Shown: piece by piece, positions 1-64,000 of the stretch
Position numbering within the stretch: the first letter of the stretch is position 1
Layout: each line of letters begins with the position of its first letter
Virus record (IMG/VR): IMGVR_UViG_3300024259_001623
Length of the DNA stretch: 64,000 nucleotides
Reading direction: 5' to 3' (one strand)
Source of the DNA: a virus
Lineage: Duplodnaviria > Caudoviricetes
Position numbers and translations under genes: made by a program
Notes under the pieces: generated by a model
Told to the model about the DNA's origin: nothing
The model's input: the letters and a program-made list of their open reading frames with translations, nothing else
Database searches by the model: none

Positions 1-280
1 AAAAAATTCCTCTTATGCCTAAAATAAAATCGCCTGGACAAACAACGAATTCTTTACCATCATTATCATAATCATCAATCCAACCATGATTATGCATTAT
101 ATGACCACAATGAGGACACTTCATTTGTCCATCGATACCAGGATGTCTATAATAACGAACGACTTTACCTTCTCCCTCAAATGGTTGACCATCAGAATCC
201 TCAAACATCTCAGTATTATCTTCTGGATGATCTCCATTTTCAAACCATTGCGCAAGCGTAAAATTTTTAATTTCAATCAT
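1..280 (-). CDS. Conserved phage hypothetical protein (partial, runs off window start)
   Basis: Manual translation from ATG at 280 after AAGGA: MIEIKNF...GKVVRYYRHPGIDGQMKCPHCGHIMHNHGWID...VVCPGDF; open to position 1. Confidence 0.75.
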   Translation of the reverse strand, partial: MIEIKNFTLAQWFENGDHPEDNTEMFEDSDGQPFEGEGKVVRYYRHPGIDGQMKCPHCGHIMHNHGWIDDYDNDGKEFVVCPGDFILGIRGIF

Positions 281-311
281 ATTATTTTCCTTATAATCTT
301 CTTATTATATC

Positions 312-503
312 TCAGAATGGTACATGTTCTTTATAGGCTTCACATCCATCACATATAGGATATAAATCTGTTCTATTACATGACTCTGCTACTCTATCAC
401 TTTTATGTTGAAAAGTTAAATAAATTCCACAACTAGGACATGGTTTGAGTACCATATAATGCTTTTTTCTGCACCACTTACAATATAACTTTACAGATTT
501 CAT
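312..503 (-). CDS. Small Zn-finger hypothetical protein
   Basis: Three CxxC pairs; ATGA overlap with upstream gene. Confidence 0.6.
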   Translation of the reverse strand: MKSVKLYCKWCRKKHYMVLKPCPSCGIYLTFQHKSDRVAESCNRTDLYPICDGCEAYKEHVPF

Positions 504-931
504 TGATAATCCTCATCTTGAATAATACCGTATTTATGGAAATACCTTAATGGTCGCCATTTATGGTCATTCACATAGAAACCCCATTTATGTCGAGGTC
601 TGCCGAACAATAACAATGTCCAAGCACCTTCTTTAGGAATATCCAAATAATGTTTTTGTTCTGCTTTAGCTTTCCAAATGCTAATTGCTTTGACTTCTTT
701 AGCTCCATCAGGCGTTACATTCTTGTATTTACCCTTCAAAACAATAGAAATCAAATCACAAGAATGGTCATGAAAAAATCTTCTATCATCCGATTTAATC
801 CAATGATGCAATCTGATAGAGAAACCAAAGATAATCAGAGTCCATCTATATAGATAAGGGCAATCTTTTTTACCTAATGGTTCCTTCCATCTAAATTGAA
901 GCCATTTATTAAATTTCTTATAAGGTTTCAT
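500..931 (-). CDS. Cupin-like hypothetical protein
   Basis: LHHW...HDH...SIVLKGKY and AWTLLLFG are cupin-like; start moved to ATG 931, just after the tRNA-like RNA. Confidence 0.55.
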   Translation of the reverse strand: MKPYKKFNKWLQFRWKEPLGKKDCPYLYRWTLIIFGFSIRLHHWIKSDDRRFFHDHSCDLISIVLKGKYKNVTPDGAKEVKAISIWKAKAEQKHYLDIPKEGAWTLLLFGRPRHKWGFYVNDHKWRPLRYFHKYGIIQDEDYQ

Positions 932-933
932 AA

Positions 934-1059
934 TCAACGAAGTGGGAGTCGAACCACGCCTATAGATTCATATATATTTTCCCGGGAAATTATATATTCC
1001 AAAATAAACTCACACACTACGGCTTAGTTGCCGCTGCTCTACCGTTAAGCTATCCGCTG
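934..1059 (-). ncRNA. tRNA-like RNA with 55-nt insertion in T stem (51/52); atypical 6-nt anticodon loop
   Basis: Acceptor CAGCGGA/TTCGTTG, D arm GCTT-AACGGTA-GAGC, stem GCGGC/GCCGT; removing 956-1010 restores GTGGG-TTCGACT-CCCAC. Confidence 0.75.
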
Positions 1060-1079
1060 TTTTCATATAATCTATCCAA

Positions 1080-1295
1080 CTACTGCGACTCGTCCGGGTC
1101 GCCAGAAACAAGTACAGAGAACGAGTCCCTTCCGCACTTCGGGCATTTGGCCCACCACCACCCATCATCATCCGTAGATATGTCTTCTGCTGGGTTGGAT
1201 TCCTGCGGGAAGTAATTCCAATTGCCGTGTTCCTCGCACCGGAATATGGCTAATTTCGCATCTTCTATGCCCACCGCATTCTCTCCTTTTTCCAA
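1080..1295 (-). CDS. Small hypothetical protein (C-terminal CxxC)
   Basis: ORF track; probable GTG start after AAGGAG. Confidence 0.5.
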   Translation of the reverse strand: MEKGENAVGIEDAKLAIFRCEEHGNWNYFPQESNPAEDISTDDDGWWWAKCPKCGRDSFSVLVSGDPDESQ

Positions 1296-1329
1296 AGTGG
1301 AAACTTCTGTTTTCTATAAGTTTTCATAA

Positions 1330-1457
1330 TCAGTGGGGAGGGACTCGCACCTTTCTAGCCAACTACTAATACACTTTCCGGAAGCCATATTAGCGTTCTA
1401 CTAACTCTCGACCTTCCCCGTGTTACGGGGGACGCTCTGCTACTGAGCTACCCACTG
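1330..1457 (-). ncRNA. tRNA-like RNA with 55-nt insertion in T stem (51/52); 8-nt anticodon loop
   Basis: Acceptor CAGTGGG/CCCACTG, D arm GCTC..GAGC, stem TCCCC/GGGGA; removing 1352-1406 restores GAGGG-TGCGAGT-CCCTC. Confidence 0.75.
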
Positions 1458-1473
1458 GTTTACAATTTTATAA

Positions 1474-1627
1474 TCAACAGTGAGGGAATCGAACCTAAAC
1501 CTATTCTCATCAAAAAACGTTTCGAACCGCTTAATGACTACTAATAGATTCTCTACCTTCCACCATAATAGACGACTGCACCTTTCGCCATATTAGGTGG
1601 TTGCTCCGTCCAATGAGCTACCTGTCG
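1474..1627 (-). ncRNA. tRNA-like RNA with 55-nt T-stem insertion and extended anticodon arm
   Basis: Acceptor CGACAGG/ACTGTTG, D arm GCTC..GAGC; removing 1496-1550 restores GAGGG-TTCGATT-CCCTC; anticodon arm CCACC-TAATA...TATTA-T-GGTGG. Confidence 0.7.
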
Positions 1628-1640
1628 GTTTAAACTACTG

Positions 1641-2054
1641 TTACTGTTTGCTTCTTTTACTTATAATTAATCCTTTTAAACGATCACATACATGTTTTCT
1701 ACAATCATCACCAAAATCTTGGTCTAGATCATGGAAACCAGGTCTGGCGTTTTTTTTGCTCTTTTTAGCAGACTTTTTTCTTCTCGTTTCCCAACCTTTT
1801 TTAGAAGCTGCGCTACGTTTCTTACATTCAGCTTCCCATTTATCTTTGCATCTATTTACTGCTGACATCATATCATCTCCTAGAGTATCAGGCGTTAGCA
1901 ATGATATAGTAATCAATTCAACAGTACCATGTACTAATCCAGCAGCAAGAACATCTTTTGCTTCTTCGGTCATTGTATCAGTATCATATTCAACAATACT
2001 ATAGCCATCATAAGGACAATTTTCAGCTACCGTTATTTTCATCTTCTTCTCCAT
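1641..2054 (-). CDS. Hypothetical protein with basic low-complexity segment
   Basis: ORF track, co-oriented with neighbours. Confidence 0.6.
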   Translation of the reverse strand: MEKKMKITVAENCPYDGYSIVEYDTDTMTEEAKDVLAAGLVHGTVELITISLLTPDTLGDDMMSAVNRCKDKWEAECKKRSAASKKGWETRRKKSAKKSKKNARPGFHDLDQDFGDDCRKHVCDRLKGLIISKRSKQ

Positions 2055-2238
2055 CTTCGACTATTTGAAAATAAGAATCAGATAATCTATCTGATAATTT
2101 ATTTATAGTCTCAATATCTTTTTTCGTATTTTTAGGTCTTGCAGGATCATCTCTAAGAACTTGTAAAGCCCAAAGAATACAATTAAACTCATTTACAGTG
2201 AATTTCATTTCATTAACTCTTTTACTTGAGTAGTACAA
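2023..2238 (-). CDS. Hypothetical protein
   Basis: ORF track, packed operon. Confidence 0.5.
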   Translation of the reverse strand: MYYSSKRVNEMKFTVNEFNCILWALQVLRDDPARPKNTKKDIETINKLSDRLSDSYFQIVEDGEEDENNGS

Positions 2239-2399
2239 CTAGGATCAAGAATAAATTTCTGTTTGAATTTACCTCGTTTTATTTTTCGCGTCCAAAGTAA
2301 TCTTCGCATAAAATTTAAAATTGGTCTTCCTTTGAAAGTTACAACCGGCCAACCCAATTTATCTAGATACTGCATATTCTTTTCCTTATTGTCTATCAT
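2205..2399 (-). CDS. Hypothetical protein
   Basis: ORF track. Confidence 0.45.
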   Translation of the reverse strand: MIDNKEKNMQYLDKLGWPVVTFKGRPILNFMRRLLWTRKIKRGKFKQKFILDPSCTTQVKELMK

Positions 2400-3258
2400 A
2401 GTATTCTAGCCATTTTTTAATACATTTGTCAGAAACATTATATTTTCTACCAACAGCACAATAAGACATTGTTTCTAAGTCTTTTAAAAGCTGTTGCTTT
2501 GAAGGTCGTTCCACTTTTCTTTGATTTACTCTTGGAATATAATTTTTAGAAATATAATCAAAATATTCTTTTCGACTCCCATATTTTCTTTTCTTTTCTG
2601 GATAAAAAGTATATTTTGCTGCTCGATATCCTTTAGCATTTTTATTTTTTTTAAGATGTATAGTTTTTATTTCACATGGTTCTACATTTTGTTTCTTTCT
2701 GTTATCAATAAATTTAACAAGCTCTTTAAGAATTATTTTACTATTTTTCTTAAGTTCTTGCCAGCTTATACGAAAAACTTCCCATCCTTGAGATAACGCA
2801 TACTTATCTCTTTTTATATCTTTTTTAATAGTTTTATCATCTTTGAAGTGATGTTGACCATCTATTTCTATATCAATTTTTAATTCTAAAATAACAAAAT
2901 CGAATACGTATTGCTTGTTTTGAACTTTTTCTAAAATAGTAAAATTATCAAAATACTTAGTATTATTTATCAACGTTAAAAAATATTGCTCTGGATAAGT
3001 CCTATTTTCTTTATTTAAATTTACAGAAAGCCAACCTGGGTGCCGTCCTTCGGAATGAGCTTTTTTCATAGATTTAGAAATTTTTTGTGCATTAATTTGA
3101 GCGACCTCTTTACAACTTCTGCTACTTATAAGTTTATTTTTCTTAGCTTTTCTTATATAATGCATTCCTATTTGAAACTTTTCACAAATCTCTTTCCACG
3201 AGTGCCCTTCATTATAATATTTTTGTATTTTTTGCCAATTATAATTTTTGTTTTTCAT
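2386..3258 (-). CDS. Free-standing DUF559/Vsr-like endonuclease with HTH modules (putative homing endonuclease)
   Basis: YVFDF...IEIDGQHH...RD...GWEVFRISW motif; C-terminal HTH; ATG at 3258 follows GGAG. Confidence 0.8.
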   Translation of the reverse strand: MKNKNYNWQKIQKYYNEGHSWKEICEKFQIGMHYIRKAKKNKLISSRSCKEVAQINAQKISKSMKKAHSEGRHPGWLSVNLNKENRTYPEQYFLTLINNTKYFDNFTILEKVQNKQYVFDFVILELKIDIEIDGQHHFKDDKTIKKDIKRDKYALSQGWEVFRISWQELKKNSKIILKELVKFIDNRKKQNVEPCEIKTIHLKKNKNAKGYRAAKYTFYPEKKRKYGSRKEYFDYISKNYIPRVNQRKVERPSKQQLLKDLETMSYCAVGRKYNVSDKCIKKWLEYYDRQ

Positions 3259-3321
3259 TTCGAACTCCAATCTTTTTTATTACATTCTATTGAAGTTCGA
3301 GAAAACCTTCTTAAAAATAAC

Positions 3322-3398
3322 TATTCCTGGCTGGACTCGAACCAGCATAATCATCCTGCTTCGTAGGCAGGGGCCTTATCCAATTAGACTACAGGAAC
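3322..3398 (-). tRNA. tRNA-Arg(ACG)
   Basis: Cloverleaf; CCTGC-CTACGAA-GCAGG; T loop TTCGAGT. Confidence 0.9.
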
Positions 3399-3437
3399 AT
3401 ATAGCCGGGTGTTTTAATCCAATTATACTATAGGGAC

Positions 3438-3707
3438 TTATGGAACATAAAAGACAGGACGACCATCAACATCATCAAACTCCATTACCGCATCTTTCAT
3501 TTCAAAAGGTCTTTCAACAGTCTCACAAATAGGCTTTGAAATCTTCTCGCCTTCCCGACTAACAACTTCAAAAATCTCATCAGTCTCAACAACATCATAA
3601 CCATACGTAGGCAATTCCAAACAATGCTTAATAGAATTCAATATCTTTACTGCCACTTCCTCAGTAACTTCAGGATTGAATACTAGAACCGCTGATAACC
3701 TTTTCAT
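3438..3707 (-). CDS. Hypothetical protein
   Basis: ORF track; start adjusted to MKRLSAV. Confidence 0.55.
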   Translation of the reverse strand: MKRLSAVLVFNPEVTEEVAVKILNSIKHCLELPTYGYDVVETDEIFEVVSREGEKISKPICETVERPFEMKDAVMEFDDVDGRPVFYVP

Positions 3708-3921
3708 CGTTGATTTCCTTTTGAACAGCATCAAATTTACAAGTATGACAAACCAATTTGCCATTATGAACTTTCATGTAGCTACGATGTTCCCATTTTC
3801 CGCACTCAGGACAGGGAAGTTGACCACAGTGAATCTTCAAAGCATTGTCCATGCCTCTCTTAATAGGTTTTATACTCAGACAAACTATAAATAAACCTAA
3901 TGCTATTAAAAAACCAGTCAT
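3670..3921 (-). CDS. Small protein with N-terminal TM helix and Zn ribbon
   Basis: Hydrophobic N-terminus; CPECG...CHTC. Confidence 0.55.
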   Translation of the reverse strand: MTGFLIALGLFIVCLSIKPIKRGMDNALKIHCGQLPCPECGKWEHRSYMKVHNGKLVCHTCKFDAVQKEINDEKVISGSSIQS

Positions 3922-3945
3922 TATATAATCCTTTATATTATGTAA

Positions 3946-4018
3946 TAGGAGCAGCAGGACTTGAACCTGCGGCCGGTCGCTTATCGGGCGACTGCTCTGC
4001 CATCTGAGCTTTGCTCCC
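3946..4018 (-). tRNA. tRNA-Ile(GAT)
   Basis: GTCGC-CCGATAA-GCGAC (C33 instead of U33); acceptor GGGAGCA/TGCTCCT. Confidence 0.85.
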
Positions 4019-4023
4019 TTATG

Positions 4024-4218
4024 CTATAACAAATACTTATCATCGACATCTTCAACTTTCCAAGAAAATTGCCAATTGGCACCTGAAACAGAACATTGTT
4101 TTGATTCATGATTAGTTAATACACTCTCTTTGAGCCTATCTTCATATTCATTAAAAAGTTTTCTTAAACAATCGTATCTATTTTTTCCATAAACTTCGAC
4201 AATTAACTTTTTTGCCAT
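4024..4218 (-). CDS. Hypothetical protein
   Basis: ORF track with AGGAAG RBS. Confidence 0.55.
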   Translation of the reverse strand: MAKKLIVEVYGKNRYDCLRKLFNEYEDRLKESVLTNHESKQCSVSGANWQFSWKVEDVDDKYLL

Positions 4219-4232
4219 TTTTTCTTCCTTAT

Positions 4233-4439
4233 TTAATCGCTAAACATATTTAATTGGAAAGTATGTTCTTTACCACATGCAGGACAAATAAAACACGCCT
4301 CTGTAAAAATGCAAGAGTCCTCGTCTAAATACATTTCTATATTGTCAGAACTTAATGAACAATTAACCCAACGAATTTTGTTAGAACACCGAAAAGCGAT
4401 AATCAACGATGTACTTTGAGATTTAATCTCTCTTATCAT
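4233..4439 (-). CDS. Small Zn-ribbon protein (paralog of 12005 and 12234)
   Basis: F-x-C ... CPACGKEH motif. Confidence 0.55.
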   Translation of the reverse strand: MIREIKSQSTSLIIAFRCSNKIRWVNCSLSSDNIEMYLDEDSCIFTEACFICPACGKEHTFQLNMFSD

Positions 4440-4455
4440 TTTTTACTTCCTTTAA

Positions 4456-4527
4456 TGGGCCGACCCGGGATCGAACCGGGGACCCCGCCTTTTCAAGGCG
4501 GTGCTTTACCTCTTAAGCTCTCAACCC
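4456..4527 (-). tRNA. tRNA-Phe(GAA)
   Basis: CCGCC-TTGAAAA-GGCGG; acceptor GGGTTGA/TCGGCCC. Confidence 0.9.
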
Positions 4528-4590
4528 AGTTTTTAATGAAAAAAGCTCTACTAATGGCCCTTCACATACATATTACTTCAAAAACATTAA

Positions 4591-4663
4591 TGGGATGAGA
4601 TGGAATCGAACCAACTTCTGGCGATCTTCAGTCGCCCGCTTGGACCACGTAAGCTATCATCCC
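4591..4663 (-). tRNA. tRNA-Phe(GAA), second divergent copy
   Basis: GGCGA-CTGAAGA-TCGCC; acceptor GGGATGA/TCATCCC. Confidence 0.88.
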
Positions 4664-4703
4664 TTCTATATTTAAGACCCAAAAGCTCTACCTAATAACT
4701 GAG

Positions 4704-4940
4704 CTAACGGCCCGTATATATTGTTAAAATATCTGTCTCTTGCGATACATCATCAATCAAAACCCAATCAGCCAATTCAACTTTTTCGCTACCACAAAAT
4801 ACCCAATCTACTATTTCACCATCAAAACAAGTCATATGATCTTCGTATATTAGAAAATAAACAAATTTTGTAGTAACTTGAAAAACGACTCTCATAATAT
4901 TATCATGCACATAAGCATGACCTATTAATGCTTGACTCAT
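4704..4940 (-). CDS. Hypothetical protein
   Basis: ORF track. Confidence 0.5.
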   Translation of the reverse strand: MSQALIGHAYVHDNIMRVVFQVTTKFVYFLIYEDHMTCFDGEIVDWVFCGSEKVELADWVLIDDVSQETDILTIYTGR

Positions 4941-4944
4941 TTTA

Positions 4945-5268
4945 TTATTCCTCTCGGTTAAAAAATCTAATCAATTTATAAGTCTTAATTTCTTTTACTT
5001 CTACAATAATCATTTCATCCAAGTAACTTTGAAGACCATTCCCTCGATAATCTTTCTCACTCTCTTTTATAAAAGAAATTAAATGAGATAATGCTTTCTT
5101 AGCTTCCTTTGAAGTATTGAAAAACTTAGCTTCATCAGGTGTCAATGCGAACCTTTCTCCATAGCACAAATATCTATGCTTCCAACAGGGAACGAGTTCT
5201 TCTTCACTATAACCAAGAAATAAAGATTCTCTTTGAGAATTATAAATTACATATTTATAAGCATCCAT
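4945..5268 (-). CDS. Hypothetical protein (F-x-T/K-x-EA-x-x-AL paralog family)
   Basis: AKFFNTSKEAKKAL motif shared with 5268 and 5806. Confidence 0.6.
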   Translation of the reverse strand: MDAYKYVIYNSQRESLFLGYSEEELVPCWKHRYLCYGERFALTPDEAKFFNTSKEAKKALSHLISFIKESEKDYRGNGLQSYLDEMIIVEVKEIKTYKLIRFFNREE

Positions 5269-5576
5269 TACTCTTTCTCTTTCTTAATAGCAAAACAACT
5301 AACGCAATTTACTGGCATAACGCTCAGATTATAATATACTTTTACATCGCCACTGTCCTTGGTATATGCCTTAAAAATCTTCGACAGGGCTGTTTCTGCT
5401 TCTTCTTTTGTACCAAAGATTTTTGCGCTGGAAATTAAAACTTGTTCGTCATCTTCTGTTTCTCTAAGATAACTTCCGAACCATTGTCCCATTGGATCAT
5501 CTTCTGACCATTCAGAAAGAAAACTATCTTCTTCTTCATCTACAATTACAAATCCATCATAACTTACTTCTTGCAT
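5268..5576 (-). CDS. Hypothetical protein (same paralog family)
   Basis: AKIFGTKEEAETAL. Confidence 0.6.
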   Translation of the reverse strand: MQEVSYDGFVIVDEEEDSFLSEWSEDDPMGQWFGSYLRETEDDEQVLISSAKIFGTKEEAETALSKIFKAYTKDSGDVKVYYNLSVMPVNCVSCFAIKKEKE

Positions 5577-5588
5577 ATTATTATCCTT

Positions 5589-5798
5589 TTATCTTCTTTC
5601 GCCGCATTTATCACAGAAATCGCATAATTTTAGTTCGCCGCTATCAGATGACCTTAACTCTTTCCAATTATGATCACATTGATCACCAGTATGATCATAT
5701 TGACCACCAAGAATAGTTGTATTCTTTTCCATTTCCATAACTATTCTATGAGATTCTTGAATAGACTCTTTCGTAATATATTTTTTTTGTTGTGACAT
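5589..5798 (-). CDS. Small hypothetical protein, C-terminal Zn knuckle
   Basis: CDHNW...CDFCDKCG; start adjusted to MSQQKK. Confidence 0.5.
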   Translation of the reverse strand: MSQQKKYITKESIQESHRIVMEMEKNTTILGGQYDHTGDQCDHNWKELRSSDSGELKLCDFCDKCGERR

Positions 5799-5805
5799 AT
5801 TAATA

Positions 5806-6207
5806 TTATCTACTAAGATATTCGTAATGATATACTTTAACCATTTTGCGAATAAAATAAGTTGCATCAAGATGTTTCTGATTACAAGCTTTAAGATCTT
5901 TTTTATAACGACATTGATAACGTCTTCCAGCCTCTTCCAATGTCATCTTCTCTTCTTCTCTCTTCTCGTCATGAATTTTTTTCAAGGTATCTTTTGCTTC
6001 TTGTTCGTCAGTAAATATTACAGTTTTAGAAGTTAGATAAGCTCTATTACAATCTACATGAGAACCTTGACCAGGGCCACCGTCGCCACTCCAATCAGAT
6101 TTCCCATCTCCACTATTATAAACATCAAAACCTATGAAACAATTTCCGCCAGAATAACTTATTCTCTTAATGGCATAGTAAACCTTATCTTCATCGTTAT
6201 CGGACAT
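5806..6207 (-). CDS. Hypothetical protein (same paralog family)
   Basis: VIFTDEQEAKDTL. Confidence 0.6.
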   Translation of the reverse strand: MSDNDEDKVYYAIKRISYSGGNCFIGFDVYNSGDGKSDWSGDGGPGQGSHVDCNRAYLTSKTVIFTDEQEAKDTLKKIHDEKREEEKMTLEEAGRRYQCRYKKDLKACNQKHLDATYFIRKMVKVYHYEYLSR

Positions 6208-6227
6208 TTTTCATCTCCTTAAAGAAA

Positions 6228-6267
6228 GCCGGTAGCAGGAATCGAACCCGCAACATCTGACTTACGA
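6228..6267 (-). pseudogene. Orphan 3' half of a tRNA-Thr(CGT)-like gene
   Basis: T-CGT-AA-GTCAG-ATGTT-GCGGG-TTCGATT-CCTGC-TACCGGC directly after the HNH stop; no 5' half nearby. Confidence 0.7.
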
Positions 6268-6272
6268 TTCAT

Positions 6273-6833
6273 TCAATAACTTTGACCATTTTTATATCTA
6301 TTTCGTCTTTCATGGCGCCCATTACCTCTATTTTTTCCTTTATACGTAGGTAAAAGCATATCACAGTTACCACAAATCAAACGTAAATTATTCACTCTAT
6401 CATCATAAGGATTTCCATTTTCATGATCTAAAACTAATGGCATGGGTTTTCCGCACCACTCATCTCCACCACAGATTTCACATTTGTTTCCATTTTCTTC
6501 TTTTAAATATTTTTTTATTGTCGGCGACGAGCTATTAATAAATTTTTTATTCTTTTTAACTTCTTTTTTGTATTCTTTCCATTGGTATTCCTGGTGACAA
6601 GAACAAGAACAGTATTTAGCATTTATTGTTTTTCTCTGACAATTAATACATTTCTTAGTAGCGTATTTCCCAGTTGAAAAATTTCTAGTCACACCTTTAT
6701 TGTTATGAGTCGCGGAACAAGAATGAGAACAAAATTTATTTTGTTTTTTATTATAAGGTATATCTTCTTCACATTCTTTACATTTTTTAGGATTTTTATC
6801 GTATTCTTCTTTTGTTTTTTGATGTTTTTTCAT
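6273..6833 (-). CDS. HNH endonuclease (putative homing endonuclease)
   Basis: CEICG...LVLDHENGNPYDDRVNNLRLICGNC; N-terminal Zn fingers. Confidence 0.88.
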   Translation of the reverse strand: MKKHQKTKEEYDKNPKKCKECEEDIPYNKKQNKFCSHSCSATHNNKGVTRNFSTGKYATKKCINCQRKTINAKYCSCSCHQEYQWKEYKKEVKKNKKFINSSSPTIKKYLKEENGNKCEICGGDEWCGKPMPLVLDHENGNPYDDRVNNLRLICGNCDMLLPTYKGKNRGNGRHERRNRYKNGQSY

Positions 6834-6917
6834 AACTCGAACTCCAAAGTAGTATAAATTTTACTGTCTACTTTAGTATTCAAGTCCTATACTAAAATTC
6901 CTTTTATTTTTCTAAAA

Positions 6918-6989
6918 AGCTCCTGCCCAGGGTCGAACTGGAATTTCATGATTACAAGTCAAGTGTTCTACCAATTGAACTACAGAAGC
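6918..6989 (-). tRNA. tRNA-Thr(TGT)
   Basis: CTTGA-CTTGTAA-TCATG; acceptor GCTTCTG/CAGGAGC. Confidence 0.85.
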
Positions 6990-6994
6990 AAATG

Positions 6995-7411
6995 AAGGTT
7001 TGTGTTCAATTTGCTAAAGGGCCGCGAATACAAAACCTTAAAAACCATATCGGCCTCTAAAATAGCGCTAGCATTAGTATTAGCATTAAGAGGGCTATTT
7101 TAAATCATTATGCTCCTACGCTCTTACATAGGTTCCCTATGGCTAATGATTAACGGTCGCCGTGTTATGACATTGCCACAAGTCTCTGCTTGATTTACTA
7201 GTATCTAAAGCAGGCCCAAACAAATTCATGCTTGGCACAGCGTTATTTTTTTGATTGGAGTAGCTTTACCACTTATGTTTAACAAGAAGTTTTCGCCGTG
7301 GGAGCCTACGGAGTACCGTATACTTACTTGGGCATTGACTACTCATTCAAGTTAGGTTTAAGTATCTACATCGTCCGTTTGATCTACTATTTTAATATAG
7401 CAGTCCAATCA
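6995..7411 (-). ncRNA. Candidate large structured non-coding RNA (~420 nt)
   Basis: No ORF of 60 aa or more; about 12 nested helices, e.g. 7404-7411/7252-7259, 7236-7242/7158-7164, 7144-7151/7103-7110; between two tRNAs; strand inferred from context. Confidence 0.6.
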
Positions 7412-7414
7412 TAA

Positions 7415-7487
7415 TAGGCGATACAGGGCTTGAACCTGTGACCTTCTGCGTGTAAAGCAGACGTTCTCCCAACTGAACTAATCGCCT
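7415..7487 (-). tRNA. tRNA-Val(TAC)
   Basis: TCTGC-TTTACAC-GCAGA; acceptor AGGCGAT/ATCGCCT. Confidence 0.9.
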
Positions 7488-7495
7488 GTACTTTT

Positions 7496-7894
7496 TTACA
7501 AATTATCCTTATATTTTTCAGCTATATTTTTTTGTGCCGCAAAGACTATACCTTTATCTACTTCTGGAGTAGGGGAAAAAGGAATCTCCCAAGCCAAAAC
7601 CTCTCCATATTGATCAACATAACAAACTTCGACTCTATTCATTTTGACATCAGATACATAACTAAATGCAATTCTTGTATATGTTGCTCTACAAGAAGGA
7701 GCATTATGACATTTTACTCTAGCTCTAAACTCATATTGATGCATCTCTTTTGCTCTTGCTCTCAAAGCAGTGATATGCTTATCAATAAAAGCTTTTATTT
7801 TATCTGCTTTTTGCTCTTTTTTCTCTCTAACCTCTCTCTCAGCCATAAAGATTTCATAGTCTAAAACATCAATTTTTTGCATCATATTATTCAT
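7496..7894 (-). CDS. Hypothetical protein, tandem paralog family (W-x-IPF-S motif) copy 1
   Basis: LAWEIPFS...AAQKNIAEKY; start adjusted to MNNMMQK. Confidence 0.7.
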   Translation of the reverse strand: MNNMMQKIDVLDYEIFMAEREVREKKEQKADKIKAFIDKHITALRARAKEMHQYEFRARVKCHNAPSCRATYTRIAFSYVSDVKMNRVEVCYVDQYGEVLAWEIPFSPTPEVDKGIVFAAQKNIAEKYKDNL

Positions 7895-7895
7895 T

Positions 7896-8348
7896 TTATC
7901 CCTTCCATTTCTCATAATGTTCAACGATAAACTTTTTAGCAGCACTCAGTTTCTTCTCATCTTCTTCTGGATCGAGAGAAAAAGGAATAGCCCAAGACAG
8001 TCTACCACCTATTTCATAATTCTCCATATATTGAACTTGTACTCCACCTTCTATTACATAAGATACAGAACCGAAATTGCTTCGTGGATAGAAACTATAT
8101 ACTGTATCATCATTTGTACGACAACTTGCTCGTTCTGCCGCTTCAAACTGGAACAACTCTTCATTTCTTGCCTGTAATAGTTCCATGTTATCTTCAACGA
8201 AGAAATCGAACTTCAAATCTGCTTCTCTTTTAAGCCTTCTGGCGTCTTTTTCAAGACGCTTGGCCGTATCATTCATATCCAGAATTTCTTTCATCTGACC
8301 ATTCAAATCTTCAATTACTGTCGTATTATTATCCATCGCTTTCTCCAA
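7896..8348 (-). CDS. Tandem paralog family copy 2
   Basis: LSWAIPFSLDPEEDEKKL. Confidence 0.7.
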   Translation of the reverse strand: MEKAMDNNTTVIEDLNGQMKEILDMNDTAKRLEKDARRLKREADLKFDFFVEDNMELLQARNEELFQFEAAERASCRTNDDTVYSFYPRSNFGSVSYVIEGGVQVQYMENYEIGGRLSWAIPFSLDPEEDEKKLSAAKKFIVEHYEKWKG

Positions 8349-8802
8349 ATTTTTCTTTCAACTTCAAATACTCTCTGTATTCTCTGTCTCTTTTTTCTTT
8401 TTCTTTAGATTCTTTCTGTTCATTATAAAAATCAATCAATTCTCGCGTTGCTTTCTCAAGCAAAACTTTATCTTTTTCTTCATCAACGGCAAACGGAATA
8501 GTCCATTGCTCCCAATTGTCGTCATAATAATCACTACAATCCTCAACTTCCAAATGATCAGCATAAATCGCAAGAACAGTTCCAAAAACTGAACTTTTAT
8601 ATTGCCAATGACGAGGATAGCCACCAGACAGTTCTAATTCCAAATCATACAATTCTCTTGTTCTTGCAGCAATCCTGTCAAAATATGTATTCAAAAAATC
8701 TTGACATATCTCTCTATGGGCCGCTTCTAATTCCGAGACTTTCTTTTTAGCTTCCTTTAGCTTTTCGCCAACTTCGATAAATTCTTCGATAAAATTTCTC
8801 AT
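8329..8802 (-). CDS. Tandem paralog family copy 3
   Basis: QWTIPFAVDEEKDKVLL. Confidence 0.7.
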   Translation of the reverse strand: MRNFIEEFIEVGEKLKEAKKKVSELEAAHREICQDFLNTYFDRIAARTRELYDLELELSGGYPRHWQYKSSVFGTVLAIYADHLEVEDCSDYYDDNWEQWTIPFAVDEEKDKVLLEKATRELIDFYNEQKESKEKEKRDREYREYLKLKEKFGESDG

Positions 8803-9189
8803 TTATTTTTCCTCATATACTGCTTGAATCTTGTTCTTTGTCTCTTCCAGAATCTTTTTGTCTTCTTCTTCATCCTCAACAAAAGGAATCCAGCACAAAT
8901 GATCATCATACCTGCCGGTATTTTTATGTACTAGAATCCGATCCTCTAATATGTCAACTATAGTATCGAAATAAAGATCACGATACATACCAACATATTG
9001 TACTGGAGATTCTTTCCATGTTGTCATCTCAAAACAATACAATTCCATAAGTCTTTCGTAAATTCTACCACTATATTTTGAATGAAAAGAATTAATAAAA
9101 GCATCTCTAGACTGTTTCAACTTTTTTATATTCTTTTGATTTTCTTGAAAATCTGCTATATCCATTTTAGACTCCATAATGTTCTTCAA
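8803..9189 (-). CDS. Tandem paralog family copy 4
   Basis: LCWIPFVEDEEEDKKIL. Confidence 0.7.
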   Translation of the reverse strand: MKNIMESKMDIADFQENQKNIKKLKQSRDAFINSFHSKYSGRIYERLMELYCFEMTTWKESPVQYVGMYRDLYFDTIVDILEDRILVHKNTGRYDDHLCWIPFVEDEEEDKKILEETKNKIQAVYEEK

Positions 9190-9544
9190 CTTCTTTTTTG
9201 GCTTCTTCTAAAAGAACCTCATCTTTTTCTTCATCAACGGAAAAAGGTAAAACCCACATATATTTCAATGGAGTATCCAGACCGCAATATGACACTTTCA
9301 CACTATCTTCTGATATATCTTCAATTTTTAAAAACACGTTTTTGAAATATATGTAATGTTCATCTCTCCAAGAGATTTTGGCTTGTGAAGAACAGTCAGC
9401 CTCAAACTCATATAATTCTTCCGCTATTTTAAGAAGCCTAGTTCCGTACAAATTATAAAAGTCTCTAACAAACTGAGATTGTTCAGCCCGCAACTGTTCT
9501 ATCTTTTTCTTATTCTCTGCAAAAACTTTAACATCCATTTTCAT
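9167..9544 (-). CDS. Tandem paralog family copy 5
   Basis: MWVLPFSVDEEKDEVLL; start adjusted to MKMDVK because the upstream part overlaps a tRNA-like RNA. Confidence 0.7.
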   Translation of the reverse strand: MKMDVKVFAENKKKIEQLRAEQSQFVRDFYNLYGTRLLKIAEELYEFEADCSSQAKISWRDEHYIYFKNVFLKIEDISEDSVKVSYCGLDTPLKYMWVLPFSVDEEKDEVLLEEAKKEVEEHYGV

Positions 9545-9562
9545 CTTTCCTATTTTAGAAAT

Positions 9563-9682
9563 AGGGCAAGGCTGGACTTGAACCAGCATCTCAGGCCACA
9601 TAAGCATTTGAAGAGTTCTTATGGTTTCTAAAAAACATTCTTATTGTTGTCAGCCCCCGCTCTACCGTTAAGCTACCTGCCC
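9563..9682 (-). ncRNA. tRNA-like RNA with 55-nt region replacing the anticodon loop
   Basis: Acceptor GGGCAGG/CTTGCCC, D arm GCTT-AACGGTA-GAGC, intact T arm GCTGG-TTCAAGT-CCAGC; 9598-9652 lies between the anticodon-stem strands. Confidence 0.7.
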
Positions 9683-9756
9683 AAATATCAACAACCTTTA
9701 CAGCATCCTCTTTTGCTGCGTCCTCATCAGGGAAAAACACCGGACTAAATATAAAA

Positions 9757-9830
9757 TAGGGCGAGAGGGATTCGAACCCTCAACTTTTCGGTTAAAAGCC
9801 GAATACTCTGATCCATTGAGTTACCGCCCC
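9757..9830 (-). tRNA. tRNA-Lys(TTT)
   Basis: TTCGG-CTTTTAA-CCGAA. Confidence 0.92.
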
Positions 9831-9836
9831 GTTAAA

Positions 9837-10109
9837 CTATTCTACTGGAACCCATTTGGTTACAGTAACTTCTTTCTTTACAACTTCTACTGGTTCAGGA
9901 TCATCATAATCAAACGGTCCTTCATCCTGAGTCTCAGTTGCTCCTACGCTCCAACATAAAGAATAATGCTTACCAGAAGGCTTATGTTTGAATACGCCCT
10001 CATAATGAATAGACCATCGACTAGTATCTATAACCTCTCCCTCTATACGTTCCCAATCATCATGATCATTATAAACAATATCAGCACCTTCTACTCTTGT
10101 TAATTTCAT
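9837..10109 (-). CDS. Conserved phage hypothetical protein
   Basis: DTSRWSIHYEGVF...GATETQD pattern typical of small phage proteins. Confidence 0.65.
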   Translation of the reverse strand: MKLTRVEGADIVYNDHDDWERIEGEVIDTSRWSIHYEGVFKHKPSGKHYSLCWSVGATETQDEGPFDYDDPEPVEVVKKEVTVTKWVPVE

Positions 10110-10351
10110 AATATTCTTCCTTCTCTCTTAAAAATCTCTTCCATTCTCAACGCATTGGCATAAGCATCTTCTGGTTCATATCCATGAATCAGATTTGCTT
10201 TAATCCAACCTTCAAAACGAAGTCTATCTCTGTCTCTTGCTTCCCTTTTGATCTTCATAGCCTCAAATCTACAAGTACTATGATAACCTTTTTCCTTATC
10301 ATTTGCCTCATAAAGCTCTATACCGCAAACAAAACATTCTTCTTTGGACAT
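10106..10351 (-). CDS. Hypothetical protein
   Basis: ORF track, ATGA overlap. Confidence 0.55.
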   Translation of the reverse strand: MSKEECFVCGIELYEANDKEKGYHSTCRFEAMKIKREARDRDRLRFEGWIKANLIHGYEPEDAYANALRMEEIFKREGRIL

Positions 10352-10363
10352 TTTTCTTCTTCC

Positions 10364-10585
10364 TTATTCTAAATCTATGCCAAATTCTTTTTTAACAGCA
10401 TCCTTAAACATCTGTACGACCTCTGGATGCAAATCTTTTCTATCTTGTAACTCAGACATAGTATAAAGCCCAAACCTGTCACAAATGGATTTTTTCAAAT
10501 CTTTCTTAAACTTTCTAACATCCACTTTGTGGTCTATTCTAACTTCATGCTCTAATATACGATCCAAAGTTGCTTTAGAAAACAT
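10364..10585 (-). CDS. Hypothetical protein
   Basis: ORF track. Confidence 0.55.
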   Translation of the reverse strand: MFSKATLDRILEHEVRIDHKVDVRKFKKDLKKSICDRFGLYTMSELQDRKDLHPEVVQMFKDAVKKEFGIDLE

Positions 10586-10594
10586 TATAACCCC

Positions 10595-10825
10595 TTAACT
10601 ATTAAAACTATTTACTCTATCTTGGATATCCTGCTGAAACCTCTTTAAATCACTTTCCTCTCCAGAAACAGTTACATAGAACATGGAATCAAGCCATCCC
10701 TTATCCTCATCAACTGTTATTTGAACAGAATGATAAGTAGATGTGTAATATAATAGGCTTCTTACTTGGCGTCTTAGGATAATACCTGCTGACATCTGAA
10801 AACGCAATGTTGCTGTATCACTCAT
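10595..10825 (-). CDS. Hypothetical protein
   Basis: ORF track. Confidence 0.55.
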   Translation of the reverse strand: MSDTATLRFQMSAGIILRRQVRSLLYYTSTYHSVQITVDEDKGWLDSMFYVTVSGEESDLKRFQQDIQDRVNSFNS

Positions 10826-11229
10826 TATTTCTTCTTTCCTATTCCTAGAACATCCTTCCCATACTTTTCAATAGCGTCTGATAACATCCAATCATAATCA
10901 AATACGAAATTATTATCTTCTACCCATTGATTACAATAATTTCGCCAAATCGAAAGAACAGTAAAATCATCTAAACCGAATGTTTCATCATAAGCCCAAC
11001 AATCATCATCTTCCCCAAAACGCATTTTAATTTCTGTTCCCCAGCCTTCTCCACCGAAGAAAAGATCATCATCCTTAATTAATATAAGACGACGTTGACA
11101 GAACATATCGGCGGTGTAACTGCTCCATACAGGCCAACCGATTACAGGTTGTACCTTCTTGACATATTCGTCTATCGCTTCTTTAATGGTTTGATCTTCT
11201 ATACTACTCAAAATAAACTCCTTCTTCAA
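10825..11229 (-). CDS. Hypothetical protein
   Basis: ORF track, ATGA overlap with HNH. Confidence 0.6.
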   Translation of the reverse strand: MKKEFILSSIEDQTIKEAIDEYVKKVQPVIGWPVWSSYTADMFCQRRLILIKDDDLFFGGEGWGTEIKMRFGEDDDCWAYDETFGLDDFTVLSIWRNYCNQWVEDNNFVFDYDWMLSDAIEKYGKDVLGIGKKK

Positions 11230-11777
11230 TCAATTAACTTCAACTTTCTTGCACGTTTTCTAACAGCATTGTCTGTTACTCCCAATATTTTTCCGATTTT
11301 AACAAAAGAATATTGCTCTATTAATGCTTTTAAATCTACTTCTTCCCATTTAACTTTTCTAGATTTTCTTGTGGCACATAATCTACTACAAGTTTTTTGT
11401 TTCTTTATCTTCATATTACCGCATACAGGACATTTATCCGTTTCCGGTTTTTTCTTTTCTTTATAAGTAACAAATAACTCATTAAACTTTTTTGCATTTT
11501 TAGGAATTTTTCTTTCGCCATAATGTATTTCTGCATGACAATTCCCACAAACTAAAACACATTTTCTTAACTCTTTTATGATTTTGCCCCAACTCTTAGG
11601 ATTAGCTTTAATCTTGCCAAAAGAGAATTCTTTTTCATTTGGGTCTAGATGATGTAGATGCAATGCTGCATGACATTTATTATATCCACAACAAACACAT
11701 TTAGACCCCATTGACTTAACAATACGCTCTTTTGTGTGCTTACGCCATCTCTGAACCTTTTCAGCAGGAGAAAACAT
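11226..11777 (-). CDS. HNH endonuclease with C-terminal HTH (putative homing endonuclease)
   Basis: CVCCG...LHLHHLDP...CVLVCGNCHAEIH. Confidence 0.85.
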   Translation of the reverse strand: MFSPAEKVQRWRKHTKERIVKSMGSKCVCCGYNKCHAALHLHHLDPNEKEFSFGKIKANPKSWGKIIKELRKCVLVCGNCHAEIHYGERKIPKNAKKFNELFVTYKEKKKPETDKCPVCGNMKIKKQKTCSRLCATRKSRKVKWEEVDLKALIEQYSFVKIGKILGVTDNAVRKRARKLKLID

Positions 11778-11854
11778 GTTTAACCTCCATATATAAAATT
11801 AACAATACTAGTTAACTCTATATATCGAGATTTGCATCAAAAACCTTTACTTAC

Positions 11855-11927
11855 CTCCTGCGGCAAGCTCTGCCCTTGCAACTTCCGGTTTAACAGACCG
11901 GCGTTCTACTAATTGAACTACGCAGGA
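11855..11927 (-). tRNA. tRNA-Asn(GTT) with atypical T loop
   Basis: CCGGT-CTGTTAA-ACCGG; acceptor TCCTGCG/CGCAGGA; T arm GCAAG-GGCAGAG-CTTGC. Confidence 0.8.
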
Positions 11928-11930
11928 ATC

Positions 11931-11961
11931 TACAATACAAACTATTTACAATACAAACTAT
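11931..11961. repeat. 15-bp direct repeat TACAATACAAACTAT x2
   Basis: Copies at 11931-11945 and 11947-11961. Confidence 0.85.
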
Positions 11962-11962
11962 A

Positions 11963-11992
11963 TCAATCGCTCTACCACTCGACTACCCAGGA
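11963..11992 (-). pseudogene. Orphan 5' half of a tRNA
   Basis: TCCTGGG-TA-GTCG-AGTGGTA-GAGC-G followed by non-tRNA sequence. Confidence 0.5.
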
Positions 11993-12004
11993 ATTTACAA
12001 TACG

Positions 12005-12214
12005 TTACGCCATATTAAAATTAAGTCTAACATCATGAAGTTTATTACAACCAGTACACATAATTTCAACAGAAGCTTCACTTACATATACATCATCATA
12101 GAATCCTTCTTCTTCAATGCATATTTCATTATTTTTGACTTCAACTGTTTTCATAGAATTATCATTAGGACAAATAAAACTGACAACTAATTTCTCGCAC
12201 TTTATTGTTTTCAT
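12005..12214 (-). CDS. Small Zn-ribbon protein
   Basis: SFICPN...CTGCNKLH. Confidence 0.6.
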   Translation of the reverse strand: MKTIKCEKLVVSFICPNDNSMKTVEVKNNEICIEEEGFYDDVYVSEASVEIMCTGCNKLHDVRLNFNMA

Positions 12215-12233
12215 AAGATTTTCCTTCGATTCA

Positions 12234-12488
12234 TTACCAATTAATCTCTACTTCATGTGTTTCGCCGCAAGGACAAGAGATGTTAGTAGTTATACGATAA
12301 ATAGAATCATCTTCGGCATAATGAAATTCTACTTCCTTATTGTATAACTTTTCTTTTAACGCTTCTTGACTTATTGACGTTGATCTAATGCAATCATCTT
12401 TTTCTGTAGCATTAGGGCATTTAAATGCAACAAAAAATGATACAAGTGTCGCTTTTGCTTTTTTCATAAAAATTACCTCAACTCTCAA
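12234..12488 (-). CDS. Small Zn-ribbon protein
   Basis: AFKCPN...SCPCGETH. Confidence 0.6.
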   Translation of the reverse strand: MRVEVIFMKKAKATLVSFFVAFKCPNATEKDDCIRSTSISQEALKEKLYNKEVEFHYAEDDSIYRITTNISCPCGETHEVEINW

Positions 12489-12524
12489 AAATTTTGCTCA
12501 TCGCATCAGGGACATCCTGATTAA

Positions 12525-12550
12525 CAGGGTAAGAAGGATTTGAACCTATA
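12525..12550 (-). pseudogene. Degenerate tRNA 3' fragment (T arm plus acceptor strand)
   Basis: ATAGG-TTCAAAT-CCTTC-TTACCCT-G just after the HNH stop. Confidence 0.45.
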
Positions 12551-12563
12551 CTATAACATTCAT

Positions 12564-13265
12564 TCATCTTACCCATTTTCTAATTGCATTGTCACTAACT
12601 CCATATTTTCTAGCGATTGCACAAATCGACATAGTTTCCATCATTTTTTGTAATTCTTCTATAGATGGTCTTTTTACTTTTCTTCGTTTCAAACCATTTG
12701 CTTTAGCTGAACATTCTTTACATCTTTTCGATTGTAAAGAAATTTTTTTGCCACATTCGCAAAAAATAATTTTCTTTTTGTAGATAACATTTCGCCCAGC
12801 GAATGTAGAAGTTTGACTATTACAGTTAGGACATAAAAACCTTAAATTTTTTATTCTATGATCATTACTAATTCCATTAATATGATCTAGAACTAAAACT
12901 AATGGTTTTTCTTTCCAAACTGAAGATTGTTCACAAATAGAACATTCATATTTTAATATTTTTTCTTCGACCAATCTTTTCTTTAAAGAACCGCGATTAT
13001 AAGTAGAATTCTTAACTAAAACTTTATCTAGAGGTAATTTTTCTTTATTTTTAAAGCCCCTTACCCTAATTTCTTCTGATCTTTTTCGTAGTTGAGTTAA
13101 ATCTATATTGTCAAACTCACATCTGTCTCTTAATGTTTTATAATTCCCACCTTTGTTAGCTAAATCAAAAAATTGTAAAACGTCGGAAAAAGTGTTTCTT
13201 TTTGATATTACATCAACTAAAGTTTCTTTATTTATTTTCCAAATAGGACTGCGATGTTTTTTCAT
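12564..13265 (-). CDS. HNH endonuclease with C-terminal HTH (putative homing endonuclease)
   Basis: CSICE...LVLDHINGISNDHRIKNLRFLCPNC. Confidence 0.88.
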   Translation of the reverse strand: MKKHRSPIWKINKETLVDVISKRNTFSDVLQFFDLANKGGNYKTLRDRCEFDNIDLTQLRKRSEEIRVRGFKNKEKLPLDKVLVKNSTYNRGSLKKRLVEEKILKYECSICEQSSVWKEKPLVLVLDHINGISNDHRIKNLRFLCPNCNSQTSTFAGRNVIYKKKIIFCECGKKISLQSKRCKECSAKANGLKRRKVKRPSIEELQKMMETMSICAIARKYGVSDNAIRKWVR

Positions 13266-13341
13266 AGTGGTACTCCTTTACCACTATATCGGATTAATTG
13301 GAAACATGTCTATTCTTTATTTTTATATGTTTCCAATTAAA

Positions 13342-13415
13342 CAAGGCAGGCTGGACTCGAACCAGCAACCGAGAGAATCAAAATCTCCCATTCTATCCAA
13401 TTGAACTACTGCCTT
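13342..13415 (-). tRNA. tRNA-Gln(TTG)
   Basis: GGAGA-TTTTGAT-TCTCT; acceptor AAGGCAG/CTGCCTT, G73. Confidence 0.85.
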
Positions 13416-13422
13416 ATATAGT

Positions 13423-13528
13423 ATTTACGGGGAGGATTCAAACCTAATCAACTATAAGCGATCAACCTTACAGCGACTCCATCTATCCCTTAAAGAGAGA
13501 TCACTTTATCTTTTTAAGCTACCGTAAT
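13423..13528 (-). ncRNA. tRNA-Lys(TTT)-like RNA with 33-nt hairpin insertion in T stem (51/52)
   Basis: ATCTC-TCTTTAA-GGGAT; removing 13445-13477 restores GGAGG-TTTGAAT-CCTCC. Confidence 0.65.
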
Positions 13529-13533
13529 ACTAA

Positions 13534-13606
13534 TACCCCCAGCAGGGATCGAACCTGCGACCTTTTGGGTAAGAACCAAATGCTCTACCAATTGAGCTAT
13601 GGAGGC
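13534..13606 (-). tRNA. tRNA-Lys(CTT)
   Basis: TTTGG-TTCTTAC-CCAAA. Confidence 0.9.
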
Positions 13607-13613
13607 GTAAAAA

Positions 13614-13787
13614 AGAGAACATGGTAGGATTTTAACCTACAAACTTTTGGGCCTTGATCAAGAGCAACCAAGACTGTACCCAAATTGTTGCCATTGCGGA
13701 CTAGTAACCGTAAGCACGTCTGCCTTCAATGGCCTCGTCCAAACCATTTCTGACGGTCTACACTTAACTTTGTGTAGCATATTCTCT
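13614..13787 (-). ncRNA. 174-nt structured RNA with tRNA-like ends (10-bp terminal stem plus T-arm-like hairpin)
   Basis: AGAGAATATG/CATGTTCTCT; CTACAC/GTGTAG; GTAGG-TTAAAAT-CCTAC; TTTGGG/CCCAAA; lies inside the tRNA array. Confidence 0.6.
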
Positions 13788-13789
13788 AA

Positions 13790-13863
13790 TACGTCTGAGA
13801 GGATTCGAACCTCCAACAACCGCTTTAGAAGAGCGGGACTCTGATCCATTGAGCTACAGACGC
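13790..13863 (-). tRNA. tRNA-Arg(TCT)
   Basis: CCGCT-CTTCTAA-AGCGG. Confidence 0.92.
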
Positions 13864-13872
13864 AAATATAAA

Positions 13873-13947
13873 TTCTCCCGATAGGATTCGAACCTATAAC
13901 CTTTGGTTTAGGAAACCAACGCTCTAATCCTATTGAGCTACGAGAGC
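13873..13947 (-). tRNA. tRNA-Arg(CCT)
   Basis: TTGGT-TTCCTAA-ACCAA. Confidence 0.88.
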
Positions 13948-13952
13948 ATAAA

Positions 13953-14024
13953 AAGAGCAGATAGGATTCGAACCTATATCTAGAGATTCAGAGTCTCTTA
14001 TTCTGCCAATTGAACTACTGCTCT
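13953..14024 (-). tRNA. tRNA-Gln(CTG)
   Basis: AGAGA-CTCTGAA-TCTCT. Confidence 0.88.
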
Positions 14025-14030
14025 ATAAAA

Positions 14031-14114
14031 TGGATCAGGAAGGATTCGAACCTACTCAGCCTTACGGCACAAGATTTACAGTCTTGCCCAACTCTCCCAC
14101 GTTGGCGCTGATCC
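14031..14114 (-). tRNA. tRNA-Tyr(GTA)
   Basis: CAAGA-CTGTAAA-TCTTG; long variable arm GCC-GTAA-GGC. Confidence 0.92.
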
Positions 14115-14177
14115 GTTTTATTACATCCAAGTATATAATTGTCAAAAAGCTCTGAAAACCCTCAACGGTTTTCTAAG

Positions 14178-14252
14178 GGTGCCCAACGGGGTTCGAACCC
14201 GCAACCCCAAGATTCACAATCTTGTACTCTAGCCAATTGAGCTATGGGCACC
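14178..14252 (-). tRNA. tRNA-His(GTG)
   Basis: CAAGA-TTGTGAA-TCTTG; G-1:C73 pair. Confidence 0.92.
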
Positions 14253-14277
14253 ATGAAATAAATTTTAAAACAAACAA

Positions 14278-14349
14278 CACCGCCTGTCAGAATCGAACTG
14301 ACCGCATCGAGTTTTGGAGACTCAATCGCCTGCCTTGGCATTAGACGGC
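14278..14349 (-). tRNA. tRNA-Trp(CCA)
   Basis: TGAGT-CTCCAAA-ACTCG; G73. Confidence 0.85.
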
Positions 14350-14351
14350 AA

Positions 14352-14447
14352 CTAAACCAGCATTACTGGTAAACGTTTAACAAAAAACATAACAGCAGTT
14401 ATATAATCTGCTCTTTGCCATCGGCCATCAATTTGAACTTTAAACAT
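14352..14447 (-). CDS. Putative 31-aa small protein
   Basis: AAGGAG RBS then MFKVQIDGRWQRADYITAVMFFVKRLPVMLV*. Confidence 0.4.
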   Translation of the reverse strand: MFKVQIDGRWQRADYITAVMFFVKRLPVMLV

Positions 14448-14480
14448 TTTTTCTCCTTTCTTTTAAAAAACATTAATAAT

Positions 14481-14513
14481 AAAAAAGCCTACCGTTTTTA
14501 TGCGGTAGGCTTT
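14481..14513 (-). terminator. Intrinsic terminator (possibly bidirectional)
   Basis: AAAGCCTACCG stem with T-tract. Confidence 0.75.
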
Positions 14514-14539
14514 CATTTGCAATTTAAACTTTGAAAACT

Positions 14540-14629
14540 TTAACGCACAGTTCTTCTCCCCTTGACCGCTGTTCTAGCGGCCCATTGATTAATAAACATA
14601 TAATTATGTCGTGTGCGTTTCATAGTCAT
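14540..14629 (-). CDS. Putative 29-aa basic peptide
   Basis: AAGGA RBS; MTMKRTRHNYMFINQWAARTAVKGRRTVR* between promoter and terminator. Confidence 0.35.
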   Translation of the reverse strand: MTMKRTRHNYMFINQWAARTAVKGRRTVR

Positions 14630-14645
14630 AATCCTTTTCTACTAT

Positions 14646-14674
14646 ATTGTAGTATCCTACTTCATCTTTTGCAA
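14646..14674 (-). promoter_or_regulatory. Sigma70-like promoter
   Basis: TTGCAA-N17-TACAAT upstream of the tRNA region. Confidence 0.6.
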
Positions 14675-14697
14675 GTTGTTTTTTAAATTTTCTTTTT

Positions 14698-14744
14698 CTG
14701 GTCAGGGGAAAATTTTTCTGGTCAGGGGAAAATTTTACTGGTCA
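14698..14744. repeat. Tandem 20-bp repeat CTGGTCAGGGGAAAATTTTT (about 2.4 copies)
   Basis: Seen directly; contains a variant of the recurrent TCAGGGA motif. Confidence 0.85.
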
Positions 14745-15643
14745 TCTAGTAATGACTCTAAACTTTCCATAACATTTTTGTTTTCCTCTGTTTCGGCTTT
14801 TTCTTCTTCTGGCGTTTTTCTTTCTTTTCTTTTAACTTCAGACAAAACTTCTAATTTGAAACAACGGATTTTGCCTTTCCCAACGATAGCCCCGATATCT
14901 TCTATGTTGATTTTGACTTTAAATAGTTTTCCTAATCCATGATAATTCAAAGCCCCTTTTCTTGACCAAGCACTCAAACCATGACCATCCACAGCATCTA
15001 AATCACAATTACAATTAGATTCATAAACCCCATCTACCTCATATTTATAATGGAAGTTAAATATAGAATAACCATCTGCTCTGACGCTTTTATAAGCTAT
15101 AATATATTTATCATGAAATATATCATAATCAGTATTGTTTTGGATATATTTTAATTTGAATTCTGTAGAAGCATTAAGCCAATTGCCCTTTTTACAACGA
15201 CTGTCTGGATGATCTAGATAATGATCCAAAAAATTATCTTTAAGAAAACCACTAGAAATTTCTCGGAAAGCTTTTTGATATTTTATAACCCAAGGCCAAT
15301 AAAGGTCTTGGAATTTGTCCATTAGAAACTCTTTACTTAATTGATGATACAAAGTAACTACAGAACATAATCCTTTATGGACAATCACATTCCAAATCTC
15401 TTTAATGAAATCTTCATTTAGATTTTGGAACACAACTATACGCTCGAAATCACATTCTGTATAGAAATCTCTTATAAATTTCTCACTGACTTTTTGATAC
15501 CTAAAGATTACATTCCAATCTTCTTTGTCAAGTTCTATTACGTTATCTCTAATAAACCTTTCGTTAACAGTCCCATTTCGTATTGCCAGCTTCACATCTC
15601 TCATTTTAGGGGCGCATCCATCAAATGCTGTCTTATCAAACAC
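14735..15643 (-). CDS. Hypothetical protein with N-terminal Trp-repeat-like units and C-terminal domain resembling the rIIB-type core
   Basis: Repeated YQ-x-LS-x-x-FI units; IAYKSVR...HGLSAW...KVKI...GKIRC. Confidence 0.6.
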   Translation of the reverse strand: MFDKTAFDGCAPKMRDVKLAIRNGTVNERFIRDNVIELDKEDWNVIFRYQKVSEKFIRDFYTECDFERIVVFQNLNEDFIKEIWNVIVHKGLCSVVTLYHQLSKEFLMDKFQDLYWPWVIKYQKAFREISSGFLKDNFLDHYLDHPDSRCKKGNWLNASTEFKLKYIQNNTDYDIFHDKYIIAYKSVRADGYSIFNFHYKYEVDGVYESNCNCDLDAVDGHGLSAWSRKGALNYHGLGKLFKVKINIEDIGAIVGKGKIRCFKLEVLSEVKRKERKTPEEEKAETEENKNVMESLESLLDDQ

Positions 15644-15645
15644 TA

Positions 15646-16386
15646 TTATGTTCTCCTATTTCCACAGAATTCTCGCTCTGCTGAACTGGTAACATAATCG
15701 ATACCAGTCTCAGTATGTTTAAACGCGACATAGCCACCTGATTTGCCATATCTATTCTTATCTATTTCTAACACAAAAAATCCAGGTAATGCTGGGCCTT
15801 TCTTACATTTCTCATGTGGATACATTTTGGCCTTAATATCAGCAAGATATTCAACATCGTTATTACCTTTGACATCATTTTTCTTATTTAGATGAGCAAT
15901 AAAAATAACATGGCATCCTACATCAGAGATTGCCTTTCTGTATTTCTCCATAATACCTCTAATCAGATAAGGATTAGAGAACCCGTCAATCATATTAATG
16001 GAGTCAACCACCACTACTGCTGGTTGAACGTCTTTAATAATCTTTATTTGATTTTCTAAAGCGTGAGCATTACTAACAAAATATTTTTTAGGATAGACAA
16101 CTGGTTTTTTGATCCAACCTGCGAATTCAGAGGGAGTAACCTCATTTTGGAAAATACAAACTTTATGTCCTTCTCTATTAACAGATAGCGATATTTCTAT
16201 TGCTATTCTTGTCTTGCCTACTCCACCTTTACCAGCCCATATACTAATCTTTCCTTTAGGTAATCCAAAACTTTCTATTCCGTTTATAACTGATTTACCA
16301 TAAATTTGATCCAGATAAGGAAATCCAGTTTTATATCTTTTAATAGGCTCACTTTTTATTTCATCGAACGAAAACACTTTATCCAC
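15646..16386 (-). CDS. RadA/Sms- or DnaB-like RecA-fold ATPase
   Basis: KTGFPYLDQI, Walker A GKGGVGKT, Walker B VVVVDS, KNRYG. Confidence 0.8.
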   Translation of the reverse strand: MDKVFSFDEIKSEPIKRYKTGFPYLDQIYGKSVINGIESFGLPKGKISIWAGKGGVGKTRIAIEISLSVNREGHKVCIFQNEVTPSEFAGWIKKPVVYPKKYFVSNAHALENQIKIIKDVQPAVVVVDSINMIDGFSNPYLIRGIMEKYRKAISDVGCHVIFIAHLNKKNDVKGNNDVEYLADIKAKMYPHEKCKKGPALPGFFVLEIDKNRYGKSGGYVAFKHTETGIDYVTSSAEREFCGNRRT

Positions 16387-16412
16387 GATACCTCCTAATG
16401 ATCACTAATTTG

Positions 16413-17021
16413 TTAAGATTGCGCAGGGACTTTTTTAATCTTTTTAAATTCATTAATAGGTCTTATACTCATATAAGAGCCTGCCCCGGTTCTCAACATA
16501 AAATCAGGCAAATCATCAGATGATTTAAATATGTCGATACACATTTCCAATTCTCTTAGTTTTTCTCCATAAGGATCAAAACCAGTTAATCTTTGCAATA
16601 TATAAGCATTTTGAATAATACGACCATTTACATCTTTAGCACAAAGAGAGTTCTTAGGAACTTTGTTCTTAAACAAGTCCCATGAGTCTCTTTTTGTCTT
16701 CTTGTCTGTTTGGGCGCTCATTATTCTGCGCATTTCTTTCTTTATCTCAAGAAAAGAATGACGTTTATTAATGCCTAAATTGATGAGAGCCTGGATGAAG
16801 GCGTAATAGATTCCGCCTTGCCGATAGGGGTTAGGGGTATTTCCAGATTTAATTTGAGCCTGGAGCCTTGTGAGCTTTTGAGGGGAATTGTGGTACTTCC
16901 TTGGAATCCGATAATTGCCTCTATTTGTTTTTATGATCTTGGAACGTTGTGAGATGGGAAGATCAGCCTCTTTTTTAATCTTTAAATAATCGTCAAAATT
17001 ACGTGATCCTTCGACATGCAT
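16413..17021 (-). CDS. Basic hypothetical protein
   Basis: ORF track, GGAG RBS, own promoter. Confidence 0.7.
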   Translation of the reverse strand: MHVEGSRNFDDYLKIKKEADLPISQRSKIIKTNRGNYRIPRKYHNSPQKLTRLQAQIKSGNTPNPYRQGGIYYAFIQALINLGINKRHSFLEIKKEMRRIMSAQTDKKTKRDSWDLFKNKVPKNSLCAKDVNGRIIQNAYILQRLTGFDPYGEKLRELEMCIDIFKSSDDLPDFMLRTGAGSYMSIRPINEFKKIKKVPAQS

Positions 17022-17064
17022 ATTTCACTCCTTAACTAATGAACTAATTTCGTCTTACTACTTA

Positions 17065-17092
17065 ATTATACATCAAAAACAAAAAAATGCAA
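17065..17092 (-). promoter_or_regulatory. Sigma70-like promoter
   Basis: TTGCAT-N16-TATAAT with extended TG. Confidence 0.6.
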
Positions 17093-17188
17093 TAATCGGA
17101 AAATTCATAATATTATTACAGTTAATTGTTTATATAATGCGACTTCTGAAACATTTCAAAAATTAAATAAATGCAAAAATAAAAATGT

Positions 17189-17228
17189 GAGCCTCTTTTA
17201 GAGTTCTTATGGTTTCTAAAAGAGGCTC
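17189..17228. terminator. Long-stem terminator-like hairpin
   Basis: GAGCCTCTTTTAGA / TCTAAAAGAGGCTC, flanked by A/T tracts. Confidence 0.7.
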
Positions 17229-17747
17229 TTTTCTAAATTATTTTTCAACATTCATTTAATTTACAACATTATAGTTTCACATAACATATACTTCCATTTT
17301 GTACGAGGAGTTCTTTATCTTACATTTCAACGCCTCGATTTATTTTTTTGATACTTGTTTAATATATTCTAGCAAGTATTAAAATACGTCCATTCTTTAA
17401 TTTCTAAATTTACAACCCATAATTATTCTCTCTAATAGTAAGTTTTTATATAACCTACCTAAAAGGTTCTTATCCTTTTATTGTATATAAAAACTCAAAT
17501 AAACCTTTTTAATATACTTTTTAGCGTTGTCACGGAGGATGACTGTTTATAAGCATTTTATTATTTTCCTTAATTATCATAACCTTAAAAATTTCTCGCT
17601 CCCAGTCAGGGAGATTTTTAAAAGATAGAAAAGGCATGTCGGGAGTCGCTTTCAACAGGTTTCGACCCTCGGCGAGTTCCCAACCTTCCGCCATAGCTTC
17701 ATTAAAGTATGACTTTCTTTATTGCTAAATCGAAAGTGCCTTTTCAT

Positions 17748-18236
17748 TCACTTTTGAGCTATAAATCTTTCTTGACTATATCTGACTTTATTCCACCCCA
17801 ACCGATCAAATAATTCTTTTTGCAATGCTAGAGAAGATTCTTTATCAGGAGCCTCACTATCCTTAGCTGCATACAACTCAACCATGATCTGACAATGGAA
17901 CCTGGCAATTCTTTTTATCTCATCAATAACATTTTCACGTTCTTTCTTGTTCAAAAACATGAAAATATAATTAGCAACAATGACATCGACAGACTTATCT
18001 GGAAGAGGGATTCTATCTTTCCCTAAGACTATTTTCTCTCCAAAATCATCTACCATATCAATAGGAACTACATCAAAACCATGTTCCCTCAGAAATACAG
18101 TATTTCTGCCATTGCCGCAGCCAATATCAACTGCTTGCTTGCCTTCAAAAAGCTTACAATGCTTTTTAAGATAAGGAGTTGCTTCTTTTCGTCCACATCT
18201 TACACAATATTTGTCGTTAATATATTTCTTCGGCAA
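17748..18236 (-). CDS. Class I SAM-dependent methyltransferase
   Basis: AVDIGCGNGRN motif I; DVIVANYIFMFL. Confidence 0.85.
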   Translation of the reverse strand: MPKKYINDKYCVRCGRKEATPYLKKHCKLFEGKQAVDIGCGNGRNTVFLREHGFDVVPIDMVDDFGEKIVLGKDRIPLPDKSVDVIVANYIFMFLNKKERENVIDEIKRIARFHCQIMVELYAAKDSEAPDKESSLALQKELFDRLGWNKVRYSQERFIAQK

Positions 18237-18248
18237 AATTATTTCCTC

Positions 18249-18506
18249 TTATAAAACTTCCTGCATACTATATTTTTCTATTTCAACATCATGAAGAATT
18301 TCTACAAATTGATCAAATTTCGCAATAGCATTGTTCTTTGCTTCTTCTTCAGTTTGACCCAGAGCAGAAAGATGTATTCTATTAAAATTGATAAACTCAC
18401 CAGGATTTACATCAACAACTACAGCACAACTATAGCCGTCAACTTTTTCATTTTTTTCTGTAATATACACAGTCTTTTCTGTACGATAAACAGCTTTAAT
18501 TTTCAT
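18249..18506 (-). CDS. Hypothetical protein
   Basis: ORF track, GGAG RBS. Confidence 0.6.
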   Translation of the reverse strand: MKIKAVYRTEKTVYITEKNEKVDGYSCAVVVDVNPGEFINFNRIHLSALGQTEEEAKNNAIAKFDQFVEILHDVEIEKYSMQEVL

Positions 18507-18551
18507 TTGTAATCTCCTTAATTGTTTTATTACTATAAATTAGCAATATTT

Positions 18552-19190
18552 TTATTTTTGCCGGTAAAAAACTACACTTCCCATGTCAGTATAATCTTTC
18601 CCCGTTCCATGATATCCATAAGACTTATTATCATGCAATTTCCAACCACACTGTAAAGCAAATTTGAATTGCTCATGCCTATACAAATAATGAACCATCT
18701 CATTCTGAGAACAACGCCTACCTCTGTTCTTTAATATACAATTACTAATAAGCATTATATCATCAAAACTAGACAATAATGCCATGATCTTTGCAACTTC
18801 GACTGTTCCAGCTTTAGGCATCTGTAATAAATCACAATTTACTATGGCAGGATTCAATTTACCATTATTACCCAATTCTATTAATGTCTTATATAAGTCA
18901 CCAAAATACCAGCTTGCATCAGGGATAGCCTCTCGATTTTCCCGAATTATTTCTTCATCATAATCAATGCCGACAAACTGATCAATTGTAATTAATTTGG
19001 CTTCCAATAATTGATGTAATTCACTACCTTTTAATAGTTTCTTATTGTCGTCGTGATGAGTAGCACATAATGTAATGTATTGTTTCTCTTTTGGGATTGA
19101 TTGTCCAAAATGTTGTCTGTATGGTAAGATAATTGTTTCTTGTCTGGCTTTATGCTTCTTGGGACAAGATTCGTATGTTTTTGTAGACAT
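18552..19190 (-). CDS. Hypothetical protein, possible divergent methyltransferase fold
   Basis: FVGIDYD, WYFGDL, IVNCDL resemble Rossmann MTase strands; coupled to helicase. Confidence 0.5.
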   Translation of the reverse strand: MSTKTYESCPKKHKARQETIILPYRQHFGQSIPKEKQYITLCATHHDDNKKLLKGSELHQLLEAKLITIDQFVGIDYDEEIIRENREAIPDASWYFGDLYKTLIELGNNGKLNPAIVNCDLLQMPKAGTVEVAKIMALLSSFDDIMLISNCILKNRGRRCSQNEMVHYLYRHEQFKFALQCGWKLHDNKSYGYHGTGKDYTDMGSVVFYRQK

Positions 19191-22100
19191 TATTTTTCTT
19201 TTCCTAAGAAATCATACCAATCAATCCAACCTTTATTTTTATAAGCCGAATCCGGACGAACAGGCAAATTTATTGGTTTTTCTTTTTTATACCATTCTAT
19301 GTATTCTATTTTACTTTTAAGACCTAATTTTCTTACATATTTTCTAGCTTCTTCAAAAGAAAGAAAATTTCTACCTTTGCCTCTTTTACCAGTTCCTAAG
19401 AAATCACTCCAACTAGTCCATCCTTTATTTTTATAATAGCCATAAGGATCTCCAGGAATATGATTAGGTCTTTTACCAGATTTACTCCACTCTCGATATT
19501 CTTTTTGAATTTTGAAATTAAATGGTTTTATATATTCTTTGGTTTCTTCAATAGAACAAATGATAATTTTCTCAAACCAATCTAGTCGTATCTCTTTTAA
19601 TTCCTCTCTAAATTCAGTATCATAACAACCATGACTTGTACCAATATAACTTCTTAAACGCATACCTAATTTAGTTTTTTTAGGAGGTTTTGCTCCACCT
19701 GATCTCGCTATATTTAATAGCTTTTTTTTATTTTCTTCAGAATTATCTTTTTTAATAAACCAATCTGGTCTTATTCTTTCTAATTCCTCCCTAAATTCAG
19801 TATCATAAGAAGAACTACTATAAGCTACATAAGAACTTAAACAACTACCTAATTTAGTTTTTCTAGAAGGTTTTCCCCCTCTACTTCTAGCTATCTTCAA
19901 AATCTCTTCTTTATTATCTTTAACGGTATCTTGAAACCAATCAGGTCTTATTTTTTCTATTTTTGCTTTAAATTCAGTATCATAACAAGAATTATTAGAA
20001 TTTGTATAACGACATAGACAACTACCTATATCAATTTCATACTTTGGTTTTTCCAGTCCCAATCTTGCTATATTTAATAACTTTTCTTTATTCTCTTTAA
20101 CTATGTCTTGTGGAGTTATAAACCAATCTGGTCTTATTTTTTCTAATTCTTTTTTGAATTCAAGATCATAAGAAGAAGTAGGATTAATATAATTTTTTAA
20201 GCATTGACCTAACTTAGTTTTGCGAGAAAGTTTATCTCCTCCTGTCCTAGCTATATTCAAAATCTCTTTTTTATTGTCTCTAGCAATATCATAATGAGTT
20301 ATAAACCAATCAGGTCTTATTTTTTTTAACTCCGTTCTAAATTTAAAATCATAACTACTGCTAAAATAAATATAACTTCTTAAAGCTCGACCTAACTTAG
20401 TTTTTTGAGAAGGTTTATTACCACCACTTTTAGCTATCTTTAAAATCTCTTCTTTATTCTCATCTATTGACTTTTGATAGGCTTCCCTCAATCCCTTAAA
20501 AGTCTTAACATCACTTTCACCAGAAGTATAATACTGAACAAAACCAAACAACTTAGCTTCCATAATGGAATAATCAATATCACTAACATCAATACCTTCC
20601 AATGATAATGACTTACGAATAAACCTACGCCGAATCTGTTCAGCTATTGCTTTATGATTATCTTCTACACCACGATTCTTCAACACCCGACTAACAATCT
20701 CTTCAAATTTCTTTTCAGAAATCTCACCATCATCACTAATGATTCTCATGCAATCGTCATAAACTGAAGAATAGACCGCTGTTCTATCATTTTCATCTGG
20801 TAAAGCATTAGCAAAATAATCAAATTCCTCTTCTTTCTCTTTTGCCTTACCTTTCTTCTTTTCCGCCGGAACTTTTATCCTAACAGGCTTAAACACATCT
20901 TCCATAATCATTGTCAAGAAGATAGCCTTCATGTAATCATTAAGATTATCGCAGAATTTCTCATTGTTCACCTGATCTAAAGCATAAGGCAACAGTTGAT
21001 AAACAGATACATGAGATTTTCCTTCAGCATCTCGGAATAATCGTCCCATTGTTTGTATAAGATCGGAAAGGGAATTACGAGGGCCGATAATGATCTCACG
21101 ATCCGCCCAGCGCCAATTAGCACCTTCCTTGAACATATTCAGCGTTATAATAACATCGACGCTCTCAGACGTTTTTGCGTCATGAGCATCTATAATAGCC
21201 TGCTTCTTAGATTCTCTATTCGTTTCAGTTACTAAATCAATAACTTTGATCCATTCCTTATCACGCTTAACCAGCATGATAGGCTTATCTTTATCTTTAA
21301 TAACTGGTTTATCTGTACCTGCAATACCTTTTATGATTTCTTCTACATCTATATACTTTGTTTCTAAAGAGTAGCTACCATTGACTGATGGCACATAAAC
21401 AATAGTCTTGCCTACTTCTTCATCAAATAATTCTTTAATTGATTCTTTATAATTTTGATTGTACAGAATAAAGTCATAGGAGTAACTTCTGAGGTATTTG
21501 CATGTTTTAAGGTATTTATCGAAAGGATAATTGAACCTATCGAATTGAGCTTTATATTCTTCGGGGATAATAGAATTTTTATCGCCGCGAAAAAAAGTTG
21601 CTGTTGTTAATTCGACCTGTATATTGTTCTTAGGATTGTCAAAAGAATATTTAACAACTGATCCAATACCATTTGATACTTCTACATCTTCTACTACATT
21701 ATGCTTAACATGATGAGCCTCATCAACAACAATAATTACATCTTTGAATAACTTCTTATTCTTCTTAAAAGCATAAACCAGCGTTTGATGAGAACAAACT
21801 AAGATACGGTCCTGAACCATGCTTTTTGAATTCGGACCTTTCAAGAATCCTAATAATTCATCTGTAGTCTGGTTTGATGCTTCTTTACAAAGATCATGTT
21901 GAGGGAACCAATCAACCTTCTCTGTATCAGAGAATTGTATTTTATTTTTCCTAAACCCCTCAGCGATGATAGTTTGAGGGACTGCAATGATGGCTCTTAG
22001 GTTAGGATTGTTTTCAAGCTTTTTATAATCTAGGCAGCAAATCATAAAAGACTTGCCTGAACCCATAGGAGCATTTATTATCCAATGATGAGAATCTTTC

Positions 22101-22216
22101 AATTCATCATAACATTCTTGTTGCCATTCCCTCATTTGATAATAACCATCTACGATGGTAGGAGGACAGTCAACCGGCGTCCACTTATTATTAAAAGCAT
22201 TTTTCTTATTAAGCAT
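19190..22216 (-). CDS. SF2 (DEAH-box) helicase with five ~60-aa repeats and C-terminal integrase-repeat-like units
   Basis: APMGSGKS, DEAHH, TAT; repeats ending KIRPDWF; LSFEEAR...GWIDWYDFLG. Confidence 0.85.
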   Translation of the reverse strand: MLNKKNAFNNKWTPVDCPPTIVDGYYQMREWQQECYDELKDSHHWIINAPMGSGKSFMICCLDYKKLENNPNLRAIIAVPQTIIAEGFRKNKIQFSDTEKVDWFPQHDLCKEASNQTTDELLGFLKGPNSKSMVQDRILVCSHQTLVYAFKKNKKLFKDVIIVVDEAHHVKHNVVEDVEVSNGIGSVVKYSFDNPKNNIQVELTTATFFRGDKNSIIPEEYKAQFDRFNYPFDKYLKTCKYLRSYSYDFILYNQNYKESIKELFDEEVGKTIVYVPSVNGSYSLETKYIDVEEIIKGIAGTDKPVIKDKDKPIMLVKRDKEWIKVIDLVTETNRESKKQAIIDAHDAKTSESVDVIITLNMFKEGANWRWADREIIIGPRNSLSDLIQTMGRLFRDAEGKSHVSVYQLLPYALDQVNNEKFCDNLNDYMKAIFLTMIMEDVFKPVRIKVPAEKKKGKAKEKEEEFDYFANALPDENDRTAVYSSVYDDCMRIISDDGEISEKKFEEIVSRVLKNRGVEDNHKAIAEQIRRRFIRKSLSLEGIDVSDIDYSIMEAKLFGFVQYYTSGESDVKTFKGLREAYQKSIDENKEEILKIAKSGGNKPSQKTKLGRALRSYIYFSSSYDFKFRTELKKIRPDWFITHYDIARDNKKEILNIARTGGDKLSRKTKLGQCLKNYINPTSSYDLEFKKELEKIRPDWFITPQDIVKENKEKLLNIARLGLEKPKYEIDIGSCLCRYTNSNNSCYDTEFKAKIEKIRPDWFQDTVKDNKEEILKIARSRGGKPSRKTKLGSCLSSYVAYSSSSYDTEFREELERIRPDWFIKKDNSEENKKKLLNIARSGGAKPPKKTKLGMRLRSYIGTSHGCYDTEFREELKEIRLDWFEKIIICSIEETKEYIKPFNFKIQKEYREWSKSGKRPNHIPGDPYGYYKNKGWTSWSDFLGTGKRGKGRNFLSFEEARKYVRKLGLKSKIEYIEWYKKEKPINLPVRPDSAYKNKGWIDWYDFLGKEK

Positions 22217-22226
22217 ATAAACCTTT

Positions 22227-22721
22227 CTATTCCAGAGAATAAATCGTTACGTCAAAATCTTCCCAAATTTCTTCAATTAAAATCTTAAGGAATTCGAAAT
22301 CCCCGCCAGCCAACCCGCTTCCAAAGGCAGGTGCATGAATCTCAGCCTTGAGAATCTTAGTAACTTCAGCTACATCTTTCATACATTCTACTAACGCAGC
22401 ATATCTAATGGGAGGACGACCATTCAAACCCCAACCCACTCCTTCCTGACCAATCATATTAGCAACAAAAATCTTCTCAGTACAATCAACAAATTGAACT
22501 TTACCTAATTCAAATGGAATACTATCATCATACCAGATAGAATCTGATTCTCCTTTTTTGTACCATTCTCTGTAACTTCTTTCTGCTACAGGATATGTAT
22601 GACCGAGAGGGACTACAAAACCCGCTCCCCAACCGCCGATTGAGTTTACGATGTGTGGAACCATTATAACTTTATCATCAGGTAATGCTTCAAACAAATC
22701 GCCTACAACGTACTTAATCAT
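22227..22721 (-). CDS. Macro domain protein (ADP-ribose binding/hydrolysis)
   Basis: YVVGDLF...HIVNSIGGWGAGF...ANMIGQ...PAFGSGLAGG. Confidence 0.85.
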   Translation of the reverse strand: MIKYVVGDLFEALPDDKVIMVPHIVNSIGGWGAGFVVPLGHTYPVAERSYREWYKKGESDSIWYDDSIPFELGKVQFVDCTEKIFVANMIGQEGVGWGLNGRPPIRYAALVECMKDVAEVTKILKAEIHAPAFGSGLAGGDFEFLKILIEEIWEDFDVTIYSLE

Positions 22722-23239
22722 TTCTTTTCCTTTATTGTTTTTGTTATTTCCCCAGGTTCAGTATCGCGCAATTCGATATTCTTAATAACAGTTCCCTTTG
22801 GAACATAAATGTCATACTTTGTAGCCCTTCTAACTCTGCTGTTGATATCGAAAGGTGCAACCCAACCAGAAGTCTTTTTAATACCAGAAGACCATTCCAC
22901 TCTTGGAATGACATCTTCATCTGTTTCAATGATATTAGCTTCTTTAGCTAGGCACTTAAACATTTCTTTCACAGGTCGACCAGAATAGTAAACGACAAGC
23001 TCATCATCTGCCAAACCTATTACAAAAGAATCTTTTTCTATGCTTTCGATTTTACAAGAATATTTTTCCAACTCGCAAAAATCTGAACCATCCAGACTAT
23101 TAACGACAACAACACAAAATACTCCTGCAAGTATAATTCCAATAACTATACCCATAAAAGCGGCGCACGGCAGGCCTTCAGCACAATAAGATGCAACAAC
23201 AACAACGACCCACAACATCAGCAATAATATAAAAGCCAT
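22718..23239 (-). CDS. Membrane-anchored hypothetical protein
   Basis: Two N-terminal hydrophobic segments; YVPKGT motif. Confidence 0.6.
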   Translation of the reverse strand: MAFILLLMLWVVVVVASYCAEGLPCAAFMGIVIGIILAGVFCVVVVNSLDGSDFCELEKYSCKIESIEKDSFVIGLADDELVVYYSGRPVKEMFKCLAKEANIIETDEDVIPRVEWSSGIKKTSGWVAPFDINSRVRRATKYDIYVPKGTVIKNIELRDTEPGEITKTIKEKK

Positions 23240-23257
23240 TCTAAAATCCTTTCTTTG

Positions 23258-23956
23258 TTATACGAAATGTAGTACTTTCTTATATATAGGAGGCGAATTA
23301 GAATCTGTCGCACCATACCAATCTCTGACCTCAACCTCAATTTTATCCACTTGTTCTTGGAAATCATCCTTATTCAGGAAAACTTTCATAAACACGGCGT
23401 CGTATTGATTTCCTGCTGCAACAAAGTCTTTTTTGTAGACAGTAACAGGGACCAGAACGGGCTTCAACTCATAATTATAATAATATTTTCGATATGAATC
23501 AGATTCTCGTAAAGCTGCTTCTTTATTTGTATAAACATGAATACCTTTACGGATACCTTCAGACCACTCAGCTTTCTCTTCCCAGGATAGTTTTTGCTTT
23601 TTTCTATTAGATTTGACCCATCCGAAACTACCAAAATCTATACCTTTTCTGTAAAGATGTTTGATAGTATATCTAATATTCCTACATCCTTTTTCTGGCA
23701 GGGAAAATTCAACCATATAGATTTTCCACATTGTAGTCTTTCCGCCACGCTCTGTCAAGGTTCGTAGAACCCTTTTAGTTCTTTCTTTATCGATTTTGCA
23801 ACACATATTAAAGCTCCTTAATCGCTTTAAACGTAAAGCCTTCTGGAATATAGAGCCGATGACCGGGAACTTTACTATGAGTCGTAGTTCCCCAAGGAGT
23901 AAACCACCATCCAATAGTTTTATGTCCTTCGTCCCATTCCACTCTAGGGTTTTCAC
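23258..23956 (-). CDS. Hypothetical protein
   Basis: ORF track. Confidence 0.6.
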   Translation of the reverse strand: MKTLEWNGTKDIKLLDGGLLLGELRLIVKFPVIGSIFQKALRLKRLRSFNMCCKIDKERTKRVLRTLTERGGKTTMWKIYMVEFSLPEKGCRNIRYTIKHLYRKGIDFGSFGWVKSNRKKQKLSWEEKAEWSEGIRKGIHVYTNKEAALRESDSYRKYYYNYELKPVLVPVTVYKKDFVAAGNQYDAVFMKVFLNKDDFQEQVDKIEVEVRDWYGATDSNSPPIYKKVLHFV

Positions 23957-24083
23957 AATCCTTTTCTTCTATAATTTCGACAGTATTAGATTCTAATTCA
24001 TAAAGTTCTTTAATGCCTTCATTACGTTCTACGTAAAAGATAATATGATTTTTCTTTTTGATATTTCTATATACATAGATTAA

Positions 24084-24329
24084 TCACTCGCTCTTATTGA
24101 AGAGAATTTGCTTTATGCCATGCGGGCTTATCCAAGCGATATTCTTTTTACTATCTATTTCCATATCTCTTACATAAGATAATATGCCTTTGTCCATACA
24201 AACGAAAAAACCATTTTCGTTGATATTTGTAGCGAATTTGCGTATTTCATCGAATTTTGCTAAAGTAATGACTGTATCTACTGTGTGTGTTTTCGATGAC
24301 AGAACAATTGAGACTCCTACTTTAATCAT
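24084..24329 (-). CDS. Hypothetical protein
   Basis: ORF track. Confidence 0.55.
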   Translation of the reverse strand: MIKVGVSIVLSSKTHTVDTVITLAKFDEIRKFATNINENGFFVCMDKGILSYVRDMEIDSKKNIAWISPHGIKQILFNKSE

Positions 24330-24604
24330 TTTTTCTTCCTTATTTCAATAAATGTTATATAATGTGGAGGTATATTGATAACTCTTACACATCTAGAGGA
24401 CATGTCTGGAGATAAAGAATAAGTTCTTTTCATTTGGTCAGAATATTCATTCATAAAAATCCCCTTTTTATTAATCATCTCTATTGGCTTCTCTAAACTA
24501 TGCCAGTCAACATATTCTATAACAGTACTAAATTCGTTTATAAAGTTAGGCTCAAAAGGTTCATTCTTTTTTAGATGTACAATAATTTCAGCTTTTTTTA
24601 TCAT
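24326..24604 (-). CDS. Hypothetical protein
   Basis: ORF track; resembles 24084 (IPPHYI/ISPHGI). Confidence 0.55.
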   Translation of the reverse strand: MIKKAEIIVHLKKNEPFEPNFINEFSTVIEYVDWHSLEKPIEMINKKGIFMNEYSDQMKRTYSLSPDMSSRCVRVINIPPHYITFIEIRKKK

Positions 24605-25028
24605 TATGACTTTCTCCTTCTACACCGTCCTGTTTTTCCCGGCAGGAGTCAGGGGCGAACTCCCTAAAATAACCAAGAATGTCTTTCCATTCTTTACTTA
24701 TTTTTATTTCGTATGTTTTTATTCTTCTAATTAATGTATAATCATGATCAAATACTAATAATTCTATTTGATCATCCTCTATCTCCAACGTCAAAGACTT
24801 ATACTTCTTATGAAAATGTTTATGCCACTCGAAACAGATACCTCTGTCTCCGTCTAGCATGAAACCAAGCGGGGCAATGACATTATTTTTACGTAATTCT
24901 TTAGTAACTTCAATAGATCTTTTTATATCTTCTTTGGATGGAGGATAAAAATAATCATCTATGTCTTCTAAAGAATCATAAGTTTTCAGCCAAGTCTCGG
25001 CTCTTTCAAATATTTTATCGTATTCCAT
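24588..25028 (-). CDS. Hypothetical protein
   Basis: ORF track. Confidence 0.6.
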   Translation of the reverse strand: MEYDKIFERAETWLKTYDSLEDIDDYFYPPSKEDIKRSIEVTKELRKNNVIAPLGFMLDGDRGICFEWHKHFHKKYKSLTLEIEDDQIELLVFDHDYTLIRRIKTYEIKISKEWKDILGYFREFAPDSCREKQDGVEGESHNDKKS

Positions 25029-25030
25029 AT

Positions 25031-25675
25031 TTACTCTAAATTATATATGTATTGCAGAGCGTAGTATATATCAACAGCAAAATTCACAGGTACATACTCA
25101 GGCTTATCGCTTTTATCAGTTTTTTCTAACGACATAATAACAACAGAATTATTGTCATATACTTGCAGGAATAATCTGTTTAAAAATGAGCCTGGAGTAA
25201 TAACGCTGATTTTCTTATAATCTTGCCCTTCTACTTTTTTAATAAAAGGAATATATGCCTCAATACCTCTTTGAACTTCAAGAGATTCTTGTTTATTCAA
25301 ACATACGGCAAGAAGAACTTGAAACTCTGGTGTGTATGTATCATCTTTGATAATAACAGACCCATCAAAAACTACACCTTTAGTATGCTCAAAAACATAA
25401 GTCTCCATAATATCTAACCACTTGAACATATTATTAGAAGTTTCCAAATCATGCCAATTGACCTCCATAATCTTCTCGGGAACAATATCATCAGATAAGA
25501 TTTCAGAGACTCTTCTATTACTGTTTTTTTGTCCCAAAGCGACCATGACTTTAAAAGCTTCTTCCATTTCTCTCTTGAGAACTAGATATCTATCTGTAGC
25601 TTCTTCAAATTTCGTTTTGGGCGTAATTCTTCTTTCTATTCCCCTTCCCACTGTCAATCTCCTTTCTGGTGCCAT
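25031..25675 (-). CDS. Hypothetical protein (C-terminal domain similar to next gene)
   Basis: ORF track, GGAG RBS. Confidence 0.65.
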   Translation of the reverse strand: MAPERRLTVGRGIERRITPKTKFEEATDRYLVLKREMEEAFKVMVALGQKNSNRRVSEILSDDIVPEKIMEVNWHDLETSNNMFKWLDIMETYVFEHTKGVVFDGSVIIKDDTYTPEFQVLLAVCLNKQESLEVQRGIEAYIPFIKKVEGQDYKKISVITPGSFLNRLFLQVYDNNSVVIMSLEKTDKSDKPEYVPVNFAVDIYYALQYIYNLE

Positions 25676-25683
25676 TATATCTC

Positions 25684-26412
25684 CTAATAGCTCTCGCCTA
25701 GTTTTATATATGGATGTTTTTCATATATGTATACCAAAGCTTCTTCCATATCTGAAAAAGATTTTATCTTACTAGTATGACCCCAAGCAGTTTTGAATAT
25801 AGCAACTTCGTCATCATACGCTCTCATAAAGTATACTCCATCCTTGCTGCAAGTATGTTCAAAAATACCTATATATTTAAAATCTCTGTTATCATTATAC
25901 ACATTACAATTATCTACATCATCTGTATATTTTTTCGATTTTTCATCAGCAGTTTTTTTTCTTATGTATGGAAACAACTTTAACATATCTTTTTGATCTT
26001 CCAAAGAATCATTCTGATTTAAAGCTATATCGCAAAAAAATTGTATAAAAACAATTTCTCCACCTTCATAAAAAAGACTTTGACCTGCCAAATGTAAACC
26101 TTTTAGATTATCAAAAAATCTAGTAATCTTTTTATATAATTCATCTGATTTCTTTTTTCCCATTAAATGTAAAAAAGTTCTATCAAACTTCATAACATTT
26201 TCAGCAGACAATCCATCTTTAAAGTACTCTTCTACTTTTTTATTATAGAACACAGACTGCAATCGTCTAATTCTGTTATGAGCTTTCTCAGCTTCTTTTT
26301 GATGCTTCGCTCTCTGCTCATCTAGTTCTTCCATTCTATCTAATTGTTTTTGAGCCATGTCCCAATGGAAACTCTCTTTTTGTTCAAGCTCTTTTATTTT
26401 CTTAGATTTCAT
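25684..26412 (-). CDS. Hypothetical protein, N-terminal coiled coil
   Basis: ORF track. Confidence 0.65.
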   Translation of the reverse strand: MKSKKIKELEQKESFHWDMAQKQLDRMEELDEQRAKHQKEAEKAHNRIRRLQSVFYNKKVEEYFKDGLSAENVMKFDRTFLHLMGKKKSDELYKKITRFFDNLKGLHLAGQSLFYEGGEIVFIQFFCDIALNQNDSLEDQKDMLKLFPYIRKKTADEKSKKYTDDVDNCNVYNDNRDFKYIGIFEHTCSKDGVYFMRAYDDEVAIFKTAWGHTSKIKSFSDMEEALVYIYEKHPYIKLGESY

Positions 26413-26424
26413 AATTTTTCTTCC

Positions 26425-26805
26425 TTATAACGCTTGAGCTTTAAAAGCATCACAGGTACCATTTTCAAATGCGATTTTCCCTCGTCTTATCTTACAGATA
26501 TGTTCCCCATCAACCGTTTTTACATAATGACAATTTTTGCAAACCTTGAATAAACTAAATTCCTCATATGTAGAATTAGCCTCATATATAAGAGACTCTG
26601 CCATACTTGCGATAGAATCTTTTCCGAGTCCGGGTTCTTGTAAATAACTATCCCTATTAGGATGAAGACATATCTTTCCCCGTAATTGTTCCAAAAGCTT
26701 TTCTATAGAATGACAATCTGTACAATAATAATAACCAAGGTCGTCGCTATCAGTTGTTTTCCTTTCAAATGCAACATTACAGTTATCGCAATTATGTTTT
26801 TCCAT
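26425..26805 (-). CDS. Cys-rich hypothetical protein
   Basis: Multiple CxxC. Confidence 0.55.
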   Translation of the reverse strand: MEKHNCDNCNVAFERKTTDSDDLGYYYCTDCHSIEKLLEQLRGKICLHPNRDSYLQEPGLGKDSIASMAESLIYEANSTYEEFSLFKVCKNCHYVKTVDGEHICKIRRGKIAFENGTCDAFKAQAL

Positions 26806-27154
26806 CGTTATCTCTCCAAGTAGCTTCTATTTTCAGCACTGGCATCTTATACCATTTTTCGGCGCCACACAACTCTATCAATTTTCTTTCTAACTCTTCC
26901 ATTTGAGGCTCAATAGAGTAATCACCGCCCAAATAATTCAATGTTGATTCATAGAATTCAACTTCATCCCATACATGTTGGAATAACGTTCTTATATTCA
27001 TATCTCTATATGAGATTACTTTTGGTTTTGGATCAAAAACTATTCTTTTTGACAACTCCATCCACTCAGACTTATTATAACCTGGTTCTCCTACGGCTTT
27101 AGTCCATAGTTGATGAAAAAGTTGATGAGTAGTTTGCTTGTCTGTAGTTTCCAT
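26792..27154 (-). CDS. Hypothetical protein
   Basis: ORF track. Confidence 0.55.
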   Translation of the reverse strand: METTDKQTTHQLFHQLWTKAVGEPGYNKSEWMELSKRIVFDPKPKVISYRDMNIRTLFQHVWDEVEFYESTLNYLGGDYSIEPQMEELERKLIELCGAEKWYKMPVLKIEATWRDNDGKT

Positions 27155-27162
27155 TTTATATC

Positions 27163-27591
27163 CTAATCAATACTGTATTTTTCTACAACATCCATTACCT
27201 TATCAGTTCTATTACTGATCCAAGTTTGAGTAACTTCCATATTCTCTACCATAAGTTCCGGCGTCTTTCCCAATAACACATGATAATACTTGCTAGAAAC
27301 GACTTTCAAAATACCTTCTAATTCTTCTTCTGAGAAATTCTTAGCATAAGAAGCTGAATAAATTTCCATAAGTTCATCAACCTCCATAGCATCCATTACT
27401 TCATCCATAATTTCATCGACGGGCTTAGAGAATTCTGGTGCGACATCTTCTATCCCTGCTTTTTCAAGCATACCAGATAGATTAGAGAACATTGCTTTTA
27501 TTACCTGCCTTGTCGTTTCTTTACAATTCATTGCGGATACAACTTGCATTGCCAGCTTGTCTTTGTTGTCCATTTTAATATCCTTCCTCAA
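27163..27591 (-). CDS. DUF2059-like helical protein
   Basis: LMEIYSASYAKNFSEEELEGIL pattern. Confidence 0.6.
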   Translation of the reverse strand: MRKDIKMDNKDKLAMQVVSAMNCKETTRQVIKAMFSNLSGMLEKAGIEDVAPEFSKPVDEIMDEVMDAMEVDELMEIYSASYAKNFSEEELEGILKVVSSKYYHVLLGKTPELMVENMEVTQTWISNRTDKVMDVVEKYSID

Positions 27592-27601
27592 TAAATAGTT
27601 T

Positions 27602-27913
27602 TTACAATCCTAAGTCTTCCATTAATTCAGCCAATTTTTCAGAAACAATTTCTCCCTTATTAAAAGCCAATGTTTGAAGGTCATTTGACCAATCTTCCAA
27701 TTCAGCAACAGTATCAACTTTTTTTGATTTTAACAGAGCTAATTGGCACTCTTTAAGTTGTTCTTGCAACGCCCGTATTACTTCATCAAATTTTTCTGAA
27801 AATGAATCATCATATTTAGGCTTACACCTTCTCATTTCTTTTATATTATCATTATTAGATTTTATTATCTGTTTTAATACTTTTATGCCATCTTCTTTGA
27901 TTGACATTTTCAT
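27602..27913 (-). CDS. Hypothetical coiled-coil protein
   Basis: ORF track. Confidence 0.55.
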   Translation of the reverse strand: MKMSIKEDGIKVLKQIIKSNNDNIKEMRRCKPKYDDSFSEKFDEVIRALQEQLKECQLALLKSKKVDTVAELEDWSNDLQTLAFNKGEIVSEKLAELMEDLGL

Positions 27914-28590
27914 TCTCCCAGCATATCAAAAATCTCTATATTTCTCTGTGCCATCTTCGAGATAATTGAATTTCTTCTGCGGAGAAGTTCTTTTATTGCA
28001 AACTTTCTCGACTTGAAAAGGTCACAAGTATTAGCTCGTATATCTGGAGCATCACTATGTCTTACAAAAACTCTTGTATTAAAAGTAAGTTTATTACCAG
28101 AATCAGTAAAATAGGCAGTATGATCTATCTTAGCTGTTATTGCTATAACATCATCATTTGATATATGATAGTAATAACCGTCGTAGCATATAAGGCTACC
28201 GTCATTCGTTTTGCCGCAGTCACATGACCAGAATAAATCCAAAAACTTTGACATTTTATTTTCTAATGACAAAAAATCAACAATGAATGCTATAAAAGGT
28301 CTTTGTTCTGATTCATATCCTCCCAGGAAAGTCGCTAAATCCTCTTTGAGATGTTTAAACATTGTACTTGGAGCATATATAAACTTATCATATAACATTT
28401 TTTGTAGAATTTCGATTAAACCAAATCTGTTAGGATGTTTTTCTTTAAGCCAATTTAAATCTTCAACTAAAAAAGTCTTGGCAGAATAAGTCAGATTTTC
28501 TAATTTGTTCCCTAAAACCATACCGTTAACAGAATAAAAATAATCTGTTTTTATTTCTTTAATGATTTCTTGTATCTCTGTATCGGACAT
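27910..28590 (-). CDS. Hypothetical protein
   Basis: ORF track, GGGAG RBS. Confidence 0.65.
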   Translation of the reverse strand: MSDTEIQEIIKEIKTDYFYSVNGMVLGNKLENLTYSAKTFLVEDLNWLKEKHPNRFGLIEILQKMLYDKFIYAPSTMFKHLKEDLATFLGGYESEQRPFIAFIVDFLSLENKMSKFLDLFWSCDCGKTNDGSLICYDGYYYHISNDDVIAITAKIDHTAYFTDSGNKLTFNTRVFVRHSDAPDIRANTCDLFKSRKFAIKELLRRRNSIISKMAQRNIEIFDMLGE

Positions 28591-28610
28591 GTAATTTTAC
28601 TCCCTATAAT

Positions 28611-28715
28611 TATAGTTTAATCTCTTCCACAATTGTTCCTCTAGGAACATGTAGCTCTACCTTTTCCAAATATTTGCAGTGACGATCCTCACTTCTCCGA
28701 TACCAATCAGACCAT
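28611..28715 (-). pseudogene. Start-less gene remnant (...ELHVPRGTIVEEIKL*), similar to the C-terminus of 22718-23239
   Basis: Manual translation; no in-frame start upstream. Confidence 0.4.
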
Positions 28716-28728
28716 TTATGATATCTGT

Positions 28729-28822
28729 TCAGTCGTCCTGCATAACCTTATCTACGGTCATATCGTACTCATATCTATTCACCATCTTTTCCACTGCCTG
28801 GTCAGGGACTTCTTCCCTTTAG
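28729..28822 (-). pseudogene. Displaced duplicate 3' end of the P-loop kinase gene
   Basis: LKGR [11-nt deletion] VPDQAVEKMVNRY vs LKGRNTHGVPDHAIKRMIDRY in 30043-30534. Confidence 0.75.
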
Positions 28823-28985
28823 CCTACTAGGCATAATTTTTGCCCACTACGCAGGGAGATAATTTATTCAAATACAAATATTATATATTTAATCCACTTT
28901 CATGAAAATTATGGAAGGATAATAAAATAATTAGTTGAATAACACTAATACACAACTTTATATCTCTAATAATAGGATTTTACAA

Positions 28986-30077
28986 ATGAAAATTACTTAT
29001 GAATATCTTTATAAAGAATATATAATAAAAAGAAAAAGCATGACACAAATAGCAAAAGAAAATAATTGTGCATATAGCAGCATAAACAGATACCTAAAAT
29101 TATATAATATCAAATCAAGAACCAATGGCGAAATCAAAATAAAAGATATTTCAGGTAAAAAATTTGGACAATTAACAGCAATATCTTTAGATAAATCTAA
29201 AAAAAATAAAAAAGGCTGGATACTTCCAAGATGGCTTTGTCTTTGTAATTGCGGCAATACATATAAAGTCTATTATAATCATTTACGCGATGGCACCACC
29301 ACCAGATGCTTACAATGCACTCACAAATCACAAGAAAATAAAGAAGAATTTTCTAATTTATTTTGGAGACAAATTGTTAAAGAGGCAAAAAAAAGAAACA
29401 TCAACATCTCAATAAAAAAAACTGACGCTTATAATGTTCTTATAAAACAAAATAAAAAATGTATATTAAGTAACATACCTTTATATATGAGTAATAGCGT
29501 CAGAAATCATAATAAAACAACGGCCTCTTTAGATAGAATAAACTCTAATAAAGGCTATACAATAGACAACATACAATGGGTCCACAAACATATAAACATA
29601 ATGAAACATAATTACGATTTAGAATATTTTTTATTTTTATGTTTATGCATCAACAAAGATTTTTGTCTTCCAAAATTCGATATCAATAGTTACAAACTTT
29701 TACCCTACTATTATAATATGATACAACGCAGAGCCAAAACAAAAAAAAGGCAATTTAATATAAAACGTGAAGAATGTTATCGGCTTCTGGAAGAACAAAA
29801 CTTTAAATGTAAAATCAGTCAACTTCCAATATTTTTCACTTCTAGCTATAAACATCAACATGGTCAGAAATCTACTGCTTCCTTAGACAGAATAGATTCT
29901 TGCAAAGGTTATACAACAGATAATATACAATGGGTACATAAACATGTTAATATGATGAAAAATAATTATGATTTAAAATATTTTACTAATATTTGTGAAC
30001 AAATATCCCACAATATACCGAAAAAAGAAAAAAATAATATTTTTAATTTTCAACTAAATCAGAAACTCTTTTTGTAA
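28986..30077 (+). CDS. Homing endonuclease with duplicated His-Me-finger-like nuclease domains
   Basis: TASLDRI-x-S-x-KGYT-x-DNIQWVHKH-x-N-x-MK twice; N-terminal GKKFGQLT...WLCLCNCG; only real plus-strand CDS; start adjusted to MKITYE. Confidence 0.8.
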   Translation: MKITYEYLYKEYIIKRKSMTQIAKENNCAYSSINRYLKLYNIKSRTNGEIKIKDISGKKFGQLTAISLDKSKKNKKGWILPRWLCLCNCGNTYKVYYNHLRDGTTTRCLQCTHKSQENKEEFSNLFWRQIVKEAKKRNINISIKKTDAYNVLIKQNKKCILSNIPLYMSNSVRNHNKTTASLDRINSNKGYTIDNIQWVHKHINIMKHNYDLEYFLFLCLCINKDFCLPKFDINSYKLLPYYYNMIQRRAKTKKRQFNIKREECYRLLEEQNFKCKISQLPIFFTSSYKHQHGQKSTASLDRIDSCKGYTTDNIQWVHKHVNMMKNNYDLKYFTNICEQISHNIPKKEKNNIFNFQLNQKLFL

Positions 30078-30534
30078 AAGCATCATCTGTTTCATTATTA
30101 TTTTTATAAAGATATCTATCTATCATCCTTTTGATAGCATGATCTGGAACTCCATGCGTATTCCTTCCCTTCAAAAAATCCATATTCCATTTACCTTCTT
30201 CATCTTTCAAATCAGGACTCCAATCAGGTTCTATGTAAGATATATTATATCCAAAAGTTTTTCCTAACTTCAAATAACTATAAATTTCCCAAGCCTGAGT
30301 ATTTGTATTATCAACAACAATCAGAGGATATCCCTTACTCATCGCTGTTGCCGCTCTATCTTGATTCCACTTATGAGCTTGTCCTAACTTAGACGGATCG
30401 AACTTATACATGCCGCCCTGCTCAAAAAATTCATCAGAAGACAAAATCATACCTTGACTCCCAGCTACTTCTTTAGCCTTGGTAGACTTACCTGAACCAC
30501 TAACTCCCCGCATTATAATTAAACGTTTTTCCAT
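30043..30534 (-). CDS. AAA_33-type P-loop kinase (polynucleotide kinase/N4BP2-like)
   Basis: RGVSGSGKST; SSDEFF; VVDNTN; RNTHGVP. Confidence 0.85.
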   Translation of the reverse strand: MEKRLIIMRGVSGSGKSTKAKEVAGSQGMILSSDEFFEQGGMYKFDPSKLGQAHKWNQDRAATAMSKGYPLIVVDNTNTQAWEIYSYLKLGKTFGYNISYIEPDWSPDLKDEEGKWNMDFLKGRNTHGVPDHAIKRMIDRYLYKNNNETDDAFTKRVSDLVEN

Positions 30535-30548
30535 TTCTTCTCCTATTC

Positions 30549-30854
30549 TTAATATACAACCCTAGATGAAGATATGATATCTAAGATCGCCATATATCCA
30601 TCGTCAACTTGATAAATTTTTAAATCTGCATTTGAAATGCATGATACTCTGCTAGGTTTCTTATCCTCTTTAGGAATATCAACTTCATAACTAGCAGTAA
30701 CCCTAATAGTAAACAGATCGAAACCTTTCGACTTAGCAAACTTCTTTATAGACTTCAATACAATTTCTAAAAAATCAGAACTAGAATCATATATGTCTGG
30801 AAGAAATGCTGTTACTTCACCGCCTACTGTCTCATATACTAACTTCGATGCCAT
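30549..30854 (-). CDS. Hypothetical protein
   Basis: ORF track, GGAG RBS. Confidence 0.55.
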   Translation of the reverse strand: MASKLVYETVGGEVTAFLPDIYDSSSDFLEIVLKSIKKFAKSKGFDLFTIRVTASYEVDIPKEDKKPSRVSCISNADLKIYQVDDGYMAILDIISSSRVVY

Positions 30855-30863
30855 TTCGACTCC

Positions 30864-31280
30864 CTATATATCCAAAAACTTGAAACTTTTCGACTTCTTT
30901 TCTATAACCTTTACTGGTTTTTTCTTTACTGGTTTTTTCTTTACTGGTTTTACCGGCTTATTTGGATAAGCCGAGTCTTCCCATTTATCCCAAGAACTAT
31001 TTGGATATGGTTTCGCACTATTCATATCTCCATACATACTTTTGTTTGGATTAACCACCAGATTATCTTGAGAATACGAAACAAAACCACATTTTCTACA
31101 AATGACTAAAGACTGTTTTGGTTCACTACCACATTTCCCTTCAGACAATTTATAATCGCCTGGCGATTTACAATTATAACAAGGCACACTATAAGCAAAC
31201 AAATACTTTAAAAATGCTTTATTATTCTTGTTATATTGTTTTGTATCTAAAGGCTTAAAATCATACTGTATTAGCTTCAT
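30864..31280 (-). CDS. Zn-finger protein with PVKK low-complexity tail
   Basis: CYNC, CRKC; KPVKPVKKKPVKKKPVK. Confidence 0.6.
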   Translation of the reverse strand: MKLIQYDFKPLDTKQYNKNNKAFLKYLFAYSVPCYNCKSPGDYKLSEGKCGSEPKQSLVICRKCGFVSYSQDNLVVNPNKSMYGDMNSAKPYPNSSWDKWEDSAYPNKPVKPVKKKPVKKKPVKVIEKKSKSFKFLDI

Positions 31281-31297
31281 GTGGCTATCCTAAATTT

Positions 31298-31906
31298 TTA
31301 CTTGATGAATTTGAAACTAATGCAATTGATCCCAGCATCTTGCATTTCTCTAATAGCATTTGCAGTACCAAACGCTTCAGCGTTAACTCCACGACAAGCA
31401 TCAGTTAAAACAAACGTTTTGAAGCCTTCCTTAACTGCATCCAAAGCAGTAAACTTAACGCAATAATCAGTAGCAAGACCACAGATATATACATCTGTTA
31501 CTCCCATTCCATGCAAGAATTCAGCGAGACCAGTAGGGTTCTTTCCATTGTTATCACAGAAACCGCTATAGCTGTCCACAGAAGCGTCCAGACCCTTCTG
31601 GAATACAGCCACGCCGTCGAGGTCCAAATCCTTGTGGAAATAGGCTCCTGGGCTATCCTGGACGCAATGATCAGGCCACATGATCTGAGGTTGTCCAGAC
31701 AATTCTCCCATCTCATAAGGATTAGCTCCATTATTAGAAGCAAAACTTCCATGATTCTGAGGATGCCAATCTTGAGTAGCAGTAACAAAATCGAACTCAT
31801 CAATAATGCTATTGATGATTGGGACAATCTCATCTCCACCTGTAACTGCCAAAAACCCGCCCGGACAAAAATCATTCTGCACATCAACAATAACCAAAGC
31901 CTTCAT
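31298..31906 (-). CDS. pncA: Nicotinamidase/pyrazinamidase
   Basis: LVIVDVQNDFCPGG-x-LAV, TQDWHP, WPDHCVQ, KG...YSGF, GLATDYCV. Confidence 0.95.
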   Translation of the reverse strand: MKALVIVDVQNDFCPGGFLAVTGGDEIVPIINSIIDEFDFVTATQDWHPQNHGSFASNNGANPYEMGELSGQPQIMWPDHCVQDSPGAYFHKDLDLDGVAVFQKGLDASVDSYSGFCDNNGKNPTGLAEFLHGMGVTDVYICGLATDYCVKFTALDAVKEGFKTFVLTDACRGVNAEAFGTANAIREMQDAGINCISFKFIK

Positions 31907-31994
31907 TACGATCTCCTTAAATAATTATTTATACAAAAACTCTACGACATTACAGGGAAAAATTATACCACTTTCTTTGCCACTTCCAACTTTA

Positions 31995-33968
31995 TTATGC
32001 CTCATTATATTTAATCATGTTCTTGACAACTCTTTTTAACTCTTTATATTTCGAGCTAAAATAATATGGCAATTGACTTTCTCGTCTGTCATATCCAAAT
32101 GCCGTTTTACTAGTAATAACATTAGGAGGCGACTGAACTCTCTTGAACACATTAATATTCATCAACTTAACAAACCACTCCAAGTCAACGATAAAAACTT
32201 GAGGATCATCAATATTCCATCTCTTAATCATCTCCAAGCTAATATTCAGATTATCAGCTAAAGTCCCATCGATATACCATCTCAAAATCTCTTCTACAGA
32301 TTTAATCCTATAATCCATAAATGCTTCTAACAAAGCACAATGATAACCGAACTTCATAGGATCAATCTGATCATTCTTCAACTCAGCAGAAGGTTTGATC
32401 TGATCATCGTTAAAAACATTCAACGCATCAGGAATCATCTCATTCGGAATAACTTCATCATTGAAAATTTTATCATTCATAAAACGAGCTAATTCAAATA
32501 CTTCTGTCTTTGTTAAATCTCCGATAGGAGCAATGGCTCCACCTACATCTCCATACAATGTAGCATAACCTAAAGCAGTCTCCAACTTATTACCATTATT
32601 AGTAAACAATGCATTCTTTCTAGCGGCAATACCAGCCAAAACTACAGAACCTCTAATCCTAGCTTGTTCATTTTCTACATTTAAATCACTCGCTTCGCTA
32701 CCAGAAGAATCCATAAACATTGAGGATACATCAAAAATATCATTAATAGGTATTACTGTATATTCAATACCCAACTTCTTCGCTATTTTAGCAGCAGCGT
32801 TTTTAGTTTTATCTGAATTATATTGAGTTGGCATATTGATAGCTGAAACTTTATCTTTTCCAACTGCCTTAACCAGCAACGCTGCAACAACAGCACTATC
32901 AACTCCACCAGACAATCCAATAACCCAATCATTATGGTCTTGTCTTCCCATAATGTCTTTAATATGTTGGATGCCTCTAATAATAGCTTGATATTTCTCT
33001 TTAATTACATTACGTTTTTCTCTTCTCTCTACATCATACTTGACATCAGAATCGATAACCAAAAGGTCTTCTTTATATGGTTCCCTAATCATAGAAAGAA
33101 TTTCACCTTCTCTACCATAATAAGTAGAGCCACCATCGAAGGTTACAACATTCTTTCCGTTATTCTGGGCACCAACGCAGTTAACATAAAAGAAAGGAAC
33201 CATAGCCTGACCATGCTTTTTAGCATTCTCTACCAAGTAATTAACAGCATTATCTCTGGCTTGATTCTTTCCATGAGTCCAAGGAGAAGCAGATATATTG
33301 ATAATAACATCTGCTCCATTTTTTAGTAATTCATTCGTAGGATTGATAGATTCGCCCCTATATCTATAATCTCTACACCACAAATCTTCGCATAATTCCA
33401 AGCCGATATTAACTTCTTTGCCCTCTATCTCTACACAAAAAGGCATAAAATAATCGTTTAATAAACCATAACCATATTCTTCATACAAATCTAATACAGA
33501 GAAAAAATATCTCTTATCGTCAAAAAATCTATAGTTTGGCAATAATGTTTTAGGTTGGATTCCGCTAGGAATAAATGAACTACTTCTGGATGTACATGAT
33601 CTTTTTACTTCTTTTTTATTTTGGTAGATATAAGCTGCATTATATTTTCTTTTCCTACCATCATGGTTCGGTTGCCAACCACGGGTCATTATGTTATGAG
33701 GAATAGATTCTTCCAGATATACATTGCCATAGATAACAATGATGCCGTCAGAAGCTTCTCTTAACTGTTTATTAAAAGACATGAGCCAACGACAATAATC
33801 ATCATCATTGTACTTGTCGCCTAAAAGATAACCACCAACACACATTTCTGGTGCAACTACTATATCACACCCCTTAGTTTTAGCCTTTTCTATAAAATTC
33901 AAAAGATTGCTAACATTTTTATAAGGGTTGCCAGGAACTACATCCATTTGAATTAATCCGACTTTCAT
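31995..33968 (-). CDS. nadE: Glutamine-dependent NAD+ synthetase
   Basis: Nitrilase domain (PEM, K-x-LLPNY...FDDKRY, ELCEDLW) fused to synthetase (GLSGGVDS, NEQARIR, NKLE-x-ALGY-x-TLYGD, PSAEL). Confidence 0.95.
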   Translation of the reverse strand: MKVGLIQMDVVPGNPYKNVSNLLNFIEKAKTKGCDIVVAPEMCVGGYLLGDKYNDDDYCRWLMSFNKQLREASDGIIVIYGNVYLEESIPHNIMTRGWQPNHDGRKRKYNAAYIYQNKKEVKRSCTSRSSSFIPSGIQPKTLLPNYRFFDDKRYFFSVLDLYEEYGYGLLNDYFMPFCVEIEGKEVNIGLELCEDLWCRDYRYRGESINPTNELLKNGADVIINISASPWTHGKNQARDNAVNYLVENAKKHGQAMVPFFYVNCVGAQNNGKNVVTFDGGSTYYGREGEILSMIREPYKEDLLVIDSDVKYDVERREKRNVIKEKYQAIIRGIQHIKDIMGRQDHNDWVIGLSGGVDSAVVAALLVKAVGKDKVSAINMPTQYNSDKTKNAAAKIAKKLGIEYTVIPINDIFDVSSMFMDSSGSEASDLNVENEQARIRGSVVLAGIAARKNALFTNNGNKLETALGYATLYGDVGGAIAPIGDLTKTEVFELARFMNDKIFNDEVIPNEMIPDALNVFNDDQIKPSAELKNDQIDPMKFGYHCALLEAFMDYRIKSVEEILRWYIDGTLADNLNISLEMIKRWNIDDPQVFIVDLEWFVKLMNINVFKRVQSPPNVITSKTAFGYDRRESQLPYYFSSKYKELKRVVKNMIKYNEA

Positions 33969-34732
33969 CTATTTTTCCTTTTTTTATAAATTTTACCACA
34001 TAATTCACAAAAGAAATCTTCATCATGATTGCTCTTCATTATATTAACTATCCTGTGAACCCATTGTACATTTCCTATTTCATAACCTTTAGAACTATCT
34101 ATTCTATCTAAAGATGCTGTTGTTTTTCCTTGTCTAAACTCTTTACTGTTTTTGGCAAAATACAAACTCAAACCTGACAATGCACATTTACGATTTTGTT
34201 TCAAAAATAAATCCCAAATATATTTTAAATCTATTTTCAATTCATGATCATTGTTTTTAGCATTATGTTTTATTCTACACCAAATAGAGCCAGATATGTC
34301 TCCACACCCAGACCAACCTTTACTTTCTTTTCCTTTACGATGTTTAGTTGTTTTTCCAATGGAACATCCACAACCTATATAATGTCCACTTTTTAACTTA
34401 CCAGCATCTACAACTTTTTTATTTCCACAATCACAACGACATAACCATCTGATTTTAATTTGACCACCTTTGGTTCTTCTCCGTCCATATAGTTTTAAGA
34501 CAGTTAGTTTTTTGAATTTTTGACCTGCTAAATCTTCTATATTATCTCGTTGTTTTTTAAGACAACCACAGCTTTTAGTATGTCCGCTTTTTACTCTATA
34601 TTCTTCCAGTATTACTATTTTGCCGCATTCGCAGTGGCATTTACATCTAGCCTTTCCATTCTTACCTTTTTCAGCTTCTTCAACAACAGTTAATTTAGCA
34701 AATTTTTTACCTATAACATTTTCTTTTTTCAT
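33965..34732 (-). CDS. Homing endonuclease (same family as 28986-30077)
   Basis: Two GKKF-x-KLTV...CxCxCG modules plus TASLDRIDSSKGY...WVH. Confidence 0.8.
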   Translation of the reverse strand: MKKENVIGKKFAKLTVVEEAEKGKNGKARCKCHCECGKIVILEEYRVKSGHTKSCGCLKKQRDNIEDLAGQKFKKLTVLKLYGRRRTKGGQIKIRWLCRCDCGNKKVVDAGKLKSGHYIGCGCSIGKTTKHRKGKESKGWSGCGDISGSIWCRIKHNAKNNDHELKIDLKYIWDLFLKQNRKCALSGLSLYFAKNSKEFRQGKTTASLDRIDSSKGYEIGNVQWVHRIVNIMKSNHDEDFFCELCGKIYKKRKNR

Positions 34733-34892
34733 AAGATTCTCCTGAATAATATTTCTGCTTTTATATTCAAGATCACCTATAAAATATCCTTTTAAAAAAT
34801 ATTCCCGTTAACTGTTTAGAGGTTATTTTACTGGTTTCTCCGCTATAAGTAGAAAAATTATCCGCTGGTTCAGGGACAGGACGGAGGCCAGA

Positions 34893-35405
34893 CTACTTCT
34901 TAGGTTTGATTCTTTTTTCTATATCTGCAAGAATCAATTTAGGATCGCATTCTGGGCAATCATCGAATTGAATATCTTCTAAATCATATCCCTTAAATAG
35001 TTTAGGCCAACGTTTTTTGATATTAACAGCATCAGAACTTTTCTGAGGATTAGAACCATAATCATTACCATAGGCTTTTTTAGTATCTGTATTCCAAGTA
35101 TTACCATCTTTAGGAATGTAGCCTCTCAGGTTTTTGCCATCCCAATATATAATAAAGAAAACTGGCATTTCCCAATCACCACCGGCAACCCAACCCCAAT
35201 ACGGCAGACCATGACTAGTTACATTATAACCAGTTATATCTTTACAACCATTATAGCCGCTTCCCTTAACATATTCATAATTCTCAAAATCAAATTCGAC
35301 CTTAGATATATCTTTCTGTATCTTTTCTGGAAAATCCCATACATTAATATTATCAGTCTTTTTCATTAAAAATGGTAAACTATGACGCTCAAATTTTCTA
35401 GCCAT
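34893..35405 (-). CDS. Hypothetical protein
   Basis: GGDWEMPVFFIIYWDG...GYIP-x-x-GN motif. Confidence 0.7.
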   Translation of the reverse strand: MARKFERHSLPFLMKKTDNINVWDFPEKIQKDISKVEFDFENYEYVKGSGYNGCKDITGYNVTSHGLPYWGWVAGGDWEMPVFFIIYWDGKNLRGYIPKDGNTWNTDTKKAYGNDYGSNPQKSSDAVNIKKRWPKLFKGYDLEDIQFDDCPECDPKLILADIEKRIKPKK

Positions 35406-35416
35406 TTATTGTCTCC

Positions 35417-35998
35417 TTAAATCCTACCAGACATTTTCAAATACATCCAACATTTAGCCCCAAGATGTGAGCCTTTGTCAATCTCTTGTTGAATTTGACC
35501 TTTTTCTAATGCCAGAACTTCGATATCTTCATCTGCTTCATTGAATTCAGTTGAGATTTCTCCATAAGCTTCCACGAAAACGCATACAACAGATTCATCT
35601 GACAGTCCAGCAGAATTACATAGCGGAGGACTAACATCTAAAACTCTTACCACTCCAAGACCAGTTTCTTCCTTAAACTCTCTAATAGCAGCTTGCCCTG
35701 GAGTTTCTCCTTCATCAATCAAACCGGCAGGGAATCCCAACTCATAACCATTCAGAGGAACCCTGAACTGCTTAATCAGAACAATTTTTTCATGTTCTGT
35801 TTGAACACTTTGAAAATATGTATCTTGTCCTAAAGTTCCAATGATTACTACGGCATCGGGCTTTGTCTTTGCCTCTACATTTTGATTCTTTCTGGAAGCA
35901 AAAATCCATCTTCCTTGACAATCCTTATGAGTATACTTAGACTCATAAAGATTTATGAATTTCTCATCAGTAATTTTTGTTGTTGTTGTAACTCTCAT
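35417..35998 (-). CDS. Nudix hydrolase, ADP-ribose pyrophosphatase-like
   Basis: KQFRVP...FPAGLIDEGE...AAIREFKEETG; SAGLSDE. Confidence 0.88.
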   Translation of the reverse strand: MRVTTTTKITDEKFINLYESKYTHKDCQGRWIFASRKNQNVEAKTKPDAVVIIGTLGQDTYFQSVQTEHEKIVLIKQFRVPLNGYELGFPAGLIDEGETPGQAAIREFKEETGLGVVRVLDVSPPLCNSAGLSDESVVCVFVEAYGEISTEFNEADEDIEVLALEKGQIQQEIDKGSHLGAKCWMYLKMSGRI

Positions 35999-37218
35999 TA
36001 TTCATTCTCGCATAAAGGTTTATTCTGGAACATCCACTTGGCGACCTTAACAGCATCTTTATCGCCCGTTTCTTTTCCATCATCATCACTCAACTTAACA
36101 ACTTCAATTCCATTAACAGAACGAAGTTTAATAACCATATTCAAAGACTTACTGCCTTCAAAATCATTGGTAAAATTAGTTCCTATACCGAAAGAACATC
36201 TAATACCAATTTCTTTGCAGTAATGTTCTATTTCAATTGCTTTATCTGGATTCAATCCATCGCTGAAAATAATAACCTTACTCATAGGATCAATATTATT
36301 TTTCTTATAATGATAAACTATTTTATCAGCAAATTTAAAAGGATCACCGCTATCATGCCTAACGCCGTCATACAGTTTAGATAGCCTTAGATTGAAGTTT
36401 CCCAAAAACGCATCGGTACCAAAAGTATCAGTCAATGCAATACCAAGATCAGCATTATAAACTCTAACCCAATTTTGCAAAGCAAAATAGTTTGCATTTC
36501 TTAATCCTTCAAGAGCAGAACATCCCATGAACCATTCATGTGCCATCGTCCCGATAGGCTTAATACCATACTTTCTAGCAAAATAAACATTGCTTGTTCC
36601 CATAAATCTCTTGTTCCATTGGGTTAATCCCTGAGCATAAATAGCTTCATTAATAAAATTATCATGGAAATAATGACTTCTTCTTCGCCTAGTCCCAAAG
36701 TCAGCAAAAGTAACATTATTCTGTACTAACTTAGATACTTTTGCGTTAGCCTTGCGGCAGAAATCTGTATAATCTTTTTCCAAATCAGTTTCTACTGTAT
36801 TAAAGTAAATTTCGCTAATTGCTGCCATCAACGGGACTTCCCATAGAATCGTACTATGCCAAGGTCCGCTGACAGTAATAGACAAATTATTGTCATCATC
36901 AAGATCAATTTCAACCTCATCAGGATTGAACCTATAATCTTTAAGGTACTTAAGATAGGACTTTGTGAAGTAAGGACATGTAGCCTCTAAATATTCATAT
37001 TCACCGCTGGTCAACCTTAACGATGGCAAACCATAATTGATATAAGCTTCTAGCTCTGCCATGAACTTGACATTAAATCTTTGATCGCCTCTATTAGTAA
37101 ATCTGTACGTAACTTCTGCATCAGGGAACAGTTCCAAAACTGCTTGCTGCATTGACAGCTTGTAAGTATCTGTGTCTAATAGACTTACAGCTCTAATAAT
37201 TCTTTCATCGTTTTTCAC
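35998..37218 (-). CDS. pncB: Nicotinate phosphoribosyltransferase
   Basis: [51 protein letters not shown]-x-GK. Confidence 0.95.
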
Positions 37219-37262
37219 AATATTATTCCTTTTAAATATTTAGAATATTTCTTCTTTAAACT

Positions 37263-37937
37263 CTACAACCTTTCGGTCAACCATCCTTTATGATTTTTTC
37301 TTTCTCCATTTGCAACTTTTATCATATTTGATGGAGTTAAATTATGTTCTTCACAAAAAACAGATAGACCATTTTCTGTTATAAATATATTTCCATCTGG
37401 ATCAGTCACTTTATATTTTTTAATATTTATTTTTCCTTTTGAAGTTTTACTACATTTAATTCTTGTTTCCGGCTTTGTAATTCTTTTTTTTCTAGCAATA
37501 CTTAAATTCTTTTTATGTTTTTTAGAGAACTTCATTCCTTTTCTAGCTTCACTCATTTTTTTACGAGATTCTATTGAACGTTTTTGGCCTCTTCTTTTTT
37601 CAGCAGCTTTTTTTTGTATTTCCGGAGTTAAACCTTTTCCTCCTTCTCCACCGTTTGCTATGTTGCACATTTTAAGACCTTCTTGTCTAAATTTTGCAAT
37701 ATAGAATATTTCTCTGTCATCTACCTCTTTATCATTAAGGTCATTTTCCAAAACTATAAAATCAAAATCTCTACCCTCTTTCCATAATTTTCTTATTTTA
37801 TTTTGTAAATGATATCTACGTTTATAGGATTTAGCATCAGACCTATGATGCCTCATTCTATTATAAGTATTATTAGTTTTTCCAACATAAAAAATTAAAC
37901 GAGTATCAATTTCTATAAGTGCGTATATTGTATGCAT
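37263..37937 (-). CDS. GIY-YIG homing endonuclease with NUMOD3-like repeats
   Basis: TIYAL...FYVGKT...R...H; REIFYI; NIANGGEG. Confidence 0.88.
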   Translation of the reverse strand: MHTIYALIEIDTRLIFYVGKTNNTYNRMRHHRSDAKSYKRRYHLQNKIRKLWKEGRDFDFIVLENDLNDKEVDDREIFYIAKFRQEGLKMCNIANGGEGGKGLTPEIQKKAAEKRRGQKRSIESRKKMSEARKGMKFSKKHKKNLSIARKKRITKPETRIKCSKTSKGKINIKKYKVTDPDGNIFITENGLSVFCEEHNLTPSNMIKVANGERKNHKGWLTERL

Positions 37938-38042
37938 ATTTTTTTAATCCTTATATAAGTTATTATCTAACTTATATATCGAATGTTTTATATGCTTTCC
38001 TTTATTTAAGATTAAAATTTATATAAATCATTGTCCGAAAAT

Positions 38043-38306
38043 TTATTCTTCCTTTTCTGGGTTAGCTAAGAGTAAAATCAAATCTCTAGCGGCTTGTTTA
38101 TCTCCACCACGGGCTTTTTGGGTTAACTCTTTTAATTTTGCGTCATATTCAGAAGTGACATTAGGATAAAAAATTTCCAATTGCTCTATAGCCCACTTCA
38201 CAGCTTGTATCGTTTTATCATCTGTAGAAGGCTTTTCGACAAATGCCTTGAGCAATGTCATGTTCTTATTTTCCATCTCTGCCACCTTATTCAAAAAATG
38301 CTGCAA
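38043..38306 (-). CDS. Hypothetical protein
   Basis: ORF track. Confidence 0.5.
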   Translation of the reverse strand: MQHFLNKVAEMENKNMTLLKAFVEKPSTDDKTIQAVKWAIEQLEIFYPNVTSEYDAKLKELTQKARGGDKQAARDLILLLANPEKEE

Positions 38307-38360
38307 AAAATATTATAATCTTCTTGTGAAGAACCACAATATTCCTTGCAGCATCAGGGA

Positions 38361-38377
38361 AAACCGCATTTTTGCGG
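38361..38377 (-). terminator. Intrinsic terminator
   Basis: CCGCA-AAAA-TGCGG-TTTT. Confidence 0.55.
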
Positions 38378-38379
38378 GA

Positions 38380-38664
38380 TTAAACGACCTTATAAGTCTG
38401 TCCGTTAAGCTTCAACTGTCTGATTCCCGAAACATTGACATTACGGAAGTTCTTCTTCGTCATGTCAAAAACAGTCATCAGTCCAGTTCCCTTGCGACTC
38501 TTCTTAGTTCCCTTAACTCCCTTACTGACTCCAGTTCGGCAGTTCATAGTTCGCAACTCGTTATTGCTTCGCTTGATAAAACTAACGGTCATAAACTTAC
38601 CCTTAGAATTCTGCATCTTTGTTACAGCTTCTTGAACAGTAATCTTCTTGCTTCTCGTACTCAT
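38380..38664 (-). CDS. Small basic SH3/DUF2693-like protein
   Basis: FMTVSFIKR...LRTM...TVFD...FRNVN. Confidence 0.55.
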   Translation of the reverse strand: MSTRSKKITVQEAVTKMQNSKGKFMTVSFIKRSNNELRTMNCRTGVSKGVKGTKKSRKGTGLMTVFDMTKKNFRNVNVSGIRQLKLNGQTYKVV

Positions 38665-38690
38665 CTTTTTCTCCTTGTTAAGATTTTAAT

Positions 38691-39617
38691 TTACCATGTT
38701 TTATATGCGTCTTTAATTATTTCCAAACTTTCTGAACTTCTTAAACCATAATTGGAACAAGACAAATCAACCATTTGTTTTCCATCGCAATAAGAAGACG
38801 GTCCTGCTTTGCATTCTACAGCATCAATATACATCGAAAATTTACCATCTTCTGTATCGAACAAACGATCAGGAATATCCGCCTCAAGTATCTGCTCTTC
38901 ATAAGTATAAGCAAGAACAGTATCTATTGACAATCTAGGAAGCTTTTCGCTTTCCTTGAGTTCTTTACAAATCTTAATCCAATTGTCGTTGTTTTCTGGA
39001 GTATAACTCGATCCTCTACCACTTTCTTTATATCCTAGCAGAGTAACTCCATAATATAGTTCATGGGCTTTTTCCAGTATCTCTTTTAAATCATGCTCCG
39101 AAGCAGAACCCATAACATAATGCAACTGCTTACAGAGTCTTTTACCCCAATAAGGATTGCTCTCGATACCATTGAACACCATGCATGATTCTAAAAGCTC
39201 AATATCTTCAACGCATTTAACTGAAAAAGCAAATGAACCACAGTTTTCTATGATGCCGGGCCATTTTCTAGCGTCCCTCATCCAATCCATAGATTTTGTA
39301 GTAAAATTAGGAACAACTCCTTGTTTCCTAAAAGCTTTCAGAATATCAACAAAATCTGGATGGCTAGTTGGTTCTCCACCACCTATTGCAACTTCAAATA
39401 CTCTCATTTCCTGCAATATATAAGCTATGTTTTCTATTGTATTTAAATCTGCATGACTTCCTTTAGTATCAGAATTCTGATAACAATTATGAACAAGAAT
39501 ATTATTTGCAAAATAATTATGTTCTGGAGTAGTTCCGATATTATAAACTTTACCTTTATAAGGGATCTTTTTAACAGATTTAACTTTTATTATGAACTTC
39601 GCCTTGTTAACTTTCAT
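38691..39617 (-). CDS. Split-intein C-fragment (44 aa) fused to C-terminal part of a radical SAM protein
   Basis: ...VYNI...HNYFANNILVHN/CYQ then AIGGGEPT-x-HPDF, VPNFTT. Confidence 0.9.
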   Translation of the reverse strand: MKVNKAKFIIKVKSVKKIPYKGKVYNIGTTPEHNYFANNILVHNCYQNSDTKGSHADLNTIENIAYILQEMRVFEVAIGGGEPTSHPDFVDILKAFRKQGVVPNFTTKSMDWMRDARKWPGIIENCGSFAFSVKCVEDIELLESCMVFNGIESNPYWGKRLCKQLHYVMGSASEHDLKEILEKAHELYYGVTLLGYKESGRGSSYTPENNDNWIKICKELKESEKLPRLSIDTVLAYTYEEQILEADIPDRLFDTEDGKFSMYIDAVECKAGPSSYCDGKQMVDLSCSNYGLRSSESLEIIKDAYKTW

Positions 39618-39636
39618 CTTTTTAATCCTTCTTTCC

Positions 39637-40596
39637 TTAATGTCTTTGAAAATCTACTTTTTTATGACAACTAACGCAATAAGTAATCCCTATTGCATTT
39701 TTATGTTCTTCTATAATTTGATCATTCACCCGTTCAAACTCTTCATAACTTAACAAATCCATTATTCTTCCATTTAATATCTTTTCTACAATATTTTGAA
39801 AAGTTGGACTTATATGATGAACTTCTAGACGACCTCCAACTGATCCACATTTACAACAGGTAAAATCATCTCTTTCTAAAATAGGTCTTATCCATGCCTT
39901 ATACAACCTAGATCGTATAACTTGACACCTATCCCTATTTCCTTTCCATAGATGATGATTTTTACCCCTGATATAAACAATTTCACCACTTTTAACTCTT
40001 CTTTTAATTGTTGCTTTTACTTTTGCGACTACATCTTTACGCTTCATAGGATTCTTTTCACCCTTCATCTTGTCAGACGCAAAACTAGAAAATTCTTCTG
40101 GAGTCATTCTTGTTACAGGCGTTTTAATTTTTTCATAATCATCGATATTAACTTCTTTTTTCATAAAAGTGGACGCCATCTTTGCCCTGACTTCTTTTCT
40201 CTTCATTGGATTATTTTGTTTCATTCTTTGCGAAGATTTTTTGTTATTTCCTTTTTTACAGATATCACATACATTGATATCAAATTCAGATAAAGTTTTT
40301 GTTTTCTTTTTTACAACTGTTTTTATAAATTTATTACACTTGCGACATTTCAAATCAATATTAATCTCTTTAAAATTATGAATCTTAATGTTTTTACAAT
40401 TACCACATAAAACTTCGTTTCTTTTACCTATGAATTCTTTATTACAATATTTACATTTTTTTGTTTTATTTTTTTTATGATATTGATCATTTCTTTTTTG
40501 TTTTTTACATTTTTCAGAACAATATTTTCCATTAGTTTTGGCAATAAATTGTTTTTTACATTTTCCGCAATATGCTATATGTCCCATAATGAACAC
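39637..40596 (-). CDS. HNH endonuclease between split-intein halves
   Basis: ILERDDFTCCKCG...LEVHH...ITYCVSCHK; NPMKR repeats; N-terminal Zn fingers. Confidence 0.85.
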   Translation of the reverse strand: MFIMGHIAYCGKCKKQFIAKTNGKYCSEKCKKQKRNDQYHKKNKTKKCKYCNKEFIGKRNEVLCGNCKNIKIHNFKEINIDLKCRKCNKFIKTVVKKKTKTLSEFDINVCDICKKGNNKKSSQRMKQNNPMKRKEVRAKMASTFMKKEVNIDDYEKIKTPVTRMTPEEFSSFASDKMKGEKNPMKRKDVVAKVKATIKRRVKSGEIVYIRGKNHHLWKGNRDRCQVIRSRLYKAWIRPILERDDFTCCKCGSVGGRLEVHHISPTFQNIVEKILNGRIMDLLSYEEFERVNDQIIEEHKNAIGITYCVSCHKKVDFQRH

Positions 40597-40650
40597 TCCT
40601 TTAAACGAATATATGTATTTTATACATTCGCTAACTTAAAAAAGTATCCT

Positions 40651-41574
40651 TCAAAATTTTAAAATATGATCATTTTCTTCAATATTTTCTGCTTTTATCC
40701 AGCCACGATTTAAAGTATATACTTCATGATTCGGAGTCAATTTAATTTCTGAGCCATCTTCTGCTTCAATAACTATTAAATCACCTTCATAATCTCTTTC
40801 AAAGATTTGTTCTGTAACTAATTCAACTCTTTTTTCTTCTTTATTATTATATCCATAAACTATATCATTAATCTTGATATCTTTTATAGCAACTTCTCCA
40901 TCTGGAGTTAAGATCATAGTCTCTGGGACTAAACAGAATTCGCAACCCTTGTCGCACCAATTGGTTATCTTCAAATCAACCAATTCAGGCGATGAAGATT
41001 TTGTATATTCTTCTTTAGTATCTTCAAAAGAGAACTTTACTTTCCCGCCAGTTTTTCTATTAAAAATAACCCACCAGATTCCATCTTTTCTTGCGATAAC
41101 ATCATCGTTGTGAAAATCCGTTTCCAATGGAAGTCTAAATGCTTGACCTTGATCAGTTAATGGATGACTCTCATCAGAATTATCATTACCACCTAAGATA
41201 ACCAAATCTTCTCTTAGCATATATTTTTTGAAATCTGCGAAAAATTCCTCATCAAAATAATCGCCTTTCCAATTAGTAGGAAGAGCTAAAACACTTTGAT
41301 GGTCAATATAAGCAGTTGTCGATTCGATATCAAGACCTGTAACTTCCTTTACAACCAATCTGGCGACTTTATCATTAAAAATATCTCTTAAATTATTGAA
41401 TAACGTAAGAGACAGATAATCTCCTTTAGATTCTTCAGAAGCAGCAGTAAAAAATCCCCATCCGAAATCTCCATCCGTAGCCATGTGATCGTCAGATATT
41501 CCATCTAAGAAAATCAACGAATGACTTGAGCTACTGTTAGTCGCTAAACCCAATCTTACTTTTGCTATATTCAT
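40651..41574 (-). CDS. N-terminal part of radical SAM protein fused to split-intein N-fragment (94 aa)
   Basis: ATNSSSSHS domain; ...ITNWCDKGCEF/CLVPETMILTPDG...LTPNH (intein blocks A and B). Confidence 0.9.
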   Translation of the reverse strand: MNIAKVRLGLATNSSSSHSLIFLDGISDDHMATDGDFGWGFFTAASEESKGDYLSLTLFNNLRDIFNDKVARLVVKEVTGLDIESTTAYIDHQSVLALPTNWKGDYFDEEFFADFKKYMLREDLVILGGNDNSDESHPLTDQGQAFRLPLETDFHNDDVIARKDGIWWVIFNRKTGGKVKFSFEDTKEEYTKSSSPELVDLKITNWCDKGCEFCLVPETMILTPDGEVAIKDIKINDIVYGYNNKEEKRVELVTEQIFERDYEGDLIVIEAEDGSEIKLTPNHEVYTLNRGWIKAENIEENDHILKF

Positions 41575-42092
41575 TATTCTACCTTTATATCAACTAAAAA
41601 CAGGTTATTAATCCTGAATGTCGGAGGACCATCAGTAGGATTCCGCCAAACAGCAATATAATTTTCATACGTATCAATTTCAAACTTAGAGAACAAAGAA
41701 TTAAACGGCAAATACTTCAAACATGTCTCTCCGATCAAAATCGGTTTATTTAACGTTATTTTAGTCCCTTCAATTAAAACATCACTTTTGTCTACATGGC
41801 AACATTTCAAAAATGAAGATAATTGGACTTTTCCTTGTTCTCTATAGATTTGTGTATGCCGTTTCTTTGGTACAGAAACTTCATTAGAATCGTCAGACGA
41901 ATCAGAGGACTCATCTTCATCTTTTTCATCTTTTTCATCTTCATAAGAAACATATTCGCAGATATAGAAATTACCGTCTTGTCTTTTAACGGAATTTTTT
42001 CTTTGCCTTCCTCTGCCTTTAGATTCTCGTCTTAATTCGTTTTCGTTTTGATCAACCCAAATGTATTCTGCCATCGTTCTTCCTTTCGTCAT
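41574..42092 (-). CDS. Hypothetical protein
   Basis: ORF track; acidic linker. Confidence 0.6.
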   Translation of the reverse strand: MTKGRTMAEYIWVDQNENELRRESKGRGRQRKNSVKRQDGNFYICEYVSYEDEKDEKDEDESSDSSDDSNEVSVPKKRHTQIYREQGKVQLSSFLKCCHVDKSDVLIEGTKITLNKPILIGETCLKYLPFNSLFSKFEIDTYENYIAVWRNPTDGPPTFRINNLFLVDIKVE

Positions 42093-42141
42093 AATTATCC
42101 GTAGATAAGAAATTTTTTGAATCTGTTCAGGGAAAATGCAG

Positions 42142-42177
42142 ACAACCCCCCGCTTTATTTCTAAAACGGGGGATTGT
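42142..42177 (-). terminator. GC-rich terminator hairpin
   Basis: ACAATCCCCCG / CGGGGGGTTGT. Confidence 0.65.
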
Positions 42178-42218
42178 TACTTTCCTAAACTTAATTCTTT
42201 TCTTCGTTTGTTACGGCT

Positions 42219-42785
42219 TTAGATATCTAGCGATGTGACTTTGTTTCCTGCTACTTCTGCTACCGAACCGCTTGTTTCTTCTTTAGCAGTATTAAGACCC
42301 AAAAGTCTGTCTTTCATCTCTTCCAAAGTAGGCAACTCTGCTACTTGATCAGCCAGCTTATTCCAAATATCCGTAGGAATAGGCTTGTCAACAACCTTAA
42401 CGCCTTCGGCATTGTATTCTGTATTCAAACCAGAACCAGTCGAAGTCAACTTAACGAAGCTTAACATATTAAGATTACTAACGGTCTTTTGGACGCTTGC
42501 GATGCCCTTTGCAGCCATCTGACCACAGTTACAGACCTTTACCTTCTTTGTTCCTTCATCATCAATGAAAAGTCCATAAAACAAATAACTTGTTCTAGCC
42601 TTTTCACCTGCTACTGGAGGGCGACTTCTGTTCAGTTCGCTGTCAAATACATTTGCATAAGCAACGATTTCGTTGGAGGGGAGAAAAGTTTGAGGAAGGT
42701 TTTTCGCGCTCAAGAAAACTAAATCATCGTTATTTCCCGAACTCTTTTGATCACCGATACTGTTCCAATCTACTGTTGATGACAT
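42219..42785 (-). CDS. Hypothetical protein, possible gp32-like ssDNA-binding protein
   Basis: KLTSTGSGLNTEY resembles the G-x-G-x-x-T-x-Y motif of phage SSBs; weak. Confidence 0.45.
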   Translation of the reverse strand: MSSTVDWNSIGDQKSSGNNDDLVFLSAKNLPQTFLPSNEIVAYANVFDSELNRSRPPVAGEKARTSYLFYGLFIDDEGTKKVKVCNCGQMAAKGIASVQKTVSNLNMLSFVKLTSTGSGLNTEYNAEGVKVVDKPIPTDIWNKLADQVAELPTLEEMKDRLLGLNTAKEETSGSVAEVAGNKVTSLDI

Positions 42786-42930
42786 TTTTGACTCCTATGG
42801 GTATTATACCCGATTAATGGAATTGGCCGTATGCCTTTTCCTAGCGTCTTATGGCTTTATGACTGCTATAAAACAATGTCCTTAGCCATAATACTACTTC
42901 GTCAAAAATGCACTTTCTCCTTTAACTTTT

Positions 42931-43350
42931 TTACTTTTCTGAATATTTTTTTATTAAATCACAAATATTATTTCGTACCTCGCATATATCAATTATACCA
43001 TTAATGATATTTAGTTGTTTAGTATCTAAAGTAGTTATGACCAAAAACTGATGAAGAAATTGTGATTGTGCGTATTGTTCATTTTTTGAATCTAATTTCA
43101 TCAAATATTGAACCCTGGCTTGAGGATCAAATAATATAAGTTTTTCTCTTAAATAATTAGTTGCGAATGCTAAATCCGCACCAAATCTCATTGTAATAAA
43201 ATATAACATATTATGCCTCCTTCTTTTCGAAGAATCTTGCTCCTTTACCGCAAAATCCCATAACTCGACATTTAAAATATCCGCCCTGTCTTTGAAGAAC
43301 ACAATTTTTAAACGTAAGTTCTCCACCAGTTGTAGAGTCTGGTCTACCAC
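42931..43350 (-). CDS. Hypothetical protein (true start probably near 43209)
   Basis: ORF track; 5' part overlaps next gene. Confidence 0.5.
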   Translation of the reverse strand: MVDQTLQLVENLRLKIVFFKDRADILNVELWDFAVKEQDSSKRRRHNMLYFITMRFGADLAFATNYLREKLILFDPQARVQYLMKLDSKNEQYAQSQFLHQFLVITTLDTKQLNIINGIIDICEVRNNICDLIKKYSEK

Positions 43351-43423
43351 ATTCCAAACCTAAACTCTTAAAACGAGGATCAGATTCGGAATGTTGACAT
43401 TCTGTACATAATTTCTTGCTCAT
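43211..43423 (-). CDS. Small Cys-rich protein
   Basis: GGAG RBS; CTEC, CGKGARFFE. Confidence 0.55.
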   Translation of the reverse strand: MSKKLCTECQHSESDPRFKSLGLECGRPDSTTGGELTFKNCVLQRQGGYFKCRVMGFCGKGARFFEKKEA

Positions 43424-43435
43424 CTTAGTTCTCCT

Positions 43436-44053
43436 TTAATAACCTCTATACAATCTATTTTTATTAATATAATCAAAAACTTTTTCATCTAAAAGACGCA
43501 AAATATTATCATTACCATGAATTTTTTCTCTTACTTCTGTAGAAGATACTTCCATAATTGGAGTTTTATCTCCCTCATCATTTAAAAAGATGTGCGGAGG
43601 CTTCAAAAACCAATTTACTCCTGGCTTCATCTCTATTCCCTTCCTTGGAATAACAACAAATCTGATCATTTTCTCAAGATATTCATAATTTACCCATTTA
43701 TCAAAATTGTTAGCATTGTCCTGTCCGATTATAAAAGAAAAATCAAACTTATGCTTTGCCCAATCTTCATTTTGCAACCTTTTGACTAAATTATATGTCT
43801 CCCCGCTAAGACAATTTACTATTTCATAATCAGATACTTTAATCCTACCATCAACCTGAGCAGCTAACTTACACATCTCCACTCTTTTATCAGGAGAAAC
43901 CATTGACTTGCCGTACATGTGTTCATAGGCAGGCATCAACCAAACTTGTTGAGTAATTTTCTTATTAAGAATATATTTTGCAACATCTATATGTCCTTTA
44001 GTAACAGGGTTAAAAGCCCCTCCTAATAATCCTATTTTAATCTTTTTTCTCAT
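43436..44053 (-). CDS. nadD: Nicotinate-nucleotide adenylyltransferase
   Basis: IGLLGGAFNPVTKGH (HIGH-like), R-x-x-M, IIGQDN, VSSTEVR, V-x-x-YI...LY. Confidence 0.9.
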   Translation of the reverse strand: MRKKIKIGLLGGAFNPVTKGHIDVAKYILNKKITQQVWLMPAYEHMYGKSMVSPDKRVEMCKLAAQVDGRIKVSDYEIVNCLSGETYNLVKRLQNEDWAKHKFDFSFIIGQDNANNFDKWVNYEYLEKMIRFVVIPRKGIEMKPGVNWFLKPPHIFLNDEGDKTPIMEVSSTEVREKIHGNDNILRLLDEKVFDYINKNRLYRGY

Positions 44054-44777
44054 GTTTCCCTAAATTAGACTCACTAATTTTCCTTTTCCATTCAGATGAG
44101 ATTTCTCTACCTTTTAATTTTTCACTAATTTTTAAACGAGTTTCTTTTGTTTGTTTTTTTCCTAAACGAGATTTGCCTATTTTAGCTTTGTGTTCTTCTG
44201 ATAATTGCCTGCCTTTTAATGACTGACTTATTTTCTCTTTAGTAGAAGAATTTAATTTTCTTCCTTTCAAAGATTTAGATATTTTATCTTTCCATTCCTG
44301 AGTTATTATCCTACCCTTCAATGCTTCGCTTCTTTTTTCTAAAGTTTCTGGACTAATTATTCTACCGATTTGCCTTTCTCTATTTTGTTTTTTAAATTCT
44401 TCTGATCTTTTTAGCCCCTTAGTTGCTTTACTAATTTTATCCCTGATTTCTTCTTTCAAAGGATGATTAGTAAAATTATCTCCTCCATTTCCACCTTCTG
44501 AGATATTATAACCATTTTTTATTGTATCTAACTGCTTTATATAAAATTTTTCTTGAGTATTTAAATTTACTTCATTTTTGATACCATCTTCTATGATTTC
44601 CCAAGAAAATTTATCAAAACCATATTTTCTTATAGCATTATAAAATTTACTTTTATATCCACGTCCATTATTTTCCGCATTCCATTTGTGTTCATATTTA
44701 CGTTTATCAAGGGATTTTGCACATTTACCAATATAAATTTTATTATTAATAACGTTCGTTGCCTTATAAATAAACAT
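44037..44777 (-). CDS. GIY-YIG homing endonuclease with NUMOD3 repeats
   Basis: FIYKATN...IYIGK...R...H; GYNI; repeated K-I-S-x-S-L-K-G-R. Confidence 0.9.
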   Translation of the reverse strand: MFIYKATNVINNKIYIGKCAKSLDKRKYEHKWNAENNGRGYKSKFYNAIRKYGFDKFSWEIIEDGIKNEVNLNTQEKFYIKQLDTIKNGYNISEGGNGGDNFTNHPLKEEIRDKISKATKGLKRSEEFKKQNRERQIGRIISPETLEKRSEALKGRIITQEWKDKISKSLKGRKLNSSTKEKISQSLKGRQLSEEHKAKIGKSRLGKKQTKETRLKISEKLKGREISSEWKRKISESNLGKHEKKD

Positions 44778-44843
44778 TTTTTCTTCTCCTATATATAAGT
44801 ATGGCTAATATTAGCCTACTAACATATATTCAGAGAAAAGATA

Positions 44844-45119
44844 TTATATCCTCTTATTTTCTTTAGCCTTTTTTTGCCTTATAATATCTGCTACATCCAT
44901 AGCTACAACAATCAAAAACAATATAGGAAGAATAATGCCAATCAATGATGCAGTACCAAGACACGCAGTAGCCATACCAAAAATAAAACACAAACTATGC
45001 AGAACAACATGTCCTACTCTAGTTACATACTCATTTCCAGATAAAATATGCCAAATAGCTACAGCAACATTTATAAGATATAACAGTCCAGCTATAACAC
45101 TGATATATGGTAACATCAT
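44844..45119 (-). CDS. Small membrane protein (about 3 TM)
   Basis: Three hydrophobic segments, basic C-terminus. Confidence 0.6.
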   Translation of the reverse strand: MMLPYISVIAGLLYLINVAVAIWHILSGNEYVTRVGHVVLHSLCFIFGMATACLGTASLIGIILPILFLIVVAMDVADIIRQKKAKENKRI

Positions 45120-45132
45120 TTCTCCTATTTTT

Positions 45133-45177
45133 AAAAAAACGGGTTACAGATTCGTTAAAACCCATAACCCGTTTTTT
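45133..45177. terminator. Bidirectional terminator
   Basis: AAAAAACGGGTTA ... TAACCCGTTTTTT. Confidence 0.75.
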
Positions 45178-45189
45178 ATCAACTAGTTA

Positions 45190-46398
45190 TTACTTTTCGT
45201 TGACTTTGATACCGTTCATAACATAATCAAAATAAACTCTGAAAGTAGTCGTGCCGACTGTGAATGCCTCATCAACGACCTTCTTCCAAACTCTCAGATT
45301 ACTATCCCTATCGACAGTATACGAAGTTACATAATCTTCATCGCCGGCAACCAAATCGGCTTCCAGATACAGCGTATCTTCGTCTACGTATACATAAGCC
45401 GTATCTCCAGGCTTCAGTCCCATTTCCTTAACGAAACAGTTAGGAATACAGAGTCTTCCATAACTGTCTCTGGAAACGATTCTAGGCTCCAAAAGTTCTT
45501 CATCTTCATCAAAATCATCGTCAGCGTCATCCTCTTCGGCGGTATCTTCGTCAGCATCAGCGTCAAAATCGTCAAAAGGATTGACATCTTCATCGCCATC
45601 TTCGTCAAAAGGATCGACAGCGACTTCTTCATCGTCGTTTACGTAATCCTCATCCTGAGCATCAAACAAAGTATCTTGTCTGGGAGCATCGCATTCCTCG
45701 ATGACATCATAACCGCAAGTTCTCATCTTCTCTTGGGAATAGTCAACCGGAACCGATACAACATCGGCAGGATTAACCTTAACCAAAATCAGCTTGCCCG
45801 TAGAACTATAAAACTCCGAAGCATACTTGAATGCGGCAACGTGAAGACCGCTAGAACAAGTAACATTACGATCAGTATTAACGCTCTCTCTTGGCATTTC
45901 CACTCTGGTACCAGGCGAGTTATCAAACTGATGAGTATGCAAATCCTTGAAATCTGCATCTACCTTCTTATAGGCAACGAAACAGCCATCCTTGGTAATT
46001 GGAATACCATTATGGTTCAGGAAATCATACAAATCCGTAACTGCTTCTGGCAGAGGATTGTCTTGGATATTCTCCCAGAACTTAACCAACGGAGAATAAT
46101 CAAGCCCTGCTTCTGCGAACTCGATAACTCTATTGCTCAACGCATTGGGCATAGGAACGGGTTCAACAGCATCAAGGTAAACAATACCATCCAAAACGTA
46201 GAAATCTCCGCATGGATGCTTTTGCAGCTTCGTAGAAACATCAAAAGTCTCCAATGCTTCAACTGGCTTGTTCTGCATTACCAACTTCTTGATCTTTTCA
46301 AACTCAGGATGAGTATTCTTGACAGTTTTCATCCCATCAGAAAAAACCATTACAATCGATTCATCTGTTACAATCGAGTTCACATACTTTCCAGTCAT
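45190..46398 (-). CDS. rIIB: rIIB-like protein with acidic linker and C-terminal AbrB/MraZ-like domain
   Basis: NP...DLYDFL...PITKDG-x-F-x-AYK, CSSGLH, VKVNPADVVSVP-x-DY...KMR; DSYGRLCIP...GLKPGD. Confidence 0.8.
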   Translation of the reverse strand: MTGKYVNSIVTDESIVMVFSDGMKTVKNTHPEFEKIKKLVMQNKPVEALETFDVSTKLQKHPCGDFYVLDGIVYLDAVEPVPMPNALSNRVIEFAEAGLDYSPLVKFWENIQDNPLPEAVTDLYDFLNHNGIPITKDGCFVAYKKVDADFKDLHTHQFDNSPGTRVEMPRESVNTDRNVTCSSGLHVAAFKYASEFYSSTGKLILVKVNPADVVSVPVDYSQEKMRTCGYDVIEECDAPRQDTLFDAQDEDYVNDDEEVAVDPFDEDGDEDVNPFDDFDADADEDTAEEDDADDDFDEDEELLEPRIVSRDSYGRLCIPNCFVKEMGLKPGDTAYVYVDEDTLYLEADLVAGDEDYVTSYTVDRDSNLRVWKKVVDEAFTVGTTTFRVYFDYVMNGIKVNEK

Positions 46399-46444
46399 TT
46401 TTTGTTCCTTTCTTAAAATTGCCTTTATATATTATAGCATTATT

Positions 46445-48706
46445 TTACGCAGTTTGCAACTCTTTTTTCTCTACTTCATCCTCTTTTCTGTCCTCCAGGT
46501 CAGGGATAATCGCCTCTTGAGACTTTTTTAATTGAGATTCTTTTAACAATTCAATTCCGTTTATATAATCTGCAACCTTTTCAGCCATCTTATTCACTGC
46601 TTTAGCATCATAGCAATAAAAGTTCATATTTCTCAACAACGGATATCTTTGTATAACATAATCGTATAAATCTTTCAAATCTGCTCTGGAATTTTTTACT
46701 TCAATAGTAATACCCAACAAACGAGCCATATTCGTAATCTTCTTTTGCAATGCCACATTCTTCTGGCATTCCAAAGACAATTTAAGATACCTAAAGAGTT
46801 CTGTATCTGTATCATTTAACAAAGCTGGCAAGCACTTAAAAACATCTGAGCCATTATAAAGCTGGCCGAATATACTATATTCTATATTAGTCAAACTCAA
46901 GCATTCATCAACAACCTTCTGGTCTTTGATAAGAAGATCAAACTCTTTTCTCATTTTATCTTCTAGTTTAACCCAACCAGCACCAGCCTTTTTGACAAAT
47001 CTTGTTGGGATACCATGCAAATCCCATTTTCTATTAGTACCAAATATATTTAAATGTGTTTGCAAGGCCGTATAAGAGATTCTCTTCTCATTAATAATCG
47101 CCTCTCTATTTTTGATTTCGACATAAACTCCAGTATCATTTGCCAAATCTTTTTCTGTTTCTAACCAGGCTTCAGACTTATAATAAGAATTAGGATTGAA
47201 TTGCCTAACTCTAGTCATTTTGCAACCGCTATTGTTACCGGAACTGCCGAATCTAGCAACTTTAGATTTATCAATAGTAGACAACTTAATATAATCAAAC
47301 TGCTCAAAATTATCAGACTTATCCAAAGAAGCCAAAGCATCTTTAGCCTTTTTAGGATCAACAGGTAGAATAACAGCATACACAAAAGATGTATCAGGCT
47401 CATCATTGAATAAGGTCTGGACTCTTTGAGAACTACCTCTTTTTGTTCCTGTATCATCTACGCAGATAATACTATCTGTCATAAAATCAATAGCCCAAAT
47501 TTCTTTTTTCTTCAAAGAGAATCCACCGATATTATCGGTTTTCATCTCGAATCTATAAGCATTTACTCCATGTTGCCTTACATTCATATTATCATGAGTA
47601 ATTTTAACACCTTTCCATTCAACAGACAAAATTAACTCATTATAATCGTTTCTTATTTTTTTCCAATTACATTTTGCTTCCCAAAGATTTTTGGAATCCT
47701 TGATCTTGTCTTGCAATTTCTCTCTAATTTCATCGTAAACCTCATCCATCCTTTCTGTGAGCTTTACATTTGTTTTGCTTTCTGGACCTTTTCCATAATC
47801 CAAATCTTCTCTATTAGCGGTAACAGATAACTCTCCGACATCGAAGAACATCCTAATTCTATGACCAGCTAATCTTTTATGCTCAGAAGTCATTGAGAAG
47901 GAATGCTGATTTACAGTATATGGAATACCATCAACAATTGCAACAATATTATCTTGAGAATAATAGTTATTGCTCTTACCTTCTACGAACCAATTATCTC
48001 CCTCAAACTCTCTATTAAACTCTTTCCATTTCCAATTTGGATAGCCCTTAATCTCAGGACGAACTTCCCAATACTTTCCAACATGCCTTACCCATTCTTC
48101 AAAGAGATGGAAATCTTTCTCTAGAGCAGTAATAGAAATCTTTGTTCCTTGAGGCTCATCTGTAACCTCAGAAGACGCACAAATCATCTTGCCAATGCCT
48201 GACTCATCAATATAAGCGATATATTGACGACAAACCAAAACATTCTTATGAACCTTAATGACCTTCCCATCAGGAGACTTCTCTTCATAAGATTCAGATG
48301 GAGTTATACTAACAATAGTAAAGGTATCAGTATAAGCGAAAGGAGTTTTCGCTCCCAAGCCGAATCCACCAGTTTGAACATTGTCTATTCTTTTGGTAGA
48401 TGCCCCATACTTAATGAAAATATCAGTCATTCGTTCTGGCGTGATGCCTGGACCGAAATCTTTGATATAGAATTCAGTATCGACACGATTAGGTAACTTA
48501 ACCTCAATAGGTAAATCGCCCTTTCCTACTTCTCTATGAGCATCTCGACCATTGCTCATAATCTCTTGACAGATAGCTTTAATCGGATTGCTATACATCT
48601 TATCTCTGAGGATACTCATAATAATAGCCTTATCGCCAATATCAAAGTAATCCTCAGAGAATTCGCCGGTCTTCTGAATGTTACGCCTTACATCATCAAG
48701 CTTCAT
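46445..48706 (-). CDS. rIIA: rIIA-like protein (GHKL/Hsp90-type ATPase N-terminus)
   Basis: LYSN-like MYSNPI...EIMSNGRDAH, DFGPGI, YGASTK, GGFGLGAK-x-PFAYTD; adjacent to rIIB. Confidence 0.85.
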   Translation of the reverse strand: MKLDDVRRNIQKTGEFSEDYFDIGDKAIIMSILRDKMYSNPIKAICQEIMSNGRDAHREVGKGDLPIEVKLPNRVDTEFYIKDFGPGITPERMTDIFIKYGASTKRIDNVQTGGFGLGAKTPFAYTDTFTIVSITPSESYEEKSPDGKVIKVHKNVLVCRQYIAYIDESGIGKMICASSEVTDEPQGTKISITALEKDFHLFEEWVRHVGKYWEVRPEIKGYPNWKWKEFNREFEGDNWFVEGKSNNYYSQDNIVAIVDGIPYTVNQHSFSMTSEHKRLAGHRIRMFFDVGELSVTANREDLDYGKGPESKTNVKLTERMDEVYDEIREKLQDKIKDSKNLWEAKCNWKKIRNDYNELILSVEWKGVKITHDNMNVRQHGVNAYRFEMKTDNIGGFSLKKKEIWAIDFMTDSIICVDDTGTKRGSSQRVQTLFNDEPDTSFVYAVILPVDPKKAKDALASLDKSDNFEQFDYIKLSTIDKSKVARFGSSGNNSGCKMTRVRQFNPNSYYKSEAWLETEKDLANDTGVYVEIKNREAIINEKRISYTALQTHLNIFGTNRKWDLHGIPTRFVKKAGAGWVKLEDKMRKEFDLLIKDQKVVDECLSLTNIEYSIFGQLYNGSDVFKCLPALLNDTDTELFRYLKLSLECQKNVALQKKITNMARLLGITIEVKNSRADLKDLYDYVIQRYPLLRNMNFYCYDAKAVNKMAEKVADYINGIELLKESQLKKSQEAIIPDLEDRKEDEVEKKELQTA
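46452..46457 (-). promoter_or_regulatory. -35 box of a sigma70-like promoter (TTGCAA-N17-TATAAT) for rIIB
   Basis: TTGCAA ACTGCGTAAAATAATGC TATAAT on minus strand. Confidence 0.5.
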
Positions 48707-48780
48707 CTGTTTTCCCTTCTAAAAATATAGTTTTCCTTGCCATCCACCGATTTCATGTCGATTTTCAGGGACTTCTGGAA

Positions 48781-49752
48781 TCAGGCTAAAAATTTATTTG
48801 TTAACTGGCAAGCATTGTTGTAATCTTGGCAAACGTCTAAACAGTTTTTATTACAGATGTTATCCTTTTTGCAGTCATGTTTCTTAGACCATTCCATTCT
48901 TTCTTGTCTCATATTCTCTCCGACTTGACCAATGGCTCTACCTCCTTCTCTAAAGTAGATCACACAAGGATAATGCTTACCTTGAACGATCATCGAGTCA
49001 TCTTTAGCAATGTGGCAAACATTAGTATCAATCTTTCTCAAACCTCTGACGTTTCTGCCCTTTTTGATGTTATTGACTCTATACTTCAAAATAGGATGCT
49101 GATTTAAGATTTCATCGCTTATCTTAGAAGCGGACTCTAACAAGAAATTTTCTTGTGCGGAAGAAATTATTCTTATATCAGCCACACCTAATCCATGAGC
49201 GAAGTCAACAATCTTAATCATATTCTTATAATTTTGGTCTGTTATTACAACGCCAACAGTAACATACGTTAACTTAGACAACATCTTAATGTTATCAATT
49301 ACTGTATTCCCAAAATTCTTTTTGCCAGACATCTCATCAATATCTCCAGAGCAACATCCATCTAAAGATATGGAAAAATCATTTACGCCTGCCTTTACCA
49401 ACTCTTTATACAGATCAGCTTTAGCAGAACCATTTGTAGAGATAGCGATTTTTTCTACACCAGCAGACTTTGCCGCCGATACAATCTCGAACAAGCCCTT
49501 GTGAGTTGTTGGTTCGCCACCAGAATATCGTATGTTCTTCAAACCATCAGAAGCCCATAACTGAGTAATTTCGATAGCCCTTTCAGTAGACAAAACGCCT
49601 TGCGCCCCTTTCTTCATGCCTCTACAGTAAGGACACTTGAAATTACATTTGTCTGTGATGATTAATTCACATCTCCACATAGGAGAGGTAGCGCTTACGT
49701 TAACCGCTCTCTCATCGCATAATGTATAAAATCCTATATCTTCCAATTTCAT
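48781..49752 (-). CDS. Radical SAM protein (MoaA/NifB/PqqE-like)
   Basis: CNFKCPYC, SGGEPT, ISTNG, SISLDG. Confidence 0.88.
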   Translation of the reverse strand: MKLEDIGFYTLCDERAVNVSATSPMWRCELIITDKCNFKCPYCRGMKKGAQGVLSTERAIEITQLWASDGLKNIRYSGGEPTTHKGLFEIVSAAKSAGVEKIAISTNGSAKADLYKELVKAGVNDFSISLDGCCSGDIDEMSGKKNFGNTVIDNIKMLSKLTYVTVGVVITDQNYKNMIKIVDFAHGLGVADIRIISSAQENFLLESASKISDEILNQHPILKYRVNNIKKGRNVRGLRKIDTNVCHIAKDDSMIVQGKHYPCVIYFREGGRAIGQVGENMRQERMEWSKKHDCKKDNICNKNCLDVCQDYNNACQLTNKFLA

Positions 49753-49832
49753 TGTCTTACCCTTTCTAAAAATATTTTGCGTTGCAGTTACCCAAAAAGC
49801 GATTCAGAATTCAGGGATAAAACAGAAAATTG

Positions 49833-50603
49833 CTATTTCAACCTTTTTTGGGCGAAATCTACATATTTTTCATCTATGTCTATCCCAATTCCATTTACAT
49901 TTAATTGTTTTGCTGCCACCATAGTTGATCCGACCCCAACCATAGGGTCCAATACAACCATATCATCTTCAACGCCGTGAAGTTCTATACATTTTTTCGC
50001 TAATGCTACAGGGAAAATCGCTGGATGCTTACCCTTCTCTTTCTTAGAGTTAATAGTATCATAAGGTATGTACCAGACATCCCCAGCACATCGCTTATCC
50101 TTCTTAACGCTTTTCCATCTGTTTACATTACCTTTGAAGGTATATGGAACTCCAACGGACAACCTATCGATTTCGACTTCCCCAGTATTTGTTAAATGAA
50201 AAATATATTCAAAGTTATGATTCAGATATCTTTTGCTATTGATCGGCTTAAAATGCCCGAAACTTTTTTCCCCAATACTAATATTCTTGACCCACATAAT
50301 AGTATTTTGCAGTATAAAATGATTTCTCAATATACCTGACATATCGTAAGGTAGCCAAGGATCGGAACTGGATGCTCCTATATTAAGGAAAAACGAACCA
50401 TTAAGCTTCATAGTTCTTTTAATCTCTACTAATACTTTTTCTACCCATTTAAGATATTCTTTCCTTGGTTTATCATCTTTATACGTATTGTATTTTATTT
50501 TCAGATTATAAGGAAAGCTCGTTACGACAACATCAACCGATTCTTTGTCAATTTCAGGTAACTTTGTTAGACAATCACCTAATATAATATTTTGATTACT
50601 CAT
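49833..50603 (-). CDS. N6-adenine/N4-cytosine DNA methyltransferase (beta class)
   Basis: GDCL, TSFPY (variant of SPPY), HPAIFP, VLDPMVGVGST. Confidence 0.88.
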   Translation of the reverse strand: MSNQNIILGDCLTKLPEIDKESVDVVVTSFPYNLKIKYNTYKDDKPRKEYLKWVEKVLVEIKRTMKLNGSFFLNIGASSSDPWLPYDMSGILRNHFILQNTIMWVKNISIGEKSFGHFKPINSKRYLNHNFEYIFHLTNTGEVEIDRLSVGVPYTFKGNVNRWKSVKKDKRCAGDVWYIPYDTINSKKEKGKHPAIFPVALAKKCIELHGVEDDMVVLDPMVGVGSTMVAAKQLNVNGIGIDIDEKYVDFAQKRLK

Positions 50604-50674
50604 AAATAATCTCCTTATTATATTAGATCGTACTTCGACTTAAAAAGTATTAATTAGTAATGAAGTGAAGTGAC

Positions 50675-52393
50675 TTATTTTTGCAAAAATTGTAAAACTC
50701 TTTGGGCGTTATTCATCAAAGAATACCAATTACTATCGCCACATGCCGTTTTAATCATATTGCAAATACTATTAAATGCTAATTCATACTCGCTTTGATA
50801 AGTATCGCTATAATCACCACCCATTCTAGTATATTCACCTTTTGGCAAATGTCCTTGCCTAGAATCTAACCACTCAGTGACTTGTTTTAAAAATCCGCTT
50901 GGTGCATTTCCATAAACTGTATTTTCTGCTAAAGCTAATGATTGCCCCTCATCGTTCTCAAATCTTCTAATTAAAATACGAGCAAGAGGGTGTTCTATAT
51001 CTTCATCATTATCTTCTATCAAATATGCTATCAAACCGCCTTCTGCAACTTCACAAAAAACATTTTGGTGATAACTTCCTTCACCTAATTCCATACAAGA
51101 TTTCCAATCTCTTCCTGTTGACATACTTCCTATATCATGAATATCTTGTGAAATAACAATATTAAGTTTTGATTTCTTGCCAGAACGTCTATTAGTAGAA
51201 TTCATGAAAAGATTTTTAAGATTTTCTATTGTGGAATTAATGTTCACAGACTCTCGTTCAACTTCTTCTGGGTCTTCTGAAGTTTTACGCAATTTTTTTA
51301 TTTCATCACTTCTAATTTTATCTAAAAGTTTACCTATTTTAAAAGTCCTACCATCAAACAAACAATATCCCTTGATATATTCATCAGCAGAAACTTTACA
51401 ATTGTATGATTTCAAAAAATCTGTAACCTGAGAATCATTTTCACTTAGATTTAGGTTAGGATGAAAATCCATATATATTCTATTGCTATCGTTTGTAAAC
51501 CAATCTTTGAAGGGATATTCTTTTCCAACTGCTGCATTTTCTATTTCTCCTTCAAAATCCTCATAATCCACTGTTATATCATCATAACACTTGTCACAAT
51601 ATTCTGCTTCATGATTTTCTACCCAATGCATATTATCTCTATACTCTATTGAACCACACTCAGAACAAATTCCATACTCTCCATTTTCAAAACATTTTTC
51701 ACAGACTAAATCATCATTTGACAGTGTATAATAATTGTCACCTGGCAAAATAACCTCTTCACAATCGTCACATTCTGGATATTTTTTAGAACAATCATCA
51801 CAAACAGGATGGCTTAAAGGTATTTCAAATTTAGAAGCCTTTTCTATATCCTCAAATAAACTGTCTTCTATCTGCTGCGTACTTCTTTGAGAAATCCTAG
51901 ATAATGCATCTACATTGCCACTTTCTATAAACTCTTCTAAATAACGCTTAACAAATAGATAAACTCCATCGCGGCTAGAAAAATAATCCTCTTGACCAAT
52001 GATCTGTGCTAAATTATTAATCTTATCCAGATGAGGTAAAGATTTAATTTGATTAGAAATTATATCTTTAATATTTTCAATATCAGGATTTTCTTTATTA
52101 TATTCAGCAAGATATATATCTATAATATTTTTAACAGCAGCACTAAATTCATGAACATCATTTTCAGTAAAATTTACAGATAGTGAATATGGCAGTCCAT
52201 CACCAGGCTTGTACCAAAAATCTATTTCATTTTCAGAAACAGGTTTTCCACAATCATGACATTTATAAAGAGGAGAGCCTTCCTCATCCTTTCCGACAGG
52301 TTGTTGTTTTTCCTCAACCTGTGAAAAAGGCTTATCAAAAGGATAATAAAGAAGCCTCTGGCGTTGACTGAATTTTATTAAATCAAAATACAT
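50675..52393 (-). CDS. Large hypothetical protein with tandem CxxC Zn-ribbon repeats
   Basis: CDDC...CDDC...CEKC...CSEC...CDKC; C-terminal SMSTGRDWKSCM domain. Confidence 0.7.
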   Translation of the reverse strand: MYFDLIKFSQRQRLLYYPFDKPFSQVEEKQQPVGKDEEGSPLYKCHDCGKPVSENEIDFWYKPGDGLPYSLSVNFTENDVHEFSAAVKNIIDIYLAEYNKENPDIENIKDIISNQIKSLPHLDKINNLAQIIGQEDYFSSRDGVYLFVKRYLEEFIESGNVDALSRISQRSTQQIEDSLFEDIEKASKFEIPLSHPVCDDCSKKYPECDDCEEVILPGDNYYTLSNDDLVCEKCFENGEYGICSECGSIEYRDNMHWVENHEAEYCDKCYDDITVDYEDFEGEIENAAVGKEYPFKDWFTNDSNRIYMDFHPNLNLSENDSQVTDFLKSYNCKVSADEYIKGYCLFDGRTFKIGKLLDKIRSDEIKKLRKTSEDPEEVERESVNINSTIENLKNLFMNSTNRRSGKKSKLNIVISQDIHDIGSMSTGRDWKSCMELGEGSYHQNVFCEVAEGGLIAYLIEDNDEDIEHPLARILIRRFENDEGQSLALAENTVYGNAPSGFLKQVTEWLDSRQGHLPKGEYTRMGGDYSDTYQSEYELAFNSICNMIKTACGDSNWYSLMNNAQRVLQFLQK

Positions 52394-52468
52394 AACAATT
52401 CTCTTATAATTAGTAATTTAGTTCTTTTATTATTTCCAATACAATTGCCAAATTCCTTGTAAATTATA

Positions 52469-52867
52469 TTACTTCTCCTGATATTCTTCTACAAACGACA
52501 ATTTTATATCTAACCAATCCTTAACATTCAAAAAAGACGGGATATCTCTTTCGGTGGCCTGATTTAGCATATTTCTAGTACCTCTGCTATTTTCTATTTC
52601 GGTGGTATAACCCACGACATAATCTGGTTCACCTTCATCCAACATTTGTTTATTTCTTATTGGACCAGCAGATTTTCCATATTTTTTCCAATCAGCAGGA
52701 TATTTTTCGACTATTAATCCTCTTTCGGTGGCACAATTCCTAGCTAAACTATCTGCTCCTTTTGCTTCGCCTTCAATAATTGTGCTGTCATCAGGCAGGG
52801 AATCAATAAACTTTTTTATTGTTTCGGTGTCTGAGAAATTTCTACTTCCGCATATTAATATCTTCAT
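52469..52867 (-). CDS. DUF2493/YspA-like SLOG-family protein
   Basis: ILICGSRNF...GEAKGAD...ADWKKYGKSAGPIRN-x-x-M...GTRNM. Confidence 0.85.
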   Translation of the reverse strand: MKILICGSRNFSDTETIKKFIDSLPDDSTIIEGEAKGADSLARNCATERGLIVEKYPADWKKYGKSAGPIRNKQMLDEGEPDYVVGYTTEIENSRGTRNMLNQATERDIPSFLNVKDWLDIKLSFVEEYQEK

Positions 52868-52868
52868 T

Positions 52869-53477
52869 TCAATCTCCATATTTAGACTTAAACTTAGTTG
52901 ACACATATTTTATAGCGTCTTTGCAGTATAGTCTAGCCATTTCCCTTGTCACACTTAACTCTTTTCCCATCACATCGAAAGTCTTATTTTCAAAAAATCT
53001 CTTTTTGATAACTTTTTTGTACTTATCTGGTGCTTCTTTGATAATAGCCATCATTGCCTTGATTTTTTCTTTACCGATCAAGTCTTCCAGTATATTACTT
53101 TCCACAACAGGTACGAATTGATCTGAGGCGCTATCATCTTCGTTATATTTTTCTGCCATAGCCTCCCTAGAAACGAATCTTGCTTTTCTTTTTTGATTGA
53201 TAGCAAAAACCCTAGCCATGTCTCTACGCATAGCTTTGAAAGCATACGTAATAAACTTTACATTTCTAGTCTTATCAAAGTTTCTGGCTGCATGTATTAA
53301 TCCCCATGTACCAGCTTCAATATAATCATCCATATCCTCATTAGCAGAGGGGAATTTAGAACTAAAGAATCTAAAGACCATATCAACGAGTTTCATATTA
53401 TCTACGACTAATTGCCATTTTTCTTCTGATAGGTCATAATCTCTTTTGTTTTTGATAACTTTATTTTGGTCGATCAT
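52869..53477 (-). CDS. Sigma-70 family RNA polymerase sigma factor
   Basis: Region 2 DDY-x-EAG-x-x-GL-x-x-AA-x-x-FD...KF-x-TYA; region 4 HTH TFDVMGKELSVTRE. Confidence 0.85.
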   Translation of the reverse strand: MIDQNKVIKNKRDYDLSEEKWQLVVDNMKLVDMVFRFFSSKFPSANEDMDDYIEAGTWGLIHAARNFDKTRNVKFITYAFKAMRRDMARVFAINQKRKARFVSREAMAEKYNEDDSASDQFVPVVESNILEDLIGKEKIKAMMAIIKEAPDKYKKVIKKRFFENKTFDVMGKELSVTREMARLYCKDAIKYVSTKFKSKYGD

Positions 53478-53578
53478 TTTACGTACCTCCCATCATTAAA
53501 CGGTGATTATATTGAAAAATTGATGCACAGATAGTGCAAAGATTGAATGTTTTTATTGTTTGAAACGATAGAATGAAA

Positions 53579-54139
53579 TTAGAAAATCTCTGATGTGTTT
53601 TGTGGCTTTCCGAGATTTTGTTGATTTCTATTTTCATTGTTTTCTGGTTGCGTTGTTTCTTGAACTATTATTCCTTGATTTTCTAAATTTACGAGTCCTT
53701 CGACATTGCCTGTTTCATTAGCTTGCTGTTCAGCTTCACTAATTTGATCCATTATACTAGAATCAATTTCGGCTTCCGGCGATGGTTTTCTTCTATCCAT
53801 AAAATAAGTACCATTTCCCACAGCCCAATCCCTACCGGGCTTCTTGCCTCCCTTATCTGGATGCATAACGCTTCTAATAGCCGGGTTATAATTAGGATTC
53901 CTAATCTTACGACCATCATCAAGCATCTCTGAGCCATCAGGATTCAGCATCCAAGGATTTTGCAACTGGTATAAACGCTGCTGCCATCTAGGGATAGGTT
54001 CTTGTTTGCCTAATTCCCAAGCGGCTCGTCCACGTTCGTACAAGTCTTGTCCTTTCTCCCACATATTCGTCAATGAGGAAAACATACCGGATTCTTTGTC
54101 CATTCTCTCGCTAAATTTTTCGGAAAAAACCAATTTCAT
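53579..54139 (-). CDS. Hypothetical protein (contains HPDKGG)
   Basis: ORF track; preceded by putative late-type promoter. Confidence 0.6.
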   Translation of the reverse strand: MKLVFSEKFSERMDKESGMFSSLTNMWEKGQDLYERGRAAWELGKQEPIPRWQQRLYQLQNPWMLNPDGSEMLDDGRKIRNPNYNPAIRSVMHPDKGGKKPGRDWAVGNGTYFMDRRKPSPEAEIDSSIMDQISEAEQQANETGNVEGLVNLENQGIIVQETTQPENNENRNQQNLGKPQNTSEIF

Positions 54140-54214
54140 TTTAATTCACTTAAAAACAATACGTATAATCTTAATTCGGGATAAAGACAGAAAAGCCTTT
54201 AGTAAAAAATTATT

Positions 54215-55237
54215 TTATTTTGGATACCAATTTTTATTTTCTTTAGATAATTCTTCAACTTTTTTGAAAGACACTTTCCCGCTGACGTACAAAATATTAA
54301 CATGATCAAAATGTCTAGCTTGTAACATCTCTAAATGAGTCTCGCCACCGGCTCTCACAACAGTAGAATCATACTCTGCTAATAATAATTGACCAGGACG
54401 GATATTCGGTGGAGTTATAAATATATTCATACCATAACTAGAAATACCACCACGATCAGTAAGTATTCTCATATGTTCCCCAGGGAAAGTAGATTGAAAA
54501 TTATGAATAGTCAAAGTTCTCATATCATTTTCTAATGTTATTCTCTCAGCATTATTTTCAAAACCACGGGCATTCTGGCCTACAGGATATTCGGTACCTG
54601 GTTTTCCAAGTACAACATCAGAACGATCTAATTTATTTGTTTTAACAATAATTCCTATAATATCTGCTGAAAAAGTTACGCTACCGCTTGATGTTGCATT
54701 TTGACTACCAAGAGGATCAAAAAACAAAAAATATGAATCTACCACGGTACCAGCAGGTATAGTTGTGGGATTTCTATCATAATTATTTTCGTAATATCCA
54801 GGCTCATATATGTCTACGTCTACACTTGATGGTAATGAAAAACCATCTTGTTCTATAAAACCATGAATGATAGTGCTACTTTCATATTCATTAAAAACTA
54901 CTGATGGTGGAGGATTAATAATAGTTACACCATTCATCCCCAATGCCCCATCGCTTGTTTGATCTTCATCTTTGGGACATATTAAATTGCCGCTACTATC
55001 TGACCCCATGACTTTAGGAATCCAACTTCTAACATTTGGAAATCTAAAGTTTTCTGGATTTGATCCTGGAGTATGCAACACTTCAAACAAATGATGGAGA
55101 TTGGATCTACAAACAGCGTCATAAGCATGTTCTTTTGCTGCACTTAATGCAGGTAATAAAATAGCCACTAAAAGAGCTATGATCGCTACAACTACAAGCA
55201 TTTCTACTAAAGTAAAACCTTTCTTGATTTTGCTCAT
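54215..55237 (-). CDS. Prepilin-type N-terminal cleavage/methylation protein with C-terminal H-X9-DG-like motif
   Basis: KKGFTLVEMLVVVAIIALLVAILLPAL...A...C-x-SNL; ARH...NILYVSGKV. Confidence 0.88.
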   Translation of the reverse strand: MSKIKKGFTLVEMLVVVAIIALLVAILLPALSAAKEHAYDAVCRSNLHHLFEVLHTPGSNPENFRFPNVRSWIPKVMGSDSSGNLICPKDEDQTSDGALGMNGVTIINPPPSVVFNEYESSTIIHGFIEQDGFSLPSSVDVDIYEPGYYENNYDRNPTTIPAGTVVDSYFLFFDPLGSQNATSSGSVTFSADIIGIIVKTNKLDRSDVVLGKPGTEYPVGQNARGFENNAERITLENDMRTLTIHNFQSTFPGEHMRILTDRGGISSYGMNIFITPPNIRPGQLLLAEYDSTVVRAGGETHLEMLQARHFDHVNILYVSGKVSFKKVEELSKENKNWYPK

Positions 55238-55240
55238 ATT

Positions 55241-55786
55241 TTATCCCCAAATTTGCCAAAACCTTTTCTTTTTTGTTTTTATAATTTCCCGTTTTTCAGC
55301 TATTTTCTCATCTTGCTCTTTTTTGATTCTGTCAAATACATGTTCAAAATCTTTTTTTATTTCTTCAACAACATCATCATAAAAAACATTTTTATGTGCG
55401 ATATTTAATGTCTCTAAATTACCCATATCCTGGATGAGAATACTATCCACATGTGTAACAATAGGGCCAGCAGAACTAGGTATACGTTCACCATATTTTC
55501 TAACGACATGACCATCAATATCTTTGATTCCCCTTTTTAACTTAATAACATAATACGGTCCATTTATGTTTTTTGTATATTGAAAATGTTTTACAATCTC
55601 TTTTACAACTCTGCCAGGAGTGAATATATGAAACGACTTTTTAATATAAATAACTCCTTTGTCATCATCCAATACAATATCTTCTTTATTACAATAATAA
55701 TAATATTCTTGATTCACGATACGGAACTTCAACATTGTTATGTTTTCGTCATCTAATATCACTGTTAATATCTTATTACTTAACAT
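55241..55786 (-). CDS. Hypothetical protein
   Basis: ORF track. Confidence 0.6.
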   Translation of the reverse strand: MLSNKILTVILDDENITMLKFRIVNQEYYYYCNKEDIVLDDDKGVIYIKKSFHIFTPGRVVKEIVKHFQYTKNINGPYYVIKLKRGIKDIDGHVVRKYGERIPSSAGPIVTHVDSILIQDMGNLETLNIAHKNVFYDDVVEEIKKDFEHVFDRIKKEQDEKIAEKREIIKTKKKRFWQIWG

Positions 55787-56648
55787 ATTTATCTCCTAAT
55801 TTCCTCATACCAGCCAAATCTTTATGATCCAATGTTTCTTTTAGTTTTTCGGCTACTTCTGCAATAACAACATCATATCTTTCTTTAAATTCTTCTGTTC
55901 TACTCCAATCCTCATAACTTTTATTAGCTTCGGCAAATTTAAGTAAATCCTTTTTACCAGAAAAATCCTCTTCCGAAGAAGATTTACATTTACTATGATA
56001 CTCTTCGTCTAATATTGTACGAGTCCATCTGTCTAATCTAACATCAGTTGACGGCTGTTTGTCTGCTAACTCTTTTGAGCTTACAAAATGAATACGATCA
56101 GTAGAAGGGCTAAAAGAAAGACTATTAAATGAAGGAATAAATTCATCTTTCATAGCATCTTCCCATTCTTTCCCTCTAAGTTTCCAATCTTCATAATCCA
56201 TACCTTCTGGCTCATCTGAGTTATCCCAATATGGATATTCTTCTACTTCTTTTATATTCTGCCAATATTCAATAAATTCTTTTTTCTCTGCGAATAATAA
56301 GCATAAAATTTTATCTTCTCTAGGAATAAAATCAACAGAAAAGCCCCAATCGAATAATGGATCTTTTTCCTTCTTAGCTCTTTCTATTGTTTTCCCTAAA
56401 CAAAACTCAGCAACGGACACAGGATATATATGACTCATATCCGAATACATATATTTTTCCCAATAAGCAACGTTAAATCTATCTAATGCTAATGAATCAA
56501 CTATCCCAACAGCTATCCTTGACAGGGCTTCCGTATATAGCTCTCTACTGATTATCCTTAATTCTTTGCCTATCTCCATAAAGAATGAATATAATTCATC
56601 CAGGTCCATCCTGGGCAGCTTATACCCATTGTATATCTTAGTACTCAT
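55776..56648 (-). CDS. Hypothetical protein
   Basis: MSTKIYNG...YWDNSDEPE...W-x-x-R-x-x-EW motif. Confidence 0.7.
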   Translation of the reverse strand: MSTKIYNGYKLPRMDLDELYSFFMEIGKELRIISRELYTEALSRIAVGIVDSLALDRFNVAYWEKYMYSDMSHIYPVSVAEFCLGKTIERAKKEKDPLFDWGFSVDFIPREDKILCLLFAEKKEFIEYWQNIKEVEEYPYWDNSDEPEGMDYEDWKLRGKEWEDAMKDEFIPSFNSLSFSPSTDRIHFVSSKELADKQPSTDVRLDRWTRTILDEEYHSKCKSSSEEDFSGKKDLLKFAEANKSYEDWSRTEEFKERYDVVIAEVAEKLKETLDHKDLAGMRKLGDKYVK

Positions 56649-56701
56649 TTCTTACCACCTACACATAGAATTTGTTTCTTCATATCGTTCTTCCTATTCT
56701 A

Positions 56702-56926
56702 TCATAAAAATAAAATAATTAATATTATTATAAATAATAATGTATAATTTATCTTATCTTTTTCTTTAACCACTTTCTTTTCCACTTTTTGTTCCACCTT
56801 TTTTTCTACTTTTTTAACAACCAGTCTCATCTTATTGTCGCAGAAATTACATTTAAAAACTTTTCCTATGTCTTTGTTAGGTGTTCTTACTCTACCTGAG
56901 CATTTTGTACATTTTACAATAATCAT
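56702..56926 (-). CDS. Zn-ribbon protein with C-terminal TM helix
   Basis: CTKC...CNFC; hydrophobic tail. Confidence 0.55.
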   Translation of the reverse strand: MIIVKCTKCSGRVRTPNKDIGKVFKCNFCDNKMRLVVKKVEKKVEQKVEKKVVKEKDKINYTLLFIIILIILFL

Positions 56927-56980
56927 AATATCTCTCCATATTATTATATAATACCCAGTTCTATGTAATAACAAAAAATA

Positions 56981-57424
56981 TTATAAATTATTGAAAATAT
57001 TTCTCAATTCTTTAACAATCTCATATTCCTCTTCTTCTGGAGTTAATGTGTTGATAGAAGCAAGCAATAGAATATCTAAAAACGAAGCTTTTAGTTCTTC
57101 TGTGGATTCATCTTCATTATCATATAAATCCATAGCTATCTTACAAGCTCTGACAATGTTTTCCCAAACAATAATTTCTTTTTCTGGATTGCAATCCCTC
57201 ATGAAATCTAATTCAAACTGTTCTAATGTAGCTATATCTAATGAGTCTCGAATATAATCGTATATATCTCTAATTCTGTCTAAGATATCATCATCCAAAG
57301 AATCATGTTGTATACGACCACATTTTAAATCATCTACATCAATTTCTACAATATTTCCATCATCATCCACAACTTTAGCTTTTCTACTCATCAGATATCT
57401 CCATGTTTTAATAATATTCAACAT
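56981..57424 (-). CDS. Acidic hypothetical protein
   Basis: ORF track. Confidence 0.6.
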   Translation of the reverse strand: MLNIIKTWRYLMSRKAKVVDDDGNIVEIDVDDLKCGRIQHDSLDDDILDRIRDIYDYIRDSLDIATLEQFELDFMRDCNPEKEIIVWENIVRACKIAMDLYDNEDESTEELKASFLDILLLASINTLTPEEEEYEIVKELRNIFNNL

Positions 57425-57755
57425 TCCTGCATATTATTTCTTGTAATTTTTCTATTAACTCATATAAGTCATCTTCTTCAATTTCTTCTGTTATCATGTA
57501 ACATCCATCTTTATCTATATCTATATCTTCAAAATCGAATCTGCCATCAGAAAAATCACTTAACAATAAATCTCCGTACATATATGACAAATCAGCAATT
57601 TCATTTATATATCCTGGTATACTATCTAAATCAGAAATAGCGAATAAAGACAATTCACTTAAATAATGAATATCCCAATCATATTCATTATTATCATTCA
57701 TAATTCCGAGACATAGATAAAACATATTTAAAATCCCTTTTATAGTAAAAATCAA
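57408..57755 (-). CDS. Acidic hypothetical protein
   Basis: ORF track. Confidence 0.5.
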   Translation of the reverse strand: MIFTIKGILNMFYLCLGIMNDNNEYDWDIHYLSELSLFAISDLDSIPGYINEIADLSYMYGDLLLSDFSDGRFDFEDIDIDKDGCYMITEEIEEDDLYELIEKLQEIICRNVEYY

Positions 57756-57761
57756 TATTAA

Positions 57762-58238
57762 TCATTGATTGATTCTTTTACTAATCCTTTCCAAAAAATC
57801 AAATTGAGCCGGATTTATTTTTCCGACAGAATTTTCTAAAGAAAACCATTTTATTTCGTCTATCTCTGGAATAGTAATTTCGTTATCTGAATTTCTTGGC
57901 CAGAAAATAGTACAAGTATTACTTTCCCATTCATCGCCTTCATCCCATTTACCCTCAAAAGCCCAAGCATGAACTACTTTACCAGACTTTTGAGTTATTG
58001 TTCCTAAACAATAGAACATCTTATGTCCAGGGACAAGACCAGTTTCTTCAGTAAATTCTCTTACAGCAGCCGAGAATAAATCTTCATCTTCTTCTACTTC
58101 GCCTTTAGGTATAGTCCAAGCATCCTCATATCTATTAATCCAACATGGACCGCCAGGATGAGCCAACAGGAACTCTAATATATCCTCATTAAATCTGTAC
58201 ATAAGAAGTCCAGAACTTATTTTCTTTTTCTTAGCCAT
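57762..58238 (-). CDS. Nudix hydrolase (predicted NTP pyrophosphohydrolase)
   Basis: LLAHPGGP...WTIPKGEVE...AAVREFTEETG; KSGKVVHAWA. Confidence 0.88.
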   Translation of the reverse strand: MAKKKKISSGLLMYRFNEDILEFLLAHPGGPCWINRYEDAWTIPKGEVEEDEDLFSAAVREFTEETGLVPGHKMFYCLGTITQKSGKVVHAWAFEGKWDEGDEWESNTCTIFWPRNSDNEITIPEIDEIKWFSLENSVGKINPAQFDFLERISKRINQ

Positions 58239-58249
58239 ATATCCTCACA

Positions 58250-58603
58250 TTAAAAAGATATACAAGAAAAAATCTCGTATACCATCCATGCTGCTAAGAA
58301 AAATAAGCCGATCCACAGGGGCGACAGGGCCACATTCAACCAAAAATCACTTGAATCTTTCTCTACAACTTGAACAATAATAGGATTACCATCTTCATCT
58401 CTATCCACATACATAGGCCAAGGCTGAAGTGGTAAATCACCAGCATTATTTTTTTGCTCTCTAATAAAATTCTGCTGTTCAAGAGCAGACTGATTCATCA
58501 TCTCAGTCTGCTTCCTCATTTCTTCATTCCTATCATGCGCTAGCTCATACTCCTTATACTTCGGATCACTAGGGCTATAAGGATTATTCCAAGACGCTCC
58601 CAT
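58250..58603 (-). CDS. Hypothetical membrane protein
   Basis: C-terminal TM segment. Confidence 0.55.
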   Translation of the reverse strand: MGASWNNPYSPSDPKYKEYELAHDRNEEMRKQTEMMNQSALEQQNFIREQKNNAGDLPLQPWPMYVDRDEDGNPIIVQVVEKDSSDFWLNVALSPLWIGLFFLAAWMVYEIFSCISF

Positions 58604-58982
58604 ATTCTCTCTTCTCCATATCTTTATTATACTTCACTATTTCATCTCCAACCGTCCCAAGAGTTTTCATATTTTCTTTCGACCAACCTCTAACAATACA
58701 AGCACAACTATTAACCATATAAGACTTTGCTTGTATTAGTTCAAATCCTTTTTCTGACAAAACAGATGCCAACTCTTCTAAAATATCAAACCATCCTATC
58801 CATATAGGATTAGTATCGTTTTTTGATTCTCTCTCTAAGACATTTCTACCAGCTTTAGGAAGTACAGATTCGCATAAATCTATAAAATCTTCTTTAGATG
58901 TATTGTCGGGGCCATATAATATATATGTCCTACTTTCATCATAATCACTTCCCTCAATAATAAACACATTTTCCTTCGACAT
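58584..58982 (-). CDS. Hypothetical protein
   Basis: ORF track, GGAG RBS. Confidence 0.6.
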   Translation of the reverse strand: MSKENVFIIEGSDYDESRTYILYGPDNTSKEDFIDLCESVLPKAGRNVLERESKNDTNPIWIGWFDILEELASVLSEKGFELIQAKSYMVNSCACIVRGWSKENMKTLGTVGDEIVKYNKDMEKREYGSVLE

Positions 58983-58997
58983 TACTTCTCCTTGTTA

Positions 58998-61157
58998 CTA
59001 ATTTTCTATTAACGAAATCAGTTCGTCAATATCTTCTATAATCATTATCTCTTCCCCTTGTCCTTTCAGTTCAAAAGCCTTATCTTTCTTCTTACCGGGA
59101 TCATCTCCCACAATAACAAAATTTGTCTTCTTGCTTACAGAACTACTAATCTTGCCACCTTCATTTTCAATCTGGTCATACCAATAAGTCTTGCCATCTG
59201 CAAAAGAACCAGTAAAGCAGAACTTCTTACCAGTAAACTTACCAGTCTTGGGAAGTTCTAATTCAACGTAATTTAGAATATCATCCAACATAAATCTATT
59301 ACGAGCAAAGAACTCTACCAATACCTTAGCTGTCTTATTGCCGATATCTTGAACCTTTTCTAATGCATCTACAGGCATATTTCTGATTGTAGTTAAATCT
59401 CCATTGTAATGAGAGATTAAAGCTCTAGCAGTTCCCTTGCCCGCACCAGGAATACCTAATGCAGATAAGAATTTTTCTACAGGCACAACTTTCTTTTTCC
59501 CATGAATCTTCATTATCTTTTTCAGTAACAAATCATTATCTTTGATCTTTTCTGGATTTTTAACCATGTGAATTCTAGCAACGACTAACAATGCAGAACG
59601 TTCTGTAATCCCAGCCTTCTTCAAATCATCTAACGTTATTCTGTAAAAATCTGGAATTGTTTTAACCAAATTATTTTCAACCAATTTGTTAACCATGCTT
59701 TCGGCTATTCCCTTGACCTCAATAGAAGAAAGATAATTAACTAGATTGCCAACATTTTTAGCAGGACAATCTGTATTATAACAGAACAATTCAGAAGCAT
59801 TGGAACTGGTTACCATCTCCAATTCGCCATTGCAAGAGCCGCATTTATCAGGAGTAACTACGTTATTAGCCTTTTTGACGACACCTATCATCTTAGGAAT
59901 AATCTTTCCGCTCTTGATAAGCTTGAACTGAGTTCCAATGCCTACGCCTTCATTTATAATGATACCGACATTGTGAGCAGTACACTGACTAACCATAGTC
60001 CCATCTAACTTAACTGGTTTAAATTGCATAACTGGGGTTACTTTGCCAGTTCTGCCTGTCTGCCAAATAATACTTTCGACAGTAGGAACAACTACTTTCT
60101 CTGAGAATTTCCAAGCCAATTTGCCTCTTGGATTACCATTAGCTCTATCTCCATGACGACCATGTTGTTCGGAATCTTCAAGATTGTTTACCGATATTAC
60201 AACTCCATCAATTTCATAATCCAATGCATCTAGGGTCGATTCAACAAAAGCTAAATCTGAATATTTAAAAGGTCTTGCTTGGACGAAAGGAACTCCCAGA
60301 ATTTGATTACACCACTTGGCTCTTTCGATTTCGGTTTTATATGGAGCTTTTTCTAAACCTTCTATAGAATAAGCAGTAAAACTGATCTTCCTATGTTTTG
60401 TAATAGTAGGATCATCGAATTGACGAATGCTGCCAGCAGTATAGTTTCTCGGGTTAGCAGGTTCCTTTTTGATCTTGGCAGGATTTATACCCTTCTTGAA
60501 ATCTTCAACAATCTTTTCAAAAACAGAAATCTTACATTCCAATTCCCCACGAATGGAACATGTAATCTTCTTTGGCAATACTTCAAGAATACCTTTGACA
60601 TGCTTGGCTTGTTCTGTAACGTCTTCCCCATTAACTCCATCTCTGGGTCTTAGACCAGCCTTAGTCAATTTGCCATCTTTATAATACAGAGAAATTGCTA
60701 CTCCATCACGTTTAAGAGATTGGCAGAAGAAAGGAGTTCCATCATTATCCTTATCCCCCTTATAACCAAGTTCATCAGAACATTTTTTGAGCCAATTAGC
60801 AAGAATGTCATTCTTCATGCTCAATGTTCCATTGGCTTTAGAGATGGAAGTCATGGGAGGGTTATGAACAACTTTTTCGACATCAGTATCTATATTAGAT
60901 GCAGTTACACCATCAAATGTCTTGGAATTAGGCTTTAAAGCCGCCAGTTCTCTTCTAAGAGCGTCATATTGATCATTCGATACTTGATCTCCATCCTCAA
61001 TAGTTTGCCCCCTATACTCTTTATCTTCTGTAAAAGTAAAGGTTATAGGGGCAATACATGTATCACCGTCCTCAAAAAGAGAATCAAGAACTGCGATTAT
61101 TGACTCTAATTCTTCTGCCGTGTTCGTTGGTACATCATTTTTCATATCTTTCTCCAT
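58998..61157 (-). CDS. ligA: NAD-dependent DNA ligase
   Basis: YD-x-L-x-x-EL, KRDG adenylation motif, RGE, NPRN-x-x-AGS-x-RQ, EIDGVV, GRTGKVTP, Zn finger, HhH, BRCT. Confidence 0.95.
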   Translation of the reverse strand: MEKDMKNDVPTNTAEELESIIAVLDSLFEDGDTCIAPITFTFTEDKEYRGQTIEDGDQVSNDQYDALRRELAALKPNSKTFDGVTASNIDTDVEKVVHNPPMTSISKANGTLSMKNDILANWLKKCSDELGYKGDKDNDGTPFFCQSLKRDGVAISLYYKDGKLTKAGLRPRDGVNGEDVTEQAKHVKGILEVLPKKITCSIRGELECKISVFEKIVEDFKKGINPAKIKKEPANPRNYTAGSIRQFDDPTITKHRKISFTAYSIEGLEKAPYKTEIERAKWCNQILGVPFVQARPFKYSDLAFVESTLDALDYEIDGVVISVNNLEDSEQHGRHGDRANGNPRGKLAWKFSEKVVVPTVESIIWQTGRTGKVTPVMQFKPVKLDGTMVSQCTAHNVGIIINEGVGIGTQFKLIKSGKIIPKMIGVVKKANNVVTPDKCGSCNGELEMVTSSNASELFCYNTDCPAKNVGNLVNYLSSIEVKGIAESMVNKLVENNLVKTIPDFYRITLDDLKKAGITERSALLVVARIHMVKNPEKIKDNDLLLKKIMKIHGKKKVVPVEKFLSALGIPGAGKGTARALISHYNGDLTTIRNMPVDALEKVQDIGNKTAKVLVEFFARNRFMLDDILNYVELELPKTGKFTGKKFCFTGSFADGKTYWYDQIENEGGKISSSVSKKTNFVIVGDDPGKKKDKAFELKGQGEEIMIIEDIDELISLIEN

Positions 61158-61164
61158 TACCTAA

Positions 61165-61192
61165 TTATACACGTTTTATGCACTTTTGCAAT
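61165..61192 (-). promoter_or_regulatory. Sigma70-like promoter for ligA
   Basis: TTGCAA-N16-TATAAT with extended TG. Confidence 0.6.
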
Positions 61193-61229
61193 TTCTGGTA
61201 ACCAGTCAGGGAGATTTTAAATAATGGAT

Positions 61230-61739
61230 TTAATCTTCGTCCTTATCTTCACTTTCTTCTTCAATATCTTCATCTTCCGGATCACCAAAAGTGTCATAAT
61301 AATCATATCCATATTCTTCTTCATATTCTGCTATAGATTTACGATCATTCTCATTTCTTTCATCATACCATTCTTCTGGACTAAGCTCATCATTATCATC
61401 TTCAAAATCTCTGGCCAAATCTTTGATTTCTCCGAAATCCTGGTCATCAACACTTAATATACTGAGTCTTTCATCATCTTTCAAAAGGAAATTATTAGTT
61501 AATGTAACTATCATTCCTACCAATCTCTTAAAATTGGTTCTAGAAAAGTTATTTAAGGTAGATATGTACTCTGGTAAATCTATTGTTATGCTATAATCTC
61601 CACCATCTATATAATCAAAAGATGCTATAGAAGTCTCATCGCCAGAATCCCATACAAAAAATATCTGAGCCATCTTGTATGGATCATCTTCTTCTGACTT
61701 TAATATTAGATTATCAATTTTTATATTAAAAGAAATCAT
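61230..61739 (-). CDS. Acidic hypothetical protein
   Basis: ORF track; D/E-rich tail. Confidence 0.6.
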   Translation of the reverse strand: MISFNIKIDNLILKSEEDDPYKMAQIFFVWDSGDETSIASFDYIDGGDYSITIDLPEYISTLNNFSRTNFKRLVGMIVTLTNNFLLKDDERLSILSVDDQDFGEIKDLARDFEDDNDELSPEEWYDERNENDRKSIAEYEEEYGYDYYDTFGDPEDEDIEEESEDKDED

Positions 61740-62131
61740 GATTTTTTATCTTCCACAAATTTTTCTATGTCTATTTTACTCATAGCTGACAACTCATAAA
61801 AAGGCAAAACTTTTACATTTTTATGAGTTTTACTTAAACATTCTTTAATCTTTTGTGCCCCTTGACGATTTAAAGAATGAACGATAACAAAACTATTTTT
61901 ATGAAGTCCATCTTTCTTCATAACTTTAGCCAAATCTATACCATCGCCCAACGGGCCTCTGGTATATGGGCCTCCTAAATCATGATCCAAAAAGATGATA
62001 TCAAGATTATCGTGTTTTCTTAAAATCCTTTCTCCCGCCACAGGATCATTAGCGGCTAACAACTGTGCTGTGCCGAACTTTCTACGTATTATTCTGATTC
62101 TACTATTGTCATCATCTAATATAAATACCAT
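61736..62131 (-). CDS. Cyclic-phosphate-processing receiver-like domain protein
   Basis: ILDDD...IFLDHDLG...DG...VHSLN-x-x-G signature. Confidence 0.75.
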   Translation of the reverse strand: MVFILDDDNSRIRIIRRKFGTAQLLAANDPVAGERILRKHDNLDIIFLDHDLGGPYTRGPLGDGIDLAKVMKKDGLHKNSFVIVHSLNRQGAQKIKECLSKTHKNVKVLPFYELSAMSKIDIEKFVEDKKS

Positions 62132-63036
62132 TATATATCTCCTAATAAATCTATCATTAGTAAAGATTTATTTAATTGTTTTTCTTTTTCTTTATTACCA
62201 GAAAAATCGTCTTTGTAATCAGACCAATATACAGTACAAGGTGGACGAGTTTTACTCTTAACAATACCTGTAATAGGATAAATTACAACATTTTCAAAAT
62301 TATCATCGCTCTTGTAATCTTTAGGATCATATAAAAAATCATCTTTGAGATGCTTCGATATAATTAATTCAATTTTCTTGCTCTGTATTTTATCTATAGT
62401 AAAACCTCTATTGCTATACTTAGATATACGCTTAAACAACCTAGCTACTGAATGAACACGATTTATCACCAATTTCTTTTGAATAAGAGACTTAAAAAAT
62501 CCATTCAAAAAATAGAACTTATCTCTGCCGAGGAATATAGAACAATGGAAAAAATCAAAAGAATTAACCAATAATTGTAGATTACTGCAACCATTGATCA
62601 AATCTAGATTCCGCCCATTAACACGACCTCTTACATGTTCAACGCCAGGATCATAATGATCTTCTTTATCATTATCATAAAATGATAAGCCAGACATCGA
62701 TTGGATCTTATTATATTCTGTTTCACCTATTGCATATATATCTATATCTGTTCGCATAGGGTCTAACAAAAAACCATTTTTGCCTTTATTATGATAATTT
62801 TTGTATACAGAATTTGCTATATTACTTCCAGATAATACGAATTCACAATCTTTCAGAATCTTAAACAAAAAATCATATTCTTTTCTTGCTGCGTTGACAT
62901 AACTAATGATGTTTTTAAGTTCGCTAAAATATTTTGTATTTGCTGCATCTCTCATCCTCAGCTTCTTTATATAATCAGGGTCAATCGGTCCTCTCTCTAT
63001 AAGATTCTCTACACCTATGTAAGGATTATAGCTCAT
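62131..63036 (-). CDS. Pol-beta-superfamily nucleotidyltransferase (CCA/polyA-polymerase head-like)
   Basis: LSGS...TDIDIY...LDLI...SFDF-x-x-C...R-x-x-KY-x-x-RGF. Confidence 0.65.
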   Translation of the reverse strand: MSYNPYIGVENLIERGPIDPDYIKKLRMRDAANTKYFSELKNIISYVNAARKEYDFLFKILKDCEFVLSGSNIANSVYKNYHNKGKNGFLLDPMRTDIDIYAIGETEYNKIQSMSGLSFYDNDKEDHYDPGVEHVRGRVNGRNLDLINGCSNLQLLVNSFDFFHCSIFLGRDKFYFLNGFFKSLIQKKLVINRVHSVARLFKRISKYSNRGFTIDKIQSKKIELIISKHLKDDFLYDPKDYKSDDNFENVVIYPITGIVKSKTRPPCTVYWSDYKDDFSGNKEKEKQLNKSLLMIDLLGDI

Positions 63037-64000
63037 GAGGAAAATACCTTATTTTCTTGTTCGGTGACTCGTATAAAAGTACAACATCTAGAAAAACTCT
63101 TCAAACCCTTGGCTCCTACATAAGTACAAGCACTTCTTAATCCACCTAATATTTGGTTGACTTCATCTTGTACGGGGCCTTTATATTCTACGCTAACTTC
63201 TTTACCTTCCGAAGCTTTGTAATGAAGCATTCCACCGTTCCACATGTCCTGGGCTTCTCTGGAAGACATTCCATGAAACTTTAATGCTACTTTCTTCTCA
63301 CTTTCGTATTCGTATTCCCATTTTCCCTCACATTCGTCAGTTCCAGATAACATACCACCCAACATAACAAAATCAGAACCGCCACCAAAAGCTTTGCAAA
63401 CATCTGCTGGGATTCTACAACCTCCATCAGAACATACCAAACCATTACAACCATGAGCAGCATCAGCACATTCTATGACTGCTGATAATTGAGGGTATCC
63501 TACGCCTGTCTTAGTCCTTGTTTCACATACACTTCCAGAACCGATTCCTACTTTTACAATCTGCACTCCAAGAAGTATTAATTCTTCTACCATATTCGGT
63601 GTTACAACATTACCTGCCATAATAATCGAATTAGGATACTTATCCTTAATTCTTTTGATTCTTTCTAAAAACGATTCGGTGTAACCATTTGCAACATCTA
63701 TACACAGCATCTTGGGAAAAAATGATCCCGTATTCCCCATATTCTTCATAATATAATTTTTGACTTCCCACAACTTATCTTCTTCTTTGTCAGAAATACC
63801 TAATGTATAAAAAACATTATCCCACATATCAGCATTATATGTGAAGAAATGTACTAAATCTTCGACGCTATAATGCTTATGTAATGCTGTTAACATATCA
63901 TTTTCGAATAGAACTTTAGCCATAGCCATTGTACCAACACTATCCATATTGGCACTGATTACAGGTACATATTCCTTATCTATGCCAAGATTCTTAAATG
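63033..64000 (-). CDS. guaC: GMP reductase (5'-truncated by window end)
   Basis: Frame open to the window edge (...VPVISANMDSVGT); CIDVANGY, AGNVVT, KVGIGSGSVC-x-TR, GVGYPQLSA, DFVMLGGML, SEG, GGLRSACTY. Confidence 0.9.
   Translation of the reverse strand, partial: FKNLGIDKEYVPVISANMDSVGTMAMAKVLFENDMLTALHKHYSVEDLVHFFTYNADMWDNVFYTLGISDKEEDKLWEVKNYIMKNMGNTGSFFPKMLCIDVANGYTESFLERIKRIKDKYPNSIIMAGNVVTPNMVEELILLGVQIVKVGIGSGSVCETRTKTGVGYPQLSAVIECADAAHGCNGLVCSDGGCRIPADVCKAFGGGSDFVMLGGMLSGTDECEGKWEYEYESEKKVALKFHGMSSREAQDMWNGGMLHYKASEGKEVSVEYKGPVQDEVNQILGGLRSACTYVGAKGLKSFSRCCTFIRVTEQENKVFSS

Follow-up and report, generated by a model that had tools for sequence, protein, structure and literature searches.

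What does a hairpin do inside the T stem of a tRNA-like gene? The question is raised by three minus-strand genes in the stretch of marine huge-phage DNA analysed here (the window, 64 kb), U1 (934..1059, 126 nt), U2 (1330..1457, 128 nt, with loop CGUAACAC and G55 in its T loop) and U3 (1474..1627, 154 nt), in which the T stem is not a contiguous 5 bp but has 55 nt between positions 51 and 52, dividing it 3 + 2. These nucleotides could be an arm that the RNA keeps, an intervening sequence that is removed, or an insertion with no phage function. Read on the minus strand, the acceptor, D and T arms of all three units are paired, and each unit has C1-G72, A73, a D arm of the GCTC/GAGC type and TTAT directly 3' of the gene. 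U1 has acceptor stem CAGCGGA/TTCGTTG followed by A73, D arm GCTT-AACGGTA-GAGC, an anticodon stem (GCGGC/GCCGT) that closes the 6-nt loop AACTAA (AACUAA in the RNA), variable loop AGTGT and T arm GTG[956-1010]GG-TTCGACT-CCCAC. The corresponding parts of U2 are acceptor stem CAGTGGG/CCCACTG followed by A73, the 8-nt anticodon loop CGTAACAC in the standard register, variable loop AGGTC and T arm GAG[1352-1406]GG-TGCGAGT-CCCTC. U3 has acceptor stem CGACAGG/ACTGTTG (6/7 paired) followed by A73, variable loop AGGTA and T arm GAG[1496-1550]GG-TTCGATT-CCCTC; it has no anticodon loop, its anticodon arm being a 42-nt hairpin (1559..1601, minus strand) that is a collapsed copy of the U2-type arm (CTAATATGGC...TATTA). 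The minimum-energy fold of U3 contains the acceptor, the D arm, this long anticodon-arm hairpin and the T-stem hairpin (z -2.85). A canonical 7-nt anticodon loop with U33 and purine 37 is found in none of the units.

These features are as described in the sequence-only reading of this DNA, which had reported three tRNA-like RNAs with C1-G72, A73, a TTAT trailer and non-canonical anticodon loops (6 nt, 8 nt and the 42-nt hairpin), each with an insert at 51/52 whose exact length and register hold in all three. The common register runs from the anticodon stem through a 5-nt variable loop to 3 bp, the insert and 2 bp, and the pattern GGTTCGANTCCCNCNNNGTTGATTAT matches only the places of the three units within the 64 kb and nothing in shuffled sequence. 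As that reading had also stated, deletion of 956-1010, 1352-1406 and 1496-1550 brings the T stem back to 5 fully paired bp in exact register in 3/3 genes, leaving a 6-nt loop in U1, an 8-nt loop in U2 and no loop in U3. ARAGORN does not call any of the unedited units. Its use after in-silico removal, as suggested earlier, gives calls for U1 (anticodon undetermined) and U2 (Val, aac), and U3 is called only if 24 nt more are removed from its anticodon arm. The Rfam tRNA model RF00005 scores 27.5 bits on U1, across a 60-nt gap in the T arm and against a gathering score of 29 bits, and has no match to U2 or U3 at E <= 10.

The units stand in a duplicated neighbourhood. A cupin-like gene (phrog_4786; 500..931, minus strand) begins with its ATG 3 nt past the discriminator base of U1, and a small GC-richer ORF lies between U2 and U1 (1080..1295, minus strand); ahead of this ORF, at 1326, stands what is left of a cupin start (ATGAAAACTTATAG), a trace of the tandem duplication of a unit made up of the RNA gene and the 5' end of the cupin gene. 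The acceptor stems of the units differ at 5/7 positions with pairing maintained, and U2 and U3 have 9-10-mers in common, while even one shared 9-mer occurs in only 5.6% of shuffles; the earlier claim that short shared motifs mark one paralogous family is supported. The Pfam and PHROGs searches of neighbouring ORFs returned only the cupin (phrog_4786), a DUF559 and an HNH homing-type endonuclease (2386-3270 and 12564-13265) and a methyltransferase; a search with the upstream 137-aa ORF gave no relatives. Scanned for promoters and terminators, the stretch 400-4800 showed no terminator, and promoter-like sites were rarer in it than in shuffled sequence. A search for expression data turned up no RNA run for the locus. 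Four further assemblies (ENA/JGI contigs) match the locus at 100% identity, and the contigs of four other seawater runs differ from it only by a 2-nt GT slip at 1017 in U1, in one low-depth contig. The large 51/52 arm was seen only in this one phage population, within which that slip is the only variation observed.

The three inserts (U1, 956..1010; U2, 1352..1406; U3, 1496..1550; all minus strand) are 55-nt hairpins that share a shape and little else. They are 31-36% identical to one another (17-20/55 positions, the background level), and are alike in length, symmetry axis and a central CG. When they are aligned without gaps, 86% of cells pair, against 38-59% with the partners slid, and 14/22 pairs are changed on both sides, although with three paralogues part of this signal simply follows from the inserts all being hairpins of the same length. 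This supports the inserts as a constrained structured element, with shape kept without sequence, and the earlier observation that they differ in sequence yet all fold as hairpins holds. All three apexes (TTTCCCGGGAAA, TTCCGGAA and TTCGAA) are palindromic and centred at the same insert position: a 12-nt palindrome at 978..989 in U1 (TTTCCCGGGAAA), a palindrome at 1376..1383 in U2 (TTCCGGAA) and GGTTCGAAAC at 1519..1528 in U3, all on the minus strand, the last being the apex of hairpin A in at least nine related phages. The reading had noted CCGG at two apexes; two do contain it, but a palindromic tip is common to all three. The apexes of the U1 and U2 arms are palindromic octamers, and that of U3 is GGUUCGAAAC, identical to the apex of its relatives.

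In order to place these genes among related ones, we surveyed about 110 related huge-phage loci, anchored on the cupin gene, for RNAs with C1-G72, A73 and the bases of an NAC 'anticodon' beside the 3' strand of the anticodon stem. The three units belong to a large, apparently undescribed huge-phage family of valine-type (NAC) tRNA look-alikes, of which metagenomes of marine, sediment, peat and wetland origin yielded at least 58 distinct members. Most members lie just upstream of the conserved cupin gene, which is the synteny anchor of the whole family, as it is in the locus studied here. The acceptor stem of U2 is identical to that of a 150-nt relative in L105, and where the family has NAC-A/U-N directly 5' of the 3' strand of the anticodon stem, U2 has AACAC, U1 has AACUAA (comparable with AACUU in L096 and L102) and U3 lacks the motif. 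An origin of U1 from an amber-suppressor tRNA, suggested by the resemblance of its D and T arms to the tRNA(CUA) of L014 and L016, became secondary because the family-wide AAC motif explains the U1 loop. Relatives of roughly 147 nt consist of acceptor, D arm, an anticodon stem enclosing two hairpins, an NACAY bulge, AGGUC and T arm, and their folds have z scores of -1.0 to -3.9 (5/7 at or below -2.5).

The T stem is interrupted at 51/52 in about 20/56 unique members, by bulges of 1-8 nt (GTG-C-GG, GGA-T-GG, AGG-TTT-GG, ACA-TTT-GG, ACG-TACAA-GG, GTG-TTTA-GG and GTG-GCAAAAAC-GG). In contrast, 29 of 34 ARAGORN-confirmed tRNAs from the same loci that fall outside the C1-G72/A73 class have contiguous T stems; four of the others have single mismatches and the one real interruption belongs to a C73 member of the same family in L014. 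Interruption at 51/52 is therefore a family trait. A large insert at this site was found nowhere else among the about 110 related loci and five whole huge-phage contigs. The covariance model R1, built from T arm plus hairpin, scores 86-89 bits on the three window units only, with nothing above 25 bits in 24 IMG/VR loci, five whole huge-phage contigs and 80 metagenome loci; the best match outside, in L031 (24 bits), was set aside: its ends are paired, but it has no clean hairpin (z -1.6). All 48 IMG/VR matches examined for AGGTNGAG-N40-70-GGTTCGANTCCCTC were false (tandem tRNAs, class II tRNAs or unrelated sequence). The conservation of site and length across huge phages, which a covariance-model search had been proposed to test, was not what we found.

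The units could also be working valine tRNAs with anticodon AAC, decoding with the arm in place as a tolerated or regulatory appendage. A35, C36, A37 and A73, which are identity elements for ValRS, are kept across the family, and U2 is called as Val(aac) after deletion. We nevertheless regard decoding as very improbable: the loops have 6 or 8 nt or are absent, U2 lacks U55 and the G18-G19 guanines of the D loop, a canonical tRNA-Val(UAC) is already present in the window (7415-7487), and the branch at 51/52 is on the face of the T stem that binds EF-Tu.

Most family members do carry a covarying hairpin, normally in the anticodon domain. The inserts of the three units are shown to be homologous to this hairpin module: the apex of U3, stem-G-GUUCGAAA-C-stem, is found again in the hairpin of the anticodon domain in L090, L096, L099, L102, L104, L105, L120, L121 and L159, and U3 bears the module once more, in a U2-like form, in its own anticodon arm. 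The fixed 51/52 site and 55-nt length noted earlier do not hold as a rule for the family, since relatives have 1-8-nt bulges at that site and the homologous hairpin in the anticodon domain. The 8-nt loop of the module is G-N6-A, with N6 always self-complementary. Across an alignment of 16 sequences the three loop 'pairs' are complementary in 48/48 cells, whereas the loop itself varies (UUCGAA, UGUACA, UACGUA, UUGCAA, AUGCGCAU, UUCCGGAA, UCCCGGGA); the stems are 84% paired, with a covariation of 0.744 against at most 0.244 when slid. A palindromic hexamer stands in a hairpin loop in 40/58 family RNAs, against a shuffle mean of 14.5 and a maximum of 18. Mismatches on the sense strand are G·U in 26 cases and A·C in 4 (p = 6e-5) and therefore selection acts on the RNA strand. 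A dsDNA operator or cruciform is disfavoured because the stems covary without sequence conservation and show this G·U bias. A dispersed palindromic element of the MITE or REP-like kind was likewise set aside, as the 64-kb window and the related loci hold no other copies and the G·U bias breaks symmetry at the DNA level.

The same results weigh on the idea that the units are drifting, redundant duplicates and the hairpin a selfish or neutral palindromic insertion at hot spots in tRNA genes, one that would leave footprints of 1-8 nt at 51/52 and 32/33 and have no function for the phage. The locus does show tandem duplication and recombination (the trace of a cupin start following U2, the chimeric make-up of U3, the shared 9-10-mers), the two homing-type endonuclease genes are nearby, neither U1 nor U3 has an anticodon loop that could be used, and the GT slip in U1 appears in one run. 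However, no further copy of any insert was found in the window or in 168 related loci, the copies differ far more than those of active miniature elements do, four helices and the arm are maintained by compensatory changes, the excess of G·U over A·C denotes selection at the RNA level, and the apex motif is invariant in at least 10 phages at a fixed structural position. We consider an explanation of this type improbable.

A more serious alternative is that the hairpin is an intervening sequence, removed by a phage endonuclease or by host RNase III with the arm of roughly 25 bp as its substrate. The resulting nick in the T stem would then be closed by an Rnl2-type RNA ligase of the phage or would persist in a two-piece RNA, as with rRNA intervening sequences; the self-complementary tip would serve a symmetric (dimeric) nuclease or pair two precursors. 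Removal would account for the 5-bp T stem restored in exact register in every gene, and in many relatives removal of the anticodon-domain insert recreates a canonical 7-nt loop with U33 (C|UAACAU, U|UAACAU, G|UAACAU, CU|AACAA), as it would for an intron. The module, moreover, occupies two different scaffold sites, as do transposing archaeal tRNA introns, and genes for Rnl2 or RtcB ligases are common among jumbo phages (PMC7824862). The tRNA genes of Lak megaphages carry introns described as 'enigmatic' (Devoto et al. 2019, PMC6784885), which likewise split huge-phage tRNA genes by short, conserved, non-group-I inserts without a known removal mechanism; unlike the present inserts, they interrupt the anticodon loop of otherwise normal tRNAs, whereas the 55 nt of our units lie within the T stem of a non-canonical scaffold and form a hairpin that covaries and has a palindrome at its tip. 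The non-canonical tRNA introns of archaea (Thermoproteales; PMC4033280, PMC4090602) are also short, unusually placed, several per gene and apparently mobile between sites and genes, but they form a bulge-helix-bulge (BHB) and need EndA, while our units, from a phage with a bacterial host, cannot form this motif. The only introns otherwise recorded in bacterial tRNA genes are those of groups I and II, at 37/38 (PMC4033280).

Several results argue against removal. No archaeal-type BHB can be drawn at the junctions, as the sequence-only reading had already found: on inspection, nothing at the end of exon 1 is complementary to the first bases of exon 2 (GGTTCGA / GGTGCGA), the junction is three-way and the 3' splice site adjoins no exon1-exon2 helix. 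A group I or II intron or a small self-cleaving ribozyme was rejected, since no core matches a covariance model and 55 nt is too small; to our knowledge every group I or II intron is longer. A cmscan of 800-1800 at E <= 10 gave one tRNA match and three chance matches, with no ribozyme, group I/II intron or Y RNA/YrlA among them, and a Pfam scan of the 37 window ORFs found no RNA-processing enzyme and no EndA. RNase III cuts within a duplex with a 2-nt stagger and not flush at a junction. In addition, the products would remain non-canonical. Of the three options offered earlier, the intron is the least favoured, because the genes without their inserts still have a loop of 6 nt, one of 8 nt or none at all, and the relatives' 1-8-nt bulges at the same site cannot be introns; an added domain on a tRNA-like RNA, or a new ncRNA class, fits best. 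Overall we judge removal unlikely.

We therefore favour, tentatively, the reading that the 55-nt hairpin is a retained arm, possibly one for RNA-RNA kissing, even though the T stem restored by deletion and the canonical loops restored in relatives count against retention. The three units would be tandem paralogues of a widespread group of non-decoding valine-type tRNA-like RNAs, transcribed inside a long minus-strand tRNA array. Their ends would be matured as in the neighbouring tRNAs, because they have a tRNA-like acceptor and T arm, no encoded CCA and the same T-rich trailer, and the RNAs would fold into the tRNA L-shape; they might also be charged with valine. The family hairpin module would have been grafted into the characteristic 51/52 bulge, its 55 nt being kept and not discarded, giving a three-way junction in which the 3' strand (61-65) is continuous and the arm of roughly 25 bp points sideways. 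The arm loop would most likely pair with its counterpart on another copy of the RNA to form a kissing-loop homodimer, or else bind a symmetric partner, because the innermost bases cannot pair inside an 8-nt loop; multimers may form where a second palindromic hairpin is present. For kissing, the loops of U1 and U2, with CCGG inside closing U-A pairs, are less suitable than G-N6-A. The tRNA pairs 49-65, 50-64 and 51-63 have an established role in EF-Tu binding, and because of this a branched or bulged T stem should keep the RNA off EF-Tu and the ribosome. Candidate roles downstream are those of a decoy, a scaffold or a partner of the adjacent cupin enzyme.

A wider proposal, which we hold to be rather unlikely as a whole, is that huge phages encode self-associating tRNA-shaped RNAs, in which a valine-type scaffold with one or two hairpins, their palindromic loops specific to each lineage, would form dimers or higher assemblies by homotypic kissing and act with the adjacent cupin enzyme, or as decoy or scaffold in tRNA-centred conflict between phage and host. 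Here the module would have been re-sited to the T stem, and the palindromes UUCGAA, UUCCGGAA and UUUCCCGGGAAA would give three non-crossing homodimers.

Known RNAs offer partial parallels. The HIV-1 DIS is a hairpin with an 8-9-nt loop, purine flanks and a 6-nt self-complementary core that varies by lineage with self-complementarity kept. The present loops share these features; unlike the DIS, they stand on a tRNA scaffold of DNA phages, and dimerisation is proposed here. The tRNA-like ncRNAs include the YrlA/Y RNAs, the valylatable tRNA-like structure of TYMV and species 1 and 2 RNAs of T4. They have in common with our family tRNA mimicry for a non-decoding role and genes in or near phage tRNA clusters, and TYMV shares the valine identity bases; the extra arm of our units differs in branching from the T stem. 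A Y RNA or YrlA was rejected for the present units, whose ends form a tRNA acceptor stem and not a Ro-binding stem and which have no Rfam match. In rRNA, intervening sequences form an extended hairpin inside a conserved helix of a stable RNA, as here, and are removed from 23S rRNA by RNase III without re-ligation; we know of nothing comparable in tRNA-like RNAs. YrlA and Ro60 do occur in jumbo phages (PMC7824862).

Structural uniformity is the accepted view of tRNA genes in bacteria and phages (PMC4033280). In the literature searched we found no description of an arm branching inside the T stem, and likewise none of a tRNA scaffold with covarying hairpins and obligatorily self-complementary loops. 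If the arm is removed, this would mean a protein-dependent phage tRNA splicing route unknown in bacteria; if it is retained, these genes would found a new class of tRNA mimics in phages, RNAs that carry their own interface for another RNA or a symmetric protein.

Each of the three minus-strand tRNA-like genes, U1 (1059-934), U2 (1457-1330) and U3 (1627-1474), has a 7-bp acceptor stem opening with C1-G72, the discriminator base A73, a TTAT trailer and a normal D arm, and five positions differ among their acceptor stems with pairing kept. The 5' strand of the T arm is split into 3 nt + 55 nt + 2 nt (GTG..GG/CCCAC in U1; GAG..GG/CCCTC in U2 and U3) and all three genes keep the standard register around the split, from anticodon stem through 5-nt variable loop to T stem, which bears out the sequence-only reading of tRNA-like RNAs with an insert of exactly 55 nt at position 51/52. 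The shared ends and non-canonical anticodon loops which that reading described were also seen, the latter being a 6-nt loop (AACUAA) in U1, an 8-nt loop in standard register (CGUAACAC) in U2 and a 42-nt hairpin in U3; U2 further has G55 and no G18-G19. Judging from these anticodon loops, it is very improbable that U1-U3 are working valine tRNAs which keep the arm. When the 55 nt were deleted in silico, as had been proposed, ARAGORN called U1 (undetermined) and U2 (Val, aac), but U3 only after another 24 nt were taken from its anticodon arm. The Rfam tRNA model matched U1 (27.5 bits, with a 60-nt gap) and neither U2 nor U3. The full U3 fold comprises acceptor, D arm, a long anticodon-arm hairpin and the T-stem hairpin (z -2.85).

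As had been noted, the inserts are unlike in sequence while each folds as a long hairpin. Their pairwise identity (17-20 of 55) does not exceed that with an unrelated 55-nt segment, and when the 85-nt 3' parts of U1-U3 are aligned without gaps (A2) 86.4% of cells are paired, versus 38-59% with partners slid by 1-3 columns, with changes on both sides in 14 of 22 pairs versus 0-5 when slid. This supports one common hairpin across the three inserts. With three paralogues the covariation mostly reflects the inserts all being full-length hairpins of equal size, which alone is not expected for neutral sequence so diverged. Palindromic apexes had been reported for two inserts, but all three have one at the same position, with an invariant central CG (TTTCCCGGGAAA, TTCCGGAA, TTCGAA). 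Neither the window nor any of the loci retrieved yielded a further copy of any insert, which, like the low identity among the three copies, speaks against a selfish or neutral hairpin within drifting duplicates. The runs listed for the locus included none of RNA. Other DNA assemblies of it are identical, except that in one low-depth seawater contig (run X12) 2 nt are missing from the GTGTGTG run at 1017, which forms the U1 variable loop and T-stem start; the change may be a slip variant or may stem from faulty assembly.

Using the cupin gene directly downstream of U1 (phrog_4786; 500-931, minus strand) as anchor, we retrieved 30 IMG/VR and 80 metagenome loci, most of which carry, immediately 5' of the cupin start codon, a tRNA-shaped gene that has C1-G72 and A73. 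There are at least 56-58 distinct family members, of 75 to about 230 nt, sharing an acceptor stem, a GCTC...GAGC D arm, an AGGUC variable loop, a T arm and a 5-bp anticodon stem around a structured insert (two hairpins in the group of about 147 nt). Directly 5' of the anticodon-stem 3' strand lies a single-stranded NAC-A/U-N segment (AAC commonest; also UAC and GAC). Since ValRS identity depends mainly on A35, C36 and A73, we named the family valine-type. It has no Rfam model, only the tRNA model matching (38.5 bits on the L090 locus), and no description of it was found in the literature searched. In many of these phages, considering 500-931 and about 110 related loci, the distance from the discriminator base to the cupin ATG is just 3-12 nt, with no Shine-Dalgarno sequence in between, and tRNA-type 3' processing would make the cupin mRNA nearly leaderless. 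In three loci one or two tRNA(CUA) amber-suppressor genes lie directly upstream of a family member (L014:2556-2709, L016:5762-5915, L007:2342-2414), which hints at stop-codon reassignment in those phages.

The T stem is interrupted at 51/52 by 1-8 nt in about 20 of the 56 unique members: GTG-C-GG (L105, L118, L134), GGA-T-GG (L003, L154, L162), GGG-C-GG (L006), AGG-TTT-GG (L164), ACA-TTT-GG (L007, L014, L016), ACG-TACAA-GG (L136), GTG-TTTA-GG (L023), GCG-TT-GG (L026) and GTG-GCAAAAAC-GG (L144); in L001 the interruption is 1 nt, at 52/53. In most of them an AGGUC-type variable loop directly ahead fixes the bulge position. Among ARAGORN-confirmed comparison tRNAs from the same loci, outside the C1-G72/A73 class, 29 of 34 have a contiguous T stem; the other five comprise four single mismatches and one real interruption, in an L014 gene of the same family but with C73. 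Outside this phage, no large 51/52 insert was found by R1, a covariance model of T arm and hairpin (24 + 80 loci and 5 whole contigs), or by an IMG/VR pattern scan. Beside the short bulges, these negatives make the site a family trait and the 55-nt length this phage's own, so that of the proposed conservation of site and length only the former extends to relatives.

An archaeal-type bulge-helix-bulge intron could not be drawn at the junctions, as the sequence-only reading had found, since these form a three-way junction in which exon 1 offers no complement to the start of exon 2. At E <= 10 tRNA was the only matching Rfam family, hence no ribozyme, group I/II intron or Y RNA/YrlA. Group I/II introns at 37/38 are described as the one exception to a uniform structure of bacterial tRNA genes (PMC4033280), and Lak megaphage tRNAs are reported to have unexplained anticodon-loop introns (Devoto et al., PMC6784885). 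Excision of the insert from U1-U3 RNA is possible, if doubtful: removal gives canonical geometry in all three, many relatives would regain a canonical anticodon loop in the same way (C|UAACAU and similar), and huge phages carry RNA ligases (PMC7824862).

The apex of the U3 insert, stem-G-GUUCGAAA-C-stem, is identical to that of the first anticodon-domain hairpin of nine relatives (L090, L096, L099, L102, L104, L105, L120, L121, L159). Sixteen such hairpins, aligned by their loop centres, show a G-N6-A loop in which N6 is UUCGAA, UGUACA (L089), UACGUA (L094) or UUGCAA (L163); fully palindromic octamers occur in L098 (AUGCGCAU), U2 (UUCCGGAA) and U1 (UCCCGGGA). All 48 cells of the three loop 'pairs' are complementary, both sides having changed, and the next 8 pairs, in the stem, are 84% paired; their covariation is 0.744 versus <=0.244 in slid controls. 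The innermost bases of the loop are neighbours, so that they cannot pair inside one hairpin, and the conserved self-complementarity therefore suggests that two molecules pair or that a symmetric ligand binds. In many members the loop of a second hairpin contains UCUAGA or ACUAGU, so that relatives of about 147 nt (L099:2962-3107, L105:1366-1515, L097, L119, L124, L140 and L091; L102 with ACUAGU) would carry two different self-complementary loops per RNA. A palindromic hexamer occurs in a hairpin loop of 40 of 58 members, whereas shuffles gave 14.5, with a maximum of 18. The sense strand has 26 G·U against 4 A·C (p = 6e-5), indicating selection on RNA rather than on a double-stranded DNA palindrome, a further argument against the selfish or neutral hairpin, which we regard as improbable.

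The U2 acceptor stem is that of the 150-nt RNA of L105, and a cupin-start remnant follows U2 (ATGAAAACTTATAG; compare ATGAAACCTTATAAG after U1), indicating tandem duplication of a unit of RNA gene and cupin 5' end. The U3 anticodon-arm hairpin aligns with the U2 T-stem hairpin (CTAATATGGC...TATTA; local score 27.5, shuffle maximum 27.0), which places the module at both hot spots of one gene; the locus has undergone recombination. Between U2 and U1 lies a GC-richer small ORF (1080-1326, minus strand) with Cys/His pairs (CEEH...CPKC), likely with a GTG start at 1274 after AAGGAG; a 20-codon cupin-start remnant precedes it at 1326.

The source is a marine huge phage. Seawater metagenomes from 20 studies contain the stretch 900-1700, and IMG/VR contigs with relatives of the gene adjoining U1 reach 676 kb. 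The minus strand carries most ORFs and every one of the 16 tRNA genes found (ARAGORN, 15; Rfam, one more at 11855-11927), the tRNA array spanning about 900 to 14350. Inside it lie minus-strand genes for a DUF559/Vsr-like endonuclease with an HTH domain (2386-3270) and an HNH endonuclease (12564-13265), which look like homing-type genes. At 9563-9682 (minus strand) a G1-C72 tRNA-like gene (Rfam tRNA, 44.1 bits) has 56 nt replacing the anticodon loop, 22 nt of which recur exactly at 17200-17221, adjoining a 14-bp perfect inverted repeat (17189-17228). A 106-nt tRNA-shaped element (13423-13528, minus strand) between tRNA-Gln and tRNA-Lys, called by neither ARAGORN nor Rfam, has paired ends, a TTTGAAT T loop and a structured middle (z -1.8). 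In the same phage, 4-6 kb ahead of the window start (L086:6582-8720), further tRNA-shaped genes bear large inserts (161 nt at 7688-7848, 117 nt at 8028-8144, 99 nt at 8621-8719), none of these genes having C1-G72/A73 or a split T stem.

We tentatively favour a retained arm, because the hairpin module is conserved for its own features, because the U1-U3 scaffolds, unable to decode, are still kept by compensatory change, because relatives tolerate an unspliceable bulge at 51/52, and because a three-way junction whose 61-65 strand stays unbroken fits a stacked acceptor and T helix. RNAs retaining the arm would be processed by RNase P and RNase Z, may be valylated and would escape EF-Tu, and their loops may kiss. 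The competing readings are open to direct testing. The feature is real and unusual: a conserved RNA module, apparently not described before, has in this lineage been moved into the T stem of tRNA look-alikes of the valine type.

Follow-up and report, generated by a model that had tools for sequence, protein, structure and literature searches.

Introduction

Huge phages put much into their tRNA islands, and GOLLD and ROOL, both of unknown function, cluster there. In phage T4, the tRNA cluster also includes the species I and II RNAs, which are about 120–140 nt long, and the gene of SegB, a homing endonuclease of the GIY-YIG type. This cluster gives a primary transcript of ∼1.75 kb from which eight tRNAs, the species I and II RNAs, and the segB mRNA are derived (PMC2330249), and homing co-converts the flanking DNA of the cluster (PMC2330249). 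GOLLD and ROOL are large noncoding RNAs (ncRNAs) found near tRNA genes in phages and prophages, and they are possibly co-transcribed with the tRNAs (PMC5737381).

Here we examine a spacer in the tRNA island of an uncultivated marine phage whose genome is ∼433–435 kb, judging by the longest contigs that bear its proteins; a stretch of 64,000 nt (the window) was analyzed. The spacer is 425 nt long (6990–7414 of the window) and lies on the minus strand between tRNA-Val(UAC) and tRNA-Thr(UGU). It is thus a noncoding segment within a tRNA gene cluster and on the tRNA strand, and in that respect it is of the same kind as the T4 species I and II RNAs. A preliminary description had proposed that it specifies an RNA of many nested helices, either a new large structured ncRNA or a divergent member of a class such as GOLLD or ROOL.

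Results

ARAGORN, Rfam, and the ORF listing all agreed with the preliminary description that a stretch of ∼420 nt between tRNA-Val and tRNA-Thr is free of ORFs. The main features of the locus, in window coordinates, are the following.

9727–9733, minus strand: nearest same-strand TCCCTGA box upstream of the spacer (motif scan of the window)
7415–7487, minus strand: tRNA-Val(UAC), the 5′ flank of the spacer (ARAGORN; Rfam tRNA model, 69.6 bits)
6990–7414, minus strand: ORF-free spacer, candidate ncRNA (ORF, Rfam, composition, and MFE analyses)
6918–6989, minus strand: tRNA-Thr(UGU), the 3′ flank of the spacer (ARAGORN; Rfam tRNA model, 61.3 bits)
6273–6833, minus strand: free-standing HNH endonuclease gene of 186 aa, downstream of tRNA-Thr (homologs; conserved Cys, His, and Asn)

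The first 14.4 kb of the window hold at least 17 tRNA or tRNA-like genes (ARAGORN, Rfam), and every gene between about 9830 and 4945 is on the minus strand. Within the 16-kb tRNA island, the spacer is the longest gap without a gene or tRNA except for that at 932–1640, which contains tRNA-like RNAs; plain gaps elsewhere in the island measure 62–287 nt. The HNH endonuclease gene starts 84 nt past tRNA-Thr. Its product has 47 homologs, some of them with a Pfam HNH_3 or Zn-ribbon domain, and a Cys/His/Asn pattern is conserved in their alignment. We take the gene as context only, a sign that homing endonucleases move through the tRNA island.

Two other observations were made on the island. The Rfam tRNA model adds two elements to ARAGORN's list, both on the minus strand.

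9563–9682, minus strand: tRNA-like gene of 120 nt with a large insertion (Rfam tRNA model, 44.1 bits; missed by ARAGORN)
11855–11927, minus strand: tRNA of 73 nt (Rfam tRNA model, 53.8 bits; missed by ARAGORN)

The minus strand of 7496–9607 encodes five tandem paralogs of 128–157 aa, with 17–30% identity to the first, which share the conserved motif W-x-IPF-x(4)-E-x-D. They form an orphan family: an HMMER profile run against 1.84 billion proteins found just three non-self relatives below 1e-7, all distant and all from short marine metagenome contigs.

The spacer is noncoding under three genetic codes. Its longest ORF under code 11 is 38 aa; when TAG is read as Q or TGA as W, stop-to-stop frames confined to the spacer reach at most 59 aa, and the longer read-through frames (81 and 104 aa) extend out across the flanking tRNA genes. 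An ORF of 22 codons at 6980–7048, with GAGG 5 nt upstream of its ATG, terminates within tRNA-Thr. The interval between the two tRNAs is likewise empty in gene calls made independently on public contigs of this phage. Nothing in the rest of the window resembles the spacer at the DNA or protein level: blastn-short gave matches of at most 13 nt, and tblastn of all 395 ORFs of the window against the spacer gave chance matches only, with no detectable protein remnant. The spacer contains no iterons, and no tandem or direct repeats other than a hexamer repeat of 20 nt (7069–7088).

In base composition, the spacer is RNA-gene-like and atypical for this genome. Its GC content is 38.6% with a GC skew of −0.04, as compared to 32.5% and −0.30 for the coding sequence of the phage, 50.6% and −0.11 for its tRNAs, and 25–34% and −0.12 to −0.62 for the ordinary gaps of the tRNA island. 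A GC skew as near zero is found in only 1.3% of 425-nt windows, and hardly any such window besides the spacer combines a GC fraction of at least 0.38 with balanced skew. The near-zero skew is not specific to the spacer, as it continues through the HNH gene's Lys/Cys-rich 5′ part; some of it may therefore stem from joint acquisition of a cassette and not from constraints of base pairing. The other main long run of near-zero skew, at about 16426–17275 (425-nt windows starting at 16426–16851), lies in and around a 202-aa ORF (16413–17021) and the AT-rich gap after it.

Searches with Rfam 15 over the 64-kb window at the gathering score matched no model to the spacer. When positions 6800–7600 (801 nt) were searched at E≤10 with lax filters, two overlaps with the spacer appeared, both at chance level (E = 2.5 and 6.2) and both far below the gathering scores of their models. 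The suggestion of a divergent member of the GOLLD/ROOL class failed on these results. GOLLD (RF02032) gave no covariance-model match either at the gathering score or at E≤10, and ROOL (RF03087) likewise gave no model match; in addition, the spacer, at 425 nt, has at most two predicted multistem junctions and a diffuse ensemble. At E≤10 there was also no match to the manA RNA motif (RF01745) or to SRP, 6S, Y RNA, HEARO, or self-cleaving ribozymes.

The preliminary description had noted the absence of RNase P and tmRNA hallmarks. No Rfam RNase P model matched at E≤10, no tmRNA was called by ARAGORN at default settings, and none was matched by Rfam at E≤10. ARAGORN was also run at relaxed thresholds covering tRNA, tmRNA, intron-containing, and mitochondrial types. 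At 50–70%, these runs produced one heavily mismatched “Tyr(ata)” artifact in the spacer, and at 50% a spurious permuted tmRNA call that lies on the opposite strand and runs off the sequence. With the Rfam tRNA model (RF00005), only the two flanking tRNAs scored, so neither a tRNA nor a tRNA remnant was recovered from the spacer.

No related spacer was found in any collection. Against 50,697 phage records (GenBank), blastn in its “distant” setting matched tRNAs only. In IMG/VR, no related spacer was reached with exact 24-mers, with a tRNA-anchored gap pattern, or by way of the neighboring 149-aa protein, the helicase, or the paralog alignment. A pattern made of the D-arm and anticodon loop of tRNA-Thr retrieved 12 IMG/VR and 40 metagenome (JGI) loci, all lacking the spacer (nhmmer, blastn). 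The 80 IMG/VR loci around HNH homologs were without a homolog of the spacer as well, and five whole IMG/VR records of 340–440 kb gave chance matches of 15–20 nt only. The helicase had no match in ten large IMG/VR records (107–441 kb), an empty answer that is uninformative, and GTDB genomes searched with the paralog alignment and the anchored pattern yielded no related spacer. The neighborhood is itself poor in relatives: among GenBank phages the best relatives of the helicase have at most 38% identity, and the 149-aa and 133-aa neighbor proteins have no homolog besides themselves. The earlier proposal to collect homologs of the spacer thus yielded no diverged one in GenBank phages, IMG/VR, JGI metagenomes, and GTDB.

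A sister phage was recognized through its HNH protein (P0013), which is 80% identical and is encoded on a contig of 4,954 nt (ENA ERZ23498361); the gene-free gap upstream of its HNH gene is 949 nt as compared to 662 nt here, and it is the most promising site for a diverged copy of the spacer. Further sister-phage contigs are in ENA ERZ23498365 and ERZ23498360. Another HNH relative (P0051) has an unrelated genomic context. The spacer itself is carried by 12 metagenome contigs (ENA, JGI, Logan), which show 100% identity across the spacer and as much as 6 kb of its surroundings. Because all 12 copies are identical, they provide no polymorphisms for an analysis of covariation. The phage population as a whole is almost clonal over at least 10 ENA, JGI, and Logan samples: positions 1–16833 of the window differ from one public contig by one mismatch in 16.8 kb and from the other contigs by none, and the protein index contains two versions of the genome, of 432,844 and 434,625 nt, that are nearly identical. 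The phage is present in the ENA series ERZ272501xx–2502xx, in JGI 3300023210, 3300024243, 3300024260, 3300027996, and 3300072015, and in SRA SRR7618777 and SRR7624270.

All 12 helix pairs named in the preliminary description were found in place, 10 as exact reverse complements and 2 with a G-U pair; two of the helices, ATACTTA/TAAGTAT and ACTTG/CAAGT, overlap by one base. As evidence of structure, the helices did not hold up, inverted-repeat counts being within chance by comparison with both shuffles and genome windows. The spacer has 28 perfect inverted repeats of 6 bp, 10 of 7 bp, and 4 of 8 bp, as compared to dinucleotide-shuffle means of 23.6, 6.2, and 1.65 (P = 0.25, 0.16, and 0.15, respectively), and 31–41% of other 425-nt windows in the genome equal the counts of the spacer.

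The minus strand of the spacer has an MFE of −106.2 kcal/mol (z = −2.07), and 3 of 100 shuffles were equally good; the plus strand folds with z = −0.67. Mean z for the genome's own 425-nt windows, which are mostly coding, was −1.32 (n = 24) and −0.92 (n = 61), and 15–25% of such windows reach the value of the spacer. In sliding 90-nt windows, the mean z of the spacer lies at the 15th percentile. Measured against controls, as had been proposed, the result was borderline: the spacer folds slightly better than its shuffles, but no better than the genome's background, within which both its folding energy and its helix counts fall. The predicted fold is also poorly defined, the MFE structure having a frequency of ∼0 and the ensemble a diversity of 87. 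By partition function over the full-length ensemble, 5 of the 12 named helices are probable (0.67–0.98), namely CUGCUAU/AUAGUAG (0.98), ACGG/CCGU (0.94), CUGCUU/AAGCAG (0.94), UGAUUGGA/UCCAAUCA (0.80), and AAGGUUU/AAACCUU (0.67); the other 7 have probabilities of 0.21 or less.

Where an ornate fold of nested and long-range helices had been envisaged, prediction gives a chain of separately closed modules.

∼7251–7412, minus strand: module 1, ∼160 nt, multi-branched, closed by the 8-bp helix UGAUUGGA/UCCAAUCA (folding)
∼7158–7243, minus strand: module 2, 85–86 nt, cloverleaf-shaped (folding)
7059–7151, minus strand: modules 3 and 4, two A/U-rich hairpins (folding)
6995–7039, minus strand: module 5, the 3′-terminal hairpin AAGGUUU/AAACCUU (folding)

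Module 1 includes the hairpins CUGCUAU/AUAGUAG and ACGG/CCGU. In module 2, a 7-bp closing helix (CGCUGUG/CACGGCG) surrounds three hairpins and is followed by ACC-G; this closing helix has a probability of only 0.10 in the full-length ensemble, as compared to 0.94 for the inner CUGCUU/AAGCAG hairpin. The closing helices of modules 3 and 4, AAUCAUUA/UAAUGAUU and AAAAUAGC/GCUAUUUU, have probabilities of 0.09 and 0.21 in the same ensemble. The loop of module 4 contains a short AUGCUA-type repeat, which TRF reports as a 6-nt repeat at 7069–7088, and 5 nt separate the end of module 5 from tRNA-Thr. Self-complementary words occur in the predicted loops of module 2 (ACUAGU) and module 4 (UAGCGCUA). 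Because the module boundaries were picked after the helices had been seen, the z-scores of the modules folded alone are biased: −2.84 for module 1 (4 of 200 shuffles as good), −3.25 for module 2 (0 of 200), −2.78 and −1.29 for modules 3 and 4 (−0.64 together), and −0.94 for module 5, with z≤−3 occurring in 3.5% of arbitrary 90-nt windows of this genome. Module 2 did not match the tRNA model at E≤10 and has neither a T-loop (GTTCRA) nor a D-arm signature, and a covariance model built from it found itself alone when run against 427 kb of other phage loci.

The spacer contains neither a sigma-70-like promoter nor an intrinsic terminator, and the TCCCTGA box is absent from it. In the window, TCCCTGA occurs 15 times as compared to 5.4 expected, and 13 of the 15 occurrences are on the minus strand; the two-box form TCCCTGA-N(10–14)-AATTGT is absent from the window. 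The strongest intergenic hairpins of the phage have z-scores of −6 to −8, and the spacer has none so strong.

These hairpins and those next to the endonuclease gene are of interest in their own right. The strongest-folding 90-nt windows on the minus strand are 23051–23140, 42131–42220, 38261–38350, and 45101–45190 (z = −7.9, −7.8, −6.3, and −6.0, respectively), and two of the strongest-folding windows lie immediately upstream of TCCCTGA boxes (42127–42133 and 38354–38360), which suggests that hairpin and box together are units of terminator hairpin and promoter between genes. Two A/U-rich hairpins, UUUAGUAU...AUACUAAA and AAAGUAG...CUACUUU, occupy the 84 nt that separate tRNA-Thr from the HNH gene, ahead of a GGAG ribosome-binding site (6806–6895, minus strand). 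The 90-nt window 6806–6895 has a z-score of −5.1, far stronger than any fold in the spacer. These hairpins could serve the endonuclease gene as an element of processing, attenuation, or translational control; a comparable control element has been proposed for T4 segB.

Discussion

The reading that we tentatively prefer, and which we hold to be possible rather than probable, is that the spacer specifies a modular RNA that is co-transcribed with the tRNAs and released by their processing, in the manner of the T4 species I and II RNAs. A single minus-strand transcript would cover the five paralogs and then tRNA-Val, the spacer, and tRNA-Thr, with a promoter that probably lies farther upstream; the TCCCTGA box at 9727–9733 is a candidate for the transcript start. 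Together, 3′ trimming of tRNA-Val and cleavage by RNase P at the 5′ end of tRNA-Thr would free an RNA of ∼425 nt, the former defining its 5′ end and the latter its 3′ end. If excised and stable, this RNA would be a chain consisting of the 160-nt branched module, the cloverleaf-shaped module of 85 nt with ACC at its end, and three hairpins, and it may be cut again into smaller stable RNAs. Its most plausible role would be in tRNA biology, as a decoy or binding partner for enzymes that process or target tRNAs; an interaction with tRNA enzymes would seem the most natural role for a phage that invests so much in tRNAs and their look-alikes, but this is a guess.

Co-transcription is consistent with the position of the spacer on the tRNA strand and with its lack of an internal promoter, terminator, or TCCCTGA box. 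That the spacer acts as RNA at all is favored by its noncoding status, by its length among the gaps of the island, and by its raised GC with balanced skew, although the skew is shared with the HNH gene. It is also favored by two results of the folding models, in which folding is better on the minus than on the plus strand and modules 1 and 2 are predicted to fold alone. The same models argue against it, in that predicted folding is at background level, the ensemble is diffuse, and 7 of the 12 helices are improbable; the absence of a match to a known RNA family in the sequence searches may likewise be counted against it. A new large structured ncRNA, as originally envisaged, is accordingly possible but unproven.

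All structure statistics are within background and endonucleases traffic through the island, and it is therefore nearly as likely as release of a modular RNA that the spacer is neutral, that is, DNA left over from gene conversion or shuffling by homing endonucleases, passively transcribed, degraded, and without function. We consider this a realistic explanation, if still a doubtful one. Its thermodynamic and helix statistics cannot be distinguished from those of the genome at large, tRNA-Thr is followed after 84 nt by an HNH endonuclease gene, and no relative was found in any collection searched. A balanced skew that reaches into the HNH gene would also fit a jointly imported cassette of foreign composition, and in T4, homing is known to co-convert DNA of the tRNA cluster (PMC2330249). 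However, phage genomes are tightly packed, and a neutral remnant of 425 nt and 38.6% GC would stand apart from the other plain gaps, which are at most 287 nt long and have 25–34% GC. Moreover, neither an ORF nor a tRNA has left decayed traces in the spacer, and it is the presumably transcribed strand that folds better.

Two further explanations have less in their favor. In one, which we regard as improbable, the spacer would specify a single RNA of a new class, large, compact, and ornate, that acts like GOLLD or ROOL. GOLLD and ROOL are able to form multimers, and the self-complementary loop words ACUAGU and UAGCGCUA would be in keeping with such an RNA, but by an arithmetic estimate, chance alone gives ∼6.6 palindromic hexamers and 1.7 octamers per 425 nt. 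Size and raised GC fit as well, as does the tRNA-adjacent position in a phage, which is where GOLLD and ROOL are found (PMC5737381). However, no Rfam model of a large RNA matches even at E≤10, the spacer is shorter than the ROOL average of 581 nt, and within a diffuse ensemble no well-supported long-range helix is predicted between modules, which favors a string of modules over one ornate globule. The other explanation, that the spacer is a DNA-level element (a replication origin, a recombination site, or a protein-binding site) or holds genes for tiny peptides, we regard as very improbable. The 22-codon ORF at 6980–7048, with its GAGG 5 nt before the ATG, is the point in its favor, but this ORF stops inside tRNA-Thr, frames confined to the spacer are at most 59 aa under any code tried, and a TCCCTGA box is absent from the spacer. 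Nor does the spacer contain iterons, or repeats beyond the 20-nt hexamer repeat, and it is not AT-rich.

Returning to an RNA released by tRNA processing, we consider it unlikely that the phage makes one or more new, lineage-specific RNAs from its tRNA precursor by way of host enzymes, with the cloverleaf-shaped, ACC-tailed module and the branched module acting on enzymes that handle tRNAs or on defense enzymes that cleave them. If so, the RNAs would belong to a tRNA-island class not described before and restricted to one clade of marine phages with genomes of 430 kb. More generally, an unrelated RNA arising through tRNA processing would, if real, strengthen the view that tRNA islands are general factories of ncRNA, and it could point to new ways in which phages manipulate translation or evade defenses that target tRNAs. 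For now, the candidate is an orphan supported by composition and position only, and its value is mainly that of a marked locus.

As in T4, a non-tRNA, noncoding segment lies in a phage tRNA cluster together with a free-standing homing endonuclease gene, and the layout (tRNA-Val, spacer, tRNA-Thr, and HNH gene, without an internal promoter or terminator) is analogous. The endonuclease is of the HNH type here as compared to GIY-YIG in T4; the spacer, at 425 nt, is longer than the species I and II RNAs (∼120–140 nt), and no sequence relationship to them is to be expected. Expression and processing have been shown for the T4 RNAs, whereas for the spacer we infer them. To GOLLD and ROOL, the likeness is that of a tRNA-adjacent site in a phage and nothing more: ROOL averages 581 nt and GOLLD is longer still, and the modular, poorly defined fold predicted for the spacer gives no evidence of their architecture of multistem junctions and pseudoknots. 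The tRNA-like RNAs of this same phage, which are tRNA-shaped with large insertions, are similar to the spacer in island, strand, and raised GC. Module 2 further resembles them in its predicted cloverleaf outline and in a 7-bp closing stem followed by ACC, but the spacer differs from them in having no T-loop (GTTCRA), D-arm signature, or sequence similarity. If real, the spacer RNA would thus be an orphan member of a loose kind, the noncoding RNAs of phage tRNA islands.

Follow-up and report, generated by a model that had tools for sequence, protein, structure and literature searches.

A Predicted Deamidating NAD+ Salvage Gene Set with a Coupled Nudix Gene in a Marine Huge Phage

Can a phage carry the means to rebuild NAD+ from nicotinamide, and what would such a capacity serve during infection? 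The question is raised by five minus-strand genes located at positions 31298–44053 of a 64,000-nucleotide stretch of viral DNA, here called the window. The genes are pncA, a glutamine-dependent nadE, a NUDT5-like Nudix gene, pncB, and nadD (Table 1). The four-gene set and its Nudix companion are real, and the set probably keeps NAD+ available while the phage replicates in its host. With modest confidence, we lean towards the reading that it is a working phage module that rebuilds NAD+ from nicotinamide, serves the phage ligase and other NAD users, and blunts defenses that cleave NAD+.

The gene block and its enzymes

The original prediction held that four enzymes with intact catalytic motifs are encoded here. 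This is borne out: PncA, PncB, and NadD exceed NCBIfam equivalog cut-offs, NadE exceeds a domain-level cut-off, and residue-level alignment to solved enzymes found the catalytic motifs intact in all five genes of the block. Likewise, pncB and the Nudix gene are coupled in the sequence as proposed, the stop codon of the former sharing TAATG with the start codon of the latter.

Table 1. Features of the NAD gene block and related genes of the window.
Feature	Positions	Strand	Evidence
Macrodomain protein, 164 aa; further ADP-ribose-handling gene of the window	22227..22721	-	BT1257 match
pncA, nicotinamidase, 202 aa; nicotinamide -> nicotinate + NH3 (predicted)	31298..31906	-	NF008623, 2wt9, motifs
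nadE, glutamine-dependent NAD+ synthetase, 657 aa; NaAD -> NAD+ (predicted)	31995..33968	-	PF02540, PF00795, TIGR00552
HNH homing endonuclease, 255 aa	33965..34732	-	phrog_374 HNH endonuclease 1.6e-33
Orphan ORF, 170 aa, between the Nudix and HNH genes	34893..35405	-	
NUDT5-like ADP-sugar/ADP-ribose pyrophosphatase, 193 aa	35417..35998	-	PF00293 1.9e-14, NUDT5 match
pncB, nicotinate phosphoribosyltransferase, 406 aa, GTG start	35998..37218	-	PF04095, PF17767, TIGR01514
GIY-YIG homing endonuclease, upstream of pncB	37263..37937	-	PF01541 1.1e-9
Terminator-like hairpin, then phage-type two-box promoter	38336..38377	-	Motif match + hairpin
nadD, nicotinate-mononucleotide adenylyltransferase, 205 aa; NaMN + ATP -> NaAD (predicted)	43436..44053	-	PF01467, TIGR00482
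GIY-YIG/NUMOD3 homing endonuclease	44037..44777	-	PF07460 2.9e-12, PF01541 5.6e-4
NAD-dependent DNA ligase LigA, 719 aa; phage NAD+ consumer	58998..61157	-	phrog_3869 6.2e-125

Upstream of the pncB-to-nadE block, a terminator-like hairpin (38377–38364) is accompanied by an exact match, at 38336–38360, to the two-box motif TCCCTGA-N12-ATATTGT, which occurs six times in the window against 1.27 expected. This region is a candidate start for what may be a single GIY-YIG/pncB/Nudix/orf170/HNH/nadE transcription unit. pncA is preceded by a separate promoter-like element, TTGGAA-16-TATAAT, and by the ribosome-binding site AAGGAG. The HNH gene, which overlaps the nadE start by ATGA, is a mobile element and not a pathway enzyme, and the GIY-YIG/NUMOD3 gene overlaps the nadD start by 17 nt. 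The orphan ORF, kept on contigs L005–L008, has no match in Pfam, NCBIfam, or PHROGs, and its Atlas model is of low confidence and has no usable match. For the HNH protein, the Atlas neighbors are viral HNH clusters.

PncA scored 242.8 bits against the NF008623 equivalog (cut-off 174) and matched the Acinetobacter nicotinamidase 2wt9 with an E-value of 8e-55. Aligned to 2wt9 and 1ilw, it keeps the entire catalytic triad (D8/K104/C149) and all metal ligands (D46/H48/H52/H80), residues that we take to match the M. tuberculosis numbering. PncB contains both NAPRTase domains (PF04095, 1e-67; PF17767, 3.6e-37) and is well above TIGR01514 (446.9 bits, cut-off 269.55) and NF003704 (474.2 bits, cut-off 379). 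Its alignment to yeast NPT1 (1vlp, E 1e-91) places the phosphorylatable histidine at H227 in an AHEW motif.

NadD was matched to PF01467 (1.3e-17) and 8aih (E 9.5e-20) and passes TIGR00482 by a narrow margin (124.2 bits, cut-off 112.45). It carries GGAFNPVTKGH at residue 11 (TKGH, 18–21) and SSTEVR at residue 170, and the presence of NadE and PncB alongside it favors the predicted use of NaMN. NadE joins an NAD synthetase domain (PF02540, 1.6e-47) to an N-terminal nitrilase-type glutaminase (PF00795, 2.2e-9) and scored 141.6 bits against TIGR00552 (cut-off 63.65). In the alignment to 5kha/4f4h (E 4e-44), the PP-loop is 353-SGGVDS and the glutaminase triad is E41/K140/C193. The protein falls under the full-length equivalog cut-off of NF010588 (307.6 against 479). 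Since cellular NAD(+) synthases of 645–690 aa match it over 100% of its length with 50–58% identity, the phage protein is assigned by this similarity to a longer subfamily outside the coverage of that model. NadE and PncB are useful in the deamidated route only, and the pathway is thereby fixed as nicotinamide to nicotinate, NaMN, NaAD, and NAD+, as had been proposed.

The Nudix protein matches human NUDT5 (E 8e-19, residues 10–174), a similarity that takes in both the N-terminal domain and the QFR(P/V)P motif that binds the substrate; the next-best PDB matches are NudE and ADP-ribose (ADPR) pyrophosphatases. A complete Nudix box (GX5EX7REUXEEXGU), GLIDEGETPGQAAIREFKEETGL, occupies residues 92–114. 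Because the protein lies under every curated NCBIfam cut-off (TIGR00052, 30.1 against 79.55; NudE, 46.4 against 169; NudF, 31.6 against 248), its substrate is assigned through the NUDT5 similarity, and the reaction is most likely ADPR to AMP and ribose-5-phosphate. The intact catalytic box, the length of 193 aa with the C-terminal winged-helix domain absent, and the lack of a match in a search with the NrtR model indicate that this protein is an enzyme and not an NrtR repressor.

A possible role in NAD+ supply

In the reading that we favor, PncA would deamidate nicotinamide to nicotinate, PncB would form NaMN from nicotinate and PRPP, with ATP coupling via His227, NadD would adenylate NaMN to NaAD, and the glutamine-dependent NadE would amidate NaAD to NAD+. 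The Nudix enzyme, whose gene is translationally coupled to pncB, would split free ADPR to AMP and ribose-5-phosphate, which would both clear ADPR and feed the host PRPP synthetase supplying PncB. NAD+ would be kept available for the phage NAD-dependent ligase and for other NAD users in the infected cell. Host defenses that cleave NAD+ to nicotinamide and ADPR would also be blunted. What each enzyme does, that the Nudix protein acts on ADPR, that the host supplies PRPP, and the putative counter-defense role are all inferred from the sequence. With four steps and a cost in ATP and glutamine, the route may not keep pace with a fast NADase.

The claim that both cleavage products are recycled holds for nicotinamide, whose predicted route is complete. 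It was also predicted that the window carries no PRPP synthetase, and indeed no gene of this family was found in the window or within ~10 kb beyond either end; thus, phage genes of this region leave the ADPR branch incomplete. Since a synthetase is required to convert ribose-5-phosphate to PRPP, the claim is only half substantiated. Among comparable huge phages, Prs is encoded by only two of five.

A possible alternative, to which we give clearly less weight, is plain metabolic augmentation, by which the NAD+ pool would be raised or maintained where the host lacks or down-regulates nicotinamide salvage, with no specific link to NADase defenses. The phage's own heavy NAD+ use would then be that of its ligase and ADP-ribosylating enzymes. 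The expected NAD-dependent ligase is indeed encoded (Pfam domains DNA_ligase_aden/OB/HHH/BRCT), which fits augmentation. Several NAD+ synthesis routes complementing host pathways are common in huge phages (PMC11662467; PMC7824862), and in infection by the jumbo phage PA5oct, the host pncA-pncB1-nadE operon is up-regulated with no defense context (PMC7318152). Augmentation and counter-defense are inseparable by sequence and not mutually exclusive; yet the entry through nicotinamide and the coupled ADPR hydrolase exactly fit the two products of NADase effectors.

Nicotinamide inhibits NAD-consuming enzymes such as sirtuins, PARPs, and ADP-ribosyltransferases. This would suit a role in which the main task of PncA and the Nudix enzyme is the removal of nicotinamide and of free ADPR or ADPR-derived signals, with the downstream enzymes only tidying up. 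The Nudix and macrodomain genes alongside the set also fit such clearance, the macrodomain protein matching BT1257 (2fg1/2afc, E 1.1e-33) and the Streptomyces macrodomain 5e3b (E 1.9e-24), and phage enzymes degrading ADPR-based immune signals have been reported (PMC13232231). However, we regard clearance as the main function as improbable: it needs no PncB, NadD, or NadE, yet these accompany PncA-like genes in five of the six PncB-bearing phages, and the Nudix protein resembles ADP-sugar hydrolases rather than known enzymes degrading cyclic ADPR.

Phage origin and recurrence of the set

The window is part of an uncultivated marine huge phage of ~434 kb. That the DNA is phage, as originally proposed, follows from PHROG matches to rIIA/rIIB, LigA, and a helicase, from 15 tRNAs, and from rIIA-rIIB-PncB synteny with the huge phage LR756500; several homing endonucleases are also present. 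Different seawater samples yielded at least 18 metagenomic contigs that carry the identical NAD gene block; the longest measures 434,625 bp. This recurrence and the presence of PncB in 13 of 50,697 phage records argue that the gene set is not due to chance.

All four families are present together in five of the six genuine PncB-bearing phage genomes (LR756501, LR756500, Atu_ph07, Phosso, and MT835470), a set that leaves out the host DNA records Acinetobacter MD-2021a and the Mcat17 flank. In these five, the isochorismatase/PncA-like, adenylyltransferase, and NadE genes are mostly clustered. Such recurrence of the whole set shows selection for it. The nearest relatives come from different lineages, namely diverse bacteria for PncA (~60%), Methanosarcinales for PncB (54–56%), and Woesearchaeota, Asgard, and Maribacter for NadE (50–58%), indicating that the set was not copied as one host operon.

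A host-chromosomal origin of the window, a chimeric assembly, or cargo in decay with no phage function is very improbable: although the two excluded records show that host DNA is a real risk in general, and no virion structural genes lie inside the window, the NAD genes are ringed by rIIA/rIIB, tRNA arrays, and homing endonucleases on a single strand throughout, the base composition is uniform, their GC, GC3, and codon usage agree with those of other phage genes (r = 0.95), the arrangement is repeated on many independent contigs and in synteny with LR756500, and the intact motifs speak against decay.

Comparison with known systems

Similar phage NAD gene sets have been reported previously, from sequence. 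Complete Preiss-Handler clusters (pncB-nadD-nadE, e.g., Kuafu_71) were described in jumbo phages by Li et al. (2024, Microbiome; PMC11662467), who also mention phage pncA and propose counter-defense to NAD+ depletion. With a length above 200 kb (434,625 bp) and with pncB, nadD, and nadE, the present phage falls within their definition of a NAD-jumbo phage. The original prediction of a distinct route must be restricted accordingly, as the four families are also present in the five phages listed above; the route does differ from NARP1, NARP2, KVP40 NadV/NatV, and the later NARP3. NAD-jumbo phages share with the window neighboring pncB, nadD, and nadE genes and the same proposed roles, and both are known from sequence. 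Unlike in those phages, PncA is strong here, so that nicotinamide rather than nicotinate would be the entry point, and a NUDT5-like Nudix gene is translationally coupled to pncB. Moreover, the present phage comes from seawater, not gut, and its genes are interleaved with three homing endonucleases.

To date, NARP1, NARP2, and NARP3 have been proven by experiment, and the idea that phages make NAD+ to counter NADase defenses has been put forward in the literature. NARP2 consists of Nampt and Nmnat (Osterman et al., preprint, 10.1101/2024.02.11.579819), and KVP40 encodes NadV-NatV (Lee et al. 2017, via PMC11662467). These systems likewise rebuild NAD+ from nicotinamide and PRPP with phage-encoded enzymes, often with Nudix activity alongside. 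However, NARP2 is a two-step amidated route via NMN, whereas the four steps predicted here pass through nicotinate, NaMN, and NaAD and end in glutamine-dependent amidation; no Nampt is found in the window, where the only NAPRTase-family protein is of the PncB type. NARP1 (Adps and Namat) also deals with both NADase products, ADPR and nicotinamide, and Namat and PncB share the same broad phosphoribosyltransferase fold. Yet, NARP1 couples ADPR directly to nicotinamide after pyrophosphorylating it, whereas hydrolysis of ADPR is proposed here, and the transferase is a bona fide PncB above the TIGR01514 cut-off. The hallmark of NARP1, a Prs-like ADPR pyrophosphokinase beside a Nampt-like transferase, is absent from the window and its flanks. 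NARP3 (PnuC and NadR; Sci Adv 2026, PMC13464706) is also a phage-encoded means of NAD+ restoration, but it imports nicotinamide riboside and converts it via NMN, which the route of the window does not. The Pfam-labelled genes of the window and its flanks include neither PnuC nor NadR, and an AAA_28 P-loop ORF beyond the window end has no NadR match.

In bacteria, NrtR-regulated pncA-pncB-nadD-nadE salvage operons were reportedly described by Rodionov et al. in 2008 (PMC2330246). They encode these four enzymes too and are accompanied by a Nudix-family gene; the phage Nudix protein differs in its intact catalytic box and its shorter form ending before any winged-helix domain. Among cultured jumbo phages, Atu_ph07 (MF403008) and Phosso (PV764938) each encode PncB, NadE, an isochorismatase-family hydrolase, an adenylyltransferase, and a Nudix/ADPR pyrophosphatase, with the NAD genes mostly within 6 kb. 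However, both have an adenylyltransferase of the archaeal/NadM type, the bit scores of their PncA-like proteins, 21.7 and 33.7, lie far under the nicotinamidase cut-off, the NadE of Phosso is the short ammonia-dependent form, and their PncB proteins are only ~30% identical to that of the window.

The NAD+ gene set and its predicted pathway

The five ORFs were assigned to NAD metabolism with Pfam and NCBIfam, and alignment to solved structures together with a motif script showed intact catalytic signatures in all five proteins. By both approaches, PncA retains the catalytic D8/K104/C149 together with the metal-binding residues D46/H48/H52/H80. In NadE both the E41/K140/C193 glutaminase triad and the PP-loop (353-SGGVDS) are preserved, PncB carries H227 within its AHEW motif, and NadD contains GGAFNPVTKGH and SSTEVR. 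Cellular NAD(+) synthases, themselves 645-690 aa long, match NadE end to end at 50-58% identity, and the long form of the phage enzyme is, judged by sequence, not aberrant. The complete four-enzyme set with intact catalytic motifs in the original prediction is thus borne out by family scores and motif alignments, and so is the coupling of the Nudix gene to pncB, whose stop codon overlaps the Nudix start (TAATG). This marine huge-phage set is a clean and probably functional example of an NAD+ synthesis cluster.

The Nudix box is complete (residues 92-114). Residues 10-174 of the phage protein match human NUDT5, an ADP-sugar pyrophosphatase (E 8e-19), and the alignment takes in the QFR(V/P)P substrate motif; among solved structures, NudE and ADPR pyrophosphatases come next. 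Since the protein scores under the cut-off of every curated NCBIfam model, ADP-ribose is best regarded as its presumed substrate. A role as an NrtR-type regulator is rejected, given the intact catalytic box, the length of 193 aa and the lack of a match to the NrtR model. Nor is PncB the Namat of NARP1, as it is identified at equivalog level and no Adps lies nearby.

In the proposed pathway, PncA would deamidate nicotinamide, PncB would convert nicotinate and PRPP to NaMN, NadD would make NaAD, and NadE would amidate NaAD to NAD+ with glutamine as the donor. In a side branch, the coupled Nudix enzyme would split ADP-ribose into AMP and ribose-5-phosphate. To our knowledge, PncB and NadE serve no purpose other than the deamidated route, so the assignment to this route is very probably correct. 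The predicted recycling of both cleavage products holds in part: the nicotinamide route is complete, but turning ribose-5-phosphate into PRPP needs a synthetase absent from the window, so that this branch would have to draw on the host or on another part of the phage genome. As originally stated, the Prs family was not seen in the window, and it was likewise not seen in the ~10 kb past either end; the same holds for Nampt, NadR and PnuC. Only two of five comparable huge phages encode Prs.

Gene organisation and surroundings

Features of the window, with positions, strand and supporting matches
Feature	Position	Strand	Evidence or remark
Two-box motif copies	12488, 17588, 18901, 28833, 38336-38360, 61188	-	TCCCTG-N13-WWTTGT match
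Macrodomain protein	22227-22721	-	E 1e-33 to BT1257 (2fg1/2afc); 2e-24 to Streptomyces macrodomain 5e3b
AAA_33 polynucleotide-kinase-like gene	30043-30534	-	phrog_2071/505
pncA	31298-31906	-	NF008623, 242.8 bits (cut-off 174)
nadE, 657 aa	31995-33968	-	PF02540 1.6e-47, N-terminal CN_hydrolase domain; TIGR00552 141.6 (cut-off 63.65)
HNH homing endonuclease	33965-34732	-	phrog_374 1.6e-33
Nudix	35417-35998	-	PF00293 1.9e-14
pncB	35998-37218	-	TIGR01514 446.9 (cut-off 269.55)
GIY-YIG endonuclease	37263-37937	-	upstream of pncB
Radical-SAM remainder	38691-39617	-	with intein C-fragment
Free-standing HNH-type ORF	39637-40596	-	
N-terminal radical-SAM ORF	40651-41574	-	intein N-fragment at its end
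nadD	43436-44053	-	TIGR00482 124.2 (cut-off 112.45)
GIY-YIG/NUMOD3 endonuclease	44037-44777	-	upstream of nadD
YAcAr (SLOG-family) domain ORF	52469-52906, approx.	-	domain match
Second, generic Nudix gene	57762-58238	-	close to NAD-dependent ligase
LigA, NAD-dependent ligase	58998-61157	-	phrog_3869 6.2e-125

Nearly all genes of the window lie on one strand. A terminator-like hairpin (38377-38364) is directly followed by an exact TCCCTGA-N12-ATATTGT two-box motif at 38336-38360. Co-oriented copies of TCCCTG-N13-WWTTGT number six in the window against 1.27 expected, and the motif is probably a phage-specific promoter. At 38336-38360, it would drive the GIY-YIG gene, pncB, the Nudix gene, orf170 (a 170-aa ORF at 34893-35405), the HNH gene and nadE as a single transcription unit. 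A TTGGAA-16-TATAAT sequence of its own precedes pncA, which also has a strong ribosome-binding site, and nadD appears to form a separate transcription unit upstream. No RNA dataset with the 5.9-kb block or with pncB alone was listed.

None of the ORFs lying between the enzyme genes encodes a hidden step of the pathway. As candidates for Prs, PncC or a transporter, orf170 and the ORFs at 41574-42092, 42219-42785 and 42931-43350 gave no match in Pfam, NCBIfam or PHROGs, and orf170 gave none in the Atlas. The AAA_33 kinase was rejected as a nicotinamide riboside kinase, being polynucleotide-kinase-like with no NadR/RNK or PDB match, and the AAA_28 ORF past the window end was rejected in the same role, with no match to NadR or RNK. 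The AAA_33 gene lies ~0.8 kb downstream of pncA; a homologue of 37% identity (L001, 18378-18893) lies ~2 kb from NadE on an unrelated PncB-bearing viral contig.

Directly upstream of nadE, pncB and nadD stands a free-standing homing endonuclease (HNH, GIY-YIG and GIY-YIG/NUMOD3, respectively), and two of the three overlap the enzyme start. Elements of this type could bring about co-conversion of the NAD genes among related co-infecting phages. A radical-SAM gene is also present in pieces (38691-41574), identical on contigs L005-L007, and resembles a split-intein 'fractured gene'. The intein N-fragment is inserted exactly at the CX3CX2C motif, in-frame stops separate the N-terminal ORF from the HNH-type ORF, and the intein C-fragment and remainder of the gene are in a different frame. 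The macrodomain gene, an ADP-ribose-handling gene missed by Pfam, is found 9 kb from pncA; along with LigA, the second Nudix gene and the YAcAr ORF, it adds to the genes of the window with an NAD or ADPR theme. Just past the window end, a dense nucleotide/tRNA metabolism block (L012, 1-10004) encodes a GMP reductase (NF003470, 474.8 bits), a Thg1-like tRNA-His guanylyltransferase, a queuosine-salvage protein, a Dam methylase, a dCMP deaminase and the AAA_28 P-loop ORF.

Phage origin and recurrence

A host-chromosomal origin, which the original prediction had allowed for, is dismissed: the DNA is phage. The region is flanked by rIIA (phrog_612, 8.7e-76), rIIB (phrog_609, 5.1e-71), the NAD-dependent ligase and a helicase, and 15 tRNA genes occur at 3.3-14.3 kb. 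rIIA and rIIB both have their closest match in the 462-kb huge phage LR756500, which shares the order rIIA, rIIB, ~8 kb, PncB with the window. In exact-sequence look-ups, at least 18 contigs, drawn from several samples and including three of >200 kb, shared the identical gene block; the window's PncB is carried on a 434,625 bp contig, and the window DNA is present in many seawater metagenomes. GC is uniform (0.32-0.35), and the five NAD genes are no outliers among the phage's other genes in GC, GC3 or codon usage (codon-usage r = 0.95), which argues against contamination or very recent capture. The window contains no virion structural genes. The region had no megablast match among 50,697 phage records, and an exact 40-mer had none in IMG/VR.

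PncB was found in 13 of these 50,697 records. Two sources were set aside as host DNA, leaving six distinct substantial phage genomes: 'Acinetobacter phage MD-2021a' (L022, CAKLQH020000008.1) has a bacterial chromosome context (thiL, nusB, ribH, phoBR), and PncB of Moraxella phage Mcat17 (L023, KR093641.1) lies outside attR. Five of the six also encode an isochorismatase/PncA-like protein, an adenylyltransferase and NadE. LR756501 (735 kb) has a PncA-like protein (134.8 bits), a NadR-type adenylyltransferase, a short NadE and PncB within 8 kb, with Prs 18 kb off; these loci lie at 422-431 kb (L016) and 449161-450069 of LR756501.1, whereas this phage has been said to carry nadD only (PMC11662467). 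Atu_ph07 (490 kb) has a weak PncA-like protein, an archaeal-type NMNAT, an annotated ADPR pyrophosphatase and PncB within 6 kb, and NadE elsewhere. Phosso (469 kb) groups NadE, PncB, a MutT-like Nudix, NMNAT and an isochorismatase-family hydrolase within 6 kb. All four families lie within 5 kb on the gut scaffold MT835470 (117 kb) and are present, weaker and dispersed, in LR756500. The sixth genome, LR756511 (595 kb), has PncB and NadE and lacks an isochorismatase match. MazG-NadD, PncA and PncB also occur together on the IMG/VR fragments L003 and L004.

The closest relatives of the window's PncB (57-63% identity) are on other virus-like contigs, adjoining a macrodomain gene and a short NadE. 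The nearest named relatives are diverse bacteria for PncA (~60%), Methanosarcinales for PncB (54-56%), and Woesearchaeota, Asgard archaea and Maribacter for NadE (50-58%). Since these lineages differ, and adenylyltransferase and NadE types vary among PncB-bearing phages, the sets look like the products of more than one assembly and not like copies of a single host operon.

Role and relation to known phage NAD+ routes

Among the outputs of bacterial anti-phage systems, NAD+ depletion is one of the commonest. The favoured reading, which we consider reasonably likely, combines NAD+ supply with resistance to NADase defences; that the phage gains only a general source of NAD+ for its own consuming enzymes appears unlikely. 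More tentatively than this combined reading, PncA-PncB-NadD-NadE with a coupled ADPR Nudix might represent a fourth kind of phage NAD+ reconstitution, this one deamidating, that shields huge phages from NADase abortive infection, bypassing NMN/Nampt. Under this reading, unrelated huge phages would have put the set together repeatedly out of genes of mixed origin, and the flanking homing endonucleases would possibly have spread it. If true, this would explain why phage PncB is almost always found alongside PncA-like, adenylyltransferase and NadE genes; if proven by test, the four-step route starting from nicotinamide would be a further counter-defence class. By its predicted enzymes (true PncA, NadD-type adenylyltransferase, glutamine-dependent NadE), the window's set is the most canonical version among those examined, which makes it a good gene source for testing this possible fourth route.

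To date, three phage NAD+-rebuilding routes have been proven experimentally, none of them deamidating (10.1101/2024.02.11.579819; PMC13464706). The preprint on NARP1 and NARP2 mentions neither nicotinate, NadE nor PncA (10.1101/2024.02.11.579819), and NARP3 consists of PnuC and NadR (PMC13464706). Iyer et al. (2021) described only the jumbo-phage Nampt/NadM/NadR system and had already drawn the link to NADase effectors (PMC7824862). Li et al. (2024) reported complete salvage or Preiss-Handler pathways in 174 "NAD-jumbo phages", including a pncB-nadD-nadE cluster in Kuafu_71, mentioned phage pncA, and proposed counter-defence to Sir2-type NAD+ depletion (PMC11662467). The original observation therefore stands, and its interpretation as a distinct route stands in part: the set differs from the proven NARP1-3, but Preiss-Handler clusters had already been described from sequence. 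Alone, it is an added instance rather than a new principle: a predicted NAD+ synthesis cluster, from a marine huge phage, of a kind reported before. Compared with the clusters of Li et al., it is of the same kind and adds PncA and a coupled putative ADPR hydrolase.
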